From an uncultured Clostridia bacterium (GTDB taxonomy: Bacteria > Bacillota > Clostridia > UBA1381 > UMGS1253): a stretch of DNA of 64,000 bases. The stretch is from the NCBI GenBank assembly GCA_934456295.1, contig CAKSHB010000001.1, positions 174 through 64,173 of the forward strand, in the 5' to 3' direction. The notes under the pieces are model-generated. The model ran no database searches. It worked only from the letters and a program-made list of their open reading frames with translations, and was not told the DNA's origin. The position numbers and the translations under genes were made by a program. Of the stretch, positions 1-64,000 are shown one piece after another. Positions within the stretch are counted from its first letter, which is position 1. Every line of letters begins with the position of its first letter.

Positions 1-210
1 GACAGATGGGAACAGAATTACAATGACTGCAAAAATGCGCCGTCAAATTATACTCCTCTCGGCGACATTGCCGACTTTGAGGATATTGCGAATGCCGCGT
101 TTTATTTCGGAAGTGATATGTCAAAAAATACTACCGGCGCGGAGCTGGTTGTTGACGGCGGAAATATGATTCAGCTCTATCCGATTATACCTGATAAAGA
201 AAAGCAATAA
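1..210 (+). CDS. SDR-family oxidoreductase, C-terminal fragment (5' end lies outside the window)
   Basis: Frame 1 is open from the window edge to TAA at 208-210. The translation ...AAFYFGSDMSKNTTGAELVVDGGNMIQ resembles the conserved C-terminus of short-chain dehydrogenases/reductases. Confidence 0.7.
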   Translation, partial: DRWEQNYNDCKNAPSNYTPLGDIADFEDIANAAFYFGSDMSKNTTGAELVVDGGNMIQLYPIIPDKEKQ

Positions 211-508
211 TTTTGCTGTTGTATAATTTTGTAAAAAACAATGAAATAAACGGAAACAGACATGCAGGCGTTTCTTTGCAAAAAAGCAGAGAGCGCCTGT
301 TTTTTTATCAGATAAAAACAGGTTGCATGTGGATTTAAATTTTAAAAAGCTTGTGCCGCATAACGTCTTGTGCAAAACCAACAAACTTTTTAAAAAAAAT
401 TATGCAAAATGTCAAGCGTGTAAAGAACTTTTAAAAAACTTTTAAAAAATTTACTTAAAACTATTGAAAAATGATTATAAATCGTGTAAAATTTATTTGA
501 AAAGGGGA

Positions 509-583
509 AAAAGTGTTATAAAGTGGTTGCAAGTGGATAAATTGTGTGTTAAAATATTGTTACAACCACTTTTCAAAGTGAGG
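509..583 (+). promoter_or_regulatory. Putative MraZ operator: phased AAAGTG(G/T)-type boxes
   Basis: The 10-mers at 511-520, 521-530, 531-540 and 541-550 read aagtgttata / aagtggttgc / aagtggataa / attgtgtgtt, an exact 10-bp period. There is also an inverted AAAGTGG at 566-572 and an AAAGTGA at 575-581. Confidence 0.6.
527..555 (+). promoter_or_regulatory. Sigma-A-type promoter of the mraZ/dcw operon
   Basis: TTGCAA (527-532), a 17-nt spacer, then TGtTAAAAT (extended -10, 547-555). It overlaps the MraZ boxes. Confidence 0.5.
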
Positions 584-592
584 TGAAAAACT

Positions 593-1033
593 TTGTTCAT
601 AGGTACATACAGTCACAGCATAGACGCAAAAGGCAGAATGATTATGCCGTCCAAGTTCAGAAAGAACGAATCGGGCGAGATTTTCTATGTCACAAAAGGA
701 ACGGAAAAGTGTCTGTTTGTGTACTCGCGTGAGGAATGGGCAAGGTTTGAGGAAAAAATCGCGTCGCTGCCGATTACAACAAATAAATCTGCGGCAGATT
801 TTGTGCGTTATTTTCTTTCGGGTGCGGCAGAATGCGAAGTGGACAAGCTCGGAAGAATTAATATTCCCCAGCATCTGAGAGAGCATGCCGGACTCGGAAA
901 GGACGTTAAGGTTCTCGGCGCAAGAAGCCGTATTGAGATATGGGATGCGGATACATGGAAGAGCTATTACGAAACAGATATTACACCCGAAAGCGTAATG
1001 GAGAATATGGGCTCGATAGGAATGGATTTTTAG
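593..1033 (+). CDS. mraZ: Transcriptional regulator MraZ
   Basis: TTG start preceded by GAGGTGA. MFIGTYSHSIDAKGRMIMPSKFR and a second DKLGRINIPQHLR repeat match the duplicated SpoVT-AbrB/MraZ motif. It is the first gene of the dcw cluster. Confidence 0.95.
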   Translation: MFIGTYSHSIDAKGRMIMPSKFRKNESGEIFYVTKGTEKCLFVYSREEWARFEEKIASLPITTNKSAADFVRYFLSGAAECEVDKLGRINIPQHLREHAGLGKDVKVLGARSRIEIWDADTWKSYYETDITPESVMENMGSIGMDF

Positions 1034-1043
1034 GCGGTGATAT

Positions 1044-1982
1044 ATGATGGAATTCAGGCATATACCCGTCATGCTGAATGAGTGTATAGACAGTCTTAAT
1101 ATAAAGCCGGACGGAATATACGTAGACGGAACGCTCGGCGGCGCCGGACACAGCAGCCAAATTGTGCGCAGGCTCGGCGAAAACGGCTTGCTGATAGGGA
1201 TTGACCGTGATGAAAACGCGATAAAGGCGGCGGGAGAAAGGCTTTGCGGATATGACGGCAGGGTTCTGATTGTAAAAAATAACTTTAAAAATATAAATGA
1301 AGTTTTAAAATCGGCAGACATCGATAAAATCGACGGTGCACTGCTTGATTTGGGAGTATCGTCACACCAGCTTGATGAGGCATCGAGAGGTTTCAGCTAT
1401 ATGCATGACGCGCCGCTGGACATGAGAATGGACAGAGATGAAGCGGAGAGTGCATATGACGTTATAAATGTATATGACGAAAACAGACTGGCGGAGATTA
1501 TATTTGACTACGGCGAGGAGCGGTGGGCAAAAAGAATTGCAAAGTTTATAGCGGACGGGCGCAAAGCAAAACCCATAGAAACAACGGGGGAGCTTGTGAA
1601 AATTATAAGTGCGGCGATACCGAAGGGTGCGCGCATGAATGGCGGCAATCCTGCAAAACGCACGTTTCAGGCAATCAGGATTGAGGTAAACGGCGAGCTT
1701 GAAATACTGCGCGGCGCCATAGATGATTTTACCGGGCATTTAAATGCCGGCGGCAGACTTGCCGTTATAACGTTTCATTCGCTTGAGGACAGAATTGTAA
1801 AAGAGGAATTTGCGCGTCTGGCACGGGGCTGTACATGCCCAAAGGAATTTCCGGTGTGCGTGTGCGGAAACAAGCCGTCGGTGAAGGTGCTGACAGGCAA
1901 GCCGATAACAGCGTCGGAGGCGGAATTGGAACAGAACAGCCGCTCAAAGAGCGCAAAGCTTCGCGTTATAGAGAAATTATAA
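1044..1982 (+). CDS. rsmH: 16S rRNA (cytosine1402-N4)-methyltransferase RsmH
   Basis: HIPVMLNE...[13 protein letters not shown]-binding motif. It sits directly after mraZ. The start may be the second ATG at 1047. Confidence 0.95.
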
Positions 1983-2046
1983 AACTTTTTTGAAAAATAG
2001 GTTATGGGGATAAACATTGGGGATAAAATTTTAGGGGGTCACAAAA

Positions 2047-2544
2047 GTGCGTACAAACGGAAATCTTGCTCTTAATCCTGCGTATAGACCGCAGTATCAG
2101 CCGACGCAGGCAAATTTGAAGAAAAAGGCGGTTTTGAAGGCACACGAAACGGGAAAAAAGAAAGCTAAAAGTATAAATGTTGCCGTTGCGTTATTTTACA
2201 TAGCGGTTATTTTTGCAGTGGCATTTTGTCTTATAGGCCGCGAGGTAAGCATATATGAAAAAAGCGCGGAAATAAGCCGTTTGCAGAATAAGCTTGAGCA
2301 GGCACAGAGCGAAACGAAGCAGGCACGCATAGCTGCGGAGAAATCTGTGGATTTGAAAACGATAGAGGATAACGCGACAAATAAATTCGCAATGAGCAGA
2401 CCCGAGAAAACGCAGACAGTATATATAAACATAAAGCAGCAGGACTATGCCGAGAAAACGGCGGACAAAGATGCAGGCGTTGAGTTGCAGCAGAACATAC
2501 AGGCAGGCATAAAAAATCTTTTTGGAATATTCGGAAACAAGTAG
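2047..2544 (+). CDS. FtsL-like cell-division protein (bitopic, coiled coil)
   Basis: GTG start after GGGGG. One TM segment (VAVALFYIAVIFAVAFCLIG) is followed by a coiled-coil region (ISRLQNKLEQAQSETKQARI). The position between rsmH and the PBP is the canonical ftsL slot. Confidence 0.7.
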   Translation: MRTNGNLALNPAYRPQYQPTQANLKKKAVLKAHETGKKKAKSINVAVALFYIAVIFAVAFCLIGREVSIYEKSAEISRLQNKLEQAQSETKQARIAAEKSVDLKTIEDNATNKFAMSRPEKTQTVYINIKQQDYAEKTADKDAGVELQQNIQAGIKNLFGIFGNK

Positions 2545-2920
2545 TATTATATATTTATAAGCAGGATTATATCAAAATCCGGGCAAACATAAAACCCGGG
2601 CAAACTTAATAGAAAAATTCGGAAGTGAGGCCCCAAAGCGATTTGGAAAATCAAATCTCTTAGTCTCACTTTTTGCCTTAAAACGGGGAAATGTAAAATT
2701 ACGGCAAAACCGTATGGGAGAAGATGAAAGCAAAGTGTTTTTGTGTTTGGTGCGCAAATAGTGTTTTGCTTTATTTGTGTTCTTAGAGAAAACTGATTTT
2801 GAGAAAACCGATTTTTGCGGCTTTTTCATATAAGTTTATATTTTCGTAAGACTGTGTTTTGAAAAAAGAAAGTAAAATCTGAAAGTAAAATTTTGCATAG
2901 GCTTGCATGGAGGCAGGGGT

Positions 2921-5122
2921 ATGAAATTACCGAAAAAGATGGTAAGGAAACGCGTGTTTTTATATGTGGTTGCCTTTTGCTGTGTATTCACTATACTTGC
3001 GGGGCGTGTGGCATGGCTTCAGACGGTGGACGGAGCAAAGTTGAAAAAAGCGGCGACGCAGCAGCAGACACGTGACAACATAATAACAAGCAAACGCGGA
3101 ACGATATATGACAGAAATAACAAAGAGCTTGCCGTCAGTGCGTCGGTTGAGATGGTGACGGTATCTCCGAGCGAGATAAGAAAATCAAAAAGTGCGGAAA
3201 TTGTTGCAAAAAAGCTTGCCGAGATTTTGTCGCTTAATTATGACGACGTATACAAAAAGGTCACAAAAAACTCGTCATACGAGATTATAAAACGCAAGGT
3301 TGAGAGCGAGCAGACATCGCAGATACGCAAGCTGAAAACCGATAAGGAAACGAAAAACGCTTTTGCCGGTGTGAGCCTTGAGGAGGACACGAAAAGATAT
3401 TATCCCTACGGAAGTTTTGCCGCACAGGTAATCGGCTTCACGGGCAATGATAACCAGGGGCTGTACGGCGTTGAGGCGGCATATGACGATGAGCTTTCGG
3501 GCGTTGCAGGAAGAGTTATATCGGCAAAAAACGCCGCCGGCGTTGATATGCCGTATAAATATGAGGAAAAATATGAGTCGCAGGATGGACTTAACGTTGT
3601 TCTGACGATAGATGAAACGATACAGCATTTCGCAGAAAAGCATCTGAAACAGGCGTATGAGGAGAATAAGCCGGCAAAAGGTGCATTTGCAATAGTGATT
3701 GCGCCGAAAACGGGCGAGGTACTTGCCATGGCGACACAGCCCGACTATGATTTAAACAAGCCGTTTGAGCTGACCGATACGGAATTTTTGTCGAGTATAG
3801 CGGCGCTTTCCGAGGAGGAACAAAAGAAGGCAAAGACAACGGCGCTCTCGGAGCTTTGGAAAAATAAAGCCGTAACGGACTCATATGAGCCCGGCTCGGT
3901 ATTTAAAATACTTACATATGCGATGGCGCTTGAGGAGGGAGTTGCAAGTCCGAGCGATACATTTAACTGCAGCGGCGGAACGAAAGTCGGTCCGTATACA
4001 ATCCACTGCTGGAAAACGGCGGGGCACGGACATGAAACGCTGAAGCAGGGGCTTGAAAATTCGTGCAACCCTGTTTTGATGGAGCTTGGGCGCAGATTGG
4101 GCGTTGATACCTTCAGAAAATATTTTAAAAGCTTCGGCATGGACGCAAAGACAGGCTTTGACATAGTCGGCGAAAGCCCGGGCGTGTTCTTTAACGAGGG
4201 TGCAATGCATGAGGTTGAGCTTGCGACATGTTCATTCGGGCAGTCGTTTCAGGTTACGCCTCTTCAGCTCAGCGCAGCCGTATCGGCAATCGTAAACGGC
4301 GGAAGTTTATATAAGCCGCATGTTGTAAAGGCGCTCACGGATAAAAACGGTTCTGTCGTAAAGAGCTATGAGCCTCAGCTTGTGAGAAAAATTGTGTCTG
4401 AGGAAACATCGGCGCTCATGCGTGATTTCCTTGAGGGAGTCGTGTCGGAGGGTACAGGTAAAAGTGCAAAAATAGAAGGCTACCGCATAGGCGGAAAAAC
4501 GGGAACATCAGAGAAACAGCCGCGCGGACAGGGCAAATATGTCGCATCGTTTCTCGGCGTTGCGCCGGCAGATGATCCGGAGCTGCTGTGCATAGTGGCT
4601 ATAGATGAGCCGACGGGCGATTTGTATCAGGGCAGCCAGATATCGGCGCCTGTTGTAAGAAATATACTTGAGGACACATTGCGCTACATGGGTTATGAGA
4701 AAAAGCTCGAAGGAAACGAGCTTGCCGTTATGCAGTCAAATGTGCCCGAAGTGCGCGGGTTTGCTGTTTCTGACGCAAAAAAGACGCTTTCTGACGCAGG
4801 TTTTGACGTAAAGGTTGTGGGCGAAGGTGAAAATACGGAGCAGCAGCTTCCGAAACCGGGCGCAAGCCTTGCAAAAGGCTCGACGGTGATTTTGTATACG
4901 GAAAACACGGATATTGCAAAAGTCAGCGTGCCCGATGTGACGGGAATGAGGCTTTCGGACGCAAAGAAAGCAATTCTTGATGCAGGGCTTAACATAGAAA
5001 TATTAGGCGCATCGGACGATTCGCACAAATCGCCGGCGAAAAAACAGGATCCTGTAGCAGGGACACAGGTAAATCCTGCAACAACGGTCAGGGTGGAATT
5101 TGTGTATATGGACGGCGATTAA
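2921..5122 (+). CDS. Class B penicillin-binding protein (FtsI/SpoVD-like) with two C-terminal PASTA domains
   Basis: ATG at 2921 follows GGAGGCAGGGG. Motifs SVFK (SxxK), SCN (SxN) and KTGT are present, and there are two PASTA-like repeats (VPEVRGFAVSDAKKTLSDAGF..., VPDVTGMRLSDAKKAILDAGL...). Confidence 0.9.
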   Translation: MKLPKKMVRKRVFLYVVAFCCVFTILAGRVAWLQTVDGAKLKKAATQQQTRDNIITSKRGTIYDRNNKELAVSASVEMVTVSPSEIRKSKSAEIVAKKLAEILSLNYDDVYKKVTKNSSYEIIKRKVESEQTSQIRKLKTDKETKNAFAGVSLEEDTKRYYPYGSFAAQVIGFTGNDNQGLYGVEAAYDDELSGVAGRVISAKNAAGVDMPYKYEEKYESQDGLNVVLTIDETIQHFAEKHLKQAYEENKPAKGAFAIVIAPKTGEVLAMATQPDYDLNKPFELTDTEFLSSIAALSEEEQKKAKTTALSELWKNKAVTDSYEPGSVFKILTYAMALEEGVASPSDTFNCSGGTKVGPYTIHCWKTAGHGHETLKQGLENSCNPVLMELGRRLGVDTFRKYFKSFGMDAKTGFDIVGESPGVFFNEGAMHEVELATCSFGQSFQVTPLQLSAAVSAIVNGGSLYKPHVVKALTDKNGSVVKSYEPQLVRKIVSEETSALMRDFLEGVVSEGTGKSAKIEGYRIGGKTGTSEKQPRGQGKYVASFLGVAPADDPELLCIVAIDEPTGDLYQGSQISAPVVRNILEDTLRYMGYEKKLEGNELAVMQSNVPEVRGFAVSDAKKTLSDAGFDVKVVGEGENTEQQLPKPGASLAKGSTVILYTENTDIAKVSVPDVTGMRLSDAKKAILDAGLNIEILGASDDSHKSPAKKQDPVAGTQVNPATTVRVEFVYMDGD

Positions 5123-5174
5123 TTAGGAGTAATTTATACAGGATTATTTTATATTGTTTGCGGAGGAATAAAAA

Positions 5175-6608
5175 ATGAAGCTTGCCGAACTGGTCAGAGA
5201 TATACAGACGAACGGAAAAGAGGCGCTTGAAACCGAAGTCGGTGCGATAGCGTACGATTCGCGCAAAGTCAGAAAGGGCGATGTGTTCGTATGCATAAAG
5301 GGCTACCAAACGGACGGACATAAATATGTAAAAAGTGCGGTTGAAAACGGTGCTGCCGCGATTGTGGCAAGCGATAAAATCGATGCCGATGTGCCCGTGC
5401 TGTATACGCCCGACACAAGAATTGCGCTGGCGATGATGGCGAAGGCATACTTTAAAAATCCGCTGAAGGACATAAAGCTGATAGGCGTTACAGGCACAAA
5501 CGGAAAGACAACAATAACATACCTTATAAAAACAATTCTTGAGGCACAAAATAAAAAGGTCGGGCTTATCGGTACAAATCAGAACATGATAGGTGATAAG
5601 GTTATGCTGACAGAGCGTACAACGCCCGAATCATACGAACTGTATGAAATGTTTGCCGATATGGCGCATGAGGGCGCGGATTACATCGTTATGGAGGTAT
5701 CGAGCCACGCGCTTGAGCTTCACCGTGTCGGGGGCTGTGAGTTTGAAACGGCAATTTTTACAAATCTCACACAGGACCATCTCGACTTCCACGGGACTAT
5801 GGAAAATTATTTTAATGCGAAAAACAAGCTGTTTTCAATGTGCAGAAATGCCGTTGTGAATACAGACGACGAATACGGCGCACGTATTGCCGGCGGCTGC
5901 AAAGCAAACCTTATTACATACGGCATTGACAAGCCGGCAGCCATGCATGCAAAAAATATGCGGATAACGGCGCGGGGGGCGGCATATGATTTGGAGTACG
6001 GCAATAAGGAATATGAGGCAAATATAGCGATACCGGGCAAATTTTCGGTATATAATTCGCTTGCGGCGATAGGCGCGGCATACAGTCTTGGAATTGATAT
6101 AAAGATTTGCCTTGACGCGCTCAAAACCGCTCATGGCGTAAAAGGACGCGCCGAGGTTGTGCCGACTGATACCGACTATACGGTAATAATAGATTATGCA
6201 CATACACCGGACGGACTTGTGAATATAATTTCGGCAGTGAATGAGTTTAAAACGGCGCGCGTTATAACGCTGTTCGGCTGCGGCGGCGACCGCGACAGAA
6301 CAAAGCGTCCGAAAATGGGAAAGGCGGCAGGCGAACTGTCAGACTTTTTGGTTGTAACATCGGACAATCCGCGTACGGAGGACCCGTCGGCGATAATAGA
6401 CGACATAATGCCGGGAGTTCTTGAAAGCGGCTGCGAATATGTCAGAATAGAAAGCCGCCATGAGGCGATTGAGTATGCGCTCAAGCATGCAAAACCGCAC
6501 GATATAGTAATTCTTGCGGGCAAAGGTCATGAAACATATCAGATTTTAAAGGATAAAACGATACATTTTGACGAACGCGAGGTAATACACGAAATACTCG
6601 GCAAATAG
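5175..6608 (+). CDS. murE: UDP-MurNAc-L-Ala-D-Glu:2,6-diaminopimelate ligase
   Basis: P-loop GVTGTNGKTT. The DNPR motif at nt 6363-6374 (VVTSDNPRTEDP) is the signature of DAP-adding MurE enzymes. Confidence 0.93.
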   Translation: MKLAELVRDIQTNGKEALETEVGAIAYDSRKVRKGDVFVCIKGYQTDGHKYVKSAVENGAAAIVASDKIDADVPVLYTPDTRIALAMMAKAYFKNPLKDIKLIGVTGTNGKTTITYLIKTILEAQNKKVGLIGTNQNMIGDKVMLTERTTPESYELYEMFADMAHEGADYIVMEVSSHALELHRVGGCEFETAIFTNLTQDHLDFHGTMENYFNAKNKLFSMCRNAVVNTDDEYGARIAGGCKANLITYGIDKPAAMHAKNMRITARGAAYDLEYGNKEYEANIAIPGKFSVYNSLAAIGAAYSLGIDIKICLDALKTAHGVKGRAEVVPTDTDYTVIIDYAHTPDGLVNIISAVNEFKTARVITLFGCGGDRDRTKRPKMGKAAGELSDFLVVTSDNPRTEDPSAIIDDIMPGVLESGCEYVRIESRHEAIEYALKHAKPHDIVILAGKGHETYQILKDKTIHFDEREVIHEILGK

Positions 6609-6643
6609 ACTTACGGTAAAAATCCGTATAAGGAGAGGCACAC

Positions 6644-8020
6644 ATGGAACAAATCAGCATAAAAGAGATAATCGGGGCAACGGGCGGAAAGCTTCTGTGG
6701 GGAAACGAAAACACGGTTATCACATCTGTTACCACAGACAGCAGAAAAAGCGGCGAAAATATGCTTTTTATTCCGCTTGAGGGCGATACCTTTGACGGAC
6801 ATGAGTTTATACGTGCTTCGTTCGATATGGGAGCGGCGGCGGCGCTGACGCATAAAGATACCGATATTGTGTGCGACCGTGTGCTCATACGGGTTGATGA
6901 CACAAAAAAGGCGCTTGCCGATATTGCGCGGTTTTATCTTGATAAGCATAGAGTACCTGTTGTTGCTCTGACAGGTTCTGTCGGAAAAACGACGACGAAG
7001 GACATGGTTGCGGCGGCGCTTTCAAAAAAATACAGCGTTTTAAAAACGCAGGGCAACTTTAACAACGACATAGGACTTCCTCTCACAATATTCAACCTGA
7101 CGCGCGATAATGACATGGCGGTGCTTGAGATGGGCATGAACCATTTCGGCGAGATACATCATCTTGCGTCGATTGCGCACCCCGATACTGCGATTATAAC
7201 AAATATAGGCATGTCGCATATAGAAAACCTCGGCTCACGCGAGGGAATATTGAAGGCAAAAACAGAAATAACCGATTTTTTTGATGAAAACAGCACGCTG
7301 ATTTTAAACGGCGATGATGATATGCTGCAAACAATCTGCGGCAAGTCTTATACAGTGATAACCTACGGAATAGATAATCCGAATACCGATTACAGGGCAA
7401 AAAACATCGAAAAGCACGGTGAAAGCATAGAGTTTGATATCGAATATAAAGAAAACGGCAGCATAAAAGAGGTTCACATACATGTTGCGCTGCCGGGTAC
7501 GCATAATATATACAATGCTCTTGCGGCATTTGCTGCGGCAAAGCGTTACGGTGTGGAAGATGAGCTTGCATCATCGGGAATAGGCGGATTTGTTCCGTCG
7601 GCAATGCGTATGGACATAAAAAATACGGGCAGAATAACGCTGATTAATGATTGCTATAATGCATCGCCCGCATCTGTGGAGGCGGCGCTTGATGTTCTTA
7701 TGGGCACAAGCGCAAAGAGGCATATTGCCATACTGGGCGATATACTTGAGATGGGCGGTTTTGCGCCGAAGGCACATGCGGAGCTTGGTGAAAAAGCGTC
7801 GCAGATGGGAGTTGACGCGCTTTGGTGCGTCGGCGAAAATGCAAAGTATATGTGTGAGGCGGCAAAAAAAGCCGGTCTTGCCGACGCGGTGCATTTTGAA
7901 AACAACAAGAGTCTGATTGCGGCTTTGCCGGCGCTCATATGTGACGGTGACGCATTGCTTGTAAAGGCGTCGCGCGGAATGAAGTTTGAGCAGATTGCAG
8001 CGGCGGCGGAAAAGCTGTAA
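6644..8020 (+). CDS. murF: UDP-MurNAc-tripeptide:D-Ala-D-Ala ligase
   Basis: P-loop TGSVGKTTTKD and Mur-ligase architecture. It follows murE. Confidence 0.92.
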   Translation: MEQISIKEIIGATGGKLLWGNENTVITSVTTDSRKSGENMLFIPLEGDTFDGHEFIRASFDMGAAAALTHKDTDIVCDRVLIRVDDTKKALADIARFYLDKHRVPVVALTGSVGKTTTKDMVAAALSKKYSVLKTQGNFNNDIGLPLTIFNLTRDNDMAVLEMGMNHFGEIHHLASIAHPDTAIITNIGMSHIENLGSREGILKAKTEITDFFDENSTLILNGDDDMLQTICGKSYTVITYGIDNPNTDYRAKNIEKHGESIEFDIEYKENGSIKEVHIHVALPGTHNIYNALAAFAAAKRYGVEDELASSGIGGFVPSAMRMDIKNTGRITLINDCYNASPASVEAALDVLMGTSAKRHIAILGDILEMGGFAPKAHAELGEKASQMGVDALWCVGENAKYMCEAAKKAGLADAVHFENNKSLIAALPALICDGDALLVKASRGMKFEQIAAAAEKL

Positions 8021-8051
8021 AAATATACCTGCGAGAGGGGAAAGTGCTGTT

Positions 8052-9041
8052 ATGGGAAATGAATGGTTTAATATTTCGGCTTCATATTTGCTTACTTTCG
8101 GCATAGCGTTTTTGGTTTGTGTGATAATTGCGCCTATGCTGATACCTGTTTTGCACAAACTCAAATTCGGTCAGGAGATACGTGAGGACGGTCCGGCATG
8201 GCACAAAAAAAAGACGGGCACACCGACAATGGGCGGCATAATTTTTATTGCCGGTACGGTTATCGCAACGCTTATAATGACACAGGAGCTGTCGGTTATG
8301 ATTGTGCTTCTGTTTGCGGTGGGCTTCGGACTGATTGGCTTTACCGACGATTTTATAAAAGTTGTGCTTAAACGCAATCTCGGACTTACGGCGCTTCAGA
8401 AGCTCGCGCTGCAAATTGCTTTTTCGGTGGTTTTTGTACTGGCTCTCAGTGCATCGGGGCTTTTGCGCAGCGATATATATATCCCGTTTACGCACATAAG
8501 CTTTAATCTGGGTTGGTTCTATACGGTTTTTGCCGTATTTATAATGGTAGGCTTTACAAACGCGGTAAATCTGACGGACGGTTTGGACGGTCTTGCGTCC
8601 TCTGTAACGGCGATAGTGTCGCTGTTTTTTGCCGTCGCGGCATTTATGTGCGGAAACAGACCGCTTGCGGTGTTTATGATTGCGCTGACGGGCGGATGTA
8701 TAGGGTTTTTGGTGTTTAACCGCTATCCGGCAAAGGTGTTCATGGGAGATACCGGCTCTTTGTTTCTGGGCGGAGCGCTTGCAGGTGCGGCAATAATTTT
8801 AAAAATGCCGCTCATACTTGTGATTGCGGGAATTATATATGTTATCGAGGCGCTGTCGGTAATGCTTCAGGTGGCATCGTTCAAACTTACGGGCAAAAGA
8901 ATATTTAAAATGAGCCCGATACATCACCATTTTGAAATGTGCGGCTGGAAAGAGGTAAAAATTGTTGCGGTGTTCTGCGTTGTTACAGCGCTGTTCTGCG
9001 TAATCGCATATTTTTCCGTAATGCCGTTCATGTCGGTGTGA
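8052..9041 (+). CDS. mraY: Phospho-MurNAc-pentapeptide translocase
   Basis: NAVNLTDGLDGLA and PAKVFMGDTGS motifs in a polytopic membrane protein. I placed the start at the ATG at 8052 rather than the upstream in-frame ORF start. Confidence 0.93.
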   Translation: MGNEWFNISASYLLTFGIAFLVCVIIAPMLIPVLHKLKFGQEIREDGPAWHKKKTGTPTMGGIIFIAGTVIATLIMTQELSVMIVLLFAVGFGLIGFTDDFIKVVLKRNLGLTALQKLALQIAFSVVFVLALSASGLLRSDIYIPFTHISFNLGWFYTVFAVFIMVGFTNAVNLTDGLDGLASSVTAIVSLFFAVAAFMCGNRPLAVFMIALTGGCIGFLVFNRYPAKVFMGDTGSLFLGGALAGAAIILKMPLILVIAGIIYVIEALSVMLQVASFKLTGKRIFKMSPIHHHFEMCGWKEVKIVAVFCVVTALFCVIAYFSVMPFMSV

Positions 9042-9193
9042 GGCATATTGTGGCGTGCATTTTCCGATGCACATTCATGAAAGACAGTGTGAGAGCTTTT
9101 TTCATACAAAATTAAAGCGCCGCAAAAAATTCGTTTTCGGCGAAACGGCGGCGCAAAAAACCTCCTTTATTTTTATGCTGCGCAAAAGGAGAT

Positions 9194-10591
9194 TTGATTT
9201 CATTACTATTTATGCCGATGCGCAGCGGCGGAATGGAGATTACAGTGACGCAAAAAAGGATACCGCCAAAAACACATGCGAAAACGGGCAGGGCGCGTAC
9301 ATCTTCATCTGTGCGCACGAAAAGACCTCCGTCAAAGGCAGAAGCGGCAAAAAGCTTGAAAAGCCGTGAAAGGGCAGAAAAAAGCCGCGCAAAAACTGTA
9401 AAAAAACGCTTTGGAAAAAGCGCTTCGTCTGCACCGAAGCCGACCTTAAAGGGGCTTGACGGCAGCTTGGTTATGACGATAATAATACTTGTGGTTTTCG
9501 GGCTTATTATGGTATTTTCCGCAAGTGCGCCTTCTGCGAGCGCATATCAGGGAAATCCGTACCACTACATAATACGTCAGGCAATTTTTGCGGTTATGGG
9601 TATTGCAGCGATGTTTCTGCTTTCGAGAATTGATTATCACAAATATCAGAAATACGCGCTCGCCGTGCTCATAGGCAGCTTTATTCTGCTGTTCACGGTA
9701 TATATACCGGGGGTCGGCGTTGTGAGAAACAATGCAAGGCGCTGGATAAACATCGGCATAAGCACGCTGCAGCCGTCAGAGGTTGTAAAGGTTGCTATAA
9801 TTCTGTATTTTTCTTATAGTCTGTCTATCGTAAAAAAGGGAATAGAGAAGTTCTGGACAGGACTTTTCAGATACCTTGTGATACTCGGCGTATTTGCCGC
9901 AGTGCTTTATAAAGAGCCTCACCTGAGCGCAACTCTTGTGGTTTGTATTGTCGGCGCTGTTCTGACAATTACCGCCGGAGCAAAGGTAAAGCATTATGCT
10001 GCAATACTGCTGTGTGCGCTGCCGGTTCTGGCATTTGTTATTTATAACCAGCCGTATCAGATGGAGCGTATAACCACATTTTTGGACCCGTTTGCCGATA
10101 AAGCGGACTCGGGCTTTCAGGTGGTAAATTCGCTGTATGCAATCGGTTCGGGCGGTGTGTTCGGGCTGGGGCTCGGAATGAGCAGACAGAAATTTCTGTA
10201 TCTGCCCGAGCCGCATAACGATTTTATATTTGCGATAGTATGTGAGGAGCTTGGGCTTCTGGGAGCTGTGGCTGTACTTGTTTTATTCGGTATTCTGATA
10301 TGGAAGGGATACAGGATTGCCATACAGGCGCCGGACATGTTCGGCACACTTATGGCAACGGGAATTACAACGCTTGTCGGCATACAGGCGGCGATAAATG
10401 TTGCCGTTGTGACTGGATTTGCACCGGCGACGGGAGTTGCACTGCCGTTCTTCAGCTACGGCGGAACCTCTCTTTTGATACTGCTGAGCTGTATGGGTGT
10501 ACTTCTTAACATATCGCGGCAGACAGTGGCGGTTATAAGACCGTCGGAAAAGCTTATACAAAAAAATAATCGGGTGGGGAACAGAATATGA
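9194..10591 (+). CDS. ftsW: SEDS-family peptidoglycan glycosyltransferase FtsW/SpoVE with a long basic N-terminal extension
   Basis: The SEDS core includes PEPHNDFIFAIVCEELG and FFSYGGTS. About 85 N-terminal residues are rich in K/R/S/A. The start codon is uncertain (TTG 9194, ATG 9212 or ATG 9233). Confidence 0.88.
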   Translation: MISLLFMPMRSGGMEITVTQKRIPPKTHAKTGRARTSSSVRTKRPPSKAEAAKSLKSRERAEKSRAKTVKKRFGKSASSAPKPTLKGLDGSLVMTIIILVVFGLIMVFSASAPSASAYQGNPYHYIIRQAIFAVMGIAAMFLLSRIDYHKYQKYALAVLIGSFILLFTVYIPGVGVVRNNARRWINIGISTLQPSEVVKVAIILYFSYSLSIVKKGIEKFWTGLFRYLVILGVFAAVLYKEPHLSATLVVCIVGAVLTITAGAKVKHYAAILLCALPVLAFVIYNQPYQMERITTFLDPFADKADSGFQVVNSLYAIGSGGVFGLGLGMSRQKFLYLPEPHNDFIFAIVCEELGLLGAVAVLVLFGILIWKGYRIAIQAPDMFGTLMATGITTLVGIQAAINVAVVTGFAPATGVALPFFSYGGTSLLILLSCMGVLLNISRQTVAVIRPSEKLIQKNNRVGNRI

Positions 10592-11697
10592 GAATTTTGC
10601 TTGCAGGCGGCGGCACGGCGGGACATATAAATCCCGCAATTTCAATTGCTTCATATGCGAAGAGTATGGACGACAGCACACAGGTGCTTTTTATAGGCAA
10701 GCGCGGAAACATGGAGCAGACGCTTGTGCCGAAAGCGGGCTTTGATATTGAGTTTATAGATATAGAGGGTTTTAAGCGTAAGCTTACGCTTAAAAATATA
10801 TCGGTCGTGCTTAAAACCATGCGTGCGATAAAGGACAGCAAAAAAATCATATCGCAATTCAAGCCGGATATAGTCATATGCACAGGGGGCTATGTGAGCG
10901 GACCGGTGATGAGTGCGGCAAAGGCTATGCATGTTCCGTCCATAATACATGAGCAGAATGTATTCCCGGGCGTCACGGTGAAGCTGTCGCAGAAATATGC
11001 TTCATATATAGCGACAAGCTTTGAGCAGACAAGAAACTACCTGACCGAGAAGAAAAAATGTGTGTTTACGGGAAATCCGGTCAGAGAGCAGATACTTACG
11101 GCAAACAGAGAGCTTGCACGTCTTTCGCTGCGCCTTGATGAAAGACCGTTTGTGCTTGCTTTCGGCGGAAGCTTGGGTGCGGCGCGCGTAAATGATGCGG
11201 TTACGGGCTATATAGAAGAAACGATAAAGAACGACCGTGTGCAGATAATGTTTGGCACAGGCAAAAGAAACTATGACGCGGTATGCGAGGATTTTAAAAA
11301 ACGCGGAATTGATTTGTCAAAGCATAAAAACATAAAAGTGTGCGATTATATATACAACATGGATATGGCGCTTGCTGCGGCAGATGTGGTTATCGGGCGC
11401 GCAGGAGCTATAAGTATAAGTGAAATTACGGCTTTGGGAAAGGCAAGCATACTGATACCGTCGCCGAATGTGGCGCATAATCATCAGTACACAAATGCAA
11501 AGGCATTGTGTGACAAAAACGCGGCATGCATGATTACAGAAGATGTGCTTACGCCGAAAACGCTCGGCGATAAGGTAAGTGAGCTTTTAAACGATAGAAG
11601 AAAGCTTGAGGAGATAGAGAAAAACGCAAAGAAGTTCGGCGTAACCGACGCTTCGCAGAAAATATATGAGCTTGCGCTGAAACTTTTGCGCGAGTAA
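10588..11697 (+). CDS. murG: Lipid II-forming UDP-GlcNAc transferase
   Basis: GGGTAGHINPA glycine-rich loop. The ATG overlaps the ftsW stop (ATGA). Confidence 0.93.
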   Translation: MRILLAGGGTAGHINPAISIASYAKSMDDSTQVLFIGKRGNMEQTLVPKAGFDIEFIDIEGFKRKLTLKNISVVLKTMRAIKDSKKIISQFKPDIVICTGGYVSGPVMSAAKAMHVPSIIHEQNVFPGVTVKLSQKYASYIATSFEQTRNYLTEKKKCVFTGNPVREQILTANRELARLSLRLDERPFVLAFGGSLGAARVNDAVTGYIEETIKNDRVQIMFGTGKRNYDAVCEDFKKRGIDLSKHKNIKVCDYIYNMDMALAAADVVIGRAGAISISEITALGKASILIPSPNVAHNHQYTNAKALCDKNAACMITEDVLTPKTLGDKVSELLNDRRKLEEIEKNAKKFGVTDASQKIYELALKLLRE

Positions 11698-11765
11698 CGC
11701 CTTGCGGCGGGTCTGCATAATATGTATGGCAAATATATTAAGCGGATCTGCGGAGGTGTTGTTAT

Positions 11766-13031
11766 ATGGATAGACTGGTTATAGAAGGCTCGGGCCGTCT
11801 TGAGGGGAGCATACGCATACACGGCGCAAAAAATGCCGTGTTGCCGATTTTGGCGGCAACAGTGCTGAACGGCGGAGAAAATGTGATACATAACTGCCCC
11901 GAGCTGAGCGATGTAGACGCCTCGGCTGAGATACTGCGCTATCTCGGCTGTGAGGTCAGACGCGACGCGGATACGCTGACGGTAAATTCGGCTGCGGTGA
12001 CGCGCTGTGATATACCGGAAGAGCTTATGCGCGAAATGCGTTCATCGGTTATATTTCTCGGGGCGATAATTGCACGTTTTGCGCGTGCGGACGCAGCGCT
12101 TCCGGGCGGCTGCGAGCTTGGACCGCGCCCGATAGACCTTCATCTGAAAGCGTTTCGCCAGCTTGGGATTGACGTTTATGAGGAACATGGCTATATAAAA
12201 TGCAGTACCGGCAAAATCGTACCGGCATCGATACATCTTGATTTTCCGAGCGTTGGCGCAACAGAGAATATAATGCTTGCGTCTGTGCTTGCAGAAGGAA
12301 CAACCGTGATAACAAATGCGGCGCGTGAGCCTGAAATTGAGGATTTGCAGGACTTTTTGAATACTATGGGAGCAAGAGTGCACGGCGCCGGAACAAGCGT
12401 TATCAGAATTGACGGCGTAAAGCGCCTCGGAAGGGCAGAACACAGAGTCATACCCGACAGAATTGCAGCGGCGACATATATGGCATGCGGCGCAGCGGCA
12501 GGGGGCACTGTGGAGCTGACTGACACACAGCCGCGCCATATGGAGGCATTTTTGTCCGCGGCGGAGCAGTACGGCGCAAAGCTCTACATATCGGAGGGAC
12601 GGATTGTGCAGGTTGTGCCGGAAAGGCTTACGGCGATAAAAACGGTGCGCACACAGCCTCACCCCGGATTTCCGACGGACGCACAGGCACCGCTTATGGC
12701 GGCGATGAGTGTTGCGGACGGAACAAGCGTCTTTATTGAAAATATATTCGAGAGCAGATACAAACATGTATATGAATTGTGCCGCATGGGAGCGGATATC
12801 ACGGTTGACGGCCGTGACGCGATTGTACGCGGAGTAAAAAGGCTCAGCGGCGCAAACGTGACAGCAATGGATTTGCGTGGCGGCGCGGCGCTGGCAGTTG
12901 CGGCGGCTGCGGCAGAAGGGATTACCGAAATAAGCGGTATGGAGCATGTTGACAGAGGATATGAAAGGCTTGATGAGAACCTGAGAAGAATTGGACTGCG
13001 TGCACAAAGGGTGAGCGGACGCAGCATGTAA
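11766..13031 (+). CDS. murA: UDP-N-acetylglucosamine 1-carboxyvinyltransferase
   Basis: GAKNAVLPILAA and the active-site loop PGGCELGPRPIDLH, which retains the Cys. Confidence 0.93.
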   Translation: MDRLVIEGSGRLEGSIRIHGAKNAVLPILAATVLNGGENVIHNCPELSDVDASAEILRYLGCEVRRDADTLTVNSAAVTRCDIPEELMREMRSSVIFLGAIIARFARADAALPGGCELGPRPIDLHLKAFRQLGIDVYEEHGYIKCSTGKIVPASIHLDFPSVGATENIMLASVLAEGTTVITNAAREPEIEDLQDFLNTMGARVHGAGTSVIRIDGVKRLGRAEHRVIPDRIAAATYMACGAAAGGTVELTDTQPRHMEAFLSAAEQYGAKLYISEGRIVQVVPERLTAIKTVRTQPHPGFPTDAQAPLMAAMSVADGTSVFIENIFESRYKHVYELCRMGADITVDGRDAIVRGVKRLSGANVTAMDLRGGAALAVAAAAAEGITEISGMEHVDRGYERLDENLRRIGLRAQRVSGRSM

Positions 13032-13066
13032 GCATAGTTTGTACGGCGTTGCGAGAGGAAAAAAGA

Positions 13067-13864
13067 ATGAGAAATATGAAAAAAATGAGTGCGGCGGAAA
13101 GGCATGAGGATATTCGTGCACGCCACATAAAACGGCAGAAAAAAAGAAGAAAGAGAAAACTGTTTATAAGGTCATTTTTGCTGATTGCGCTGCTGGCGAC
13201 AGTCGGAGGAGTGCTGTTATTTCTGACGCCGTGGTTTAATGTGGCACAGATAGATGTCATCGGAAACAGTCAGGTGCAGACGGACTCAATAATTGCGCAG
13301 AGCGGTGTATACTACGGTGCAAATATATTCAAACTGAGCACATCGTATGCATGCGAGAAAATTTCGCAGATGCCGTACATAAAAAGTGTGCAGGTTAAAC
13401 GGAAACTTCCGAATAAAATAGAAATAAATGTGCAGGAGAGTCATGTTGCGGCATGTGTGGCAAATAACGGAGGATATGTAACAATTGACGAGGACGGGAA
13501 ATGTCTGGAGATAATTTCACAGCCGCCGGAGAACTGTATGCAAATTCTGGGATTTGAGTTAAAAGAATTTAAGCCTGGACAGAAAATAAAAGTTGACGTA
13601 GACGAAAAATTTGATATAATAATATTATGTATATCGGAATTTGAAAAGAATGAGATTTTAAGTTCCGTAACCTCGCTTGATATTACAAATACGGTTGATG
13701 TAAAATTCACATATAAAAACCGTCTGACCGTATTTTGCGGAGATTTGAACAACATAAACAGAAAGCTTTTGACATTTAATGAGATTGCGTTTAATCAGCT
13801 GTCGCCGAATGCACGCGGAGAGATTGATTTGCGCATTGACGGAAAGTTTTATTACAGACCGTGA
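13067..13864 (+). CDS. ftsQ: Cell-division protein FtsQ/DivIB (POTRA domain)
   Basis: A basic N-terminus and one TM segment, then a POTRA-like IDVIGNSQV...YIKSVQVKRKLPNKIEINVQE. ATG 13067 follows GAGAGGA. Confidence 0.85.
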   Translation: MRNMKKMSAAERHEDIRARHIKRQKKRRKRKLFIRSFLLIALLATVGGVLLFLTPWFNVAQIDVIGNSQVQTDSIIAQSGVYYGANIFKLSTSYACEKISQMPYIKSVQVKRKLPNKIEINVQESHVAACVANNGGYVTIDEDGKCLEIISQPPENCMQILGFELKEFKPGQKIKVDVDEKFDIIILCISEFEKNEILSSVTSLDITNTVDVKFTYKNRLTVFCGDLNNINRKLLTFNEIAFNQLSPNARGEIDLRIDGKFYYRP

Positions 13865-13883
13865 CGATTTGACGGAGGCACAG

Positions 13884-14636
13884 ATGAGGAGAAGAAATAT
13901 AAAAGCACAGGCTGCAATCGGTATCGTATGCGCGATTTTGTCATTTGCTGTGGCGACGCAGTTTATAAGTGTGCGTAAAAATGTCGCAACCGAAACAAAA
14001 CAGGCAAAGCGTGCGGAGGAGCTGCAGCTTGAGCTCGGCAAAGAAAAGGAAAAAAACGCGGACTTATATTTGCAGCTGTACAGTGCACAAAACGACTTAA
14101 AACAGTACCGTGAGGAAGCAGAGAACAGCAGTGACTATACAAAGGCGCTCTCAGACCAGCTCAAGCGCAGCGAGGTGCTTGCGGGTCTTACGGAGGTTGA
14201 GGGACAGGGTATAATTTTAAAGCTGTCAGACAGCTCGCATCCGTCCGTATCGGGGGCAACAACATCGGAAAACGAAATGCTGATAATTCACGACAGCGAC
14301 CTGCGGCTTGCAATCACAGAGCTTGCTGCTGCGGGAGCTGAGGCATATGCAATAAACGGACAAAGAATAATAAGTACAACGCCGATACGCTGTGTGGGGC
14401 CGGTAATTACGGTAAATGAGCAAAAAATGGCGCCTCCGTTTGAAATTTCAGCGATAGGCGACCCGAAAACACTTGAAGCTGCCGTAAATATGCGCGGCGG
14501 ACTTGCCGATTTATACAGCTCGGTCGGCATAGGGGTTGAGGTAATAACCTCCGATAAAATACAAATTCCACGTTATACGGGTACGGTAAACTTCCAGTAT
14601 GCCGCCCCCGTGATTAAGGAAAGCGGTGAAGAATAA
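13884..14636 (+). CDS. DUF881-family division-associated protein (YlxW-like)
   Basis: An N-terminal TM segment and coiled coil, then a conserved C-terminal domain. Its position between ftsQ and sbp matches Bacillus dcw clusters. ATG 13884 follows GGAGG. Confidence 0.75.
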   Translation: MRRRNIKAQAAIGIVCAILSFAVATQFISVRKNVATETKQAKRAEELQLELGKEKEKNADLYLQLYSAQNDLKQYREEAENSSDYTKALSDQLKRSEVLAGLTEVEGQGIILKLSDSSHPSVSGATTSENEMLIIHDSDLRLAITELAAAGAEAYAINGQRIISTTPIRCVGPVITVNEQKMAPPFEISAIGDPKTLEAAVNMRGGLADLYSSVGIGVEVITSDKIQIPRYTGTVNFQYAAPVIKESGEE

Positions 14637-14639
14637 ACA

Positions 14640-14990
14640 ATGACCGGAATTATAATTGGTATCATTGCCGGGCTTGTGTGCGCCCTGCTGGCACAGGTTC
14701 ATATACCGAGCGCATATTCGATATATGTCGCAGTCGGGATTTTGGCGTCACTCGACTCGGTGTGCGGCGGAATAAGCGCTTCAATGGCGAAAAACTTTAA
14801 CCTGAAGATATTCATAACAGGACTGTTTTTCAATGCCGCAGTAGCTATGCTTTTGGTATATTTGGGAGAATTGCTCGGTATAGACCTGTCTTTGGCGGCA
14901 ATTGTGGTCTTTGGCTCAAGAATTATTCAAAATTTTGCAAAAATTCGCAGATTACTCTTGAATAAATTTGAAAAAAAGGATAAAATATAG
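14640..14990 (+). CDS. Small basic protein Sbp (DUF1290)
   Basis: A 116-aa membrane protein with a basic tail (KIRRLLLNKFEKKDKI), in the conserved position upstream of ftsZ. Confidence 0.75.
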   Translation: MTGIIIGIIAGLVCALLAQVHIPSAYSIYVAVGILASLDSVCGGISASMAKNFNLKIFITGLFFNAAVAMLLVYLGELLGIDLSLAAIVVFGSRIIQNFAKIRRLLLNKFEKKDKI

Positions 14991-15100
14991 ATAAGTAAAA
15001 TTATAATTGGATTAAAATTACTTTTTAAACAAAAAAAATAACAAATAAAAAAACAACCAGCAAAACAGTCAAATGAAAAAAACGGTGAGGAGGAAATAAA

Positions 15101-16180
15101 TTGTTTGATATTGATGTAGAAACAGACAATGTCGCAAAAATAAAAGTAGTGGGTGTCGGCGGCGGCGGGAATAATGCCGTTAACAGAATGATTGACGTCG
15201 GGGTTAAGTGCGTTGAGTTCATATCCGTAAATACTGACGCGCAGGTTTTAAAGGACTCAAAGGCAGACGTTAAGCTTCAGATTGGTGAAAAGCTGACACG
15301 AGGACTCGGCGCCGGAGCTAATCCGGAAATCGGTGAAAAAGCGGCACAGGAAAGCAGAGATGAAATCGAATCGGCGCTCAAAGGTTCCGATATGGTATTC
15401 ATAACGGCAGGTATGGGCGGCGGTACCGGTACGGGCGCTGCGGCGATTATTGCCGGTATTGCGAAGGATTTGGGAATTTTGACGGTTGCAATAGTTACAA
15501 AGCCCTTCATGTTTGAGGGCAGGCCGCGTATGTCAAAGGCTGAGGCAGGCATAAAGGCGCTTCGTGAGAATGTTGACGCGATAATGACAATACCGAATGA
15601 CAACCTTCTCAAAATAATCGATAAAAATACGGGAATAGTTGAAACCTTCCTTATGGCTGACGATATACTCCGCCAGGGTGTGCAGGGTATTTCGGATATG
15701 ATTGTGGGTTCGGGTTACATAAACGCCGACTTTGCCGATGTAAAGCGTACTATGGCAAATTCGGGTGTGGCACATATGGGTGTCGGTATTGCAAAAGGCG
15801 ACAATAAGGCTTCTGAGGCTGTCAAGCTTGCAATTGAGAGTCCGCTTCTCGAAACTTCGATTAACGGTGCGCGTAACGTGCTCATCAATATCACGGGCGG
15901 AAAAGACCTCACAATGTTTGACGCAAATCAGGTTATGCAGTTTGCAAATGAGCTTGTTGACAGTGACGCAGAGATTATCTTCGGCGTTGTAATTGATGAG
16001 GCTCTTGATGATGAAATGCGTGTAACCGTTGTTGCAACGGGCTTTGATACAGTGACACCTTCTTCGGAAATTTTCAGAAAGATTAATAATGAAGAAGAGG
16101 ATAAATCGCCGCTGTTTACGCCTAATGTAGAGCTTGATAATGTGGATATACCAACATTTCTTAAAAACAGAAACATCTGA
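15101..16180 (+). CDS. ftsZ: Cell-division GTPase FtsZ
   Basis: TTG start after GAGGAGG. Tubulin signature GGGTGTGAA and [14 protein letters not shown]. Confidence 0.97.
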
Positions 16181-16198
16181 TTGAAAATTAACCATACA

Positions 16199-16231
16199 TA
16201 AAAGGGACATGATTTGATCATGTCCCTTTTT
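16199..16231. terminator. Bidirectional intrinsic terminator between convergent ftsZ and metH
   Basis: A perfect 10-bp stem gggacatgat/atcatgtccc (16204-16226) flanked by an A-run and a T-run. Confidence 0.8.
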
Positions 16232-16263
16232 GTGCATAAACGCATTGTAAAAAATATAAAAAA

Positions 16264-18618
16264 TCAGGCAAAAACCTCTTTTGCAATATCGGCAGAACGC
16301 TTTGCGTCTTTTGCGTAATAATCGGCGCCGATTTTCATTGCATAACTCTCGGTCAGCACAGCGCCCCCAACCATTATTTTGCATGGAAGCTGTGCTTTGT
16401 GTATGGCGGCGATTGTCTGCTCCATAGAGCCGAGCGTGGTTGTCATAAGAGCGCTCAGCCCGACGAGAGGAGCCTTTTCTCTTCTGACCGTTTCCACAAC
16501 GGTTTCAATATCAACATCGCGTCCGAGGTCAAATACCGTATATCCGTAGTTCTCGAGTATTACTTTAACAATGTTTTTGCCGATGTCATGAATGTCGCCT
16601 TTGACTGTTGCAAGTACAATTTTGCCCATCTGAACGCTTTTTGTACCGCTTTCGGCAATCTTTTCCTTCACCGCCTCAAAAGCGCTCTGGGCGGCATTTG
16701 CGGCGCTGAGAAGCTGGGGCAGAAACAGCTTTCCGCACTCAAAATCCGCGCCGACGGAGTCAAGCGCCGGAATAAGCTCGTTATTTACAACGTCAAGCGC
16801 ATCACGGTTTTGAAGCTGCTGCATACACAGCGATTTTGCCTCGTCGGCAAGACCTTTGCGCACAGCCTCGCCCAGTGAATGCAGTGTTTGCACCGGTATT
16901 TTCGGCACATTTTCTGCCGCCGGAAAGCGCTTTATAAATTCTTCGGAGCCGATATCGATGTTTGCGAGTACGCGGTATGCACTTATTACGTCCATCATCG
17001 CTTTGGAATTTGGGTTGATAATCGGAAGATTAAGACCTGTGCCGAGCGCCAGCGACAGAAACGTGCTGTTGACAAGCTCACGGTTTGGCAAACCAAAGGA
17101 TATATTTGACACACCGAGCACGGTTTTCAGTCCGAGCTGTTCTTTGACCATGCGCACTGCCTTCAGCGTTTCAAATACCTCTGCCTGCTGTGCCGACGCT
17201 GTGAGTGTGAGGCAGTCAACGAAGATATCTTCACGTGCAATTCCGTATTTTTCTGCCTCGCCGAGTATGCGCCGTGCAATTTCGACGCGCTTTTCCGCTG
17301 TCATGGGGATACCGTTTTCATCGAGCGTCAGCGCAACGACGGCAGCGCCGTATTTTTTTACGACAGGAAGAAGTCTGTCCAAAACCTTCTGTTCGCCATT
17401 TACGGAATTTACTATAGCTTTGCCGTTATATACTCTCAGCGCACTTTCTACGGCATGCGGATTTGATGAGTCGATTTGCAGCGGCAAATCCGTCACGCTC
17501 TGAATTTTTTTTACAACCTCGGTAAGCATGCTTACCTCATCTATACCCGGCATGCCGACGTTGACATCAAGTATGTCCGCGCCTGCATCGGCTTGTTCAA
17601 CCGCCTGTGAAATGATGTAGTCAAAGTTGTTTTCTGAGAGAGCTTGTTTAAAGCGCTTTTTACCGGTCGGATTTATACGCTCGCCTATAACCGCAACGTT
17701 TTCAATATCAACTGTGCGTGTCGGCGTACATACGATACTGCGCTTTTTTTTCGGTACATGAACGGGAATTTTATCTTTAAAAGCCGCGCTTATTGCGGCG
17801 ATATACTCGGGCGTTGTGCCGCAGCAGCCTCCTGCCATGCATATGCCGAGTTTATGATATTTTTCCATAAGTTCGCCGAATTCCGCGGCGCTGATGTCAT
17901 AGCTGTTGTCGGCAGGGTTCGGAAGTCCCGCATTCGGTTTTACAAATACGGGAACATTGCTGCATGCGCAAAGCTTCTCGGCAAGCGGATATATTTCGCG
18001 CGGACCGAGAGAGCAGTTTATGCCTATTGCATCTGCGCCGAGTCCGCAAAGAACCGCTGCCATCGCCTCTATGCTGCATCCTGTGAAGGTGCGCCCGTTC
18101 TCCTCAAAGCTCATTGATACAAACAGCGGCAAATCGCTGTTTTCACGTGCCGCCAAAACTCCTGCTTTTACCTCATATAAATCCGTCATGGTTTCGAGTA
18201 CAATCAGCTCCGCACCGCTTGCTGTGCCTGCGCGCACAACCTCGCCGAACAGCTCGCATGCCTTTTCAAAGCGCAGTGTGCCCGACGGCTCAAGAAGCTC
18301 ACCCAAAGGACCTATGTCGAGTGCGGCTGCGGCGTTTGTACCGCTGCATGCATTTTTTGCCGCACGCACAGATGCGCCTATGACCTCGTTTACACTGTAG
18401 CCCGTATTTGCAAGTTTGAGTGCATTTGCGCCGAAGGTGTTTGCATATACGATGTCGGCGCCGCTTTCTATATAGGAACGATGAATACTTTCAATAAGCT
18501 GCGGATTGGTAATCGAGAGAAGCTCCGGCACAGCGCCAGGAGTCAGCCCGTTTTTTTGCAGCATTGTGCCCATTGCGCCGTCAAGAATTGTGTATTTATC
18601 GGGATTAAATTTAAACAT
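16264..18618 (-). CDS. metH: Cobalamin-dependent methionine synthase lacking the activation domain (Hcy-binding, pterin-binding and B12-binding modules)
   Basis: N-terminal homocysteine S-methyltransferase module (GCCGTTPEYI), a pterin-binding module, and the B12-binding DxHxxG motif (GDIHDIGKN). ATG at 18618 gives MFKFNPDKYTILDGAMGT. Confidence 0.92.
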   Translation of the reverse strand: MFKFNPDKYTILDGAMGTMLQKNGLTPGAVPELLSITNPQLIESIHRSYIESGADIVYANTFGANALKLANTGYSVNEVIGASVRAAKNACSGTNAAAALDIGPLGELLEPSGTLRFEKACELFGEVVRAGTASGAELIVLETMTDLYEVKAGVLAARENSDLPLFVSMSFEENGRTFTGCSIEAMAAVLCGLGADAIGINCSLGPREIYPLAEKLCACSNVPVFVKPNAGLPNPADNSYDISAAEFGELMEKYHKLGICMAGGCCGTTPEYIAAISAAFKDKIPVHVPKKKRSIVCTPTRTVDIENVAVIGERINPTGKKRFKQALSENNFDYIISQAVEQADAGADILDVNVGMPGIDEVSMLTEVVKKIQSVTDLPLQIDSSNPHAVESALRVYNGKAIVNSVNGEQKVLDRLLPVVKKYGAAVVALTLDENGIPMTAEKRVEIARRILGEAEKYGIAREDIFVDCLTLTASAQQAEVFETLKAVRMVKEQLGLKTVLGVSNISFGLPNRELVNSTFLSLALGTGLNLPIINPNSKAMMDVISAYRVLANIDIGSEEFIKRFPAAENVPKIPVQTLHSLGEAVRKGLADEAKSLCMQQLQNRDALDVVNNELIPALDSVGADFECGKLFLPQLLSAANAAQSAFEAVKEKIAESGTKSVQMGKIVLATVKGDIHDIGKNIVKVILENYGYTVFDLGRDVDIETVVETVRREKAPLVGLSALMTTTLGSMEQTIAAIHKAQLPCKIMVGGAVLTESYAMKIGADYYAKDAKRSADIAKEVFA

Positions 18619-18658
18619 GCGGACACAGTCCTTTCGTAAAAATATCGTTTTGTAAATG

Positions 18659-19342
18659 TTATTTGGTGCCGGCAGGGTTAAAACCGCACCGTTTAAAGTC
18701 ACATTTTTCACGCAGTACACAGTTTTCGCAGCCGGCAAGCTTTCCCTTTACAAAAGAAGGCGAAATACCGATTACGGCGGTTACCGATTTGCGCGGAGTC
18801 AGTATACTGCTCTGTGTGGCACAAAGACCGATTTTGCGCTCCGAGTCAAGAAGCCTCAGCAGAATATGCTGCTTTTCAATCGGGAAATCACCGTACCCGG
18901 GCGAAAAGCGGCTTGTCATGTATAAATTGCTGTGCGCGTATGTGTTGGCAAGCATTTTTGAAAAGTCATCGCATAATGTTTCAACTGCAGCAGTTGCGCA
19001 TGCGTCAAGTATCACGGGCATAAGTGCGTCGGTTGCCTGTGCGGCGCGGATTTTTGCCTCAACGCCGCTGCCTGCTGTCACGGCAGTGAGCACCGCTCTG
19101 TCACAGCCGTGCAGATGTGTATATATGTCATTTCCTTCAAGCAGACGCACTGTTTCCAGCTCTTCAAGCGAAAATTCATCATAAACGGCACGCGGAGTTA
19201 TGGCTGAAAGGACAATATCACAGGCTTGTCCGATTTTTGCATTAATTATTTCATCGGGCGAAGCAGGGCTGCGATAGCCAAGAAAGCGCATGACCTCATC
19301 TTTGTTTATAGTTTCGGGTTTTGGAAGTGTAAGCTTTTCCAT
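18659..19342 (-). CDS. Stand-alone methionine synthase reactivation (AdoMet-binding) domain protein
   Basis: A 227-aa ORF immediately upstream of metH. Its length and sequence style fit the C-terminal activation domain that is fused in E. coli MetH. Confidence 0.7.
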   Translation of the reverse strand: MEKLTLPKPETINKDEVMRFLGYRSPASPDEIINAKIGQACDIVLSAITPRAVYDEFSLEELETVRLLEGNDIYTHLHGCDRAVLTAVTAGSGVEAKIRAAQATDALMPVILDACATAAVETLCDDFSKMLANTYAHSNLYMTSRFSPGYGDFPIEKQHILLRLLDSERKIGLCATQSSILTPRKSVTAVIGISPSFVKGKLAGCENCVLREKCDFKRCGFNPAGTK

Positions 19343-19366
19343 ATTTTTAAAAACCCCTCTTTATTA

Positions 19367-20233
19367 TTATCTTCCGAGCGCGGTTCGTATACCGTCAAAA
19401 ACCTTCAGTGCCACGGAAGGGTTGTTCATTGTGTAAAGATGTATGCCGCGGACGCCGCGCTTGAGCAAATCGTTAATCTGTTCAACGGCATACTGTATTC
19501 CGGCCTCAAACAGGGCATCGGCGTTATCGCTGTATTTGTTTATCATCTTTGTAAATTTCGGCGGAAGGCTTGCGCCGCTCAGAGCCACAGTGCGTTCAAT
19601 CTGGCGCGAATTTACAATCGGCATTATGCCTGCCTGGACGGGAACCGTTACGCCGCGCTTTTGTGCTGTTTCGAGAAAACGCATAAACAAGTCGTTGTCA
19701 AAAAAGAGCTGTGTTATAAGGTGCGTCACACCCTCGCCGATTTTGTATTTCAGATTATCTATGTCGGTTTCAAGCGTTTTGTTTTCATAGTGCCCCTCGG
19801 GATAACATGCGCCGACTATGTTGAAAGTACCGTTTTTTCGTATTTCGCGCACAAGGTCGCTTGCGTGCTCAAAATCATGCACGCACGGGATATTGGGGTT
19901 TTTGTCGCCGCGCAGGGCAAGTATGTTTTGTATATCCGCCTCTTTGAGCTGATTTATGCGCTCTTTTACAAGTTGTTTTGAAGAGGCAACGCATGTCAGA
20001 TGTGCAAGCGGCTCTATGCCGAGGCTGTGCTTTATATGTGAGGAAATTTCAATTGTTGACATATCGGCAGCGCTTGCTCCGGCGCCGTATGTAACGCTTA
20101 TAAAATCGGGCGCAAGCTGCTTCAGCGCGTCAAGTGCGCTGTAGAGAGATTTTATGCCGCCGTCTTTTTTTGGCGGAAATACCTCCAGTGAAAACACACT
20201 TTTTTTGTTTTTAAAAAGTTCGTTTATATACAT
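19367..20233 (-). CDS. metF: Methylenetetrahydrofolate reductase
   Basis: MYINELFKNKKSVFSLEVFPPKK... matches the MetF N-terminus. ATG 20233 is preceded by GAGGTGA. Confidence 0.9.
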   Translation of the reverse strand: MYINELFKNKKSVFSLEVFPPKKDGGIKSLYSALDALKQLAPDFISVTYGAGASAADMSTIEISSHIKHSLGIEPLAHLTCVASSKQLVKERINQLKEADIQNILALRGDKNPNIPCVHDFEHASDLVREIRKNGTFNIVGACYPEGHYENKTLETDIDNLKYKIGEGVTHLITQLFFDNDLFMRFLETAQKRGVTVPVQAGIMPIVNSRQIERTVALSGASLPPKFTKMINKYSDNADALFEAGIQYAVEQINDLLKRGVRGIHLYTMNNPSVALKVFDGIRTALGR

Positions 20234-20450
20234 CGAAACGCTCACCTCATATAAAATTTCGTTATATTCATTATATATGCAGGCATTCGAAAAGTCAAAC
20301 AAAAAGCGTCAAAGTGTGGTAAAAGAAAGATATAAAGCATGAAATGTGAAATTTATATATAATTTAAAGAAAAAATGCAATAAAAAGGCGCGCATTAAAA
20401 ATGAAACATTTTGCTGCACGCCCTTGTAATATTCCTATTTGATTTTCGGA

Positions 20451-21686
20451 TTAGTTGTATCTGTTGTCAATAATACGCTTCGATTTTTTCTCGCTGCGCG
20501 GCAACTCGCCGATATTCACAACATTTGCCTCAATTTTTATACCAATCCGTTTTTTGAACACATCTTCAACGGCTGCTGCTACATTTTCGGCACAGACGCC
20601 GCTTTTTTTCTCAACGGAAAGTTTCATATGGTCTTTGCCGTCAATATGGTTAATTTCAATCATGTATTCACTGCTTACACCGTCGATATCTTTTAAAACA
20701 TCGTCAATCTGACCGGGGAAAATATTTACGCCCTTAACCTTAACCATATCGTCGGTACGGCCTACAATGCGGTCAATTCTCGGATATGGCGAGCCGCACG
20801 GACATTTTCCGGGGATAATGCGCGTTATATCGTGCGTGCGGTAACGGATAAGGGGGGCGCCCTGCTTTCTGAAAGTTGTTATAACAAGTTCGCCTGTTTC
20901 TCCCTCGGGCAGAACCTCGCCGGTCACACTGTCGATAATCTCAAAATACACATAGTCGCTCCAGTAATGCATGCCGCTGTGTTCATGGCAGTCTATCGCA
21001 ATACCCGGACCGTAAATTTCGGTCAGACCGTATATGTCAAAAAGCTCTATGCCGAGTTCCGACGCGATACGTCCGCGCATCAAATCGCCCCAGCGCTCCG
21101 AGCCTATAATGCCCTTCTTCAGCTTGATTTTATAGCTTATGCCGCGTTTTTGAACCTCTTCTGCAATCAAAAGAGCATATGACGACGTTGCGCAAAATAC
21201 TGTGCTTTCCAAATCCACCATCATTTTAAGCTGTTTATCCGTATTTCCGGGACCCATCGGAACAACCATTGCTCCAAGGCGCTCCGCGCCTGCCTGAAAG
21301 CCTATGCCGGCAGTCCACAAGCCGTAGCCGGGGGTGATTTGTATAACGTCCTCGTTTGTTATGCCGGCGGTTTCGTAGCAGCGTGCAAACATCTCCGCCC
21401 AATCGCTGACATCTTGTGCCGTGTAGGGAATAATTACGGGGCTGCCCGTTGTGCCCGAGGAGGAATGTATGCGCACAATGTTCTTTTTGTCGGTTGCGCA
21501 AAGTCCGAGAGGATATGCGTCGCGAAGCTCATCTTTTGTGGTAAAGGGTATTTTTGAAAAATCATCAATTTCCTTTACCGATGAGATATCGAAACCGTCG
21601 CGCTTGTATTTGTTCTGATAAAAAGCGCTTCCCTCGGAAACATACTTCAAAATGTTTTTACAGCTTTCAAAAGTTTTTGTATCCAT
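20451..21686 (-). CDS. paaK: Phenylacetate-CoA ligase family (PaaK / F390-synthetase-like adenylating enzyme)
   Basis: SSSGTTGSPV AMP-binding motif and typical PaaK length. ATG 21686 follows GGAGAG. Confidence 0.85.
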   Translation of the reverse strand: MDTKTFESCKNILKYVSEGSAFYQNKYKRDGFDISSVKEIDDFSKIPFTTKDELRDAYPLGLCATDKKNIVRIHSSSGTTGSPVIIPYTAQDVSDWAEMFARCYETAGITNEDVIQITPGYGLWTAGIGFQAGAERLGAMVVPMGPGNTDKQLKMMVDLESTVFCATSSYALLIAEEVQKRGISYKIKLKKGIIGSERWGDLMRGRIASELGIELFDIYGLTEIYGPGIAIDCHEHSGMHYWSDYVYFEIIDSVTGEVLPEGETGELVITTFRKQGAPLIRYRTHDITRIIPGKCPCGSPYPRIDRIVGRTDDMVKVKGVNIFPGQIDDVLKDIDGVSSEYMIEINHIDGKDHMKLSVEKKSGVCAENVAAAVEDVFKKRIGIKIEANVVNIGELPRSEKKSKRIIDNRYN

Positions 21687-21726
21687 AATAACTCTCCGTT
21701 CCGCAGCAGCAGACACATTCATAAAA

Positions 21727-21751
21727 TAAAAAAACTCCGCAAAATGCAGAG
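21727..21751 (-). terminator. Intrinsic terminator-like hairpin inside the paaK 5' leader
   Basis: On the minus strand: cucugc-auuuu-gcggag followed by a U7 run. It lies about 40 nt upstream of the paaK start and about 120 nt downstream of the predicted promoter. Confidence 0.55.
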
Positions 21752-21876
21752 ATAAATTTTAAAATATAACGGTATATATGTACCGAAAGTGCATGGCCGA
21801 TGTTTGGTGCATATATATTATTTGTGCTCCGCTCTGCTATACTAATCTGAACTCTGCTCTATATTTCTATATTTGT

Positions 21877-21905
21877 ATTATATACGGATTTGCTGCGTTT
21901 GTCAA
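21877..21905 (-). promoter_or_regulatory. Consensus sigma-A promoter for paaK
   Basis: Minus strand: TTGACA (21905-21900), a 17-nt spacer, then TATAAT (21882-21877). Confidence 0.6.
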
Positions 21906-22149
21906 CTGTTTATAAATAATTTTTTGTGATTTGCCTGTTCAATTGTCAATGATGGGTGGCACTTTTCTTAAAAAATAAAAACGCGCACTCTCCATTTTCT
22001 CTTGTCAAGGTGGAGCAGTGGAGGTTTTTGCAGAAAATACTACTGTCAACCTTGGCAAAGCACATATGATATAATAATCGCGCGGCGCAAGCAGTTTTCT
22101 GCTTTGCGCATACTTGCGCTACATCACTCCCAGGTATTTATCAAGTACC

Positions 22150-22359
22150 TCATTGGGAGTAAGAAAACCCAAGCATATCTTTCATAAATTTTTCAATCAA
22201 AGCATCCACTTCATTAAAAGTGTATTCTTTGGAATCGTCAAGCAATACATTCAGAAGGTCAACCCTAAATCTGTAACGCTTGCTTTTAAGAATTTTGGTT
22301 TTGGAAAAAGTAACCTTTTCTTCAACCATTTCAATTTTATTGGTATTTTCTTTAGCCAA
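22150..22359 (-). CDS. Small hypothetical protein (phage-like)
   Basis: TTG start at 22359 preceded by AAGGAAGGTGA. The 69-aa product is LAKENTNKIEMVEEKV...FNEVDALIEKFMKDM. I do not recognise a family. Confidence 0.5.
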   Translation of the reverse strand: MAKENTNKIEMVEEKVTFSKTKILKSKRYRFRVDLLNVLLDDSKEYTFNEVDALIEKFMKDMLGFSYSQ

Positions 22360-22434
22360 ACTAATCACCTTCCTTACTCTGGACAAATACAGTGCAAGTA
22401 TCTTTCCAAAAAAGTTGTAAAGCCTTTTTATGTT

Positions 22435-22653
22435 TTACCATTTCATACACCTATAAGAAACAAAATCCTTTTCACCATACCCAATCAGATAAGAAATAAA
22501 GGAATCCAATCTTTGTTCAGGTGTCAAAGAACCTTCACCCAATGCAAAAGTTACATTGGTATCACCTTCCTGAATTGATTTTACTGCTGCTTCTAAATCA
22601 AACCCCACTAAACTATCAGGATTAACCGCTTTCTTTTCATAACAAAGATGAAT
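22435..22653 (-). pseudogene. Start-less ORF fragment (C-terminal about 72 codons of an unknown phage-like protein)
   Basis: The minus-strand frame is open from 22653 to TAA at 22437-22435 (…EKKAVNPDSLVGFDLEAAVKSIQEGDTNVTFALGEGSLTPEQRLDSFISYLIGYGEKDFVSYRCMKW). It has no start codon or RBS and abuts the truncated integrase head-to-head. Confidence 0.35.
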
Positions 22654-23211
22654 TCAGTTCTGATTCATGCAGCACCAATTCCACCTTCAAGCAAAAAACC
22701 TTTTACGGAAGAAGAAATAAAAGCAGTTTGGGAATTAAGGAATGAACCTGATTTAGACACTGTTTTAATCCTGTTATATTCAGGGTTCAGAATAAGTGAA
22801 CTGCTTTCCTTAGAAACAGAAAAGATAAACCTTGGGGATATTCCATATTTTCAAGGCGGGGTAAAAACAAAAGCTGGTAAGGATAGAATTGTTTCAATCC
22901 ACCCTTTGATTTTGGATTTTGTTAAAGCAAGGGTTCAAGAAGGAAACAAGTATTTGATTTCTGTTAATGGGAAAAAGCTTTCTACAAGCCAATATTATAT
23001 TATTTGGAATCAGTTCATGAAGAAGCTGAACCAGGAACACACACCCCACGAATGCAGACACACCTTCAGAAGTAGACTTGATTCAGCGGGGGCAAATAAG
23101 GTTTGTATTGATTTAATGATGGGGCATAAATCAACAGAAGTTGGGGAAAGGGTTTACACCCATAAAACCATTGAAGAACTTGCAAATGCTTTAGCGCTAG
23201 TAACGGATTAG
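22648..23211 (+). pseudogene. Tyrosine recombinase/integrase, catalytic C-terminal domain only (N-terminal DNA-binding domains missing)
   Basis: 187 aa carrying the catalytic Arg (GFRISEL), HxxR (HECRHTF) and the H...Y tail (GHKSTEVGERVYTH). There is no core-binding/SAM-like domain and no RBS before the ATG. Confidence 0.75.
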
Positions 23212-23222
23212 TAACAGAAAAA

Positions 23223-23260
23223 GCCCCAAACCCTTGATTTATAAGGGTTTGGGGCAATTT
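23223..23260 (+). terminator. Intrinsic terminator after the integrase fragment
   Basis: A 13-bp stem gccccaaaccctt/aagggtttggggc followed by aatttt. Confidence 0.65.
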
Positions 23261-23368
23261 TAGAAATGTTATATCATATTTGGAGTTCATTTTCTTATTT
23301 TTTTGTCACCCATCAATTGTATCACAACAAAATACATTTTTGAATTTTTACAAATTGTGCCGCACCTG

Positions 23369-24202
23369 CTATTCGTGATACAATCCGCGCAGCAGCCGTA
23401 TTTCCGCGGCATATCCGTCGATGTCGTTCGGCGTTTCAAGGTTGAACGGCAAAGATTTAAGCTGCGGATGATTTATAATTTTCTCAAATGCGCCGATACC
23501 GATATGACCTTCGCCGATTTTTGCATGACGGTCCTTGCGGGCGCCGAGGGGGTTAAGGCTGTCATTTATGTGAATTGCCTTCAGGCGTTCTATGCCGATA
23601 ATTTTATCAAAGTTCTCAAGTACGCCGTCGAGATTATTTACAAGGTCATAGCCGCCGTCATTTACATGGCATGTGTCAAAACATATGCCGACTTTATCTC
23701 TCAGATTTACACCGTCAATTATCGCGCGGAGCTGCTCAAATGACGAACCGATTTCGCTGCCTTTGCCCGCCATGGTTTCAAGCAGTACGACAGTGCGCTG
23801 ATTTTCACTGAGTACGGCGTTTAACATGTCGCAAATATAGCTTATGCCGACCTGTACACCTTGTCCGACATGACTTCCCGGGTGAAAATTATATAGTGCG
23901 CCGTCTATATGCTCAAGATTTTTCAAGTCGTCAGCCATCATTGTTTTTGCAAGGTTTCTTATACCCTCGTCGGCGGAGCATGCGTTCATTGTGTACGGAG
24001 CATGTGCCACTATCGGGGCAAAATTGTTTGATTTCATAAGCCCGCAAAGCTTGTCCGCGTCCTCTGCGTCAAATTTCTTTGCGCTTGAACCGCGCGGATT
24101 GCGCGTGAAAAACTGGAAGGTATCGGCGCCGATTGAAAGCGCCTCTTTCCCCATATTATAATAACCTTTTGATGCCGAAAGATGGCAGCCTATATGAAGC
24201 AT
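23369..24202 (-). CDS. nfo: Deoxyribonuclease IV (endonuclease IV)
   Basis: MLHIGCHLSASKGY...ETMAGKGSEIG...FDTCHVNDGGYD...HINDS matches the Nfo TIM-barrel metal-ligand pattern. ATG 24202 follows GGAGG. Confidence 0.9.
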   Translation of the reverse strand: MLHIGCHLSASKGYYNMGKEALSIGADTFQFFTRNPRGSSAKKFDAEDADKLCGLMKSNNFAPIVAHAPYTMNACSADEGIRNLAKTMMADDLKNLEHIDGALYNFHPGSHVGQGVQVGISYICDMLNAVLSENQRTVVLLETMAGKGSEIGSSFEQLRAIIDGVNLRDKVGICFDTCHVNDGGYDLVNNLDGVLENFDKIIGIERLKAIHINDSLNPLGARKDRHAKIGEGHIGIGAFEKIINHPQLKSLPFNLETPNDIDGYAAEIRLLRGLYHE

Positions 24203-24294
24203 GACACAGCCTCCTTCTAATATAAGATTAATAGTGAAAACCACAGCTGCGGCTCAAAATTCTGCCGAAGCCGTCAGTTTTCTATGCAAATACC

Positions 24295-26175
24295 TTACAT
24301 TATTATGTCGCACAAATCGTTTGAAAATGCAACAGGGTCCTCAACGGGCAGTCCCTCTATGAGCAGCGCGCTGTTATACAGTATGCCGGCATATTTTGCA
24401 AGCGCTTCTTTATCATTTTCATACAGCGATTTGAGTTTTTCAAAAATGGGGTGCGACACATTTATCTCAAGCACACGCTCGGCTTTAACTTTTTGGTCAG
24501 TCGGCATAGAGTTTAATACTTTTTCCATCTCAATCGACAAATCGCCTGCGCTTGATATGCATACGGGGTGCGACTTGAGGCGTGTGCTTGCTTTAACATC
24601 GGCAACCTTGCCCTCAAGCGTCTTTTTCAAAAATTCAAACAAATCCTTATTGCTCTGCTCGGTTTCGTTTTCGGTTTTGCTGTCAGCATCATTTTCTATG
24701 CCGAGGTCGCTGCTTGATACGGATTTAAACTCCTTGTCGTTATATTTTGCAAGGATTTTTACTGCAAATTCATCGACATCCTCTGTGAGATACAATATTT
24801 CATAGCCTGCGTCTTTTACAGCCTCGGTCTGGGGCAGACGGTCGATGCTTTCAATATTTTCGCCTGCGGCATAGTAGATATATTTTTGCTCCTCGCCCAT
24901 ACGCGAAACATATTCTTCGAGAGTAACGTTTTTCTTTTCATTTGATGAGTAGAACAACAGTAAATCCTTAAGAAAATCCTTTTCTGCGCCGAAGTTGTCA
25001 TATACTCCGAATTTGAGCGGACGTGAAAATGCTTTGTAAAACTTTTCATAGTTTTCACGGTCATTTTTAAGCATGAGGACAAGCTCGCTTTTGATTTTCT
25101 TTTTTATGTTTGACGCAATCGCCTTAAGCTGCCTGTCGTGCTGCAAAACCTCACGCGATATGTTCAGCGACAAATCGGACGAATCGACAAGCCCTTTTAC
25201 AAATCCAAAATAATCGGGAAGCAGGTCGGCACATTTATCCATTATCAGAACTCCGTTTGAATAGAGCTGCAAGCCCTTCTGAAAGTCCTTTGTGTAGTAA
25301 TCGAAGGGGGCATGCGACGGGATATACATGAGAGCCGTGTAGCTTATTATGCCGTCAGCGCTTGTGTGTATCGTTTTGAGCGGAGCTTCAAAGTCGAAGA
25401 ACTTTTCCCTATAGAAGTTATCATAGTCCTCCTGTTTAAGCTCTGATTTGCTCTTTTTCCAAATCGGAATCATGCTGTTGAGCGTTTCGTCCTCGGTATA
25501 GTCCTCATATTCGTTTTCTGTGCCCTCTTTAAGGCGCGATTTTTTAACAAGCATTTTTATCGGATACTTGATATAGTCGGAATATTTTTTGATGATTGAA
25601 CGGATTTTATACTCGTCCAGAAACTCGTCATAGTTTTCATCGTCCGTGTTCGGCTTTATGCTGAGAGTAATCTGTGTACCCGGCTCATCTTTTGATGCAC
25701 TCGTGATTTCATAGCCGTCAGCGCCGCGTGACTGCCACAGATATGCTTCATCGGAGCCGAACTTTCTGCTCAAAACGCTCACACAGTCTGCAACCATGAA
25801 TGCGGCATAAAAGCCTACGCCGAACTGACCGATTATGTCAACATCATCCTTTAACTCGTTTTCGTTTTTAAATGCAAGAGAACCGCTTTTTGCGATTGTG
25901 CCGAGATTTTCTTCAAGCTCATCTCTGCTCATTCCTATGCCCGTATCGCTTATCGTCAGAAGGCGCTTTTCTTTATCGGCGGAAATCCGTATATAGAATT
26001 TGTCGCGCTCAAAGCTGATAGTGTCATCGGACAGCGACTTATAATAAAGCTTGTCGAGCGCATCGTTTGCATTTGAAACAAGCTCGCGCATAAAGATTTC
26101 TTTGTGCGTATAGATTGAATTAATCATCATGTCAAGCAAGCGCTTTGACTCGGATTTGAACTCTTTTACTGCCAT
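24295..26175 (-). CDS. htpG: Molecular chaperone HtpG (Hsp90)
   Basis: [13 protein letters not shown] and [14 protein letters not shown] motifs, 626 aa. ATG at 26175. Confidence 0.95.
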
Positions 26176-26237
26176 AAAAACCAGTCCTTTCTCAGTGCTG
26201 ATATAAAAACTTTGATTTATACATAAAATAAATAATG

Positions 26238-26264
26238 TTAGCACTCTACAGCCAAGAGTGCTAA
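26238..26264 (-). promoter_or_regulatory. CIRCE element (HrcA operator)
   Basis: TTAGCACTC-tacagccaa-GAGTGCTAA is a perfect match to the CIRCE consensus TTAGCACTC-N9-GAGTGCTAA. It lies immediately downstream of the htpG -10 box. Confidence 0.85.
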
Positions 26265-26268
26265 CATT

Positions 26269-26296
26269 ATTTTAGCATAAATATATAATTTGTCAA
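26269..26296 (-). promoter_or_regulatory. Sigma-A promoter of htpG
   Basis: Minus strand: TTGACA (26296-26291), a 16-nt spacer, then TAAAAT (26274-26269). Confidence 0.6.
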
Positions 26297-26336
26297 GTAT
26301 AGCAAAATTTGTTCAATATTTTTTAATAATTTTAAG

Positions 26337-27392
26337 CTATATCCTGTCAGCAATAAGACGCGCCATTTCGCTGCAGCCGACCGGTTTTTTGCCCTCCTGC
26401 ATTATATCCGCGGTACGGTAACCGTCGTTTAAAACCGCAGATACGGCATTTTCGACCGCACATGCCTCCTCTTCGAGTCCAAATGAAATACGAAGCATCA
26501 TTGCACTGCACAAAATTGTTGCAATCGGATTTGCGGTGTCTGTGCCGGCAATATCGGGCGCTGAGCCGTGAATCGGCTCATAAAGACCGAGTTTTCCGTC
26601 GGAGAGTGATGCTGACGGAAGCATGCCGATTGAACCGACGCATGCGCTTGCAAGGTCGGAAAGTATGTCTCCGAACATGTTTGATGTCAGAATTACATCA
26701 AATGAAGCAGGTCTTACCGCAAGCTGCATTGCCGCATTATCGACATACATATGCGAAAGCTCAATATCGGTGTAATCTTTTGCAAGTTCGCTTACAACGC
26801 TGCGCCACAGTTTTGATGACGCGAGAACATTTGCCTTGTCTACCGACACAACGCGCTTTTTGCGCAGGCGCGCTATATCAAACGCTCTTTTCGCGATACG
26901 CTCAATTTCGTATCTGCTGTAGCGTTCTACGTCAAACGCACTGTCGCCCGAGCTTTCGTGTTCGCCGAAATATATGCCGCCGGTAAGCTCGCGCACAACC
27001 ATTATGTCGGCGCCTTTTATGACGTCGGGTTTAAGCGGCGATGCGTCTGACAGACACTCATGCAGCAGCGCCGGACGCAGATTTGCATAAAGCCCGAGCG
27101 CTTTGCGTATGCCGAGAAGCCCTTTTTCGGGACGCAGTTCCGGTGCAACCGAATCCCATTTCGGACCTCCGACAGCGCCGAGAAGGACACTGTCGCTGCT
27201 GCGGCATATTTCAACCGTTTCATCGGGCAGCGGCACGCCTGTTTCATCAATCGCCGCGCCGCCCATAAGCACATATCTGAAGTTAAACGACCGATTGTAT
27301 TTTTTCGCTGTTTTTTCAAGCACGGCAACGGCGGAGTCTATAATTTCGGGACCTATTCCATCGCCGCGTATTACCGCAATATTAAAATTCAT
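26337..27392 (-). CDS. leuB: 3-isopropylmalate dehydrogenase
   Basis: [22 protein letters not shown] and GSAPDIAG motifs. Confidence 0.93.
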
Positions 27393-27425
27393 AAACAGGC
27401 TTCCTTTCCGTTGTGAAAATTTTTC

Positions 27426-27932
27426 TCATGAATTTTTTTCTTTAATGTATTTTGTAAGTCCGCCGCAGCTGATAATTTTTTGCATAAATTCGGGGAAAGG
27501 TACGGCGGTATAAGATTTGTTTTTAGTCAGATTTGTTATTTTTCCGGTGCCGAGGTCCACGCTGACAAGGTCGCCCTCACAGATATCATCTGCCGCCTCT
27601 TCACATTCCAAAATCGGCAGACCGATATTTATGGCGTTGCGGAAAAATATCCGCGCAAAGCTTTTTGCGATAACGCATGAAATGCCAGAAGCTTTTATGG
27701 CAATCGGCGCATGCTCGCGCGAGCTTCCGCAGCCGAAATTTGCACCGCCGACAATTATGTCGCCGGGCTTGATTTTTTTTGCAAAGTTTTTATCGATATC
27801 CTCCATGCAGTGCTGTGCAAGCTCGCTTGGGTCTGATGTGTTCAGATAACGTGCGGGGATTATTACGTCCGTATCGATATTGTCACCGTATTTTACGGCG
27901 CTGCCCTTAAAATTAATATCAGATAAGCTCAT
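27426..27932 (-). CDS. leuD: 3-isopropylmalate dehydratase small subunit
   Basis: [13 protein letters not shown] motif in the 168-aa short-type LeuD. Confidence 0.92.
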
Positions 27933-29206
27933 TATAATTCCTCCTTCATAACGTCGGACGGAGAAGCAATTTCTCCCATGACCGCACTTGCAGCGGCAAC
28001 GGCGGGCGACGCAAGATAAATTTTGCTTGATGTGTGTCCCATACGGCCGATAAAGTTGCGGTTTGTTGTTGAAATGCAGACCTCATCTGCGGCGAGTACG
28101 CCCATATGGCCGCCCAGACACGGACCGCAGGTTGGTGTGCTTACAACACAGCCGGCATCGACAAATATTTTCAGCAAGCCTTCTTCCATTGCCTGAAGGT
28201 ATATCTTCTGTGTGGCGGGAATTACTATTGCACGCACGCCCTTTGCAATATGTCTGCCTTCGAGTATTTTTGCCGCTATGCGCATATCGTCAATTCTGCC
28301 GTTGGTGCATGAACCGATTACCGCCTGGTCGATTTTTATGCCGCAAAGCTCATTTACGGTTTTTGTGTTTGACGGCAGATGCGGTGCGGCAACCGTCGGC
28401 TGTATGTCGTTTAAACGGATTGATATTGTCTTTTTATACACCGCATCGGGATCGGCGGTATATATTTTATACGGTTTCTGAGAATGTTCCTTTATATATG
28501 AAAGAGTTGTTTCGTCAACCTCAAAAATTCCGTTTTTTGCACCTGCCTCAATCGCCATGTTTGCAATCGTGAAACGTTCGTCCATGGAAAGTGTGCTCAC
28601 ACCGTCGCCGCAGAACTCAAGCGAGCTGTAGCGTGCGCCGTCAACACCGAGTATGCCGATAAGGTGGAGAATAATATCTTTGCCGCTTACCCATGGCGCC
28701 GTCCGTCCGTGCAGCTCGACTTTTATTGCGTCGGGAATCTTGAACCAACATTCGCCCGACGCCATGCCGACAGCCATGTCTGTTGAGCCTACGCCGGTCG
28801 AAAATGCGCCGAGAGCGCCGTATGTGCATGTGTGGGAATCTGCGCCGATTACAACATCGCCGCACACAACAAGACCGCGTTCGGGGAGGAGCGCATGCTC
28901 AATTCCCATGCAGCCCACGTCAAAAAAGTTTTCTATACCGAAATCCCCCGCAAAAGTACGCACGGTTTTGCACTGCTCGGCGGATTTTATGTCCTTGTTC
29001 GGAGTGAAATGATCCATCACAAGTGCAATTTTGGATTTGTCGTATACATCAGGACAGCCTATTTTTTTAAATTCACCGATTGCAACGGGCGAGGTTATAT
29101 CATTGCCGAGCGCCAGGTCAAGCTTTGCGTTTATGAGCTGACCGGCGCTGACGCAATCAAGACCTGCCGCCGATGCAAGGATTTTCTGCGTCATTGTCAT
29201 TGCCAT
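27932..29206 (-). CDS. leuC: 3-isopropylmalate dehydratase large subunit
   Basis: Aconitase-family Fe-S ligand regions (GSCTNGR, CGPCLG). ATG 29206 lies 8 nt after AGGTGG. The stop overlaps the leuD start. Confidence 0.92.
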
Positions 29207-29433
29207 TTTCATAACCACCTTGTAAATTAAATTATAACAATATTATTGTGTATTTTTATTTTAGCACACATATTTACATTTGTCTTGCTTTTTTGCATAT
29301 CAAAACAGAAAACGTTAATAAATAATATAAGACAGTAAAAATTGTTTAAAAAATTTTTTGAAAGGCGTATATTTTATTTTGCGTCGGGTCATAATGATAG
29401 TGACCTCACAAAATACATTTTTTATCAGACAAA

Positions 29434-29510
29434 AAGGGATTACCCCCTTTAATCCCTTATGTCCCCCCCTTAACGAAAGAACCGCCGCACCCCCCAATCG
29501 ACGGTTTTTT
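29434..29510 (+). ncRNA. Candidate small RNA 3' portion with three C-rich unpaired tracts and its own terminator
   Basis: Hairpin aagggatta/taatccctt with loop CCCCCUU (29434-29458), a single-stranded C7 run (29463-29469), and a terminator-like stem (29479-29507) with a C6 loop followed by T6. No + strand gene lies upstream. The 5' end is not defined. Confidence 0.4.
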
Positions 29511-29577
29511 CATGTTTGTTTTTATTTGGTGTATGCTGCGGTATAAAAATAAAATTTAAAAAATTTTGAAAAAAGTG

Positions 29578-29606
29578 TTGACAAGGTGAAAAAAATGGTG
29601 TATACT
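29578..29606 (+). promoter_or_regulatory. Sigma-A promoter upstream of glutamine synthetase
   Basis: TTGACA (29578-29583), a 17-nt spacer, then TATACT (29601-29606). Confidence 0.55.
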
Positions 29607-29622
29607 TACCATTGTAAACAGC

Positions 29623-29666
29623 AAAGGCGCTGTGAGTTATATTCTCACAGTGCCTTTATTTATTTT
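29623..29666 (+). terminator. Terminator-like hairpin in the glnA leader
   Basis: A 14-bp stem aaaggcgctgtgag/ctcacagtgccttt (one G-U pair) followed by auuuauuuua. It begins about 10-15 nt after the predicted TSS and ends 68 nt before the glnA ATG. Confidence 0.5.
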
Positions 29667-29733
29667 ATTAAGCGTAATTTAAAACGCGGCTGTTACACAT
29701 GCTTTCGTATATGATTTAAGGGAGGTTTTTATT

Positions 29734-31827
29734 ATGAGCAACATACCCGAGATGTTCGGCAGTTTGGTTTTTAACGACAAGGTAATGCGTGAGAGATTGC
29801 CGAAAGCGACCTATAAGGAATTGCAGAAAACTATCAACGAAGGAAAAAATCTTGACATTGACGTTGCAAATGTGGTTGCAAACGCAATGAAGGATTGGGC
29901 TGTTGAAAAAGGTGCGACACATTATACCCATTGGTTCCAGCCGATGACAGGTATAACCGCCGAGAAGCATGACAGTTTCATTTCGCCGAGCGGCAACGGT
30001 GAGATTATAATGGAGTTTTCGGGCAAAGAGCTCATTAAGGGCGAGCCTGACGCGTCATCGTTTCCTTCGGGCGGACTTCGTTCAACATTTGAGGCGAGAG
30101 GATATACAGCTTGGGATCCGACATCATATGCTTTCATCAAGGACGGCACGCTTTGCATACCGACAGCGTTTTGTTCATACGGCGGCGAGGTGCTCGATAA
30201 AAAGACTCCGCTGCTGCGCTCTATGGAAGCGATTGACAAGCAGGCAATCCGCATATTAAGGCTGTTCGGCAACACAACCTCAAAGCATGTTGTTACAACG
30301 GTAGGTCCCGAACAGGAATACTTCCTTGTTGACAGAGATATGTATAATAAGAGAAAAGACTTGATTTTTGCGGGCAGAACGCTTTTCGGTGCAAAGGCGC
30401 CGAAGGGACAGGAACTTGAGGACCATTATTTCGGCGCAATCAAGCCGCGTGTGGTTGCATATATGAAGGAGCTTGACGAGGAGCTTTGGAAGCTTGGCAT
30501 ACTTGCAAAAACAAAGCACAATGAGGTTGCACCGGCACAGCATGAGCTTGCACCTATATTTACAACAACAAATATTGCTACCGACCACAATCAGCTTACA
30601 ATGGAAACAATGAAAAAGGTTGCGTTAAGACATAATCTTGTGTGCCTGCTTCATGAAAAACCGTTTGCAGGCGTAAACGGAAGCGGTAAGCATAATAACT
30701 GGTCAATTTCGACAGATGACGGCAAAAACCTGCTTGAGCCGGGCAAAAAGCCGTATGAGAACAAACAGTTTTTGCTGTTCCTGGCAGCAGTAATAAAGGC
30801 TGTTGACGAATATCAGGATTTACTTAGAATTTCGGTTGCAAATGCAGGAAACGACCACAGACTCGGTGCAAATGAGGCGCCTCCGGCGATTGTTTCAATG
30901 TTCTTGGGCGATGAGCTTCAGGGCATACTTGATGCGATAGAGAGCGGAGCTGTGTATGACAAGTCGGAGAAAATGGTTATGGAAACGGGCGTAAACTCGC
31001 TGCCGAATTTCGTTAAAGATACAACCGACAGAAACCGTACATCGCCGTTTGCGTTTACGGGCAATAAGTTTGAGTTCCGTATGCTCGGTTCGTCATCGTC
31101 TATTGCGTGCACAAACATCATGCTTAACACAATGGTTGCGGAGGAGCTTGATGAATTTGCAAATATTCTTGACGGTGCGGCTGATTTTGATAAGGCGGTT
31201 ACAGATATTATCAAAAAGACGCTTAAAGAGCACAAGAAAATCATATTTAATGGCAACAACTATTCGGACGAATGGGTTGCGGAGGCGGAAAAACGCGGAC
31301 TGCTTAACCTGAAAACAACGCCCGATGCGCTGAAACTGTATGTTTCGGATAAAAATATTAATCTGTTCACAAAGCATGGCATATATACCGAGGCTGAAAT
31401 CCGTTCAAGATATGAGATTTTGCTTGATAATTACAGCAAAGTGCTGCACATTGAGGCTCTGACGATGATAGATATGGCAAGAAAAGAAATCCTGCCGGCA
31501 TCTGTTTCATATGTGAAGGAACTGACAGACACTGCGGCAGCGAAAAAGTCAATTCTGGCATCGGTCAGCTGTGAGGCTGAGGAAGCTCTTGTTACAAAGC
31601 TTTCGGCGCTCAATGCAAGCCTTTATAAAAAGACAGACGCACTTGAAAGCGTATTGCTCGGCGTAAAGGATTATAGCGATGTAAGCGAGATTGCGTTCTA
31701 TTATAAGGACAATGTGCTTACGGCAATGCAAGAGCTGCGTGCGGTTGCCGACGAGATTGAAACGCTTGTCGGCGAGAAGTATTGGCCGTATCCGACATAC
31801 GGAGAGCTGCTCTTCGGTGTTCAGTAA
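29734..31827 (+). CDS. glnA: Glutamine synthetase type III
   Basis: 697 aa. The N-terminus [30 protein letters not shown]...[11 protein letters not shown] and the length are characteristic of GSIII (GlnN-type). Confidence 0.9.
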
Positions 31828-31871
31828 TATAAAAAACGGTTTAAGTAAATAAAAAAAATTAATGCACAACG

Positions 31872-31921
31872 GCGTGTATTTCCGATACCCCTCAAAAGTA
31901 TCGGAGATACACGCTTTTTTT
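31872..31921 (+). terminator. Intrinsic terminator after glnA
   Basis: A 17-bp stem gcgtgtatttccgatac/gtatcggagatacacgc (one G-U pair) followed by T7. Confidence 0.75.
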
Positions 31922-31941
31922 ATAATTTTTTAAGAAAATAA

Positions 31942-33696
31942 ATGAAGAAGGATGTGTTTGCTATGACTGAATCAACAATTTTTGAAATGGTATCGGGCGA
32001 AGTGTTTGGCGTCTGGTTTCTGATAGGCGCTGCGCTTGTGTTCTGGATGCAGGCGGGCTTTGCGATGGTGGAAACAGGTTTTACAAGAGCAAAGAATGCA
32101 GGCAACATTATTATGAAGAACCTGATGGACTTCTGTATAGGTACGGTTGTGTTTATTCTGATAGGCTTTGGTTTGCTGCTCGGCGAGGACCTTGTGGGAC
32201 TTATCGGAAAACCGGGCTTTGACATTTTCACAAATTACGCAAATTTTGACTGGTCAAGTTTCGTGTTTAACCTCGTATTCTGTGCAACCGCGGCAACGAT
32301 TGTTTCCGGTGCCATGGCAGAGAGAACAAAGTTTTTGTCATACTGTATATATTCGGCTGTAATTTCGGCTTTGATTTATCCGATTGAGGCACACTGGATT
32401 TGGGGCGGCGGCTGGCTTGCACAGATGGGCTTCCATGATTTCGCAGGTTCGTGCGCAATACATATGGTAGGCGGTATTTCGGCGCTGATTGGTGCAAAAA
32501 TGCTTGGACCGCGTATCGGAAAGTTTAACAGGGACAAATCGGGCAAGGTTACAAAAGTAAACGCATTTCCGGGTCATAACCTCACTGTAGGCGCACTCGG
32601 CGTATTCATTCTCTGGCTCGGCTGGTACGGCTTCAACGGCGCTGCCGCAACATCAATTGACCAGCTCGGCTCGATATTTGTAACAACAACAGTAGCGCCT
32701 GCCGTTGCAACATGCTCATGTATGATATTCACATGGATAAAATACGGTAAGCCCGACGTTTCGATGTGTCTTAATGCTTCTCTGGCAGGTTTGGTAGGCG
32801 TTACGGCAGGCTGCGATGTTACAGACGTTCTCGGTGCAACGATTATCGGCGCTGTATCCGGCGTACTTGTAGTGTTCGGCGTATGGCTTCTTGACCACAA
32901 GTGGCACATAGATGACCCTGTCGGAGCTGTTGCGGTACATGCTTTAAACGGAATCTGGGGTACGCTTGCGGTAGGCTTGTTTGCAACAACATCGGCTCCC
33001 GAAAGCACTTTGACGGGCCTTTTCTACGGCGGCGGATTTGAACTTCTGGGCATGCAGCTGCTCGGTATAGCAGCGGTGCTTGCGTGGACTGCGGTAACGA
33101 TTACAATTACATTCCTCGTTATCAGAGCCACGGTCGGACTTCGTGTTACGAAGGAGGAAGAAATTGAAGGTCTTGATATTACGGAGCATGGCTTGGTAAG
33201 CAGTTATGCAGACTTTATGCCCATGTCGCCGTACGGCGCCGGAATGGCTGCACAGGTAACGGCAAGCTCGCCTGTTTCTATAGATGAGGCAGTGCCGGTA
33301 GAGCTTGCGTCCGCACCGAAGGGAACTGCAACCGCATCTGATGTCAAGTTTACAAAAGTCGCCATTGTTGCAAAGCAGAGTATGTTTGACTCGCTGAAAA
33401 ATGCGATGAATGATATCGGTGTAACAGGCATGACGGTAACAAATGTTCTCGGCTGCGGTGTGCAGAAGGGTGCGCCCGAATATTACAGAGGCGTTGAGGT
33501 TGATATGCACCTGCTTCCGAAAATCAAAGTTGAGATTGTTGTGTGCAAAGTGCCCGTAAGCACGGTTATTGAAGCGGCGAAGAAGGCTCTTTACACAGGA
33601 CATATCGGCGACGGCAAGATATTCGTATATAACGTTGAGGATGTTGTAAAAATCCGTACGGGCGAAAGCGGATACGATGCATTGCAGGACGATTGA
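31942..33696 (+). CDS. amt: Ammonium transporter (Amt) fused to a C-terminal PII (GlnB/GlnK) domain
   Basis: The N-terminal ~410 aa are Amt-like (FWMQAGFAMVETG, AGSCAIHMVGG). A linker is followed by a ~115-aa PII domain with a T-loop (GCGVQKGAPEYYRG) and B-loop (TGHIGDGKIFVYNVEDVVKIRTGE). Confidence 0.88.
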   Translation: MKKDVFAMTESTIFEMVSGEVFGVWFLIGAALVFWMQAGFAMVETGFTRAKNAGNIIMKNLMDFCIGTVVFILIGFGLLLGEDLVGLIGKPGFDIFTNYANFDWSSFVFNLVFCATAATIVSGAMAERTKFLSYCIYSAVISALIYPIEAHWIWGGGWLAQMGFHDFAGSCAIHMVGGISALIGAKMLGPRIGKFNRDKSGKVTKVNAFPGHNLTVGALGVFILWLGWYGFNGAAATSIDQLGSIFVTTTVAPAVATCSCMIFTWIKYGKPDVSMCLNASLAGLVGVTAGCDVTDVLGATIIGAVSGVLVVFGVWLLDHKWHIDDPVGAVAVHALNGIWGTLAVGLFATTSAPESTLTGLFYGGGFELLGMQLLGIAAVLAWTAVTITITFLVIRATVGLRVTKEEEIEGLDITEHGLVSSYADFMPMSPYGAGMAAQVTASSPVSIDEAVPVELASAPKGTATASDVKFTKVAIVAKQSMFDSLKNAMNDIGVTGMTVTNVLGCGVQKGAPEYYRGVEVDMHLLPKIKVEIVVCKVPVSTVIEAAKKALYTGHIGDGKIFVYNVEDVVKIRTGESGYDALQDD

Positions 33697-33742
33697 TACC
33701 GGTGCGTATATAACGAAAAAACAACGGACACAAAATAAAAAA

Positions 33743-33773
33743 GCGCGGAAATTAAAATTTTCCGTGCTTTTTT
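33743..33773 (+). terminator. Intrinsic terminator after amt
   Basis: Stem gcgcggaaa/tttccgtgc followed by T6. Confidence 0.7.
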
Positions 33774-33776
33774 GCT

Positions 33777-33805
33777 TTGACTTTTGAAATTCGTTGTAGT
33801 ATAAT
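33777..33805 (+). promoter_or_regulatory. Sigma-A promoter of the carD-like gene
   Basis: TTGACT, a 17-nt spacer, then TATAAT. Confidence 0.6.
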
Positions 33806-33932
33806 ATATACATAAGCGGAGAAAAATAACAGTGCGAAACACTATTAAAAGCACAAATGAAAATACAATTGCGGAAAGGCGGCGTTTTGCAGAGCTGTTT
33901 ATTTCGGCTTTATGCTTGGAGGGGGATATAAA

Positions 33933-34430
33933 GTGAGTTACAAAATAGGGGACAGAGTTTTGTATCCGATGCACGGCGCCGGTGTTATTGAGGCTATAGA
34001 AGAAAAGAAGATACTCGGCGAAACACATGCATATTATGTGATGCGTTTGCCTGCCGGCGATATGAAGGTTATGATACCGATGCAGCATGTTGATGAAATC
34101 GGAGTGCGCGATATCATAAGCCGCGATGAGGCAGCCGATGTAATCGCCCATTTCGGCATGCATATGAACGGTGACGATTCAAACTGGAACAAGCGTTTCC
34201 GCGATAATATGGCAAAGCTGAAGAGCGGCGATATAAAAGAGGTTCTCGGAGTGGTAAAAAACCTGATGTGCCGCGATAAGAAAAAAGGCTTGTCTACGGG
34301 AGAGCGCAAAATGCTCTCAAATGCAAAGCAGATTTTGATAAGCGAGCTTGTGCTTACAGATGTCGCGGGCGTTGATGAAATTGAGAAACGGCTTGAGGCT
34401 GCTGTTGCAGATGAGCTGAAAGCTGTGTGA
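33933..34430 (+). CDS. CarD/CdnL-family RNA-polymerase-binding regulator
   Basis: GTG start 7 nt after GGAGGGGG. YKIGDRVLYPMHGAGVIEAIEEK is the typical CarD_TRCF N-terminal Tudor-like motif. Confidence 0.85.
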   Translation: MSYKIGDRVLYPMHGAGVIEAIEEKKILGETHAYYVMRLPAGDMKVMIPMQHVDEIGVRDIISRDEAADVIAHFGMHMNGDDSNWNKRFRDNMAKLKSGDIKEVLGVVKNLMCRDKKKGLSTGERKMLSNAKQILISELVLTDVAGVDEIEKRLEAAVADELKAV

Positions 34431-34590
34431 GGCGGCAGACGGAACTAAACCCAAATCGGGACTTTGCAAAAATGCATAAGTTCCGTTTTTTTGTGCATAT
34501 ATTTTTGTGCATACAGAGGCAGACAGAAGGACAAAAACGGCGGAAAATGCCATATAAAGCCGATAAGTTGACAAAATAGAAAGGTAATGA

Positions 34591-34619
34591 TTGACAGAGA
34601 TGTTCTTTTGTTATACAAT
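34591..34619 (+). promoter_or_regulatory. Sigma-A promoter of the femAB-alr pair
   Basis: TTGACA (34591-34596), a 17-nt spacer, then TACAAT (34614-34619). Confidence 0.55.
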
Positions 34620-34638
34620 AAATATGTTATGGGTATAA

Positions 34639-34680
34639 AAATATGCGCGCACAGGAAAATTTCATGCAAATATGCGCGCA
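34639..34680 (+). repeat. Two copies of AAATATGCGCGCA (palindromic TGCGCGCA core) in the femAB 5' UTR
   Basis: Identical 13-mers at 34639-34651 and 34668-34680, 29 nt apart, between the predicted TSS and the RBS. Confidence 0.6.
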
Positions 34681-34704
34681 AACAGAATGCGGAGGAAATT
34701 AGAA

Positions 34705-35832
34705 ATGAAGCTTCTTACACCGGACAGATATGAGGAATATGAAAATTTTGTATGGAATAATAAAAAGGGACATTTTTTGCAGTCGCTCAGATGGGCGAAG
34801 GTTAAGGATATGTGGAAAAATGAGGTTATAATTGCGGAGGACGAGAACGGAAAAATAAAAGGTTCGATGTCGCTGCTTATAAGAAAAATCCCGTTTTTCC
34901 CGCTTACGATAATGTATTCGGCACGCGGACCCGTCTGCGATATATATGACGAGGCTACAATAAAGGAGCTTATCGACGGTGCAAAGGAGCTTGCAAAAAA
35001 GCATAAGAGCTATGTGCTCAAAATTGACCCCGATGTACCGGCGGATGATGAAAAATTCTGCTCGATGATGTCAAAGCTTGGGTTCAGATTTAACAAATCG
35101 AAAAACTTTGAGGGCGTACAGCCGCGCTTTGTGTTCCGCAAAACGATGACCGGCATGAGCGAGGACGAGGTTCTGGCAAGCTTTGAGAGCAAAACGCGCT
35201 ATAATGTGCGCGTTGCTATACGAAAAGGCGTAACCTGCCGCATAGGCACAAAAGAGGATTTGCCGGCATTTTGCAAAATTATGATGGATACGGGCGTGCG
35301 TGACGGTTTTATTCCGCGTTCGCTTGAATATTTTGAAAAAATGTATGACGAGATGGGCGATTATCTGCGCCTGTATCTGATATATCACGGCGACAAGCTG
35401 CTTTCGGGAGCTGTTGCGATACTTTACGGAAACAAGGTATGGTATTTGTACGGCGCAAGCAGCAATGAGGACAGGAACCTCATGCCGAACTATCTCATGC
35501 AGTGGGAAATGATGAAGTGGGCGGTTGAGAATAAATGTGACATATATGACTTCCGCGGAGTTTCGGGCGACCTCAACAAGGGTCAGCCGCTGTACGGGCT
35601 GTATCGTTTCAAAAAGGGTTTCACGGGCGATTTTGTGGAGTTTGTCGGTGCGCTCGATTATGTATTTAATCCGTTTATGTACTTCTTTATAGAGAAGGGC
35701 GAGCGCACATACCGCGAGCTGCGCCGCAGAATGTTCCTCAGAAAGAATAAAGATTTATTACCCGATAAGGTGCGTGAAACTGCAAATGAAAAAGCTTGTT
35801 GTACAAAAGAAACAACTGACGCAGAACATTAA
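34705..35832 (+). CDS. FemAB-family peptidoglycan interpeptide-bridge aminoacyltransferase
   Basis: MKLLTPDRYEEYENFVWNNKKGHFLQSLRWAKVK... with a duplicated GNAT-like fold (YLYGASSNEDRNLMPNYLMQWEMMKWA) and a basic C-terminal tail. ATG 34705 follows GGAGG. Confidence 0.8.
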   Translation: MKLLTPDRYEEYENFVWNNKKGHFLQSLRWAKVKDMWKNEVIIAEDENGKIKGSMSLLIRKIPFFPLTIMYSARGPVCDIYDEATIKELIDGAKELAKKHKSYVLKIDPDVPADDEKFCSMMSKLGFRFNKSKNFEGVQPRFVFRKTMTGMSEDEVLASFESKTRYNVRVAIRKGVTCRIGTKEDLPAFCKIMMDTGVRDGFIPRSLEYFEKMYDEMGDYLRLYLIYHGDKLLSGAVAILYGNKVWYLYGASSNEDRNLMPNYLMQWEMMKWAVENKCDIYDFRGVSGDLNKGQPLYGLYRFKKGFTGDFVEFVGALDYVFNPFMYFFIEKGERTYRELRRRMFLRKNKDLLPDKVRETANEKACCTKETTDAEH

Positions 35833-36883
35833 GAAAATACTTGAGCATGCGCGTCTGAACGGCTCGGAGGTTATTGCCATGCTGAAGGGCAACGGCTATG
35901 GCCTCGGCATATGCAAATTTGCGCGCCTGCTTCTGCAAAACGGTGTAAAAATGCTTGCCGTGAGCGAGTTTTGTGAGGCAAAAGAGCTTCGCGAAAACGG
36001 AATTGGGGCAGAAATTATCCTTCTGTCGCCCATGTGTGATTTGAATGAGGCAGCAGAGGCGGTAAAATTGGGGATTGTGTGTGCTGTCGGCAGCGAGGAG
36101 TCGGCGCTGGTGCTGAATATTGCTGCGGCACAGCAGAATATGCGTGCACGTGCACATGTGTGCCTTGACACGGGGTTCGGACGTTTCGGGTTCCTTGCGG
36201 ACGATATTGACGGTATTGATGAGGCACTCGGGCGCATGAGAGATGTTGATATAGAAGGCATATTTTCGCATTTGTCAAATTCGTTCGGCGAGGAAAAATA
36301 TTCGCGCATGCAGTTTGACGCGTTTAATGAGGCTGTTATGAGGCTGAATGAGCGCGGATATTCGTTTAAAATAAAGCACATATGCAATTCATGCGCGTTT
36401 ATGCGCTTTCCCGACATGGGGCTTGACGCGGTGCGTGTCGGTTCGGCGTTTCTGGGCAGACTGCCCGTAAAAAATACGCTCAAGCTTGACAGAATTGCTT
36501 ATCTTGAGAGCTGCATATGCGAGATGAAAACGCTGCCGAAGGGACATAATATCGGGTATGCGAACACATATGAAACAAAGCGTGAAACGAAAATTGCAGT
36601 AATTCCCGTCGGCTATAAGGACGGGTTCGGTATTCAGAAAAGCAATGACGCATTTCGTTTCAAAGATATACTGCGCTATATATATGCAGACGTAAAGCTG
36701 CTGTTCGGAAAAAATACGACATATGTTACCGTCGGGGATAAAAAATGTCCTTTGCTCGGACGCGTAAGCATGTTTAATATAATTGCCGATATCACGGGAA
36801 CCGACGCACAGGTCGGCGACGCGGTGCGGCTTGAGTGCAATCCGATACTTATTGACAGCTCAATAGAAAGAGAATATCTGTAA
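35786..36883 (+). CDS. alr: Alanine racemase-family PLP enzyme
   Basis: PLP-lysine motif AMLKGNGYGLG, and IPVGYKDGF and GRVSMFNI resemble Alr motifs. The start overlaps the 3' end of femAB (ATG 35786, or GTG 35774). Confidence 0.75.
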   Translation: MKKLVVQKKQLTQNIKKILEHARLNGSEVIAMLKGNGYGLGICKFARLLLQNGVKMLAVSEFCEAKELRENGIGAEIILLSPMCDLNEAAEAVKLGIVCAVGSEESALVLNIAAAQQNMRARAHVCLDTGFGRFGFLADDIDGIDEALGRMRDVDIEGIFSHLSNSFGEEKYSRMQFDAFNEAVMRLNERGYSFKIKHICNSCAFMRFPDMGLDAVRVGSAFLGRLPVKNTLKLDRIAYLESCICEMKTLPKGHNIGYANTYETKRETKIAVIPVGYKDGFGIQKSNDAFRFKDILRYIYADVKLLFGKNTTYVTVGDKKCPLLGRVSMFNIIADITGTDAQVGDAVRLECNPILIDSSIEREYL

Positions 36884-36921
36884 AATCCGGCTTAAAACCC
36901 GGAAAATGAAGGAGAATGTTA

Positions 36922-37995
36922 ATGTTTGATAAGCTGGCGTTTATCGAAGAAAAATATGAAGATTTGAGTAAAAAAATAAGCGATCCGCAGATTATTGCGG
37001 ACAACGAAACATGGAGCAAATACTGCAAGGAACATTCGGACATAACGCCGATTGTGGAAAAATACCGTGAATATAAAGCTGCCATGGAAACTGTTTCCGA
37101 TGCTGAGGAGATGCTGAAAGACAACAATGACAAGGAATTTGAGGAGATGCTCCGTTCCGAGCTTTCCGAGGCACAGGAGAAGATAGCACTTTGTGAGCAG
37201 GAGCTTAAAATACTTTTGCTGCCGAAGGACCCGAATGACGATAAAAACGTTATCATAGAAATCCGCGGCGGTGCCGGCGGAGATGAGGCGGCGCTGTTTG
37301 CGGCAGATTTGATGCGTATGTACAGCATGTATGCCGAGGCGAAGAACTGGAAAATTGACATAATGAACACAAATGAAACCGATATCGGCGGCTATAAAGA
37401 AATTTCGTTTATGCTTGTCGGGCAGGGAGCATACAGCCGCCTGAAGTTTGAAAGCGGAGTGCACAGGGTTCAGCGTGTGCCGTCAACAGAGTCAAGCGGA
37501 CGCATACACACTTCAACCGTTACGGTTGCGGTGCTTCCGGAGGTTGAGGACGTTGAGGTTGAAATTAATCAGAATGATTTGAGAATTGATGTGTTCCGCG
37601 CCGGCGGTCCGGGCGGTCAGTGTGTAAACACGACGGACTCTGCCGTCAGGATAACGCATTTGCCAACAGGGCTTGTTGTGTCGTGTCAGGACGAAAAATC
37701 ACAGCATAAAAATAAGGATAAGGCAATGAAAATTCTGCGTTCGCGCTTATATGACCTCATAAGCTCTCAGCAGCATGAGGAAATTGCGCAGAACAGAAAG
37801 AGCCAGGTCGGTACGGGGGACAGAAGCGAGAGAATCAGAACATATAATTTTCCTCAGGGACGTGTCACCGACCACAGAATAGGACTCACGCTGCACAAGC
37901 TTGAGGCTGTGCTTAACGGCGATTTGGACGAATTGATTGATGCGCTGATTACTGCGGATCAGAGTGAAAAGCTGAAAGCAAACGGCGGAGAATAA
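36922..37995 (+). CDS. prfA: Peptide chain release factor 1
   Basis: PST tripeptide ([17 protein letters not shown]) and GGQ motif ([23 protein letters not shown]). Confidence 0.95.
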
Positions 37996-38031
37996 GCAAG
38001 TATGTGAACGGAAATAGTATAGAAATTAAAA

Positions 38032-38055
38032 AGGTGCGTTTGAAAAAACGCACCT
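38032..38055. terminator. Hairpin terminator between convergent prfA and the TM2 gene
   Basis: A 10-bp stem aggtgcgttt/aaacgcacct. There is a T-run on the minus-strand side and an A-run on the plus-strand side. Confidence 0.65.
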
Positions 38056-38074
38056 ATTATATTGTAAGTTTGAG

Positions 38075-38431
38075 TTATGAAAGCGGATTTCCCGAGGCAT
38101 CCGTGCGCACATTTCCGGCGAGAATAAGTATTCCGTCTATGATGGGCCATATCACACCTGTGCCGCCGGTGATAAATGTGAACACAAGCTGCAATATTGC
38201 GATGGTGTTATAGCCGAGATAAAAGCGGCCCGCACCTATAAATCCGAGAAATATCTGCATAAGACCGGCAGCTATGCGCGACTTTGCGTGTGAAAACTCG
38301 AAGTCGGGCTTTACATGCTTAACCTCATATGCCGATTCGTCATACGGATTATTTCCGCACTGGCTGCATTTTGTTGAATTGTCGGGAATTTCAGCGCCGC
38401 AGGATTTGCAGAACACAACACATACCTCCAA
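38075..38431 (-). CDS. Zinc-ribbon plus TM2-domain membrane protein
   Basis: An N-terminal CxxC...CxxC (CKSCGAEIPDNSTKCSQCG) and a C-terminal TM2-like region (GLMQIFLGFIGAGRFYLGY...GVIWPIIDGI). Confidence 0.75.
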   Translation of the reverse strand: MEVCVVFCKSCGAEIPDNSTKCSQCGNNPYDESAYEVKHVKPDFEFSHAKSRIAAGLMQIFLGFIGAGRFYLGYNTIAILQLVFTFITGGTGVIWPIIDGILILAGNVRTDASGNPLS

Positions 38432-38546
38432 AACGATTATTGATTTTCCGATATATTAAGTATATACGATATTTGCGAAAAAACAATAAAAAGAGCTGTT
38501 TTGGAGATTAAAATTTACAATTTATTAAAAAATAGCGGAGTATGTA

Positions 38547-38804
38547 TCAGCTTATAAATATTTTTGCACACACAAGCATAAGAAATCCCGGTATTCCGAG
38601 AAGTCCGCATACCACGGCGGAATAGAGGTTTACGCCGAGGCTCATGCCGAACAGACTTCCCGCATAGTTAAACAGCACAAGGCAAAGCGAGCCTATGACG
38701 CTGTTTGCCGCAGCCTTTAATATAAATTTTACGGGCTTTGTGAAGAACCATACAAGAAGATACAGTACGGCAAAGCCTAAAATAAAAAGCGCGATTGTGT
38801 TCAT
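38547..38804 (-). CDS. bofA: Pro-sigma-K processing inhibitor BofA-family protein
   Basis: MNTIALFILGFAVLYLLVWFFTKPVKFILKAAANSVIGSLCLVLFNY...GLLGIPGFLML is the typical two-TM BofA pattern. The exact start is uncertain. Confidence 0.75.
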   Translation of the reverse strand: MNTIALFILGFAVLYLLVWFFTKPVKFILKAAANSVIGSLCLVLFNYAGSLFGMSLGVNLYSAVVCGLLGIPGFLMLVCAKIFIS

Positions 38805-38877
38805 GTTTACATTCGTATAAATCTCCCCCTTTTTGCGGTGCGCGCTGTGTCTGCGCATTGTGAAACGGTGCTGTGTT

Positions 38878-39105
38878 TTAATTTTTGGTACTGTGCTTTA
38901 GTTTTTTTAGAAGGTAGCTGTATTTTGCCTGTGCGGCTTTTATCTGATAGGCATATGCGTCTACCAGAAGCGGGTCGGTGGCATATGAAAAGTTCTCATT
39001 TGCCATGTCGAGTTCAAATTTTGCATGTGCTATACTTTGCATGAGCTCGCTGCTTTCTCGTTCATATGATTTTTTTTGCGCTGATGTGCTTTGAAAAATA
39101 AACAT
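38878..39105 (-). CDS. YaaL-like protein (DUF2508)
   Basis: A 75-aa helical protein (AKFELDMANENFSYATDPLLVDAYAYQIKAAQAKYSYLLKKLK). Being adjacent to bofA matches the Bacillus yaaL-bofA arrangement. Confidence 0.7.
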   Translation of the reverse strand: MFIFQSTSAQKKSYERESSELMQSIAHAKFELDMANENFSYATDPLLVDAYAYQIKAAQAKYSYLLKKLKHSTKN

Positions 39106-39434
39106 ATTTTCCCTTTCTGCCCTTATTTGTCGGAGGTTGATTTTTGCGCCGCACTTGGGCAATACGCCGCGTTGTTTTTTGATATTAAATGCTACTATTA
39201 ATTATAGTCGGATATATGGATAAATATTCCGAAAAAAGAAAAAAGCAGAAAAAATTAACGCAAAAACCGCAGTTATATTAGGGTTGCGGCGGATTTAACC
39301 GCGTATGGAAAAAAATACGGGCGAAATAACTGGAAAAATTTGCAAAAATTTCCAAAAAAGCATTGATTTTTAGATTTATATGTGATATATTATGTTTACA
39401 GGAAAAAATTTACATTTAGGAGAGTGGGGCTATA

Positions 39435-40241
39435 ATGGAGAAAAATATATCCGTTTTGCTGGCAGACGACAGTGAGGAATTTGTAAAAACAGTGAAGGAT
39501 TATCTGGATTCACAGGAGGGGATTACGGTATCGGGTGTGGCACATGACGGACGCGAGGCGTTTGAAATGATAAAAGAAACAAAGCCCGATGTGGCACTGA
39601 TTGATATGGTTATGCCGCTTGTGGACGGATTGGGTGTTTTAAAGAAGATAAAAAATACAAATCTGGAGAAAGAACCGGTTTGTATGATGTTCTCGGGAGT
39701 CGGTCAGGGCAGAATGACACAGATGGCAATGGAGCTTGGTGCACAGTATTTTATTTTAAAGCCGTTTGAGCTTGATTCGCTTGCCGAAAGAATACGTGAG
39801 TTCGGCAACGGGGGAGAAGTCGGCGAGGCATGTGCAAATTCCTCGGAAAACAGTGACAAGGGCGCTGACAGCGCAAAATGCTACAGTGAGGATGAGCTGG
39901 AAATGGCGGTTACGGGTATAATTCATGAAATCGGAATACCTGCCCATGTAAAGGGATATCCGCTTATAAGAAGTGCAATACTTATGGCGATAAACGATAT
40001 GGAAATTATAAACCACATAACAAAACAGCTTTATCCCGATTTGGCGAAAATGTATAAGACAACACCGAGCCGTGTTGAGCGCGCAATAAGACATGCAATT
40101 GAGCTTGCATGGGACAGGGGAAACAGAGAGGTTATGGAGACGATGTTCGGCTATACGATTTCGCCGGATAAAGGAAAGCCGACAAACAGCGAATTTATCG
40201 CGATGATTGCCGATAATATGAGGCTGAGAATAAAGAGATAA
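39435..40241 (+). CDS. spo0A: Sporulation master regulator Spo0A
   Basis: A receiver domain (ISVLLADD..., [14 protein letters not shown]) plus the Spo0A-specific C-terminal domain ([22 protein letters not shown]...[17 protein letters not shown]...[13 protein letters not shown]). Confidence 0.95.
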
Positions 40242-40268
40242 ATTGAAAAAGCAAAAACAATATAACAT

Positions 40269-40310
40269 AAGCGGAAAGTCATCATCGTGTGATTTTCCGC
40301 TTTATTATTT
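40269..40310 (+). terminator. Terminator after spo0A
   Basis: Stem aagcggaaa/tttccgctt with a 16-nt loop, followed by a T-rich tail. Confidence 0.55.
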
Positions 40311-40629
40311 GTAATATAAAAACGATTATTATGCATACTGTAAACGAAACCAGTGAAAAAAGGAATATATACAGTGAAAACATGAAACAGATATGTACAG
40401 TGTTTTCATTTGCGCCCATCATTGTTATGCCGAAATACCCTGTAAGCAGCAGAAAAATAAGCATTACAGAGGCAAAAATGCCGGACAGCATAATGCATTT
40501 CTGCCGGAAACGCCGGGCTGATTTTTGTTTTGCAAGAAAATGCAGACATTGGCGTTTTTTGCTGCATTTGCTGCATGAGGTATAATTGCTTGAAATACCT
40601 GTTATTTCCGTATATTTTTTATGTATCAT
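40282..40629 (-). CDS. Hypothetical small membrane protein
   Basis: A 115-aa ORF with a Cys-rich basic N-terminus and about 3 hydrophobic segments. I do not recognise a family, and the region is AT-rich. Confidence 0.4.
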   Translation of the reverse strand: MIHKKYTEITGISSNYTSCSKCSKKRQCLHFLAKQKSARRFRQKCIMLSGIFASVMLIFLLLTGYFGITMMGANENTVHICFMFSLYIFLFSLVSFTVCIIIVFILQIIKRKITR

Positions 40630-40664
40630 ATGTATAAACCCTCCGATTAATCAGGCATAAGTGT

Positions 40665-40800
40665 GTGTTCGGTAACCGCTATTGTAAATATTATAATGCA
40701 ACAGCGAAGGCGGCAAAAAGTCGCCGAAGAATTGCTTTTCAATATTTACATCAATTACAAACACGCAGGTGTTTGGTAACCGCTATTGTAAATATTATAA
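40665..40800 (+). repeat. 32-bp direct repeat pair (31/32 identical) with an inverted half-site between the copies
   Basis: gtgtt(c/t)ggtaaccgctattgtaaatattataa at 40665-40696 and 40769-40800. An inverted copy of tgtaaatatt sits at 40741-40750. Confidence 0.8.
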
Positions 40801-40942
40801 CATGCAAAGCATATATTTGCAACTATTATTTAACTATAAAATTAAATATAAATTTGATTATATAATTAATTTATAAAATAATGTAAGATTATAATGTGTG
40901 AGAGTTTAATATATACGGCTGCAAGGAGGAGTTGATACAGGC

Positions 40943-41119
40943 ATGGACTTTATAATAAAAAAACCCACAAGCTCAAACAGGACGATACGTATGCCGGATA
41001 CGCTTATTGAAAAAATAACCGAGATTGCCTGCGAAAAGGATATATCGTTTAATCAGGTTGTTGTTCAGTGCTGTGAGTATGCGATTGAAAATCTGCCGAA
41101 GGAGAAAGATGAAAAATAA
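40943..41119 (+). CDS. Small ribbon-helix-helix (Arc/CopG-like) DNA-binding protein
   Basis: A 58-aa ORF below the ORF-track cutoff, with AAGGAGGAG 9 nt upstream. RTIRMPDTLIEKITEIACEKDISFNQVVVQCCEYAIENL fits the beta-strand/helix/helix pattern. Confidence 0.6.
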   Translation: MDFIIKKPTSSNRTIRMPDTLIEKITEIACEKDISFNQVVVQCCEYAIENLPKEKDEK

Positions 41120-41128
41120 TTCGGAAGC

Positions 41129-41161
41129 AAAAAACCTGTCGGATATCCGACAGGTTTTTTA
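41129..41161. terminator. Bidirectional intrinsic terminator
   Basis: aaaaacctgtcgg-atat-ccgacaggtttttt is a perfect stem flanked by A and T runs. Confidence 0.8.
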
Positions 41162-41207
41162 GGCGTTTTAAGAAGTAAATTGCTATTGTGTTCAAATTAG
41201 CATCATT

Positions 41208-41299
41208 TGGCGGAGAGAGAGGGATTCGAACCCTCGGAACGCTATTAACGCTCACACGATTTCCAATCGTGCGCCTTAGACCGACTCAGCCATCTCTCC
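41208..41299 (-). tRNA. tRNA-Ser (anticodon GGA), CCA encoded
   Basis: The reverse complement folds as a cloverleaf: acceptor GGAGAGA/UCUCUCC, anticodon stem CACGA/UCGUG with loop UUGGAAA, a long variable arm, and T-arm GAGGG-UUCGAAU-CCCUC. It ends in GCCA. Confidence 0.9.
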
Positions 41300-41477
41300 G
41301 TATAAATATGCGATTATAAACAACGCTTATTATTTTAACACAACAAATATTATTTTGTCAATAAAAAATTGATTTATGTGCAAAAATGTGTGATGAAACG
41401 CTGTGTTAAAATTGCCCTGTGCAATTTCTTCCGTTGTTATAAGCCCTATAGGATTGAAACAGTGGGGTTGAAATTAC

Positions 41478-41506
41478 TTGACAGTAATTTCTTCCATTGG
41501 TATAAT
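41478..41506 (+). promoter_or_regulatory. Consensus sigma-A promoter of the SLH/DUF4430/ECF operon
   Basis: TTGACA (41478-41483), a 17-nt spacer, then TATAAT (41501-41506). Confidence 0.65.
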
Positions 41507-41546
41507 AAAAGTATAAAAACAGTTATTTTTGAAGGAGCGACCTTTT

Positions 41547-43151
41547 TTGAAAAAAATTATAAGTGTATTTTTATCTATATGCATAATATTTTCGGTAATT
41601 ACGGTATATGCAAATGAAAACACTGATGCGGCAATCAGCGACACGGTTTCATATCTGATTAATTTGCAGCCGAATCCGAGTGTAGGCTCAATCGGGGGCG
41701 AGTGGCTCGTTATAGGTATTGCGCGCAGCGGAGAAGAAGCGCCGCAGGGGTATTTTGAGCGTTATTATGACAATGTGTGCAGATATGTCAGTGAAAAAAA
41801 CGGTATTTTGCACGAAAAAAAGTATACGGAATATTCGCGGCTGATAATTGCGCTGACGGCTATCGGGAAAAATCCCGCCGATGTATGCGGATTTAATCTG
41901 CTGACAGCGCTCGGAGATTATGAAAAAGTCGTATGGCAAGGGCTGAACGGACCGATTTTCGCGCTTATTGCGCTTGACAGCAGAAATTATGAAATGCCTG
42001 TGTGTGCCGACGGCAAGCTTGCGGCGACACGGCAGATGTATGTGGATTGCATATTATCGCGGCAGGGAGATGACGGCGGCTTTGCGCTTGCGGACGGCGG
42101 AGCCTCAGATGTGGATATAACGGCGATGGCGCTTCAGGCGCTCTCTCGTTATACTAACGATGAAAAAACGAAAAATGCGGTCAGCCGCGCGCTGGAATTT
42201 TTGAGCAGTGTGCAGAATGACAGGGGCGGATTTTCGAGCGGCGGAAGTGAGAATGCGGAAAGCTGCGCACAGGTACTCACAGCACTTTCGGCTCTGGGCA
42301 TACCGGCAGATGACAGCCGTTTTGTGAAAAACGGAAAAACCGTGCTTGATGCACTGATGTCATTTTATTCGCCCAAGAACGGCTTTATGCACACAAAAGA
42401 CAACAGCGGTGTGAGTGCGATGTCGTCGGAACAGGGGTTATATGCTCTGGCGGCATACAGGCGCATGGTGCGCGGTGAAAACAGCCTGTATAGCATGACG
42501 GACGTATCGGTACAGCAGGGCGGCGGCGAAAGCTTTGGGCTGTCGGGAAAAGACGAGCGGATTAAGCATGTCGGCATTGTGCATGAGAACAAAACGTTTT
42601 CGGACATATCGGAAAATGTGTACAGGAAGGAAATAGAGGAACTTGCAAAGAGAAACGTGGTCAGCGGAAAAGGGCAGGATATGTTTGTGCCCGATGATAC
42701 GATGACGCGAGCCGAATTTGCGGCGATAACGGTAAACGCGCTCGGACTTGACACGGATTTTGAAAAAATATTTGAAGATGTCGGGCAGGAGGCATGGTAC
42801 GGCTCATATATTGCGGCGGCATACAGAGCAGGGATTGTAAACGGTGTATCGGATACGCTTTTTGAGCCGGAAAAGACTATTACGCGCATGGAGGCGTCGG
42901 CGATGGTTGCACGTGCGGCGGCGTTTTGCGGCATGAATACGGAAATCGGTGAATTGGCGGCGCGCGATGTGCTTGCTGTGTTTGATGATGCATATGACAT
43001 CAGCGCATGGGCAGTCGGACCGTTTGCTTTCTGTATTATAAACGGCATGATACCTGATGACGAGATGACGGCAGAGCCTGCGCGTTTTGTGACAAGGTGC
43101 GAAATTGCACACATGGTTTATACGCTGATGGACAGGGCAAAGCTGTTATAG
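41547..43151 (+). CDS. Secreted alpha/alpha-toroid (prenyltransferase/squalene-cyclase-like repeat) protein with three C-terminal SLH domains
   Basis: TTG start 9 nt after GAAGGAG. Signal peptide KKIISVFLSICIIFSVITVYA. Repeats carry the QGDDGGF, VQNDRGGFSSGGS and PKNGFMH motifs. Three SLH-like repeats follow (FSDISENVYRKEIEELAKRNVVSG, FEDVGQEAWYGSYIAAAYRAGIVNG, FDDAYDISAWAVGPFAFCIINGMI). Confidence 0.8.
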   Translation: MKKIISVFLSICIIFSVITVYANENTDAAISDTVSYLINLQPNPSVGSIGGEWLVIGIARSGEEAPQGYFERYYDNVCRYVSEKNGILHEKKYTEYSRLIIALTAIGKNPADVCGFNLLTALGDYEKVVWQGLNGPIFALIALDSRNYEMPVCADGKLAATRQMYVDCILSRQGDDGGFALADGGASDVDITAMALQALSRYTNDEKTKNAVSRALEFLSSVQNDRGGFSSGGSENAESCAQVLTALSALGIPADDSRFVKNGKTVLDALMSFYSPKNGFMHTKDNSGVSAMSSEQGLYALAAYRRMVRGENSLYSMTDVSVQQGGGESFGLSGKDERIKHVGIVHENKTFSDISENVYRKEIEELAKRNVVSGKGQDMFVPDDTMTRAEFAAITVNALGLDTDFEKIFEDVGQEAWYGSYIAAAYRAGIVNGVSDTLFEPEKTITRMEASAMVARAAAFCGMNTEIGELAARDVLAVFDDAYDISAWAVGPFAFCIINGMIPDDEMTAEPARFVTRCEIAHMVYTLMDRAKLL

Positions 43152-43170
43152 CATATGGGAGTGGGCTTGC

Positions 43171-43959
43171 ATGATGAAACATAAGAATAAAATAATTGTG
43201 GTGGCAGTTACACTGATATTGCTTGCGGCGGCATTTTGGTTTGGCGGAAATGCTCCCGGGACAGGCGGCACGGCAGATATGGGTACGGCGGAAAATGCCG
43301 GCAGTGCGGCAAGTACGCAGAGCAGTGACGCTGCGGTTCTGCCTATGCCTGAGGGAGAAAGACCGGTAGTTGACGGGGAAGCGGAGGAGGTGCCGAACGA
43401 AACCGCCGAGCCGGAAAAAGACGGGCAAAGCTCTGAGGCGAAGGATACACATGATAATACGGCAGTTTCGGAAAGCAATGAACAGCAGAACAATGACGGC
43501 GGACAAAACACACCGCCGACGGATAAAAAGCCGTCATGCACGATTTCGGTAAGCTGCAAAACAATACTTGACAATATGCAGTATCTGGCGGAGAATAAAC
43601 ATTCTCTCGTACCGCCCGACGGCGTGATACTTTCGCCCGTTACAGCGGAGTTTACTGACGGCGAGAGTGTATTTAACGTACTTTCGCGCGAGCTGAAACG
43701 CAGAAAGATACATCTGGAGTTTTCATATACGCCGATATACAGCAGTGTGTATATTGAGGGCATAAACAATCTGTATGAATTTGACTGCGGCGAATTATCG
43801 GGCTGGATGTATTCGGTCAACGGCGTATTTCCGAATTACGGCTGTTCGCAGTATAAACTGAGGGACGGCGACAGAGTTGAATGGGTGTATACATGCGACC
43901 TCGGGCGCGATGTCGGCGGAGGGGATGCGGCATATAAGCCAAAAGAGGAGCAGCAGTGA
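43171..43959 (+). CDS. Membrane-anchored DUF4430-domain protein (transcobalamin beta-domain-like)
   Basis: An N-terminal TM segment (IIVVAVTLILLAAAFWF), a ~100-aa acidic low-complexity linker, and a C-terminal DUF4430-like domain (CTISVSCKTILDN...GELSGWMYSVNGVFPNYGCSQYKLRDGDRVEWVYTCDLGRDVG). Confidence 0.8.
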   Translation: MMKHKNKIIVVAVTLILLAAAFWFGGNAPGTGGTADMGTAENAGSAASTQSSDAAVLPMPEGERPVVDGEAEEVPNETAEPEKDGQSSEAKDTHDNTAVSESNEQQNNDGGQNTPPTDKKPSCTISVSCKTILDNMQYLAENKHSLVPPDGVILSPVTAEFTDGESVFNVLSRELKRRKIHLEFSYTPIYSSVYIEGINNLYEFDCGELSGWMYSVNGVFPNYGCSQYKLRDGDRVEWVYTCDLGRDVGGGDAAYKPKEEQQ

Positions 43960-44831
43960 TGAATGGGTTTAAAAGCTATCACCCGTCGGTTAATTTTATA
44001 TTTTTTGCGTCTGTAATCGCGTTTTCGATGATTTTGATGCACCCTGTATGCTTATGCATATCGTTTGCGTCGGGTTTTGCGTATTCTGTTATGCTTAACG
44101 GCAAAAATGCGGTAAAGTTTAACCTGACGGTTCTTGTGCCGATGATGCTTGCGGCGGCGCTTATAAATGTCATGTTTAACCATGAGGGCGCAACAATACT
44201 GGCATATCTTCCGGACGAAAATCCGCTCACGCTCGAATCGGTCTTTTACGGTCTTGCGGGTGCGGCGGTTCTTGTTGCGGTCATATGCTGGTTTTCATGT
44301 TTTAACGCTGTTATGACAAGCGATAAGATTATATATTTATTCGGCAGGATTGCGCCGTCGCTGTCGCTTATACTTTCTATGACACTGCGCTTTGTGCCGC
44401 GGTTTAAATCACAGATGAAAAAAATTTTAGGGTCGCAGCGATGCATAGGGCGCGATGTGACAAACGGGAGCATAATTGCGCGCGCAAAGCACGGGATAAC
44501 AATTTTGTCAATTATGATTACATGGGCGCTGGAAAATGCCGTAGAAACCGCAGACAGCATGAAAAGCCGAGGTTACGGTCTTTCGGGCAGAAGCGCCTTT
44601 TCAAATTTCAAGCTTACGGGACGCGATATTGGGCTGATTATTTTTATATGCGCGGCTGATGTCTTAATGGCTGCCGCATGTATGTACGGAACCGCCGGCT
44701 TCAGCTATTTTCCGGTTACGGACGGGCTGAATATGAGCGTATACGGTATAGGAGCGGCTGCCGCGTATGCGGCATTGTGTGTATTGCCGGCGGTTATTGA
44801 GGTGCGGGAGGTTTGCAGATGGGGGAAATAA
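43956..44831 (+). CDS. ecfT: ECF transporter transmembrane (T) component, CbiQ/EcfT family
   Basis: A polytopic protein with coupling-helix Arg-Gly motifs (QRCIGRD, MKSRGYG). Its start overlaps the upstream stop, and its stop overlaps the downstream ATPase gene. Confidence 0.8.
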   Translation: MMNGFKSYHPSVNFIFFASVIAFSMILMHPVCLCISFASGFAYSVMLNGKNAVKFNLTVLVPMMLAAALINVMFNHEGATILAYLPDENPLTLESVFYGLAGAAVLVAVICWFSCFNAVMTSDKIIYLFGRIAPSLSLILSMTLRFVPRFKSQMKKILGSQRCIGRDVTNGSIIARAKHGITILSIMITWALENAVETADSMKSRGYGLSGRSAFSNFKLTGRDIGLIIFICAADVLMAAACMYGTAGFSYFPVTDGLNMSVYGIGAAAAYAALCVLPAVIEVREVCRWGK

Positions 44832-47563
44832 GGACGGAAGATAAAATACTTAAAATACAAAAATTTACATTCACATACCCCATGAGCAAAATGCCTGCGC
44901 TTGAAAATGTATCATTTTCGGCAGACAGGGGCGAGTTTGTGACGCTGTGCGGCAAATCGGGCTGCGGCAAATCGACGCTTCTGCGCTGCATAAAGCCATC
45001 GCTTGCGCCTCATGGGGAAAAATCGGGTACGATTTATTTTGACGGGCGCGATACAGGCTCACTCGACCTGAGGGCTCAGAGCGAAAAAATCGGATTTGTC
45101 ATGCAAAGCCCCGACAATCAGATTGTTACGGATAAGGTGTGGCATGAGCTGGCATTCGGGCTTGAAAGCCTTGGGTGTAATGCGGAGCAAATACGTGCAA
45201 GAGTGGCTGAAATGGCATCATTTTTCGGCATACAGACATGGTTTCACAAAAAGACGGAGGAGCTGTCGGGCGGACAGAAGCAAATTTTAAATCTTGCATC
45301 TGTTATGGTAATGCAGCCGTCGCTTCTGATACTTGATGAACCCACGAGCCAGCTTGACTCGATTGCGGCAGAGGAGTTTCTGTCGGCTCTCGTGAAGGTC
45401 AACCGCGAGCTGGGCGTAAGCGTGATACTTACGGAGCACAGGCTTGAGGAGGCTCTGGCGGTTACGGACAGGGTTGTTGTTCTCGATGAAGGAAAAATTA
45501 TCGCCGATGGCAGTGTGAGAGAGACCGGCGATATATTAAGACATCGGCGCCATGAAATGTTTTCGGCGTTTCCGACGGCGATGCGCGTATATGCCGGAGC
45601 AGAAAGCTGCTTGCCGTGTCCCGTAACTGTGCGCGAGGGCAGAGCATGGCTCAAAGAAACGGCTGCACGCACGGGAGTCGACATGCAGCGTGTTGCGCAC
45701 GGTGTAAAAAATGAAAATAAAGGCGAAACGGCGGCGGAGCTTGACGGGGTATGGTTTCGGTACAAAAAAGATTTGCCCGATGTGCTGCGCGGAGTTTCGG
45801 TTAAAATGTATACAGGCGAGATTTTTGCGGTTGTCGGCGGAAACGGAGCCGGAAAATCGACAATGCTGTCAGCGTTAAGCACGGCAATAAAGCCGCAGAG
45901 GGGAAGTGTCCGTCTGTTCGGCAGGTGTGCCGAACAGACGGAGAAGAAATTTGACGGACTTCTCGGCGTGCTGCCCCAAAATCCGCAGACGCTTTTTGTA
46001 AAGAAAACCGTGGAGCTTGATTTATATGAGATGCTTTCGGAAAAGGATATATCAAAAGAAGAAAAAGCTGATATGGTTGAAGAGGCGCTTTATAAATGCG
46101 AGCTTACACAGCTTCGCGGCAGGCACCCGTATGATTTGTCGGGCGGTGAGGCACAGCGTGCCGCACTTGCAAAAATATTGCTTTTGAAGCCTCGGATTTT
46201 GCTGCTTGATGAGCCGACAAAAGGGCTTGACACACATTTTAAGAAAAAGCTGGCGCGTATATTATACAAACTGAAAGAAGAAGGAACTGCAATCGTAATG
46301 GTGTCGCACGATATAGAGTTTTGTGCGCGGTATGCCGACCGCTGCGCGATGTTTTTTGACGGCGGAATTGTCGGAATGGGTGAGGCGCGTGAGTTTTTTT
46401 CGGGCAAAAGCTTTTATACCACGGCTGCAAACCGCATGGCGCGCGGAATTGTTGACGGCGCTGTGCTTGATGAGGATATAATTGCGGCTTTGGGAGGCGA
46501 TATCGGTCGGGGCATGTATGACGATGGAGAGGATTTTGGTTCATCGGATTTTAAACGGACGGATAAAGACGGCAGTGTGCCCGATAAAAAAAGAAACGCC
46601 TATAGAGCCGAATGTGCGGACAATCAAAAGGAAAAGCTGAAAAACGGCGAAAAGAAAAACAGGCTGTCTGCAAAAAGAATTATCTTCGGCATATTTTTTG
46701 CCGTATGCTTTGCTCTTACTATGATTTTTTTTCATAACAAGTACGGCGATGTCAGAATGTATGCGGTGCAGCTTTTTGAGATAATGCTTTGCGCGCTCAG
46801 TCTGAATTGCTTTATTGTTCAAAAACCGATTTCGGTAAAGATACGGACAATGCATAAGGAGAAAAATGCTGTGCCGAAGGCGGCAGCCTTTGCCGCAGCG
46901 ACACTTCTGGCGGCAGCGGCAACGCTGTGGGCAGGGATATATTTTTTTGATGACAGAAAATACTATTTTATAAGCATGCTGATTATGTTCGAAATTGCCC
47001 TGCCGTTTTTTGTGACATTTGAAAAACGGCGTTACGGCGCACGTGAACTTGTGGTGATAAGTGTGCTGTGTGCGATTGCGGTTGCAGGGCGCACAGCGTT
47101 TTACATGCTGCCGCAGTTTAAGCCTGTGGCGGCTGTTGTAATACTGACGGGCGTATGCTTCGGCGCACAGGCGGGAGCGCTTACAGGTGCAATTTCGGCG
47201 TTTGTTTCAAATTTTTTCTTCACACAGGGGCCGTGGACGCCGTGGCAGATGTTTTCCTTCGGGGTGATAGGCTTTTTTGCCGGAGCGCTGTTTCACAGCG
47301 GACTCATACGGACAGGCAAAGGCTCACTGTGCATATTCGGTGCGGCAATGTGCATTTTCATATACGGCGGAATTATGAACCCTGCATCGGTGATTATGTG
47401 GCAGGGAAAGCCGAGCGCGGAAATGTTTGCGCTGGCATATTTGCAGGCAATACCGTTTGATGTGATACACAGTGCGGCGACGGCGTTTTTCCTTTGGTTT
47501 GCGTCGGGTCCGATGATTGAAAAGCTTGAGCGCATAAAGGTAAAATACGGCATCTTGGAGTAG
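44819..47563 (+). CDS. Fused ECF ATPase-ATPase-membrane (S-component-like) protein
   Basis: Two ABC modules (Walker A GKSGCGKST and GGNGAGKST, signatures LSGGQKQ and LSGGEAQR), a charged linker, then a ~280-aa domain with about 9-10 hydrophobic segments. The last six or so resemble an ECF S component (RELVVISVLCAIAVAGRTAFY...). ATG 44819 follows GGGAGG. Confidence 0.8.
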   Translation: MGEIRTEDKILKIQKFTFTYPMSKMPALENVSFSADRGEFVTLCGKSGCGKSTLLRCIKPSLAPHGEKSGTIYFDGRDTGSLDLRAQSEKIGFVMQSPDNQIVTDKVWHELAFGLESLGCNAEQIRARVAEMASFFGIQTWFHKKTEELSGGQKQILNLASVMVMQPSLLILDEPTSQLDSIAAEEFLSALVKVNRELGVSVILTEHRLEEALAVTDRVVVLDEGKIIADGSVRETGDILRHRRHEMFSAFPTAMRVYAGAESCLPCPVTVREGRAWLKETAARTGVDMQRVAHGVKNENKGETAAELDGVWFRYKKDLPDVLRGVSVKMYTGEIFAVVGGNGAGKSTMLSALSTAIKPQRGSVRLFGRCAEQTEKKFDGLLGVLPQNPQTLFVKKTVELDLYEMLSEKDISKEEKADMVEEALYKCELTQLRGRHPYDLSGGEAQRAALAKILLLKPRILLLDEPTKGLDTHFKKKLARILYKLKEEGTAIVMVSHDIEFCARYADRCAMFFDGGIVGMGEAREFFSGKSFYTTAANRMARGIVDGAVLDEDIIAALGGDIGRGMYDDGEDFGSSDFKRTDKDGSVPDKKRNAYRAECADNQKEKLKNGEKKNRLSAKRIIFGIFFAVCFALTMIFFHNKYGDVRMYAVQLFEIMLCALSLNCFIVQKPISVKIRTMHKEKNAVPKAAAFAAATLLAAAATLWAGIYFFDDRKYYFISMLIMFEIALPFFVTFEKRRYGARELVVISVLCAIAVAGRTAFYMLPQFKPVAAVVILTGVCFGAQAGALTGAISAFVSNFFFTQGPWTPWQMFSFGVIGFFAGALFHSGLIRTGKGSLCIFGAAMCIFIYGGIMNPASVIMWQGKPSAEMFALAYLQAIPFDVIHSAATAFFLWFASGPMIEKLERIKVKYGILE

Positions 47564-47578
47564 AGAGAGCAAAAGGCG

Positions 47579-48247
47579 TTACTGCTGAAAGAAGTGCATT
47601 ACGGCAACGGCGAGCAATATCAGCCCGGGTGTAAGCGCACTTATACGCGAGCTGAAAATTTTTATCCGCGAAAAATGCTTGCCAAGCATGGTTCCCGTAT
47701 AGAGCAGAAGAACCTGAAATATGCCGACAAGGAGCGGAACCGTGTACGGCGCCGCGCCCGATGTTCCGAAGCCGATACAGCTGCATACGGAGTCTAATGA
47801 GAGCATGAACGCGAGATATACTGACTCAAAAAAGTCGATATTAAGCGAACGGTCGAAATCGCAGTTTACGGGACGTTTTATTATTTTTACGCTGAGGTAT
47901 ATCGAACGCAGGTCAAACTCAAATGTTCGCTCAGCGCTTAATGCTTTTTCCGTTTTTTCGGAGAGGGCATTTTTTTTGTGCGGCGAAAAATCGGAAAATG
48001 AGTCGGCAATCATCCATATCCCCAGAAGGGAAAGCATCAAAAAGCTTATTATACGAGAAATATTTTCAGGCAAAAACTGTGAAAGTGCATTTCCGAAAAA
48101 TGTACCGGCGGCGGACATGAGAGCCGAAATTATAAAAATGACTGCCAGAGAGGATAAGGGCAGACGTATTTTTTTTATTCCGTAGCTGAAGCCGACTGCC
48201 GCGGCATCAAGACTTAGTGAAAGTGCGAGAAGAATGAGTGTATACAT
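47579..48247 (-). CDS. ytaF: Sporulation membrane protein YtaF (MntP-like fold)
   Basis: MYTLILLALSLSLDAAAVGFSYGIKKIRLP... and the duplicated half (FMLSLDSVCSCIGFG) match the YtaF/MntP pattern. Confidence 0.75.
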   Translation of the reverse strand: MYTLILLALSLSLDAAAVGFSYGIKKIRLPLSSLAVIFIISALMSAAGTFFGNALSQFLPENISRIISFLMLSLLGIWMIADSFSDFSPHKKNALSEKTEKALSAERTFEFDLRSIYLSVKIIKRPVNCDFDRSLNIDFFESVYLAFMLSLDSVCSCIGFGTSGAAPYTVPLLVGIFQVLLLYTGTMLGKHFSRIKIFSSRISALTPGLILLAVAVMHFFQQ

Positions 48248-48419
48248 GTGTCGGGACACGCTCCTCATATACTGATTTTGCGGTTTTTTTAAAATTTGCT
48301 CCGCAGTAAAAATATATGACCGCTATCTCAGATACGTGAGTTTCGGCGCCTTGGAAATGATATTGTTAAAGATATGTCACATGTAATAAAAATGAAACAA
48401 TTAAAAATGGAAAAAGGGA

Positions 48420-48448
48420 TTGACTTTTATGCATTAAGTGAGTATACT
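48420..48448 (+). promoter_or_regulatory. Sigma-A promoter of the ABC exporter pair
   Basis: TTGACT, a 17-nt spacer, then TATACT. Confidence 0.55.
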
Positions 48449-48501
48449 ACCCGTGAATTGGAAAATTTTTCGGCCGGAATTAATTTTAAGGAGGCGGAAT
48501 A

Positions 48502-50268
48502 ATGACACAGATAAAGTGGATTTTTGAAAACATGAAGGGGAGCAGATGGAAGTTTTATATGGGGACATTTATAAATCTTTTCATCGTACTTCCGCTTGCC
48601 GTTGTGCCTGCCATGATTATTACCGTATTTGTGGATCAGGTTTTTACAAACGGCGATATGTCAAACGCCTATCTTCTGATGGCGGCATATGCAGGCATAC
48701 ATCTGCTGCGCTCTGTAATGCAGTACACCCAGGCTGTCATGCTTGACAGCGCTTCGGCGGATATTCTGGCGCGTTTCAGAACAAAACTCTATGAGAAGCT
48801 TCAGGCGCTTTCACCTTCATTTTATGGCACAAACCGCACGGGCGACATCATGATGCGTCTGACGGGCGACCTTGAGGCAATGCGCCATTTTGTTGCATGG
48901 GTAATGTGTGCGGCAGGCTACTGTGTGCTGCAGTTTATTGCGGCGCTTGTCGTATTTTATTCAACAAATGCAATTCTTGCAACAGTGCTGCTTGTTGTTT
49001 CGCCGTTTATGGCGTATCTTGTTATTAAAATGCGCAAGGTGTCATCGCCGATGTATGTGTACCTGCGTGAAGTAAACAGCCGCTTAAACGCCGCCGTTCA
49101 GGAAAATATTGCCGGAAACAGAGTTGTGAAGGCGTTTGTGAGAGAGAAGTTTGAATTTGATAAATTCAGCAAGCTTAATAATGAGTATCGCGACGCGGCA
49201 ACTTCTGCCGCAAAGGTATGGGCAAAGTTCGGTCCGATATTCAATGCTCTGGGCAATGGCGTAATGATTACAACCTTCATAGCCGGCGGCATAATGGTAA
49301 TATATAATCAGCTCACGGTAGGCGAATTTTTGCTTTTTTACAACCTGAACTGGCTTATAAACTCATCAATGTCGATTGCGGGTATTGTAATAAACGATTC
49401 GCAGCGTTTCTTTTCGTCCACACAGAAGGTTATGCAGCTCTATTATGCGCGCTGCGACATAAAGAACGGCGAAAATCCGTATGTGCCGAAAGAGGACGAA
49501 AACGAAAATTCGGGCATGGTGGAATTTGAAAATGTAAATTTCAGCTATGACAAAAATCATGTGCTTGAGGATATAACGCTTACGGCAAAGCCGGGGCAGA
49601 CGATAGGCATAATGGGTCCGACGGGCTCGGGCAAATCGACGCTTGCCATGCTTATGGCAAGGTTTGCCGATGTCACGGGCGGCAGTGTGAAAATTGACGG
49701 AGTCGATGTGCGCGACTACGATTTGGATGCGCTTCGCAAAAAAATCGGCATATCAATGCAGGACGTATTTCTGTTTTCAAACACAATTGACGCAAATATT
49801 GCATACAGTGACCCCGATATGGACACGGAGCGTGTTGTCGAATATGCAAAAATGGCTGACGCGGACGGCTTTATACGGCGCATGCCGGACGGGTACGACA
49901 CGATTGTGGGCGAACGCGGAGTAGGTCTGTCGGGCGGACAGAAGCAGCGAATTGCGCTTGCACGCGCGCTGGCACATGAATCGCCGATTGTTATTCTGGA
50001 CGATACAACCTCGGCGGTGGATATGGAAACGGAAAAATACATACAGTCACAGCTTGCGTCACGCAAAGGCAAGCATACGACATTCATAATTGCGCAGCGT
50101 ATATCGTCGGTTAAAGATGCGGACAAAATTTTTATAATTGAGAACGGAAGGATTTCCGAAAGCGGAAGTCACAGGGAGCTGCTTGCGAAAAAGGGATATT
50201 ATTATGATATCTACTGTTTGCAGCAGGGATATGAGAACAGCAAAGAGGAGGTGCGTACAAATGGCTGA
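48502..50268 (+). CDS. ABC exporter, fused permease/ATPase (heterodimer subunit 1)
   Basis: A six-TM N-terminal domain, Walker A GPTGSGKST, signature LSGGQKQR and Walker B ILDDTTS. Confidence 0.9.
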   Translation: MTQIKWIFENMKGSRWKFYMGTFINLFIVLPLAVVPAMIITVFVDQVFTNGDMSNAYLLMAAYAGIHLLRSVMQYTQAVMLDSASADILARFRTKLYEKLQALSPSFYGTNRTGDIMMRLTGDLEAMRHFVAWVMCAAGYCVLQFIAALVVFYSTNAILATVLLVVSPFMAYLVIKMRKVSSPMYVYLREVNSRLNAAVQENIAGNRVVKAFVREKFEFDKFSKLNNEYRDAATSAAKVWAKFGPIFNALGNGVMITTFIAGGIMVIYNQLTVGEFLLFYNLNWLINSSMSIAGIVINDSQRFFSSTQKVMQLYYARCDIKNGENPYVPKEDENENSGMVEFENVNFSYDKNHVLEDITLTAKPGQTIGIMGPTGSGKSTLAMLMARFADVTGGSVKIDGVDVRDYDLDALRKKIGISMQDVFLFSNTIDANIAYSDPDMDTERVVEYAKMADADGFIRRMPDGYDTIVGERGVGLSGGQKQRIALARALAHESPIVILDDTTSAVDMETEKYIQSQLASRKGKHTTFIIAQRISSVKDADKIFIIENGRISESGSHRELLAKKGYYYDIYCLQQGYENSKEEVRTNG

Positions 50269-52045
50269 AGCAGCGGCAAAGCAGAAACGCAACAAATATG
50301 ACGTTGATGAAAAGCTTGACACACCGTTTAATATCAAGCACCTGACAAGGAGTGCAAAGTATGTAAAAAAGCATGCAAAAGATATGCTTTTTGCGCTCGT
50401 GTTTAGTATTATTGCAATAGTTTCGGGCTTGGCATTTCCGTCGATACTTCGTGTTATTACCGATGATTTTATACCTTCAAAAAATGTGTGGGGCATTATC
50501 GGAGCAGGTGCGGTCGGATTTGCGCTGGTGGGCATAATTATGTTTTCCGAGCGCAGGCGCGGAATTATCAGCAACCGCACGGGGCAGCAGATTGTGTCGG
50601 AAATGCGTGCGGATTTGTTTGAACATCTGCAAAAGCTTCCGTTTGACTATTTTGATTCGCGTCCACATGGGAAAATTCTGGTGCGCGTTGTGAACTATGT
50701 AAACTCCGTGGCAGACTTTTTTTCAAACGGACTTATAAATATTGCGCTTGAGCTATTGAGCCTTGTATTTATAATATTTTTCATGCTGTGGACAAATGTG
50801 GAGCTTTCGCTTGTTGTAATGGCGGGGCTTGTGCCTTTTGTGATATATGTGCTGCTCATAAAAAACGCACAGCGCAAGGCAAGCCGCACATTTTCAAACA
50901 AAAACTCAAACATGAACGCATACTATCAGGAAAGTATTGACGGCATGAAGGTTACGCAGTCCTTTGACCGACAGGAGGTAAATTACGGCATTGCGTACAA
51001 AATGGCGGACGAATGTTCAAAATGGTTTGTCAAACGTACACTTTTTGCACAGTCGATGACCCCTTCGGCGGCAATATTGTCGGCGGTTGTTACAGCGGCA
51101 ATTTACCTTATAGGAATAGGCACACATGGGATAAGCGTCGGCGTAATAATAGCTATGGCGGCATACTGCGGACGTTTCTGGCAGCCTATACAGAATTTGG
51201 GCAGCCTGTACAACAGCGTTATTGATACGGCGGCATATCTTGAGAGAATTTTTGAGATGATGGACGAAAAGGTTGATATTGATGATAAAGAAGGGGCATA
51301 TGAACTCCCCGATATAAAGGGTGAAGTTAAATTTGAGCATGTGTTCTTTGAGTATGAGAAAGATGTGCCGATTTTGAAAGATGTGACATTTACGGCAAAG
51401 GCAGGACAGTCAATTGCGCTTGTCGGTCCCACGGGCGCCGGCAAAACAACGGTGGTAAACCTGCTTGCGCGTTTTTACGACATAAAATCCGGCTCAATAA
51501 CGATTGACGGAAACAGCATATATGATGTGACGATAAATTCCCTGCGCCGTCAGATGGGAATGATGCTTCAGGATACGTTTATATTTTCGGGCACAATTAT
51601 GGAAAATATAAAGTACGGCAGACTTGACGCAACCGATGAGGAGGCGATGGAGGCGGCAAAAATTGTTTCGGCACATGATTTTATAATGGAACTGCCCGAC
51701 GGGTACAACACTGTTGTGACGGAGCGCGGAGGCTCTCTGTCGGCAGGACAGCGCCAGCTCATAAGCTTTGCGCGCACACTTCTTGCCGACCCGAAAGTAC
51801 TGATACTTGATGAGGCAACATCGGCAATCGACACAAAAACAGAGCTGCTTGTTCAAAAGGGACTGCAAAATCTTTTAAAGGGCAGAACGTCGTTTATAAT
51901 TGCACACAGACTTTCAACCATTAAAAACTGTGACAGAATAATGTATATAGCGCAGAAAAATATTGCCGAATCCGGCAACCACCGGCAGCTGCTTGATGCG
52001 CACGGCTTATATTACGAGCTTTATACATCTCAGCTCACTGAATAG
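50261..52045 (+). CDS. ABC exporter, fused permease/ATPase (heterodimer subunit 2)
   Basis: ATG 50261 overlaps the upstream stop and follows AGAGGAGGTG. Walker A GPTGAGKTT, signature LSAGQRQL and Walker B ILDEATS. Confidence 0.9.
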   Translation: MAEAAAKQKRNKYDVDEKLDTPFNIKHLTRSAKYVKKHAKDMLFALVFSIIAIVSGLAFPSILRVITDDFIPSKNVWGIIGAGAVGFALVGIIMFSERRRGIISNRTGQQIVSEMRADLFEHLQKLPFDYFDSRPHGKILVRVVNYVNSVADFFSNGLINIALELLSLVFIIFFMLWTNVELSLVVMAGLVPFVIYVLLIKNAQRKASRTFSNKNSNMNAYYQESIDGMKVTQSFDRQEVNYGIAYKMADECSKWFVKRTLFAQSMTPSAAILSAVVTAAIYLIGIGTHGISVGVIIAMAAYCGRFWQPIQNLGSLYNSVIDTAAYLERIFEMMDEKVDIDDKEGAYELPDIKGEVKFEHVFFEYEKDVPILKDVTFTAKAGQSIALVGPTGAGKTTVVNLLARFYDIKSGSITIDGNSIYDVTINSLRRQMGMMLQDTFIFSGTIMENIKYGRLDATDEEAMEAAKIVSAHDFIMELPDGYNTVVTERGGSLSAGQRQLISFARTLLADPKVLILDEATSAIDTKTELLVQKGLQNLLKGRTSFIIAHRLSTIKNCDRIMYIAQKNIAESGNHRQLLDAHGLYYELYTSQLTE

Positions 52046-52076
52046 ATAAAAAATTTAACGAAAGAGGCGTTTTACT

Positions 52077-52865
52077 ATGGTGATAAGACTCGACAGATAT
52101 CCGAAAGGAAAAACAAGAGCGGTAACGTTCAGTTATGATGATGCCAAAGAGGCAGACTATAAGCTGGTGGAGATGTTTAATAAATACGGAGCGGTCGGCA
52201 CATTTAATATCGACTCAAAACATATCGGAGAGGCGCACAGAGTTAAAGAAGAGGACGTGAAAACGCTTTATAAGGGGCACGAAGTTGCGTCACATATGTA
52301 TACACATCCTTTTCCGCATATGCTTAGCATGAATGAGCTGCGAAATGAGGTTGTATTTGACCGCGAAAAACTTGAACGCCTGACGGGGCAAATTGTGCGC
52401 GGTATGGCGTATCCGTTCGGCGCATATACGGACGAAGTTGTAAAAACGCTGCCGTCATTGGGCATTGAGTACAGCAGAACTACAAAATCACACAAAACAA
52501 TGGCGCTGCCGAAAAATTTCCTTGAGTGGCACCCGACATGTCACCATAAAGACGCGCTTGAATGTGTAAACAGTTTTAACGATGTGCGCTGGAACACATT
52601 GTCGCTGTTTTACATATGGGGACACAGCTACGAGCTTGAGGATAACGGCGACTGGGGCATGATGGAGGAGCTGCTTAAACGCATATGCGGACTTGACGAC
52701 GTATGGTATGCGTCAAATATTGACATTATGGACTATATTAAAGCGTTGAGAGCTTTGAAGTTTAGCACGGACAGCAAAACTGTGTACAACCCGTCCTGCG
52801 TGACCGTATGGATAGAGGCGGACGGCGAGGCTGTAAAAATTGAGCCGGGATATAACCGCATATAG
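52077..52865 (+). CDS. Polysaccharide deacetylase (NodB-homology) family protein
   Basis: AVTFSYDDAKEADY...HMYTHP...IWGHSYE matches the D-D / H-x-x-x-H style metal-binding motifs of CE4 enzymes. No signal peptide. Confidence 0.75.
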   Translation: MVIRLDRYPKGKTRAVTFSYDDAKEADYKLVEMFNKYGAVGTFNIDSKHIGEAHRVKEEDVKTLYKGHEVASHMYTHPFPHMLSMNELRNEVVFDREKLERLTGQIVRGMAYPFGAYTDEVVKTLPSLGIEYSRTTKSHKTMALPKNFLEWHPTCHHKDALECVNSFNDVRWNTLSLFYIWGHSYELEDNGDWGMMEELLKRICGLDDVWYASNIDIMDYIKALRALKFSTDSKTVYNPSCVTVWIEADGEAVKIEPGYNRI

Positions 52866-52952
52866 GTTTGCATGTATGATTTAATAAAAACGAAAAAAGA
52901 ACGATGGTTTTTTGCCATCATTCTTTTTTTGTGCGCCGGAATACAAAACTTC

Positions 52953-53369
52953 TTAATAACGCATTCTCACGATTTTATAACATATCCAGTATATAACAGT
53001 AAAGGCGCAGATTATGTATGCCGTTATCTGTCCGGCGTAAAAGTTTCCGGCGATGTAAAACGATACAAGCATAATTCCGCCGATAATAAGGTATACGCTG
53101 AAAGCCAGACTGCGCGCCTTTTCCATAACGGTTATATTCATCTCGTCATTTTCCGCTGTTTCGCGTTTCTGCATAGCCTCGGGATTTCTCAGGAGGCGCA
53201 CATAGCGCACCGTGCGCGCAAGCCCTGTCGCGGCAAAGATTGCGCCGAATGAGTATGCAGCGCCGTTATCTGTGCCTATAAGGTTTGCGGCGATGATGAT
53301 TGCGGCTCCGACCGCTGCGTAAAAAACGCCGAGCCATGCACGGAACTTAATTTTGTTTCTAAAATTCAT
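52953..53369 (-). CDS. Hypothetical 4-TM membrane protein co-transcribed with an XRE regulator
   Basis: 138 aa with four hydrophobic segments. It begins 6 nt after the XRE gene stop. Confidence 0.6.
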   Translation of the reverse strand: MNFRNKIKFRAWLGVFYAAVGAAIIIAANLIGTDNGAAYSFGAIFAATGLARTVRYVRLLRNPEAMQKRETAENDEMNITVMEKARSLAFSVYLIIGGIMLVSFYIAGNFYAGQITAYIICAFTVIYWICYKIVRMRY

Positions 53370-53375
53370 AAAAAG

Positions 53376-53576
53376 TCACTCCCCGTCCTCAAAAATAAAA
53401 ATATCCTCAATATTTTTGCCGAAATATTTTGCAATTTTGTGCGCAAGCTTCAGCGATGCGTCATATCTGCCGTTTTCAAGCGAGATTATTGTCTGCCGCG
53501 TTACGCCGATTGATTTTGCAAAATCGTCCTGTGTTATTTTTTTCTCTTTTCGCATGTCTTTAATTTTATTTTCCAT
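53376..53576 (-). CDS. XRE-family helix-turn-helix transcriptional regulator
   Basis: A 66-aa protein. KKITQDDFAKSIGVTRQTIISLENGRY is a canonical HTH_3 motif. Confidence 0.85.
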   Translation of the reverse strand: MENKIKDMRKEKKITQDDFAKSIGVTRQTIISLENGRYDASLKLAHKIAKYFGKNIEDIFIFEDGE

Positions 53577-53594
53577 TAAATCACTGTCCTTTAA

Positions 53595-53620
53595 AAAATG
53601 TAAAACGCGCTTTACATTTT
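53595..53620. promoter_or_regulatory. Perfect 10-bp inverted repeat, candidate operator of the XRE regulator
   Basis: aaaatgtaaa-acgcgc-tttacatttt lies 19 nt upstream of the XRE start. A third tttacatttt half-site is at 53656-53665. Confidence 0.45.
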
Positions 53621-53765
53621 TATTATATACGCAAACGTGAAAAAGTCAAGTGTATTTTACATTTTTTTATACATTAATTTTTCGGCGTGACATAATATTT
53701 TTATTTTATGGATAACATAAATCCGATTGCAGGAAACGATAAAAGCAAAACGGAGGGCTGATAAC

Positions 53766-54425
53766 ATGGAAAATGAAACAAACGAAAAGAGCGGAATAAC
53801 AAGCGCAAACGGAAGCAGGCTGAAAATTCACTGTCTTAACGTAATAGGGCAGATTGAAGGTCACACAATTCTGCCGCCGCAGGATAAAACGACAAAATAT
53901 GAATACATTTTGCCCCAGCTTGCGGCGCTTGAACAGGACGAGAATGTGGAGGGACTTTTGGTACTTTTAAACACTGCCGGAGGAGATGTTGAGGCAGGGC
54001 TGGCAATTGCGGAAATGATTGCCGGAATGTCAAAGCCGACGGTGTCTTTGGTGCTCGGCGGCGGACACAGCATAGGCGTACCGCTGGCGGTGTCGGCGGA
54101 TTATTCGTTTATTGCGCGTTCGGCGGCAATGACGCTGCATCCGCTGCGTATGAACGGAATGGTTATAGGCGTAATGCAGACATTTGATTATCTTAACAAA
54201 ATTCAGGACAGGATTGTGAGCTTTATCGCATCACACAGCAATATTTCAAAAGAGGACTTTAACGGTCTTATGCTGAAAACGGGTGAAATTGCAAATGACG
54301 TCGGCAGTATTGTGTTCGGCGAAACGGCGGTTGAATGCGGACTTATCGACAGTGTGGGAACGCTGAGCGACGCACTTTCCAAGCTGCGTGAGCTGATTGA
54401 TGAAAAGAAGGGGGATAAAAAATGA
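53766..54425 (+). CDS. tepA: ClpP-family protease-like protein TepA
   Basis: ATG 53766 is 8 nt after [16 protein letters not shown]...[19 protein letters not shown]...GGGHSIG is a ClpP/TepA-type fold pattern. Confidence 0.8.
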
Positions 54426-54646
54426 TTTTTTACAGCGTTATGCCGTATGAGCGTGTATTTTGTGCCGAAAAGCCGAACGCGACGGTTATGTGCAGAAGAA
54501 TGGAGGTATATGACGGGGCAGAGGTCGAGGTCAGCGAAATGCCTGATGGGGGCAGAAGAATAGAGCGGCTTTATTCAACAAATCCGGCATATTATCTTGA
54601 TAAAAGGTTCTCGCCCGGAAGAACGGTGTACACAAACAGGGTATAA
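54422..54646 (+). CDS. ylzJ: YlzJ-like protein
   Basis: A 74-aa ORF overlapping the tepA stop (ATGA). The tepA-ylzJ pairing is conserved in spore formers. Confidence 0.65.
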
Positions 54647-54661
54647 GCGCACACAAACCGC

Positions 54662-54690
54662 TTGACAGTGTTTTCTTATATTGTTATAAT
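54662..54690 (+). promoter_or_regulatory. Consensus sigma-A promoter of the glycosyltransferase cluster
   Basis: TTGACA (54662-54667), a 17-nt spacer, then TATAAT (54685-54690). Confidence 0.6.
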
Positions 54691-54709
54691 ATAAGCCGAG
54701 TAAGATGGG

Positions 54710-55426
54710 GTGAATATAGTGAAAATATCTCTTATAATACCCGCATACAACGAGGCTGACAGAATAGCGGCGGCGATTGAAAAGGCAAGAAGTTATTTTG
54801 ATGCGTCGAGCTATGAATATGAAATACTTGTTGTTGATGACGGCAGCAGCGATAATACGGCTCAGGCGGTCCGCAGTGCGGGGCTTGAGCCTGTCATGCT
54901 GAAAAAAAACAGCGGAAAGGGCGCGGCTGTATGCGCAGGGGTACGTGCGTCAAACGGCGACATAATAATGTTTACAGACGCGGACTTGCCTTATGATTTG
55001 TCGCTTATTTTTGAAAGCGCGTCAAAAATAAGCCGCGGAGCAGATGCTGTAATAGGAAGCCGTGCCGGCGGCGGATATGAAAAGTACGGAGCGCTGAGGA
55101 GGTTTTGCTCGGGGGCATTTTCGGTTATATCAAACATGTTTCTGCGCCTTGACATAAAAGATACGCAGTGTGGATTTAAGGCGTTTAAAACACAGTGTGC
55201 AAAGGATTTGTTTTCGCGGATTACGGTTGACGGATTTGGGTTTGATATAGAGCTTCTGTATATTGCAAAAAAACTCGGGTATAAAATTGAAACGGTGCCG
55301 GCTCATATGATTGCACCGCCCGTGAAAAGCACGGTAAATCCGATTGCCGACGGTTTTTGTATGCTGCTTGATATTTTTGAAATAAGAAAAAACGACGCAC
55401 GGGGCATATATGGCATCAAAAAATAA
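54710..55426 (+). CDS. Family 2 glycosyltransferase (polyprenyl-phosphate sugar synthase-like, soluble form)
   Basis: ISLIIPAYNE, VVDDGSSDNT and FTDADL (DxD) motifs. 238 aa with no C-terminal TM helices. Confidence 0.85.
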   Translation: MNIVKISLIIPAYNEADRIAAAIEKARSYFDASSYEYEILVVDDGSSDNTAQAVRSAGLEPVMLKKNSGKGAAVCAGVRASNGDIIMFTDADLPYDLSLIFESASKISRGADAVIGSRAGGGYEKYGALRRFCSGAFSVISNMFLRLDIKDTQCGFKAFKTQCAKDLFSRITVDGFGFDIELLYIAKKLGYKIETVPAHMIAPPVKSTVNPIADGFCMLLDIFEIRKNDARGIYGIKK

Positions 55427-55525
55427 CGCACATGGGTGAAATAATCTCTTATCATTCCCTGCCCTGCCGGTAAGAGAAGTTTGGTTGTTATTTGTGCCGA
55501 CTCAGGCGGCGGAACGGAGATTTTT

Positions 55526-56989
55526 ATGAGAAAAACGCTTGACACGCGGCAAAAAGAGCTTTTGCTTCTGTGCGCCGCATTTTTATTATATATTACACGC
55601 TATGCGGTGTTCGGATTTTCGTATTATCCTGTTTTGGACGACCATATACAGTATTACTGGTATGCAAACGTAAGCGATGTTGTGAGCGAAGTGTTTTTGA
55701 AAATCGGCACAATAAGCACAAGACCGCTTGCGGGGATTTTTGATGTGTATGTGTGGACGCCGCTGTTCGGCATACGCGGAGCCGTGCTTGCGGTGAGTGC
55801 GGCGGTGAGCGTTTTGGGAATATACTTTTTAAAGCGCACGTTTGAAAATATGGATATTCACGCAGGCGCGCTGTTTTATCTTGTGCTTCTGTTTATGCCG
55901 ATAGGTTTTGAAACGCAGTATTGGCTGAGCGCGTCATCGCGCGTTATGACGGGCATATTTTTTGCCTCGCTTTCCATGGTGATATTTTCATCATACGCAA
56001 AGAGGGGCGGAGCATGGCGGTTCTGCCTGTTTGCGGTGATGCAGCTTGCGTCATATTGCTTTTATGAACAGGTTACGATTTTTTCTTTTTTGCTGTGTAC
56101 AGCATATTTTTACCGTACGCGGCAGAAATGGGCGGCGTATGCGGTTCCTGTAATAAACGGGCTGATAATAGCCGTGTATTATCTTTTGTTTAAAAGCGTA
56201 GGAGCGCTCAGCGGACGTACACAGCTTGTTTCGGGAGCCGAGGCTGTTTCGCATTTTACATATATGTTTAAGCAGATAAGGGAAATTGCATGGCAGGGGT
56301 TGTTTGAGCTTAATGCAAACGGACTTGTGCGCGGAATGGGCGTGCTGATTAAAAATCCCGTATTTTTTGCAGCTGTAACAGCGCTTGCGGCGGTTTTTGC
56401 GGGGCTGTGCTTTTATGACGGAAAAAAACGTGCAAAACGTGACGTTTTTGCGGTTTTGTTCGGAGCGGTATGCGCTGTGCTGCCGATGGCGCTGATGTTT
56501 GTGACAAAGGACGCGTCTTTGCCGTACAGAACGATATACGTACCGCTTATAGGGCTGTGTGTTATTGCAGAATATATTGCCGCGCGGATAAAAATAAATT
56601 ATGCGGCGGTAAGGTGTATAGTGTTTGTTATGGCATTTATATTCAGCGTTTCATGTGTCAGTGAGATGAACGATTATAAAAATGTGTCGCAGATTGATGA
56701 AAAAATATGCACAGGGATTGCGTCGGCGCTTGATGATGAGGTTATATCTGGCAAAAGAGAATGTTATGTAATCGGAGCAAGGCGCACATATATAAATGCG
56801 AATGCAGAGCATAATGAGCACATAATAAACGTTACATCAAGCGACTGGGCGCTTACGGGCGCGGTAAGGCACAGCCTCGGCGGATACGCAGGGCGTATTG
56901 TGCCTGTTGAGAACGATACAATCGGTGATAAAAACGCGCAGATACTGAAGATTAATGAGGACTATACGGTGAGCGTTGTGAGGAAATAA
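55526..56989 (+). CDS. Polytopic membrane protein, probable GT-C-type glycosyltransferase (GtrII/ArnT-like)
   Basis: About 12 hydrophobic segments, with an early conserved YYPVLDDHIQYYWY loop. It sits immediately downstream of the GT2 gene. The functional call is by context. Confidence 0.55.
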   Translation: MRKTLDTRQKELLLLCAAFLLYITRYAVFGFSYYPVLDDHIQYYWYANVSDVVSEVFLKIGTISTRPLAGIFDVYVWTPLFGIRGAVLAVSAAVSVLGIYFLKRTFENMDIHAGALFYLVLLFMPIGFETQYWLSASSRVMTGIFFASLSMVIFSSYAKRGGAWRFCLFAVMQLASYCFYEQVTIFSFLLCTAYFYRTRQKWAAYAVPVINGLIIAVYYLLFKSVGALSGRTQLVSGAEAVSHFTYMFKQIREIAWQGLFELNANGLVRGMGVLIKNPVFFAAVTALAAVFAGLCFYDGKKRAKRDVFAVLFGAVCAVLPMALMFVTKDASLPYRTIYVPLIGLCVIAEYIAARIKINYAAVRCIVFVMAFIFSVSCVSEMNDYKNVSQIDEKICTGIASALDDEVISGKRECYVIGARRTYINANAEHNEHIINVTSSDWALTGAVRHSLGGYAGRIVPVENDTIGDKNAQILKINEDYTVSVVRK

Positions 56990-57029
56990 ATTGCGGTAAA
57001 AAATTTTTGGCGGAACGGAGATAAATGTT

Positions 57030-57785
57030 ATGGCAGAAAACGGCGGAAATACAATCAACATACTCGGGGTGGAAATTTCTGAGGAAAGCATGAGCGATAC
57101 GGTGAAAAAACTTTTGGGATATCTTGACGAGCCGCGCATGCATGCTGTTTATACGCCAAATTCGGAGATTATATATATGGCGTATAAAGACGAGAAGTTC
57201 AGAGAGGTGCTTAACTCGGCGGAGATCAGAACCGCTGATGGTATAGGTGTTGTGTATGCTTCAAAAATACTGAAAAAGCCCATAAGCGAGCGTGTGGCAG
57301 GATATGATTTGATGCATGCGTTTCTGAAAGAGGCGGCAAAGGACAAAAGAAAAGTTTATCTGTTCGGCTCAAAGCCGGGCGTTGCCGAAAATGCGGGCAG
57401 AATGCTCTGCGATATGTATAAGGGGCTTGAAATCTGCGGTACGCGCAACGGTTATTTCAGCGAAGCGGACACGGACGGCATAATCAAGGGAATAAATGCG
57501 GCAAAGCCCGACATATTGCTGGTATGCCTCGGCGCACCGAAACAGGAAAAATGGATTTATGATAACCGCGACAAGCTCGATGTAAGGGTTGCGATGGGGC
57601 TTGGCGGCAGTCTTGACACACTCACGGGTGTGCTTAAGCGTGCGCCCGAGTCATGGCAGAAGCTGGGGCTTGAGTGGGCGTACAGGCTTGTGTGCGACCC
57701 GAAGAGAATAATAAGAATGACGGCGCTGCCGCGTTTTGCGCTGACGGTTTTATTCAAAGGAAAAAGGTATAAAAACGAAAAATGA
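57030..57785 (+). CDS. tagA: WecB/TagA/CpsF-family glycosyltransferase
   Basis: YTPNSEIIYMA...RTADGIGVVYASK...LGAPKQEKW...WAYRL is the characteristic TagA family pattern. Confidence 0.85.
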   Translation: MAENGGNTINILGVEISEESMSDTVKKLLGYLDEPRMHAVYTPNSEIIYMAYKDEKFREVLNSAEIRTADGIGVVYASKILKKPISERVAGYDLMHAFLKEAAKDKRKVYLFGSKPGVAENAGRMLCDMYKGLEICGTRNGYFSEADTDGIIKGINAAKPDILLVCLGAPKQEKWIYDNRDKLDVRVAMGLGGSLDTLTGVLKRAPESWQKLGLEWAYRLVCDPKRIIRMTALPRFALTVLFKGKRYKNEK

Positions 57786-57848
57786 AAGGGTTCTGTATAA
57801 TAAATGGCTTGCATAAAAGAAAGATTTTGTATATGAGGAGGGTATAAA

Positions 57849-58526
57849 ATGGGTATGCTTTTTGCAATCGAGGGCGTAGACGGTTCGGGCAAGGAAACGC
57901 AGACGAAGTTTTTGTATGACAAACTTCTGTGCGAGGGAAAAAATGCTGTGCGCATAAGTTTTCCCGATTATGACAGCGACTCGTCATATGCCGTAAAAAT
58001 GTATCTTTCGGGGCAGTTCGGAAAAAATGCAAATGACATAAATGCAAAAGCCGCCTCGACATTTTTTGCTCTCGACAGATACATTTCGTATAAGACGAAA
58101 TGGGAAAAAATATATAACGGCGACAGCATAATCGTTGCTGACAGGTATGTGACATCAAATATGATACATCAGGCGTCAAAGTTTGCCGATAATGGGCAAA
58201 AGGACGAATTTCTGGAGTGGCTGTGCGATTTTGAATATGGGGTGTATGGGCTGCCAAAGCCCGATAAGGTAATTTTTCTCGATGTTGCGCCCGAGGTGAG
58301 CGAAAAGCTGACGCGCGGCAGAAAAAACAAGGCGACGGGCGGCAGTGACAAAGACATTCACGAGAGCGATGCGTCGCACATAAAAAACAGCTATAACAAT
58401 GCAAAATATGTTGCAAAAAAGTATGGCTGGGAAATCATAGAATGTGCGCCCAAAGGAAAAATGAGAAGTATAGAGGACATAGGTACACAGATTTACGGCA
58501 TACTTTTTGAAAAAGCGGATTTTTAA
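57849..58526 (+). CDS. tmk: Thymidylate kinase family protein
   Basis: P-loop FAIEGVDGSGKETQ, DRY motif (VADRYVTSNMIHQ) and a lid-like RGRKNKATGGSDKD. Confidence 0.8.
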   Translation: MGMLFAIEGVDGSGKETQTKFLYDKLLCEGKNAVRISFPDYDSDSSYAVKMYLSGQFGKNANDINAKAASTFFALDRYISYKTKWEKIYNGDSIIVADRYVTSNMIHQASKFADNGQKDEFLEWLCDFEYGVYGLPKPDKVIFLDVAPEVSEKLTRGRKNKATGGSDKDIHESDASHIKNSYNNAKYVAKKYGWEIIECAPKGKMRSIEDIGTQIYGILFEKADF

Positions 58527-58669
58527 TACATAGCTTTTTAACACATTATGAACAATCGGAGCATGATGTGGACAAAAAGCGAAAAATATGATTTAATTAT
58601 TGGTAACGATGTAAAATAGCGGACATAACCGATATTTGCAAAAACGGTTAATAAACGGCAAAACTGCAT

Positions 58670-59533
58670 GTGAAATATACAAAAAAGGGGTTTGCGAAAT
58701 TGAAAAAGAAAAAAATGCCGGCAAAAACAATTCTGATTATTGCCGCTGTTGCGGTAATCGGCTTTTTGATTTCTATGGGAAATTATCTTGTTGCACTTTG
58801 CGCAACGGTTATAATAGCCGCAGGCGCAGCCTTTTGGTACTGGCCCGAGCTGCAATGTGCGCTCGGTCAGTCCGAGTATGCAAAGGGAAACAACACGAAA
58901 GCGCTGGCGCTTTTGAAGAAAGCGCACGAATCGAGCCGCTCAAAGCCGTCGGTTTCGGCTGCATATGCATACATACTGCTGCGTGTGGGACAGGCTGAAG
59001 AGGCGTCAAAGGTTTTAAATTACGTTTTATTGAACTCAAAGCTTAAAGAGCAGGACCGCGCACAACTCCGGCAGATTTTGTCGCTCGTGCGCTACAGACA
59101 GGGTGATTTTGAGGAGGCAACACGCCTCATGGAGCTTGTTTTTGAGGTTTACAAAAACACGGGGGTATACGGTGCGCTCGGATATTATAAAATTTTATCA
59201 AATTCGCCCGATATGGAAAAATTCAATGAGGAGGCATATGACTACAACAGTGACGACAAGGTTATAATCGATAATATGGTTATACTTGCGCTTAAAAAAG
59301 GAGATTTGCAGAAAGCAAAGGAACTTTCCGATAAAAGTATCGGTGCGGGAAATAGGGGCGTTGAGATATTCTATCATGCGGGGCAGACATATGAGGCTCT
59401 CGGTGAAAATGATAAGGCGGCTGATTTTTTCAGAAAGGCAAAGTCGTGTCAGCGTTCATTTATGACTACGGTTACCGAGGCAGAGGTTGAAAATGCAATT
59501 GAGAGGCTCGGCGGAAACGGTGAGGATAATTAA
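58670..59533 (+). CDS. Membrane-anchored TPR-repeat protein
   Basis: Two N-terminal TM segments are followed by TPR-like helical repeats (YAKGNNTKALALLKKA, RYRQGDFEEATRLMELV, YEALGENDKAADFFRKA). The start may be TTG 58700. Confidence 0.7.
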   Translation: MKYTKKGFAKLKKKKMPAKTILIIAAVAVIGFLISMGNYLVALCATVIIAAGAAFWYWPELQCALGQSEYAKGNNTKALALLKKAHESSRSKPSVSAAYAYILLRVGQAEEASKVLNYVLLNSKLKEQDRAQLRQILSLVRYRQGDFEEATRLMELVFEVYKNTGVYGALGYYKILSNSPDMEKFNEEAYDYNSDDKVIIDNMVILALKKGDLQKAKELSDKSIGAGNRGVEIFYHAGQTYEALGENDKAADFFRKAKSCQRSFMTTVTEAEVENAIERLGGNGEDN

Positions 59534-59595
59534 ATTTACATTTTGAGCCGCAGAAAGTTATGCAAATAATTCGCCCGTATGGGTAAATATTTAAA

Positions 59596-59623
59596 AAAGT
59601 GAACATTTAAAAGTGAACATTTA
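59596..59623 (+). repeat. Perfect tandem 14-mer x2 immediately upstream of the cyclophilin promoter region
   Basis: aaagtgaacattta occurs at 59596-59609 and 59610-59623, followed by ttgacaaagtcaa. Confidence 0.7.
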
Positions 59624-59669
59624 ATTGACAAAGTCAATTTTGTTATAAAATAAACGGAGGTATCAGAAA

Positions 59670-60302
59670 ATGAAAAAAAGTATTTTGTGTGTTTTACTTG
59701 CAGCTGTAATGACGCTGTCGCTGTGCGCATGCGGAAATCAGGCAGAAACCGTACCGAGTGCATCGCCGAGCGCGTCGCCGTCACCGATTCCCGAGGCATC
59801 GCCCGACCCGTCAAAGACAAACATAGTGATTGAAACAGAGTACGGCGAAATTAAAGCAGAGCTTTATCCCGAAGTTGCGCCGATAACGGTTGCAAACTTT
59901 CAGCAGCTTGTGGAAAAAGGCTTTTATGACGGTCTTACCTTCCACAGAATAATTGACGGATTTATGATACAGGGCGGTGACCCGAAAGGCAACGGCACGG
60001 GCGGTTCCGACAAGAAAATCAAGGGCGAATTTTCCTCAAACGGCGTGCAGAACGATTTGAAGCATGAACGCGGCGTTTTGTCAATGGCAAGAAGCACTGC
60101 GCCGAACTCGGCAAGCAGCCAGTTCTTCATCATGCATGCGGACGCACCGCACCTTGACGGTGAATATGCGGCGTTCGGCAAGGTTACGGACGGCATGGAG
60201 GTAGTTGACAAAATTGTTGAGAATGCTAAGGTTGAGGACGCAAACGGAACTGTTGCGCCGGAAAATCAGCCGAAGATTATATCGATAAAGTTTGCAGATT
60301 AA
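59670..60302 (+). CDS. Peptidyl-prolyl cis-trans isomerase (cyclophilin type), lipoprotein
   Basis: A signal/lipobox-like N-terminus [21 protein letters not shown], a Pro/Ser-rich linker, and a cyclophilin core [15 protein letters not shown]. Confidence 0.9.
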
Positions 60303-60346
60303 AAAGGACATTAAAATCCGGAATAAATGCGAAAGGAAAAACTCAG

Positions 60347-60850
60347 ATGGAAAATAAGGAAAAAATTTATGTAATGATTGAAACGGAAAAGGGAAATATT
60401 AAAGCAGAGCTTTATTCCGACATTGCACCGATAACGGTCGCAAACTTTTGTGAACTGGCGGAAAAGGGCTTCTATGACGGACTGACATTTCACAGAATAA
60501 TCGACGGATTTATGATACAGGGCGGTGACCCAATGGGAAACGGCACGGGCGGTTCCGATAAGAAAATCAAGGGCGAATTTTCCTCAAACGGCGTGCAGAA
60601 CGATTTGAAGCATGAACGCGGCGTTTTGTCAATGGCAAGAAGCATGAACCCGAATTCGGCAAGCAGCCAGTTTTTCATCATGCATGCGGACGCACCGCAT
60701 CTTGACGGTGAATATGCGGCGTTCGGCAGGGTTGTTGACGGTATTGAGGTTGTTGATGAAATTGTAAAAAATGCCGAAGTTGAGGACTTTAACGGCACGG
60801 TATTGGGCAAAAATCAACCAAAAATCAACAGAATTTACGTTATAAAATAA
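60347..60850 (+). CDS. Peptidyl-prolyl cis-trans isomerase (cyclophilin type), cytoplasmic paralogue
   Basis: The same cyclophilin core ([36 protein letters not shown]) without a signal peptide. Confidence 0.92.
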
Positions 60851-60889
60851 AATAAAATTGAGATAATTAATTTTTTAACAAAAAAACTC

Positions 60890-61980
<1,091 letters not shown>

Positions 61981-62143
61981 TTAAAAGCAGAATAATCCAA
62001 AATATAACTGATGCCTGAAAGCGGCTTGGTTTATGAAATGGAAAGAGGAATGCTGTGCAGCCGCATGTTGTGTCTGCACGGCATTTTTGCTTTTTATGTT
62101 TTATTTTTATCGGGTCGGAATATGGCGGAAAGGAGAGTTGGTT

Positions 62144-62542
62144 ATGATTTGTGATAAATGCGGTACGGTAAATGATGAGGGCTATAAATTCTGCATGAAA
62201 TGCGGAATGCCGCTCGGAGAGGAAAAAATGCAGACACCGGGACTGAGCGCTGCGCCGAATACTGTATATGCTGTGCAGCCGCATAAAGACCCGTTTTCAT
62301 GGGGAGATATCAGCGTAATACTCGGATTTGTCTGTTCAATAGCGGGCATGTTCTGGTTTTGGCTGCTGCTGTGCCCTGTGGGGCTTGGTTTTTCAATTTT
62401 CGGTTTTTATAAAAACAAAACAAAAAAGCTTGCCGTTGCCGGAATTGTGATATCGGCTTTGGGTATACTTATCAAAATCGGCTATATTTTGTATACAAAC
62501 AACTGGCTGCCGTCATGGGTGACATCGGGTGTGCTTGGCTGA
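62144..62542 (+). CDS. Zinc-ribbon membrane protein
   Basis: ATG 62144 follows AAAGGAGAG. MICDKCGTVNDEGYKFCMKCG zinc ribbon, then two TM segments. Confidence 0.65.
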   Translation: MICDKCGTVNDEGYKFCMKCGMPLGEEKMQTPGLSAAPNTVYAVQPHKDPFSWGDISVILGFVCSIAGMFWFWLLLCPVGLGFSIFGFYKNKTKKLAVAGIVISALGILIKIGYILYTNNWLPSWVTSGVLG

Positions 62543-62557
62543 GATAATTTAAGTAAT

Positions 62558-62591
62558 AAAAAATCTCCCGCAGTATCGGGAGATTTTTTTG
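62558..62591. terminator. Bidirectional intrinsic terminator
   Basis: aaaaatctcccg-cagtat-cgggagattttttt. Confidence 0.8.
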
Positions 62592-62607
62592 TTATGTATC
62601 CGAGAAA

Positions 62608-63369
62608 TTACTTTGAAAGACGTGCCTCGGCAATGCACGGATAAACATAATTCCAGTCATTCCTTGCCATTGCACATTCTGCATTAATCTTTAAAACTTT
62701 GATATTTGAAACATCGATGTTAAATGTTGTCGATTTCATTCCGTTTGAAATTATGGGCGATGAATATATGAGCCGTCCGTTGCCATAAAATTTTATCTGA
62801 GCCGATTTATCTCGGTTTGAGCTCGAATTAGTGGTGATTATGCCTTCAAAGGTTTTGTATTGGCTGTTGAGCAAATAGGATATGTTCTGATAACATTCCA
62901 GGCTGCCGTCGTTTAATTCGCGTGCACCCTCGTTTTTTATATCGCACAGAGTGAATTTTATTCCGCGGTCGTATTTCATACCGTCGGACATTTCGGTTTT
63001 TGAGGGAATTGCGGAGAAAACATTTGATTTTCCGGTTATCTGATAATCGACATATCCCATCTGGTCAAGCCAGTCATAATTTTTGCTGCCGAGCGTTACA
63101 GTGCTTGTCTGAGGTTCCCATGAAACTTCTTTGTCAAAAGCGGTTGCAACGGCTCTGACCGGCAGATATGTAGTCCCGTTGTAAACAAATGGCTCTACGC
63201 TGTTTCCGTTTGCGTCTGTCGGCTGATATTCTCTTCCGTCAATCAAAATTTTTATGTTGTCATAGATGATGTCGATTGTTTCCGTAGCCTGTTTTGCAAA
63301 TACCGCACCGCATGTCAAAACGGCTCCGATTAGTGTCCCCAAAATTAATCCGTTCAATTTTTTGTTCAT
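62608..63369 (-). CDS. Secreted protein with a copper-amine-oxidase-N-like (stalk) domain and a C-terminal beta-sandwich (NPCBM-like) domain
   Basis: Signal peptide MNKKLNGLILGTLIGAVLTCGAVFA, a stalk-domain motif (ILIDGREYQP...PFVYNGTTYLPVRAVATAFDKEVSW), and a C-terminal ~150 aa that looks like a beta-sandwich. The functional call is tentative. Confidence 0.55.
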   Translation of the reverse strand: MNKKLNGLILGTLIGAVLTCGAVFAKQATETIDIIYDNIKILIDGREYQPTDANGNSVEPFVYNGTTYLPVRAVATAFDKEVSWEPQTSTVTLGSKNYDWLDQMGYVDYQITGKSNVFSAIPSKTEMSDGMKYDRGIKFTLCDIKNEGARELNDGSLECYQNISYLLNSQYKTFEGIITTNSSSNRDKSAQIKFYGNGRLIYSSPIISNGMKSTTFNIDVSNIKVLKINAECAMARNDWNYVYPCIAEARLSK

Positions 63370-63523
63370 AAGAATTTCCATTCCGCCGGAGGCTAACATG
63401 AAAAAACTTTATATTAAATCCTCCTGCAAGTTAATTTTTGACACTTAGTGAATGTCATATTTCAAATTGTGACACTGTATAATAATTTTGTCAAGCGCTA
63501 AATGTCAAAATGGAGGATACGTC

Positions 63524-63805
63524 ATGTTTAAAAATAAATCTGCGTCGGGGCGTAATAATATATGCGGTGAGAATGTATACAGACTGCGAAAAAAGCATGA
63601 GCCGAAAATGTCGCAGAGAATTTTAGCCGAGAGTCTTCAGGTTATGGGAATAGATGTGGACAAAAACGCTGTTCAGCGGATAGAAAGCGGACAGAGATTT
63701 GTGACGGATATAGAACTTCTGGCGCTGGCAAGGATTTTTAGCGTTACGTGCGAAGAATTAGTCGGCGAATATAAATTTATCTTGGACGATGGATTTGGCG
63801 AATAA
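63524..63805 (+). CDS. XRE-family HTH transcriptional regulator
   Basis: ATG 63524 is 6 nt after GGAGGA. ICGENVYRLRKKHEPKMSQRILAESLQVMGIDVDKNAVQRIESGQR is an HTH_3 pattern. Confidence 0.8.
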   Translation: MFKNKSASGRNNICGENVYRLRKKHEPKMSQRILAESLQVMGIDVDKNAVQRIESGQRFVTDIELLALARIFSVTCEELVGEYKFILDDGFGE

Positions 63806-63962
63806 TCAATTAAAAGTTTTGATGTGTGTTTTGCAGAGGGTGAAAAATAACATTTTTTAATATAACTATACGAAATGTCAGATTTATCTACATAATAATC
63901 AAAAAAGCCCATTGATCTTATACTTTAATTTATTTTATAATAAAATAAAAAAGGTGATAATT

Positions 63963-64000
63963 ATGAGTTTTATTATAAAAAACGAAGAAGTGGAATTTAA
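63963..64000 (+). CDS. 5' end of an unidentified ORF running off the window
   Basis: An ATG preceded by AAAGGTGA. Only 12 codons (MSFIIKNEEVEF) are visible. Confidence 0.25.
   Translation, partial: MSFIIKNEEVEF

Follow-up and report, generated by a model that had tools for sequence, protein, structure and literature searches.

A four-gene operon of an uncultured Clostridia bacterium, probably encoding a corrinoid ECF importer with a split, transcobalamin-like capture device

Four co-directional genes lie on the + strand at 41547–47563 of the window (the whole 64,000-nucleotide stretch of DNA analysed), downstream of a perfect sigma-70 promoter (Table 1); a check of the open reading frames bore out the arrangement proposed in the first-pass annotation. 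The promoter is the sole perfect TTGACA-17-TATAAT match in the 8 kb scanned, and the genes are closely packed, with a gap of 19 nt between genes 1 and 2, an overlap of 4 nt between genes 2 and 3, where the gene 3 start and the gene 2 stop codon share nucleotides, and an overlap of about 13–19 nt between genes 3 and 4. The leader, from promoter to start codon, measures about 35–40 nt, so that a riboswitch would not fit, and an Rfam search of it found neither a cobalamin riboswitch, whose absence had already been noted, nor any other Rfam element, even at E ≤ 10. Given the consensus promoter and the lack of a riboswitch, B12 repression is probably absent from this operon, and the consensus promoter probably drives its expression. 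The B12-dependent MetH pointed out earlier is also encoded in the window (16264–18738, − strand) and carries B12-binding domains.

Table 1. Features of the operon, in window coordinates.
Feature	Position	Strand	Basis
Sigma-70-type promoter	41478..41506	+	TTGACA, 17 nt, TG-extended TATAAT; 12/12 match
Gene 1, secreted wall-anchored alpha/alpha-toroid protein	41547..43151	+	534 aa from TTG 41547
Toroid domain of gene 1, residues about 22-320	41610..42506	+	AF2, Foldseek, Pfam, hhalign
SLH anchor of gene 1, three-repeat region	42594..43148	+	Pfam SLH 1.4e-24
Gene 2, membrane-tethered DUF4430 protein, 262 aa	43171..43959	+	ORF, Pfam
Single N-terminal TM anchor of gene 2, residues 8-26	43192..43248	+	Hydropathy scan
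Acidic low-complexity tether of gene 2, residues 31-125	43261..43545	+	20 D/E vs 5 K/R; pI 4.05
DUF4430 / SLBB beta-grasp domain of gene 2	43543..43920	+	Pfam core residues 164-241 (43660-43893)
Gene 3, EcfT (T component)	43956..44831 (alternative start 43959)	+	Pfam CbiQ 33.3 bits (cutoff 25)
Gene 4 N-terminal EcfA + EcfA' ATPase domains	44813..46402	+	Residues about 14-237, 310-530; two ABC_tran
Four extra hydrophobic helices of gene 4, residues 623-736	46679..47020	+	Hydropathy scan; connect ATPases to S core
Gene 4 C-terminal CbrT-like S-component core, residues about 738-916	47024..47563	+	6fnp_A; PF07155

The open reading frame of gene 1 offers starts at 41529 and 41547 and ends at 43151. 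The TTG at 41547, 8 nt after a GGAG, is likely the true start, and the 534 aa called for the gene in an identical metagenome contig (L001) agree with it. The N-terminus is signal-peptide-like (MKKIISVFLSICIIFSVITVYA), and Pfam matched both Prenyltrans (34.9 bits, cutoff 26.5) and SLH (86 bits), in keeping with the secreted, SLH-bearing toroid first described. Pfam alone scores two SLH repeats; the alignment of the gene 1 family profile spans the entire three-repeat SLH domain of Bacillus anthracis Sap (6bt4/3pyw), in line with the original count of three repeats. The AF2 model of the toroid domain (pLDDT 92.5, pTM 0.90) is indeed an alpha/alpha toroid by Foldseek, with its highest TM-scores to transcobalamin (4zrp_B, TMq 0.60), a match that is statistically level with, and not separable from, that to farnesyltransferase beta. 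Gene 1 falls below a direct match to PF01122 (Cobalamin_bind), matching Prenyltrans/SQHop_cyclase instead, and the PF01122 matches within its family are weak (3/24 members, best E 0.015).

An extracellular enzyme of the prenyltransferase/terpene-cyclase type, with isoprenoids of the wall or membrane as substrates and only an incidental link to the transporter, would explain why the strongest Pfam and PDB sequence matches of gene 1 are to the repeats of Prenyltrans, squalene-hopene cyclase and drimenyl-diphosphate synthase. However, we note that these matches are limited to the repeat motif (about 90 residues), that no DXDD motif was seen in the translation and that the protein is secreted and SLH-anchored, remote from prenyl-diphosphate substrates. 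In addition, the toroid is linked to DUF4430 and ECF genes at 57/61 related loci and is homologous to a fused family of the Cobalamin_bind type (both below), and we regard an enzymatic role as scarcely credible.

Gene 2 has the membrane anchor, acidic linker and DUF4430 domain ascribed to it, with one TM segment, a linker of 95 residues and a PF14478 score of 68.9 bits (cutoff 23.8); identity within the DUF4430 domain is 62–72% across 80 related loci. [quoted passage not shown] For the toroid, the connection to transcobalamin runs through bacterial relatives in which both domains lie on one chain: natural fusions include an 893-aa protein ordered toroid-linker-DUF4430-SLH (L031) and a 1617-aa protein ordered toroid-Big_2-DUF4430-SLH (L018), the latter directly downstream of a riboswitch. 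PF01122 was matched by 12 of the 29 members of this fused family, at up to 35.1 bits (cutoff 25), and the gene 1 toroid aligned to the fused-family toroid with an hhalign probability of 99.8% (E 7e-28, 237 columns, toroid columns only). The top 15 PDB matches of the AF2 model of one fusion (P0244) were all intrinsic factor, transcobalamin or haptocorrin, the top matches having E-values of 3e-10 to 6e-9 with both domains aligned, compared with about 1e-2 for cyclases; the closed transcobalamin-like orientation was absent from this model (rmsd about 12 Å, TMt 0.37–0.50, pTM 0.48). As judged by sequence, both the gene 1 toroid and the gene 2 DUF4430 domain are homologous to the transcobalamin family, and we designate the two proteins the putative alpha-like and beta-like halves, respectively, of a transcobalamin-type binder.

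Gene 3 matches the CbiQ family, as expected of the EcfT assigned, and contains multiple hydrophobic segments. Gene 4 (44813/44819–47563, + strand) is an EcfA-EcfA'-S fusion. The first-pass annotation had read it as an EcfA-EcfA'-membrane fusion; the two ATPase domains stand (TIGR04520 ECF_ATPase_1, 343.7 bits, cutoff 315), but the ‘membrane’ part is an S component preceded by four hydrophobic helices, which follow a basic/acidic linker at residues 560–620. The S domain matched PF07155 (37 bits, cutoff 26.7), and its sole PDB match was 6fnp_A, which is CbrT (E 5.5e-7, CbrT residues 4 to 177), the S component of a transporter of cobalamin and cobinamide (PMC5997447); on this alignment it is a CbrT homologue. 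The Pfam label of gene 3, ‘Cobalt transport protein CbiQ’, and the high scores of gene 4 with NCBIfam cbiO-type models might be taken to indicate a cobalt or nickel ECF transporter resembling CbiMNQO, in line with these family names. This is very improbable: gene 3 scores 19 bits against the cobalt-CbiQ equivalog TIGR02454, whose cutoff is 111.8, the operon lacks CbiM and CbiN, the S domain matches CbrT rather than CbiM, and metal ECF systems have no counterpart of the two large extracellular proteins of ligand-binding type.

In Lactobacillus delbrueckii, a near precedent is the vitamin B12 transporter ECF-CbrT (PDB 6FNP; Santos et al. 2018, PMC5997447), whose CbrT is homologous to the S domain of gene 4. 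There, cbrS encodes a secreted DUF4430 protein (Pfam 3.7e-20) directly upstream of cbrT, just as gene 2 lies upstream of the transporter in the window, and since cbrS is located between nrdJ and cbrT-pduO, the pairing of DUF4430 with CbrT is present in an experimentally proven B12 system. The two systems nevertheless differ in several respects. CbrT is a group-II S component served by a general ECF module encoded elsewhere, whereas the module in the window is dedicated, with A, A' and S on one polypeptide together with four extra helices; the signal peptide of CbrS is of the cleavable type and its linker is basic, in contrast to the acidic linker of gene 2; and the L. delbrueckii cluster is without a toroid protein such as gene 1.

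Genes for the toroid, DUF4430, EcfT, EcfAA' and EcfS occur in this order at 57 of the 61 related loci with sufficient sequence for a gene-order count, from Clostridia, Peptococcaceae, Paenibacillus and Cohnella, and the operon type is very widespread in Firmicutes. Many related loci also encode additional giant proteins bearing DUF4430. As a riboswitch is absent from the operon in the window, the link to B12 here depends on orthology. The operon start is sampled at 15 loci, and at 12 of these an RF00174 cobalamin riboswitch lies upstream on the + strand, any genes that separate it from the toroid gene being co-directional; at five loci the toroid gene follows the riboswitch immediately. No further family of cis-regulatory RNA turned up in the 280 kb covered. 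By these covariance-model matches, the orthologous operons are under B12-riboswitch control. The corrinoid substrate first offered as a hypothesis thus gains support from the CbrT-like S domain, the cbrS pairing, the orthologue riboswitches and the fused Cobalamin_bind relatives.

The belief that the arrangement had escaped experimental characterization did not hold, and the split-clamp idea had been put forward before. That such operons scavenge B12 was predicted by Burroughs et al. (2007; PMC1796856), and Verplaetse et al. (2019) both modelled a split alpha/beta clamp beside an ECF system and tested the genes genetically in Lactobacillus sakei (10.1101/864751). The 2007 paper, which predates the recognition of ECF transporters, describes a transcobalamin-like SLBB clade of secreted or surface bacterial beta-grasp proteins, alpha/alpha-toroid fusions, and operons with CbiO-like and CbiQ-like genes and a second paralogous SLBB protein; the text consulted makes no mention of an SLH-anchored stand-alone toroid, an S component, an A-A'-S fusion or riboswitch control. 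Judged by the published description, L. sakei lsa1840 to lsa1836 apparently have the same order as the window's operon (alpha-like, beta-like, EcfT, EcfA-EcfA', S), and both secreted proteins were modelled as a heterodimeric clamp feeding the ECF transporter. The S component is, however, a separate protein in L. sakei and ATPase-fused in the window, and the L. sakei description includes neither an SLH anchor nor a membrane tether, both of which the window's operon encodes.

The substrate reported in L. sakei is heme, in contrast to the B12 riboswitches of the orthologues and the CbrT-like S domain of the window's operon. A toroid and DUF4430 protein scavenging heme, or tetrapyrroles generally, in the extracellular space, as proposed for Lsa1839/Lsa1840, would fit the five shared functions (S, fused A-A', T, beta-like and alpha-like), the docking of heme into the modelled heterodimer and the lack of a B12 riboswitch in the window's operon, and lsa1836-1840, the only genetically studied system of such architecture, is the reported heme importer, on the evidence of a deletion mutant, a heme sensor and 57Fe (10.1101/864751). 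That evidence, however, consists of whole-cell accumulation and docking rather than binding or transport by purified components; cobalamin riboswitches control orthologues at 12 of the 15 informative loci, the only PDB S-component matched by the S domain is CbrT, which is B12-specific, and the DUF4430-CbrT pair of L. delbrueckii is flanked by a B12-dependent RNR and a cobalamin adenosyltransferase. We therefore consider heme import by the window's operon quite unlikely.

In vertebrate transcobalamin, intrinsic factor and haptocorrin (PF01122 plus PF14478), B12 lies between an alpha6/alpha6 toroid and a beta-grasp DUF4430 domain. Several of the bacterial single-chain relatives pass the PF01122 threshold, and a fold search with the model of one ranks the vertebrate B12 carriers first; gene 1 itself is too divergent for a direct match to PF01122. 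The vertebrate carriers are soluble, single-chain proteins taken up by receptor-mediated endocytosis, whereas the window encodes separate wall- and membrane-anchored polypeptides feeding an ABC-type importer. Corrinoid uptake might also proceed without a two-piece clamp, with the toroid and DUF4430 proteins each binding ligand independently in a sequential relay from the wall to the membrane tether and on to the S domain, or with DUF4430 as the sole binder and some other role for the toroid at the wall. The isolated transcobalamin beta domain binds cyanocobalamin (PDB 5np4), L. delbrueckii has CbrS and CbrT but no toroid gene, the fused relative's model lacks the closed interface, and the giant DUF4430 proteins at many loci suggest multi-step capture. 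Yet toroid and DUF4430 share one chain in many relatives, their genes adjoin at 57/61 loci, and all eukaryotic homologues are single-chain with one B12 sandwiched (PMC1796856); uptake without a clamp is accordingly judged unlikely. The system has functional analogues in the B12-capture lipoproteins BtuG, BtuH and BtuJ of Bacteroides (PMC8941943, PMC13616437), surface accessory binders that are encoded with their transporter, serve as an extracellular relay and, like the orthologues of the window's operon, are under B12 riboswitches. Their folds are unrelated to those of the window's proteins (a beta-propeller, a BtuH globular domain with ‘no known structural homologs’ and DUF4465), and, unlike the window's system, they work together with a TonB-dependent transporter at the outer membrane of a Gram-negative cell.

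Our preferred reading, to which we assign a probability of roughly two in three, is that the operon encodes a dedicated corrinoid ECF importer with a two-protein extracellular capture device. The importer would be group-I-like, with vitamin B12, cobinamide or related cobamides as cargo. The SLH repeats of gene 1 would put a transcobalamin-alpha-like toroid at the cell wall, while gene 2 would hold a transcobalamin-beta-like DUF4430 domain on its acidic membrane tether of roughly 95 residues. By analogy with transcobalamin, we infer that the two domains close on one ligand, so that a corrinoid caught outside the membrane would most likely be sandwiched by both. It would then presumably be handed to the CbrT-like S domain, covalently joined to both ATPases, whichever corrinoid is the exact cargo, and the S domain and ATPases, with EcfT, would bring it into the cell, where it may supply enzymes, among them the window's MetH.

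The operon is laid out as the first-pass annotation had described it, with four co-directional ORFs on the forward strand encoding a toroid protein with SLH repeats (gene 1), a DUF4430 protein (gene 2), EcfT (gene 3) and a fusion of two ECF ATPases with a membrane part (gene 4). The spacing is close, as claimed: 19 nt separate genes 1 and 2, and both later junctions are overlaps, of gene 3 with the stop codon of gene 2 and of gene 4 with the end of gene 3. The proposed promoter matches the consensus at 12/12 positions and has an extended TG. Gene 1 most plausibly starts at a TTG lying 8 nt downstream of a GGAG, in agreement with the 534-aa gene called on a metagenome contig of identical sequence (L001), and the operon leader is only ~35 nt long. 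No cobalamin riboswitch had been seen in this leader, and Rfam likewise gave nothing there even at E ≤ 10; searches of the whole window at the gathering threshold, and of positions 40600-48600 at E ≤ 10, revealed no riboswitch, the sole match being a tRNA-Ser(GGA). This tRNA gene has its own 11/12 promoter-like site, placed back to back with the operon promoter within ~150 nt. The B12-dependent MetH reported for the window was also recovered, with both of its B12-binding domains; it is an 824-aa protein of four domains (homocysteine methyltransferase, pterin-binding, B12-binding_2 and B12-binding), in which no C-terminal reactivation domain was detected. The window encodes Spo0A, which places the organism among spore-forming Firmicutes. 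The MntP-type manganese efflux gene and the overlapping pair of ABC exporter genes (ABC_membrane and ABC_tran) that lie downstream have no evident link to the operon.

Features of the window and of the retrieved related loci (L-numbers)
Locus	Feature	Position	Strand	Remarks
Window	MetH	16264-18738	-	
Window	Spo0A	39435-40241		
Window	tRNA-Ser(GGA)	41208-41299	-	Rfam; immediately upstream of operon, opposite strand
Window	Promoter-like site of tRNA-Ser(GGA)	41361-41332	-	
Window	Operon promoter	41478-41506		
Window	Gene 1 start (TTG)	41547	+	
Window	A-A'-S fusion with four extra helices	44813-47563	+	Gene 4
Window	Four extra hydrophobic helices	46679-47020	+	Precede S core in gene 4
Window	MntP-type manganese efflux gene	47579-48268	-	Convergent
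Window	ABC exporter gene pair	48502-52045	+	
L003	A-A'-S fusion with four extra helices	11453-14119		
L005	A-A'-S fusion with four extra helices	11503-14004		
L018	Giant SLH protein	1014-5867		Big_2, toroid, DUF4430
L003	Giant SLH protein	2357-7951		Cadherin-like, DUF4430
L005	Giant SLH protein	1653-7919		Cadherin-like, DUF4430
L007	Giant SLH protein	1414-5862		DUF4430 match only
L023, L028, L064, L079, L080	Cobalamin riboswitch			Directly before toroid gene
L038	Cobalamin riboswitch			900 nt upstream
L003, L005, L007, L018, L040, L051	Cobalamin riboswitch			Before upstream paralogue genes running straight into toroid gene
L008	Cobalamin riboswitches			On neighbouring units only
L014	Cobalamin riboswitch			None
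L021	Cobalamin riboswitch			Only 323 nt upstream sampled
L079	Multiple cobalamin riboswitches	683-854, 2025-2224, 5575-5787, 12035-12217		
L038	Multiple cobalamin riboswitches	498-687, 4799-4990		
L051	Multiple cobalamin riboswitches	3474-3609, 4386-4610		
L012	Second partial cluster	6-1548	-	DUF4430, EcfT, EcfAA'; divergent, upstream of main copy
L012	Main copy of cluster	6001-11928	+	
L092	cbrS	4541-4990		Between nrdJ and cbrT

The product of gene 1 begins with a signal peptide, hydrophobic and ending in VYA. Of the toroid and three SLH repeats proposed for the remainder, the Prenyltrans repeats (PF00432, 34.9-35.1 bits over ~90 residues, cutoff 26.5) and the SLH region (1.4e-24) were both found in Pfam searches, although Pfam scores only two SLH repeats and it is the family profile that covers all three repeats of the Sap SLH domain. 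At the sequence level, gene 1 and its family resemble prenyltransferase or squalene-cyclase repeats: among PDB sequences the toroid matched repeats of squalene-hopene cyclase, drimenyl-diphosphate synthase and alpha-2-macroglobulin, and transcobalamin was found neither with the toroid nor with its family profile. Gene 1 gave no match to Cobalamin_bind (PF01122) at E ≤ 1, and weak matches were present in only three of 24 family members (best E 0.015). Inspection of the translation revealed no class II catalytic motif, DXDD, the signal peptide and SLH wall anchor would keep the protein apart from prenyl-diphosphate substrates, and we consider an enzymatic role for the toroid extremely unlikely. 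The toroid fold itself was borne out by the structural model (pLDDT 92.5, pTM 0.90). When this fold was searched against the PDB, the top TMq values belonged to transcobalamin (4zrp_B and 7qbg_C, 0.60) and intrinsic factor (0.57), and farnesyltransferase beta and drimenyl-diphosphate synthase had E-values that were as good or better; the predicted fold is consistent with the transcobalamin idea, without discriminating.

The toroid and DUF4430 domains, split between genes 1 and 2 in the window rather than carried on one chain, occur as single-chain forms in relatives (loci L031 and L018, proteins P0241-P0262), and many related loci encode, upstream, a paralogue that combines both domains in a single polypeptide. 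The L031 protein, of 893 aa, consists of toroid, a short Pro/Thr/Ser linker, DUF4430 and SLH repeats, and among 29 aligned homologues DUF4430 is present in 28, SLH in 26 and Cobalamin_bind in 12. In L018, from Flavonifractor porci, a 1617-aa protein with Ig-like domains, toroid, Big_2, DUF4430 and three SLH repeats lies directly behind a riboswitch. Such fusions provide a Rosetta-stone argument that the products of genes 1 and 2 act together. Members of the fused family individually score 28-35 bits against PF01122 (curated cutoff 25), and the family profile reaches intrinsic factor and haptocorrin in the PDB, weakly (E 0.03-0.14), its other matches being SLH proteins and one weaker, unrelated entry (2k4j, E 0.31). 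Comparison of the gene-1 family with the fused family by hhalign, restricted to the toroid, gave a probability of 99.8% (E 7e-28, 237 columns); this replaces the full-length comparison of alignments A1 and A2, which was inflated because SLH repeats are common to both. Transitively, via the fused family, gene 1 would thus belong, as a divergent member, to the bacterial branch of the lineage of transcobalamin alpha domains.

An AF2 model of a compact fusion, P0244 (pLDDT 82.9), had as its top 15 PDB matches intrinsic factor, transcobalamin and haptocorrin, with E-values of 3e-10 to 6e-9 over 454-481 columns across both domains; the next, unrelated folds began at 2.6e-3, with terpene cyclases near 2e-2, and the DUF4430 part matched the isolated transcobalamin beta domain (5no0) with a TMt of 0.72. 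Both domains fold well in the model, but the linker is disordered and the model does not fix their orientation; superposition on transcobalamin (rmsd ~12 Å, TMt 0.37-0.50, pTM 0.48) neither reproduces the closed sandwich nor speaks against it. Five SLH-anchored bacterial proteins (P0291, P0272, P0300, P0269 and P0284), some of them with DUF4430, pass the threshold of PF01122, 'Eukaryotic cobalamin-binding protein'. As full-length bacterial homologues of transcobalamin, they fit the proposal of Burroughs et al. (2007) that animals acquired the transcobalamin family from Firmicutes (PMC1796856).

Gene 2 encodes, as annotated, a membrane-anchored protein with a long acidic linker and a DUF4430 domain: it has a single N-terminal TM helix, a 95-residue acidic tether (pI 4.05) and a PF14478 match of 68.9 bits (cutoff 23.8). 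PDB sequence searches with gene 2 and its family profile did not reach the transcobalamin beta domain. In the family alignment (A4), the cysteines C5, C101 and C118 (domain positions) are nearly invariant in DUF4430, and a proline-rich motif, TDPVPEGKPxPxEPQ, is conserved in the tether of most relatives; these features possibly represent a disulfide and a wall-spanning segment. One protein, P0122 (380 aa), joins a spermine/spermidine synthase domain (PF01564) to a DUF4430 domain 63% identical to that of gene 2, and is an odd architecture or possibly a gene-calling artefact. A DUF4430 domain in Bacteroides BtuH was considered and rejected, as the B12-binding domain of BtuH is described as without known structural homologues (PMC8941943, PMC13616437).

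The assignments of EcfT to gene 3 (PF02361, 33.3 bits, cutoff 25) and of two fused ECF ATPases to gene 4 also stood, the latter with two ABC_tran stretches, a TIGR04520 score of 343.7 bits (cutoff 315) and a score just under the NCBIfam cutoff for TIGR04521 (315 against 330). The membrane part of gene 4, whose presence had been recognized but whose nature had been left unidentified, is an ECF S-component: residues ~738-916 match PF07155 above threshold (37 bits, cutoff 26.7) and PF12822 marginally below it (30.2 against 30.7). The single match to this S domain among all PDB sequences was 6FNP chain A (E 5.5e-7), aligned over residues 4-177 of the 182 of CbrT, and no other S component in the PDB matched even at E ≤ 10. 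6FNP is the ECF-CbrT of Lactobacillus delbrueckii, for which transport of cobalamin and cobinamide has been shown experimentally (PMC5997447), and metal transport by the system of genes 3 and 4 seems to us very unlikely.

The L. delbrueckii cluster has the order nrdJ-cbrS-cbrT-pduO (PMC5997447), and we retrieved loci of this type with the CbrT sequence. cbrS, an unstudied neighbour of the B12 S-component gene cbrT, is flanked by genes for a B12-dependent ribonucleotide reductase and a cobalamin adenosyltransferase, and encodes a 149-aa secreted DUF4430 protein (Pfam 3.7e-20) that resembles gene 2 weakly but significantly; the product has a lysine-rich linker. The pairing of DUF4430 with CbrT is therefore already present in the only ECF B12 system proven by experiment.

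In both relatives with gene calls (Congzhengia and Cohnella), A-A'-S is a single called gene, and in most of the 80 related loci retrieved a gap of 300-450 nt, consistent with the same fusion, separates the EcfAA' match from the EcfS match. Toppling or release of the S subunit is the presumed mode of action of ECF transporters, a class in which covalent tethering of the S component is unusual.

The toroid and DUF4430 families comprise more than 4,387 and more than 7,900 clusters, respectively. A scan of one genome per species gave at least 556 genomes with a relative of the toroid, and the 80 loci cover Oscillospiraceae, Peptococcaceae, Sedimentibacter, Anaerovorax, Vallitalea, Paenibacillus, Cohnella and others. 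Co-occurrence of the genes, raised in the first-pass annotation as a point to be counted, is extensive: where at least 6.3 kb follow the toroid gene (61 loci), the order toroid, DUF4430, EcfT, EcfAA' and EcfS on the same strand is seen in 57. One Oscillospiraceae genome (L012) has a second, partial cluster.

A survey of 20 distinct loci (280 kb; Rfam gathering threshold), with positions mapped against ORFs, gave 21 cis-regulatory RNA matches, all of them cobalamin riboswitches (RF00174), where a riboswitch for another metabolite would have spoken against a corrinoid. In 12 of the 15 loci in which the operon start was sampled, an RF00174 match lies on the plus strand upstream of the cluster with only co-directional genes between (see table); in the other five of the 20, a giant upstream ORF extends beyond the fetched sequence. 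With two to four cobalamin riboswitches inside 13 kb in several loci, the cluster of toroid, DUF4430 and ECF genes belongs there to larger B12-regulated neighbourhoods. In relatives, a giant secreted SLH protein (1,480-2,090 aa) lies between the cobalamin riboswitch and the toroid gene, directly adjoining both, and is absent from the window. For the family the link to B12 is strong, the window itself being without a riboswitch; its copy is a minority variant that lost, or never had, the riboswitch and the giant upstream paralogue.

Although the four-gene arrangement had been thought to be uncharacterized, operons of the B12-scavenging type and the split clamp were both already in print, and the split transcobalamin-like interpretation is essentially a rediscovery. 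Burroughs, Balaji, Iyer and Aravind (2007) define a transcobalamin-like clade of bacterial SLBB domains, with signal peptides and surface anchors, in operons that also encode a second SLBB paralogue together with ATPases like CbiO and membrane proteins like CbiQ, and tending to occur in organisms without B12 synthesis (PMC1796856). For lsa1836-1840 of L. sakei, Verplaetse et al. built a heterodimer model and found that a deletion mutant accumulates less heme, concluding that this is a heme ECF system and leaving cobalamin open (10.1101/864751). We found nothing further in the literature on a bacterial transcobalamin homologue with an S-layer, or on ECF, transcobalamin and a riboswitch together. 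Compared with the published systems, the window's operon differs in anchoring its alpha half to the wall by SLH repeats, in holding its beta half on an acidic membrane tether, in fusing A-A'-S through four extra helices and in lacking a riboswitch. These are variations within a known kind of system, and the operon does not reveal a new one.

Comparative genomics and structure prediction support the split transcobalamin-like reading, with a corrinoid as the most likely substrate. The L. sakei genetics favour heme as the imported ligand instead, but the cobalamin riboswitches of the orthologues, the CbrT homology of the S domain and the nrdJ/pduO context of cbrS all argue against it, and we judge heme import to be quite unlikely. 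With a corrinoid as cargo, a transcobalamin-like clamp of two proteins on one molecule is plausible, and gene linkage, together with analogy to Bacteroides surface relays, suggests that the ligand may be handed to the S domain. The fullest form of this reading, to which we give a probability of about 0.3, is a corrinoid relay spanning the Gram-positive wall. Two proteins, each with its own anchor, would come together only transiently as the transcobalamin-like sandwich; the giant toroid/DUF4430/SLH paralogues that riboswitches control in relatives would join the relay; and the sandwich would pass its ligand to the S component, which the four extra helices join covalently to its own ATPases. 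A corrinoid relay in which the halves never clamp jointly would agree with the binding of cyanocobalamin by the isolated transcobalamin beta domain (PDB 5np4) and with the presence of cbrS, and no toroid, in L. delbrueckii; given the fusions in relatives, we regard it as rather unlikely.

Corrinoid acquisition shapes competition in anaerobic communities, and uptake in Firmicutes is far less understood than in Bacteroides or E. coli; the toroid family is large, ecologically relevant and biochemically neglected. The riboswitches, the CbrT homology, the identification of cbrS as DUF4430 and the single-chain Cobalamin_bind homologues bear on the conflict between heme, assigned in L. sakei, and the predicted B12, and the same evidence bears on the proposed bacterial origin of animal transcobalamin. 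If the wall-spanning relay is correct, the fused S component could neither dissociate nor be exchanged, which would bear on the toppling/expulsion model of ECF transport, and the toroid/DUF4430 family would be the surviving bacterial form of animal transcobalamin's ancestor.
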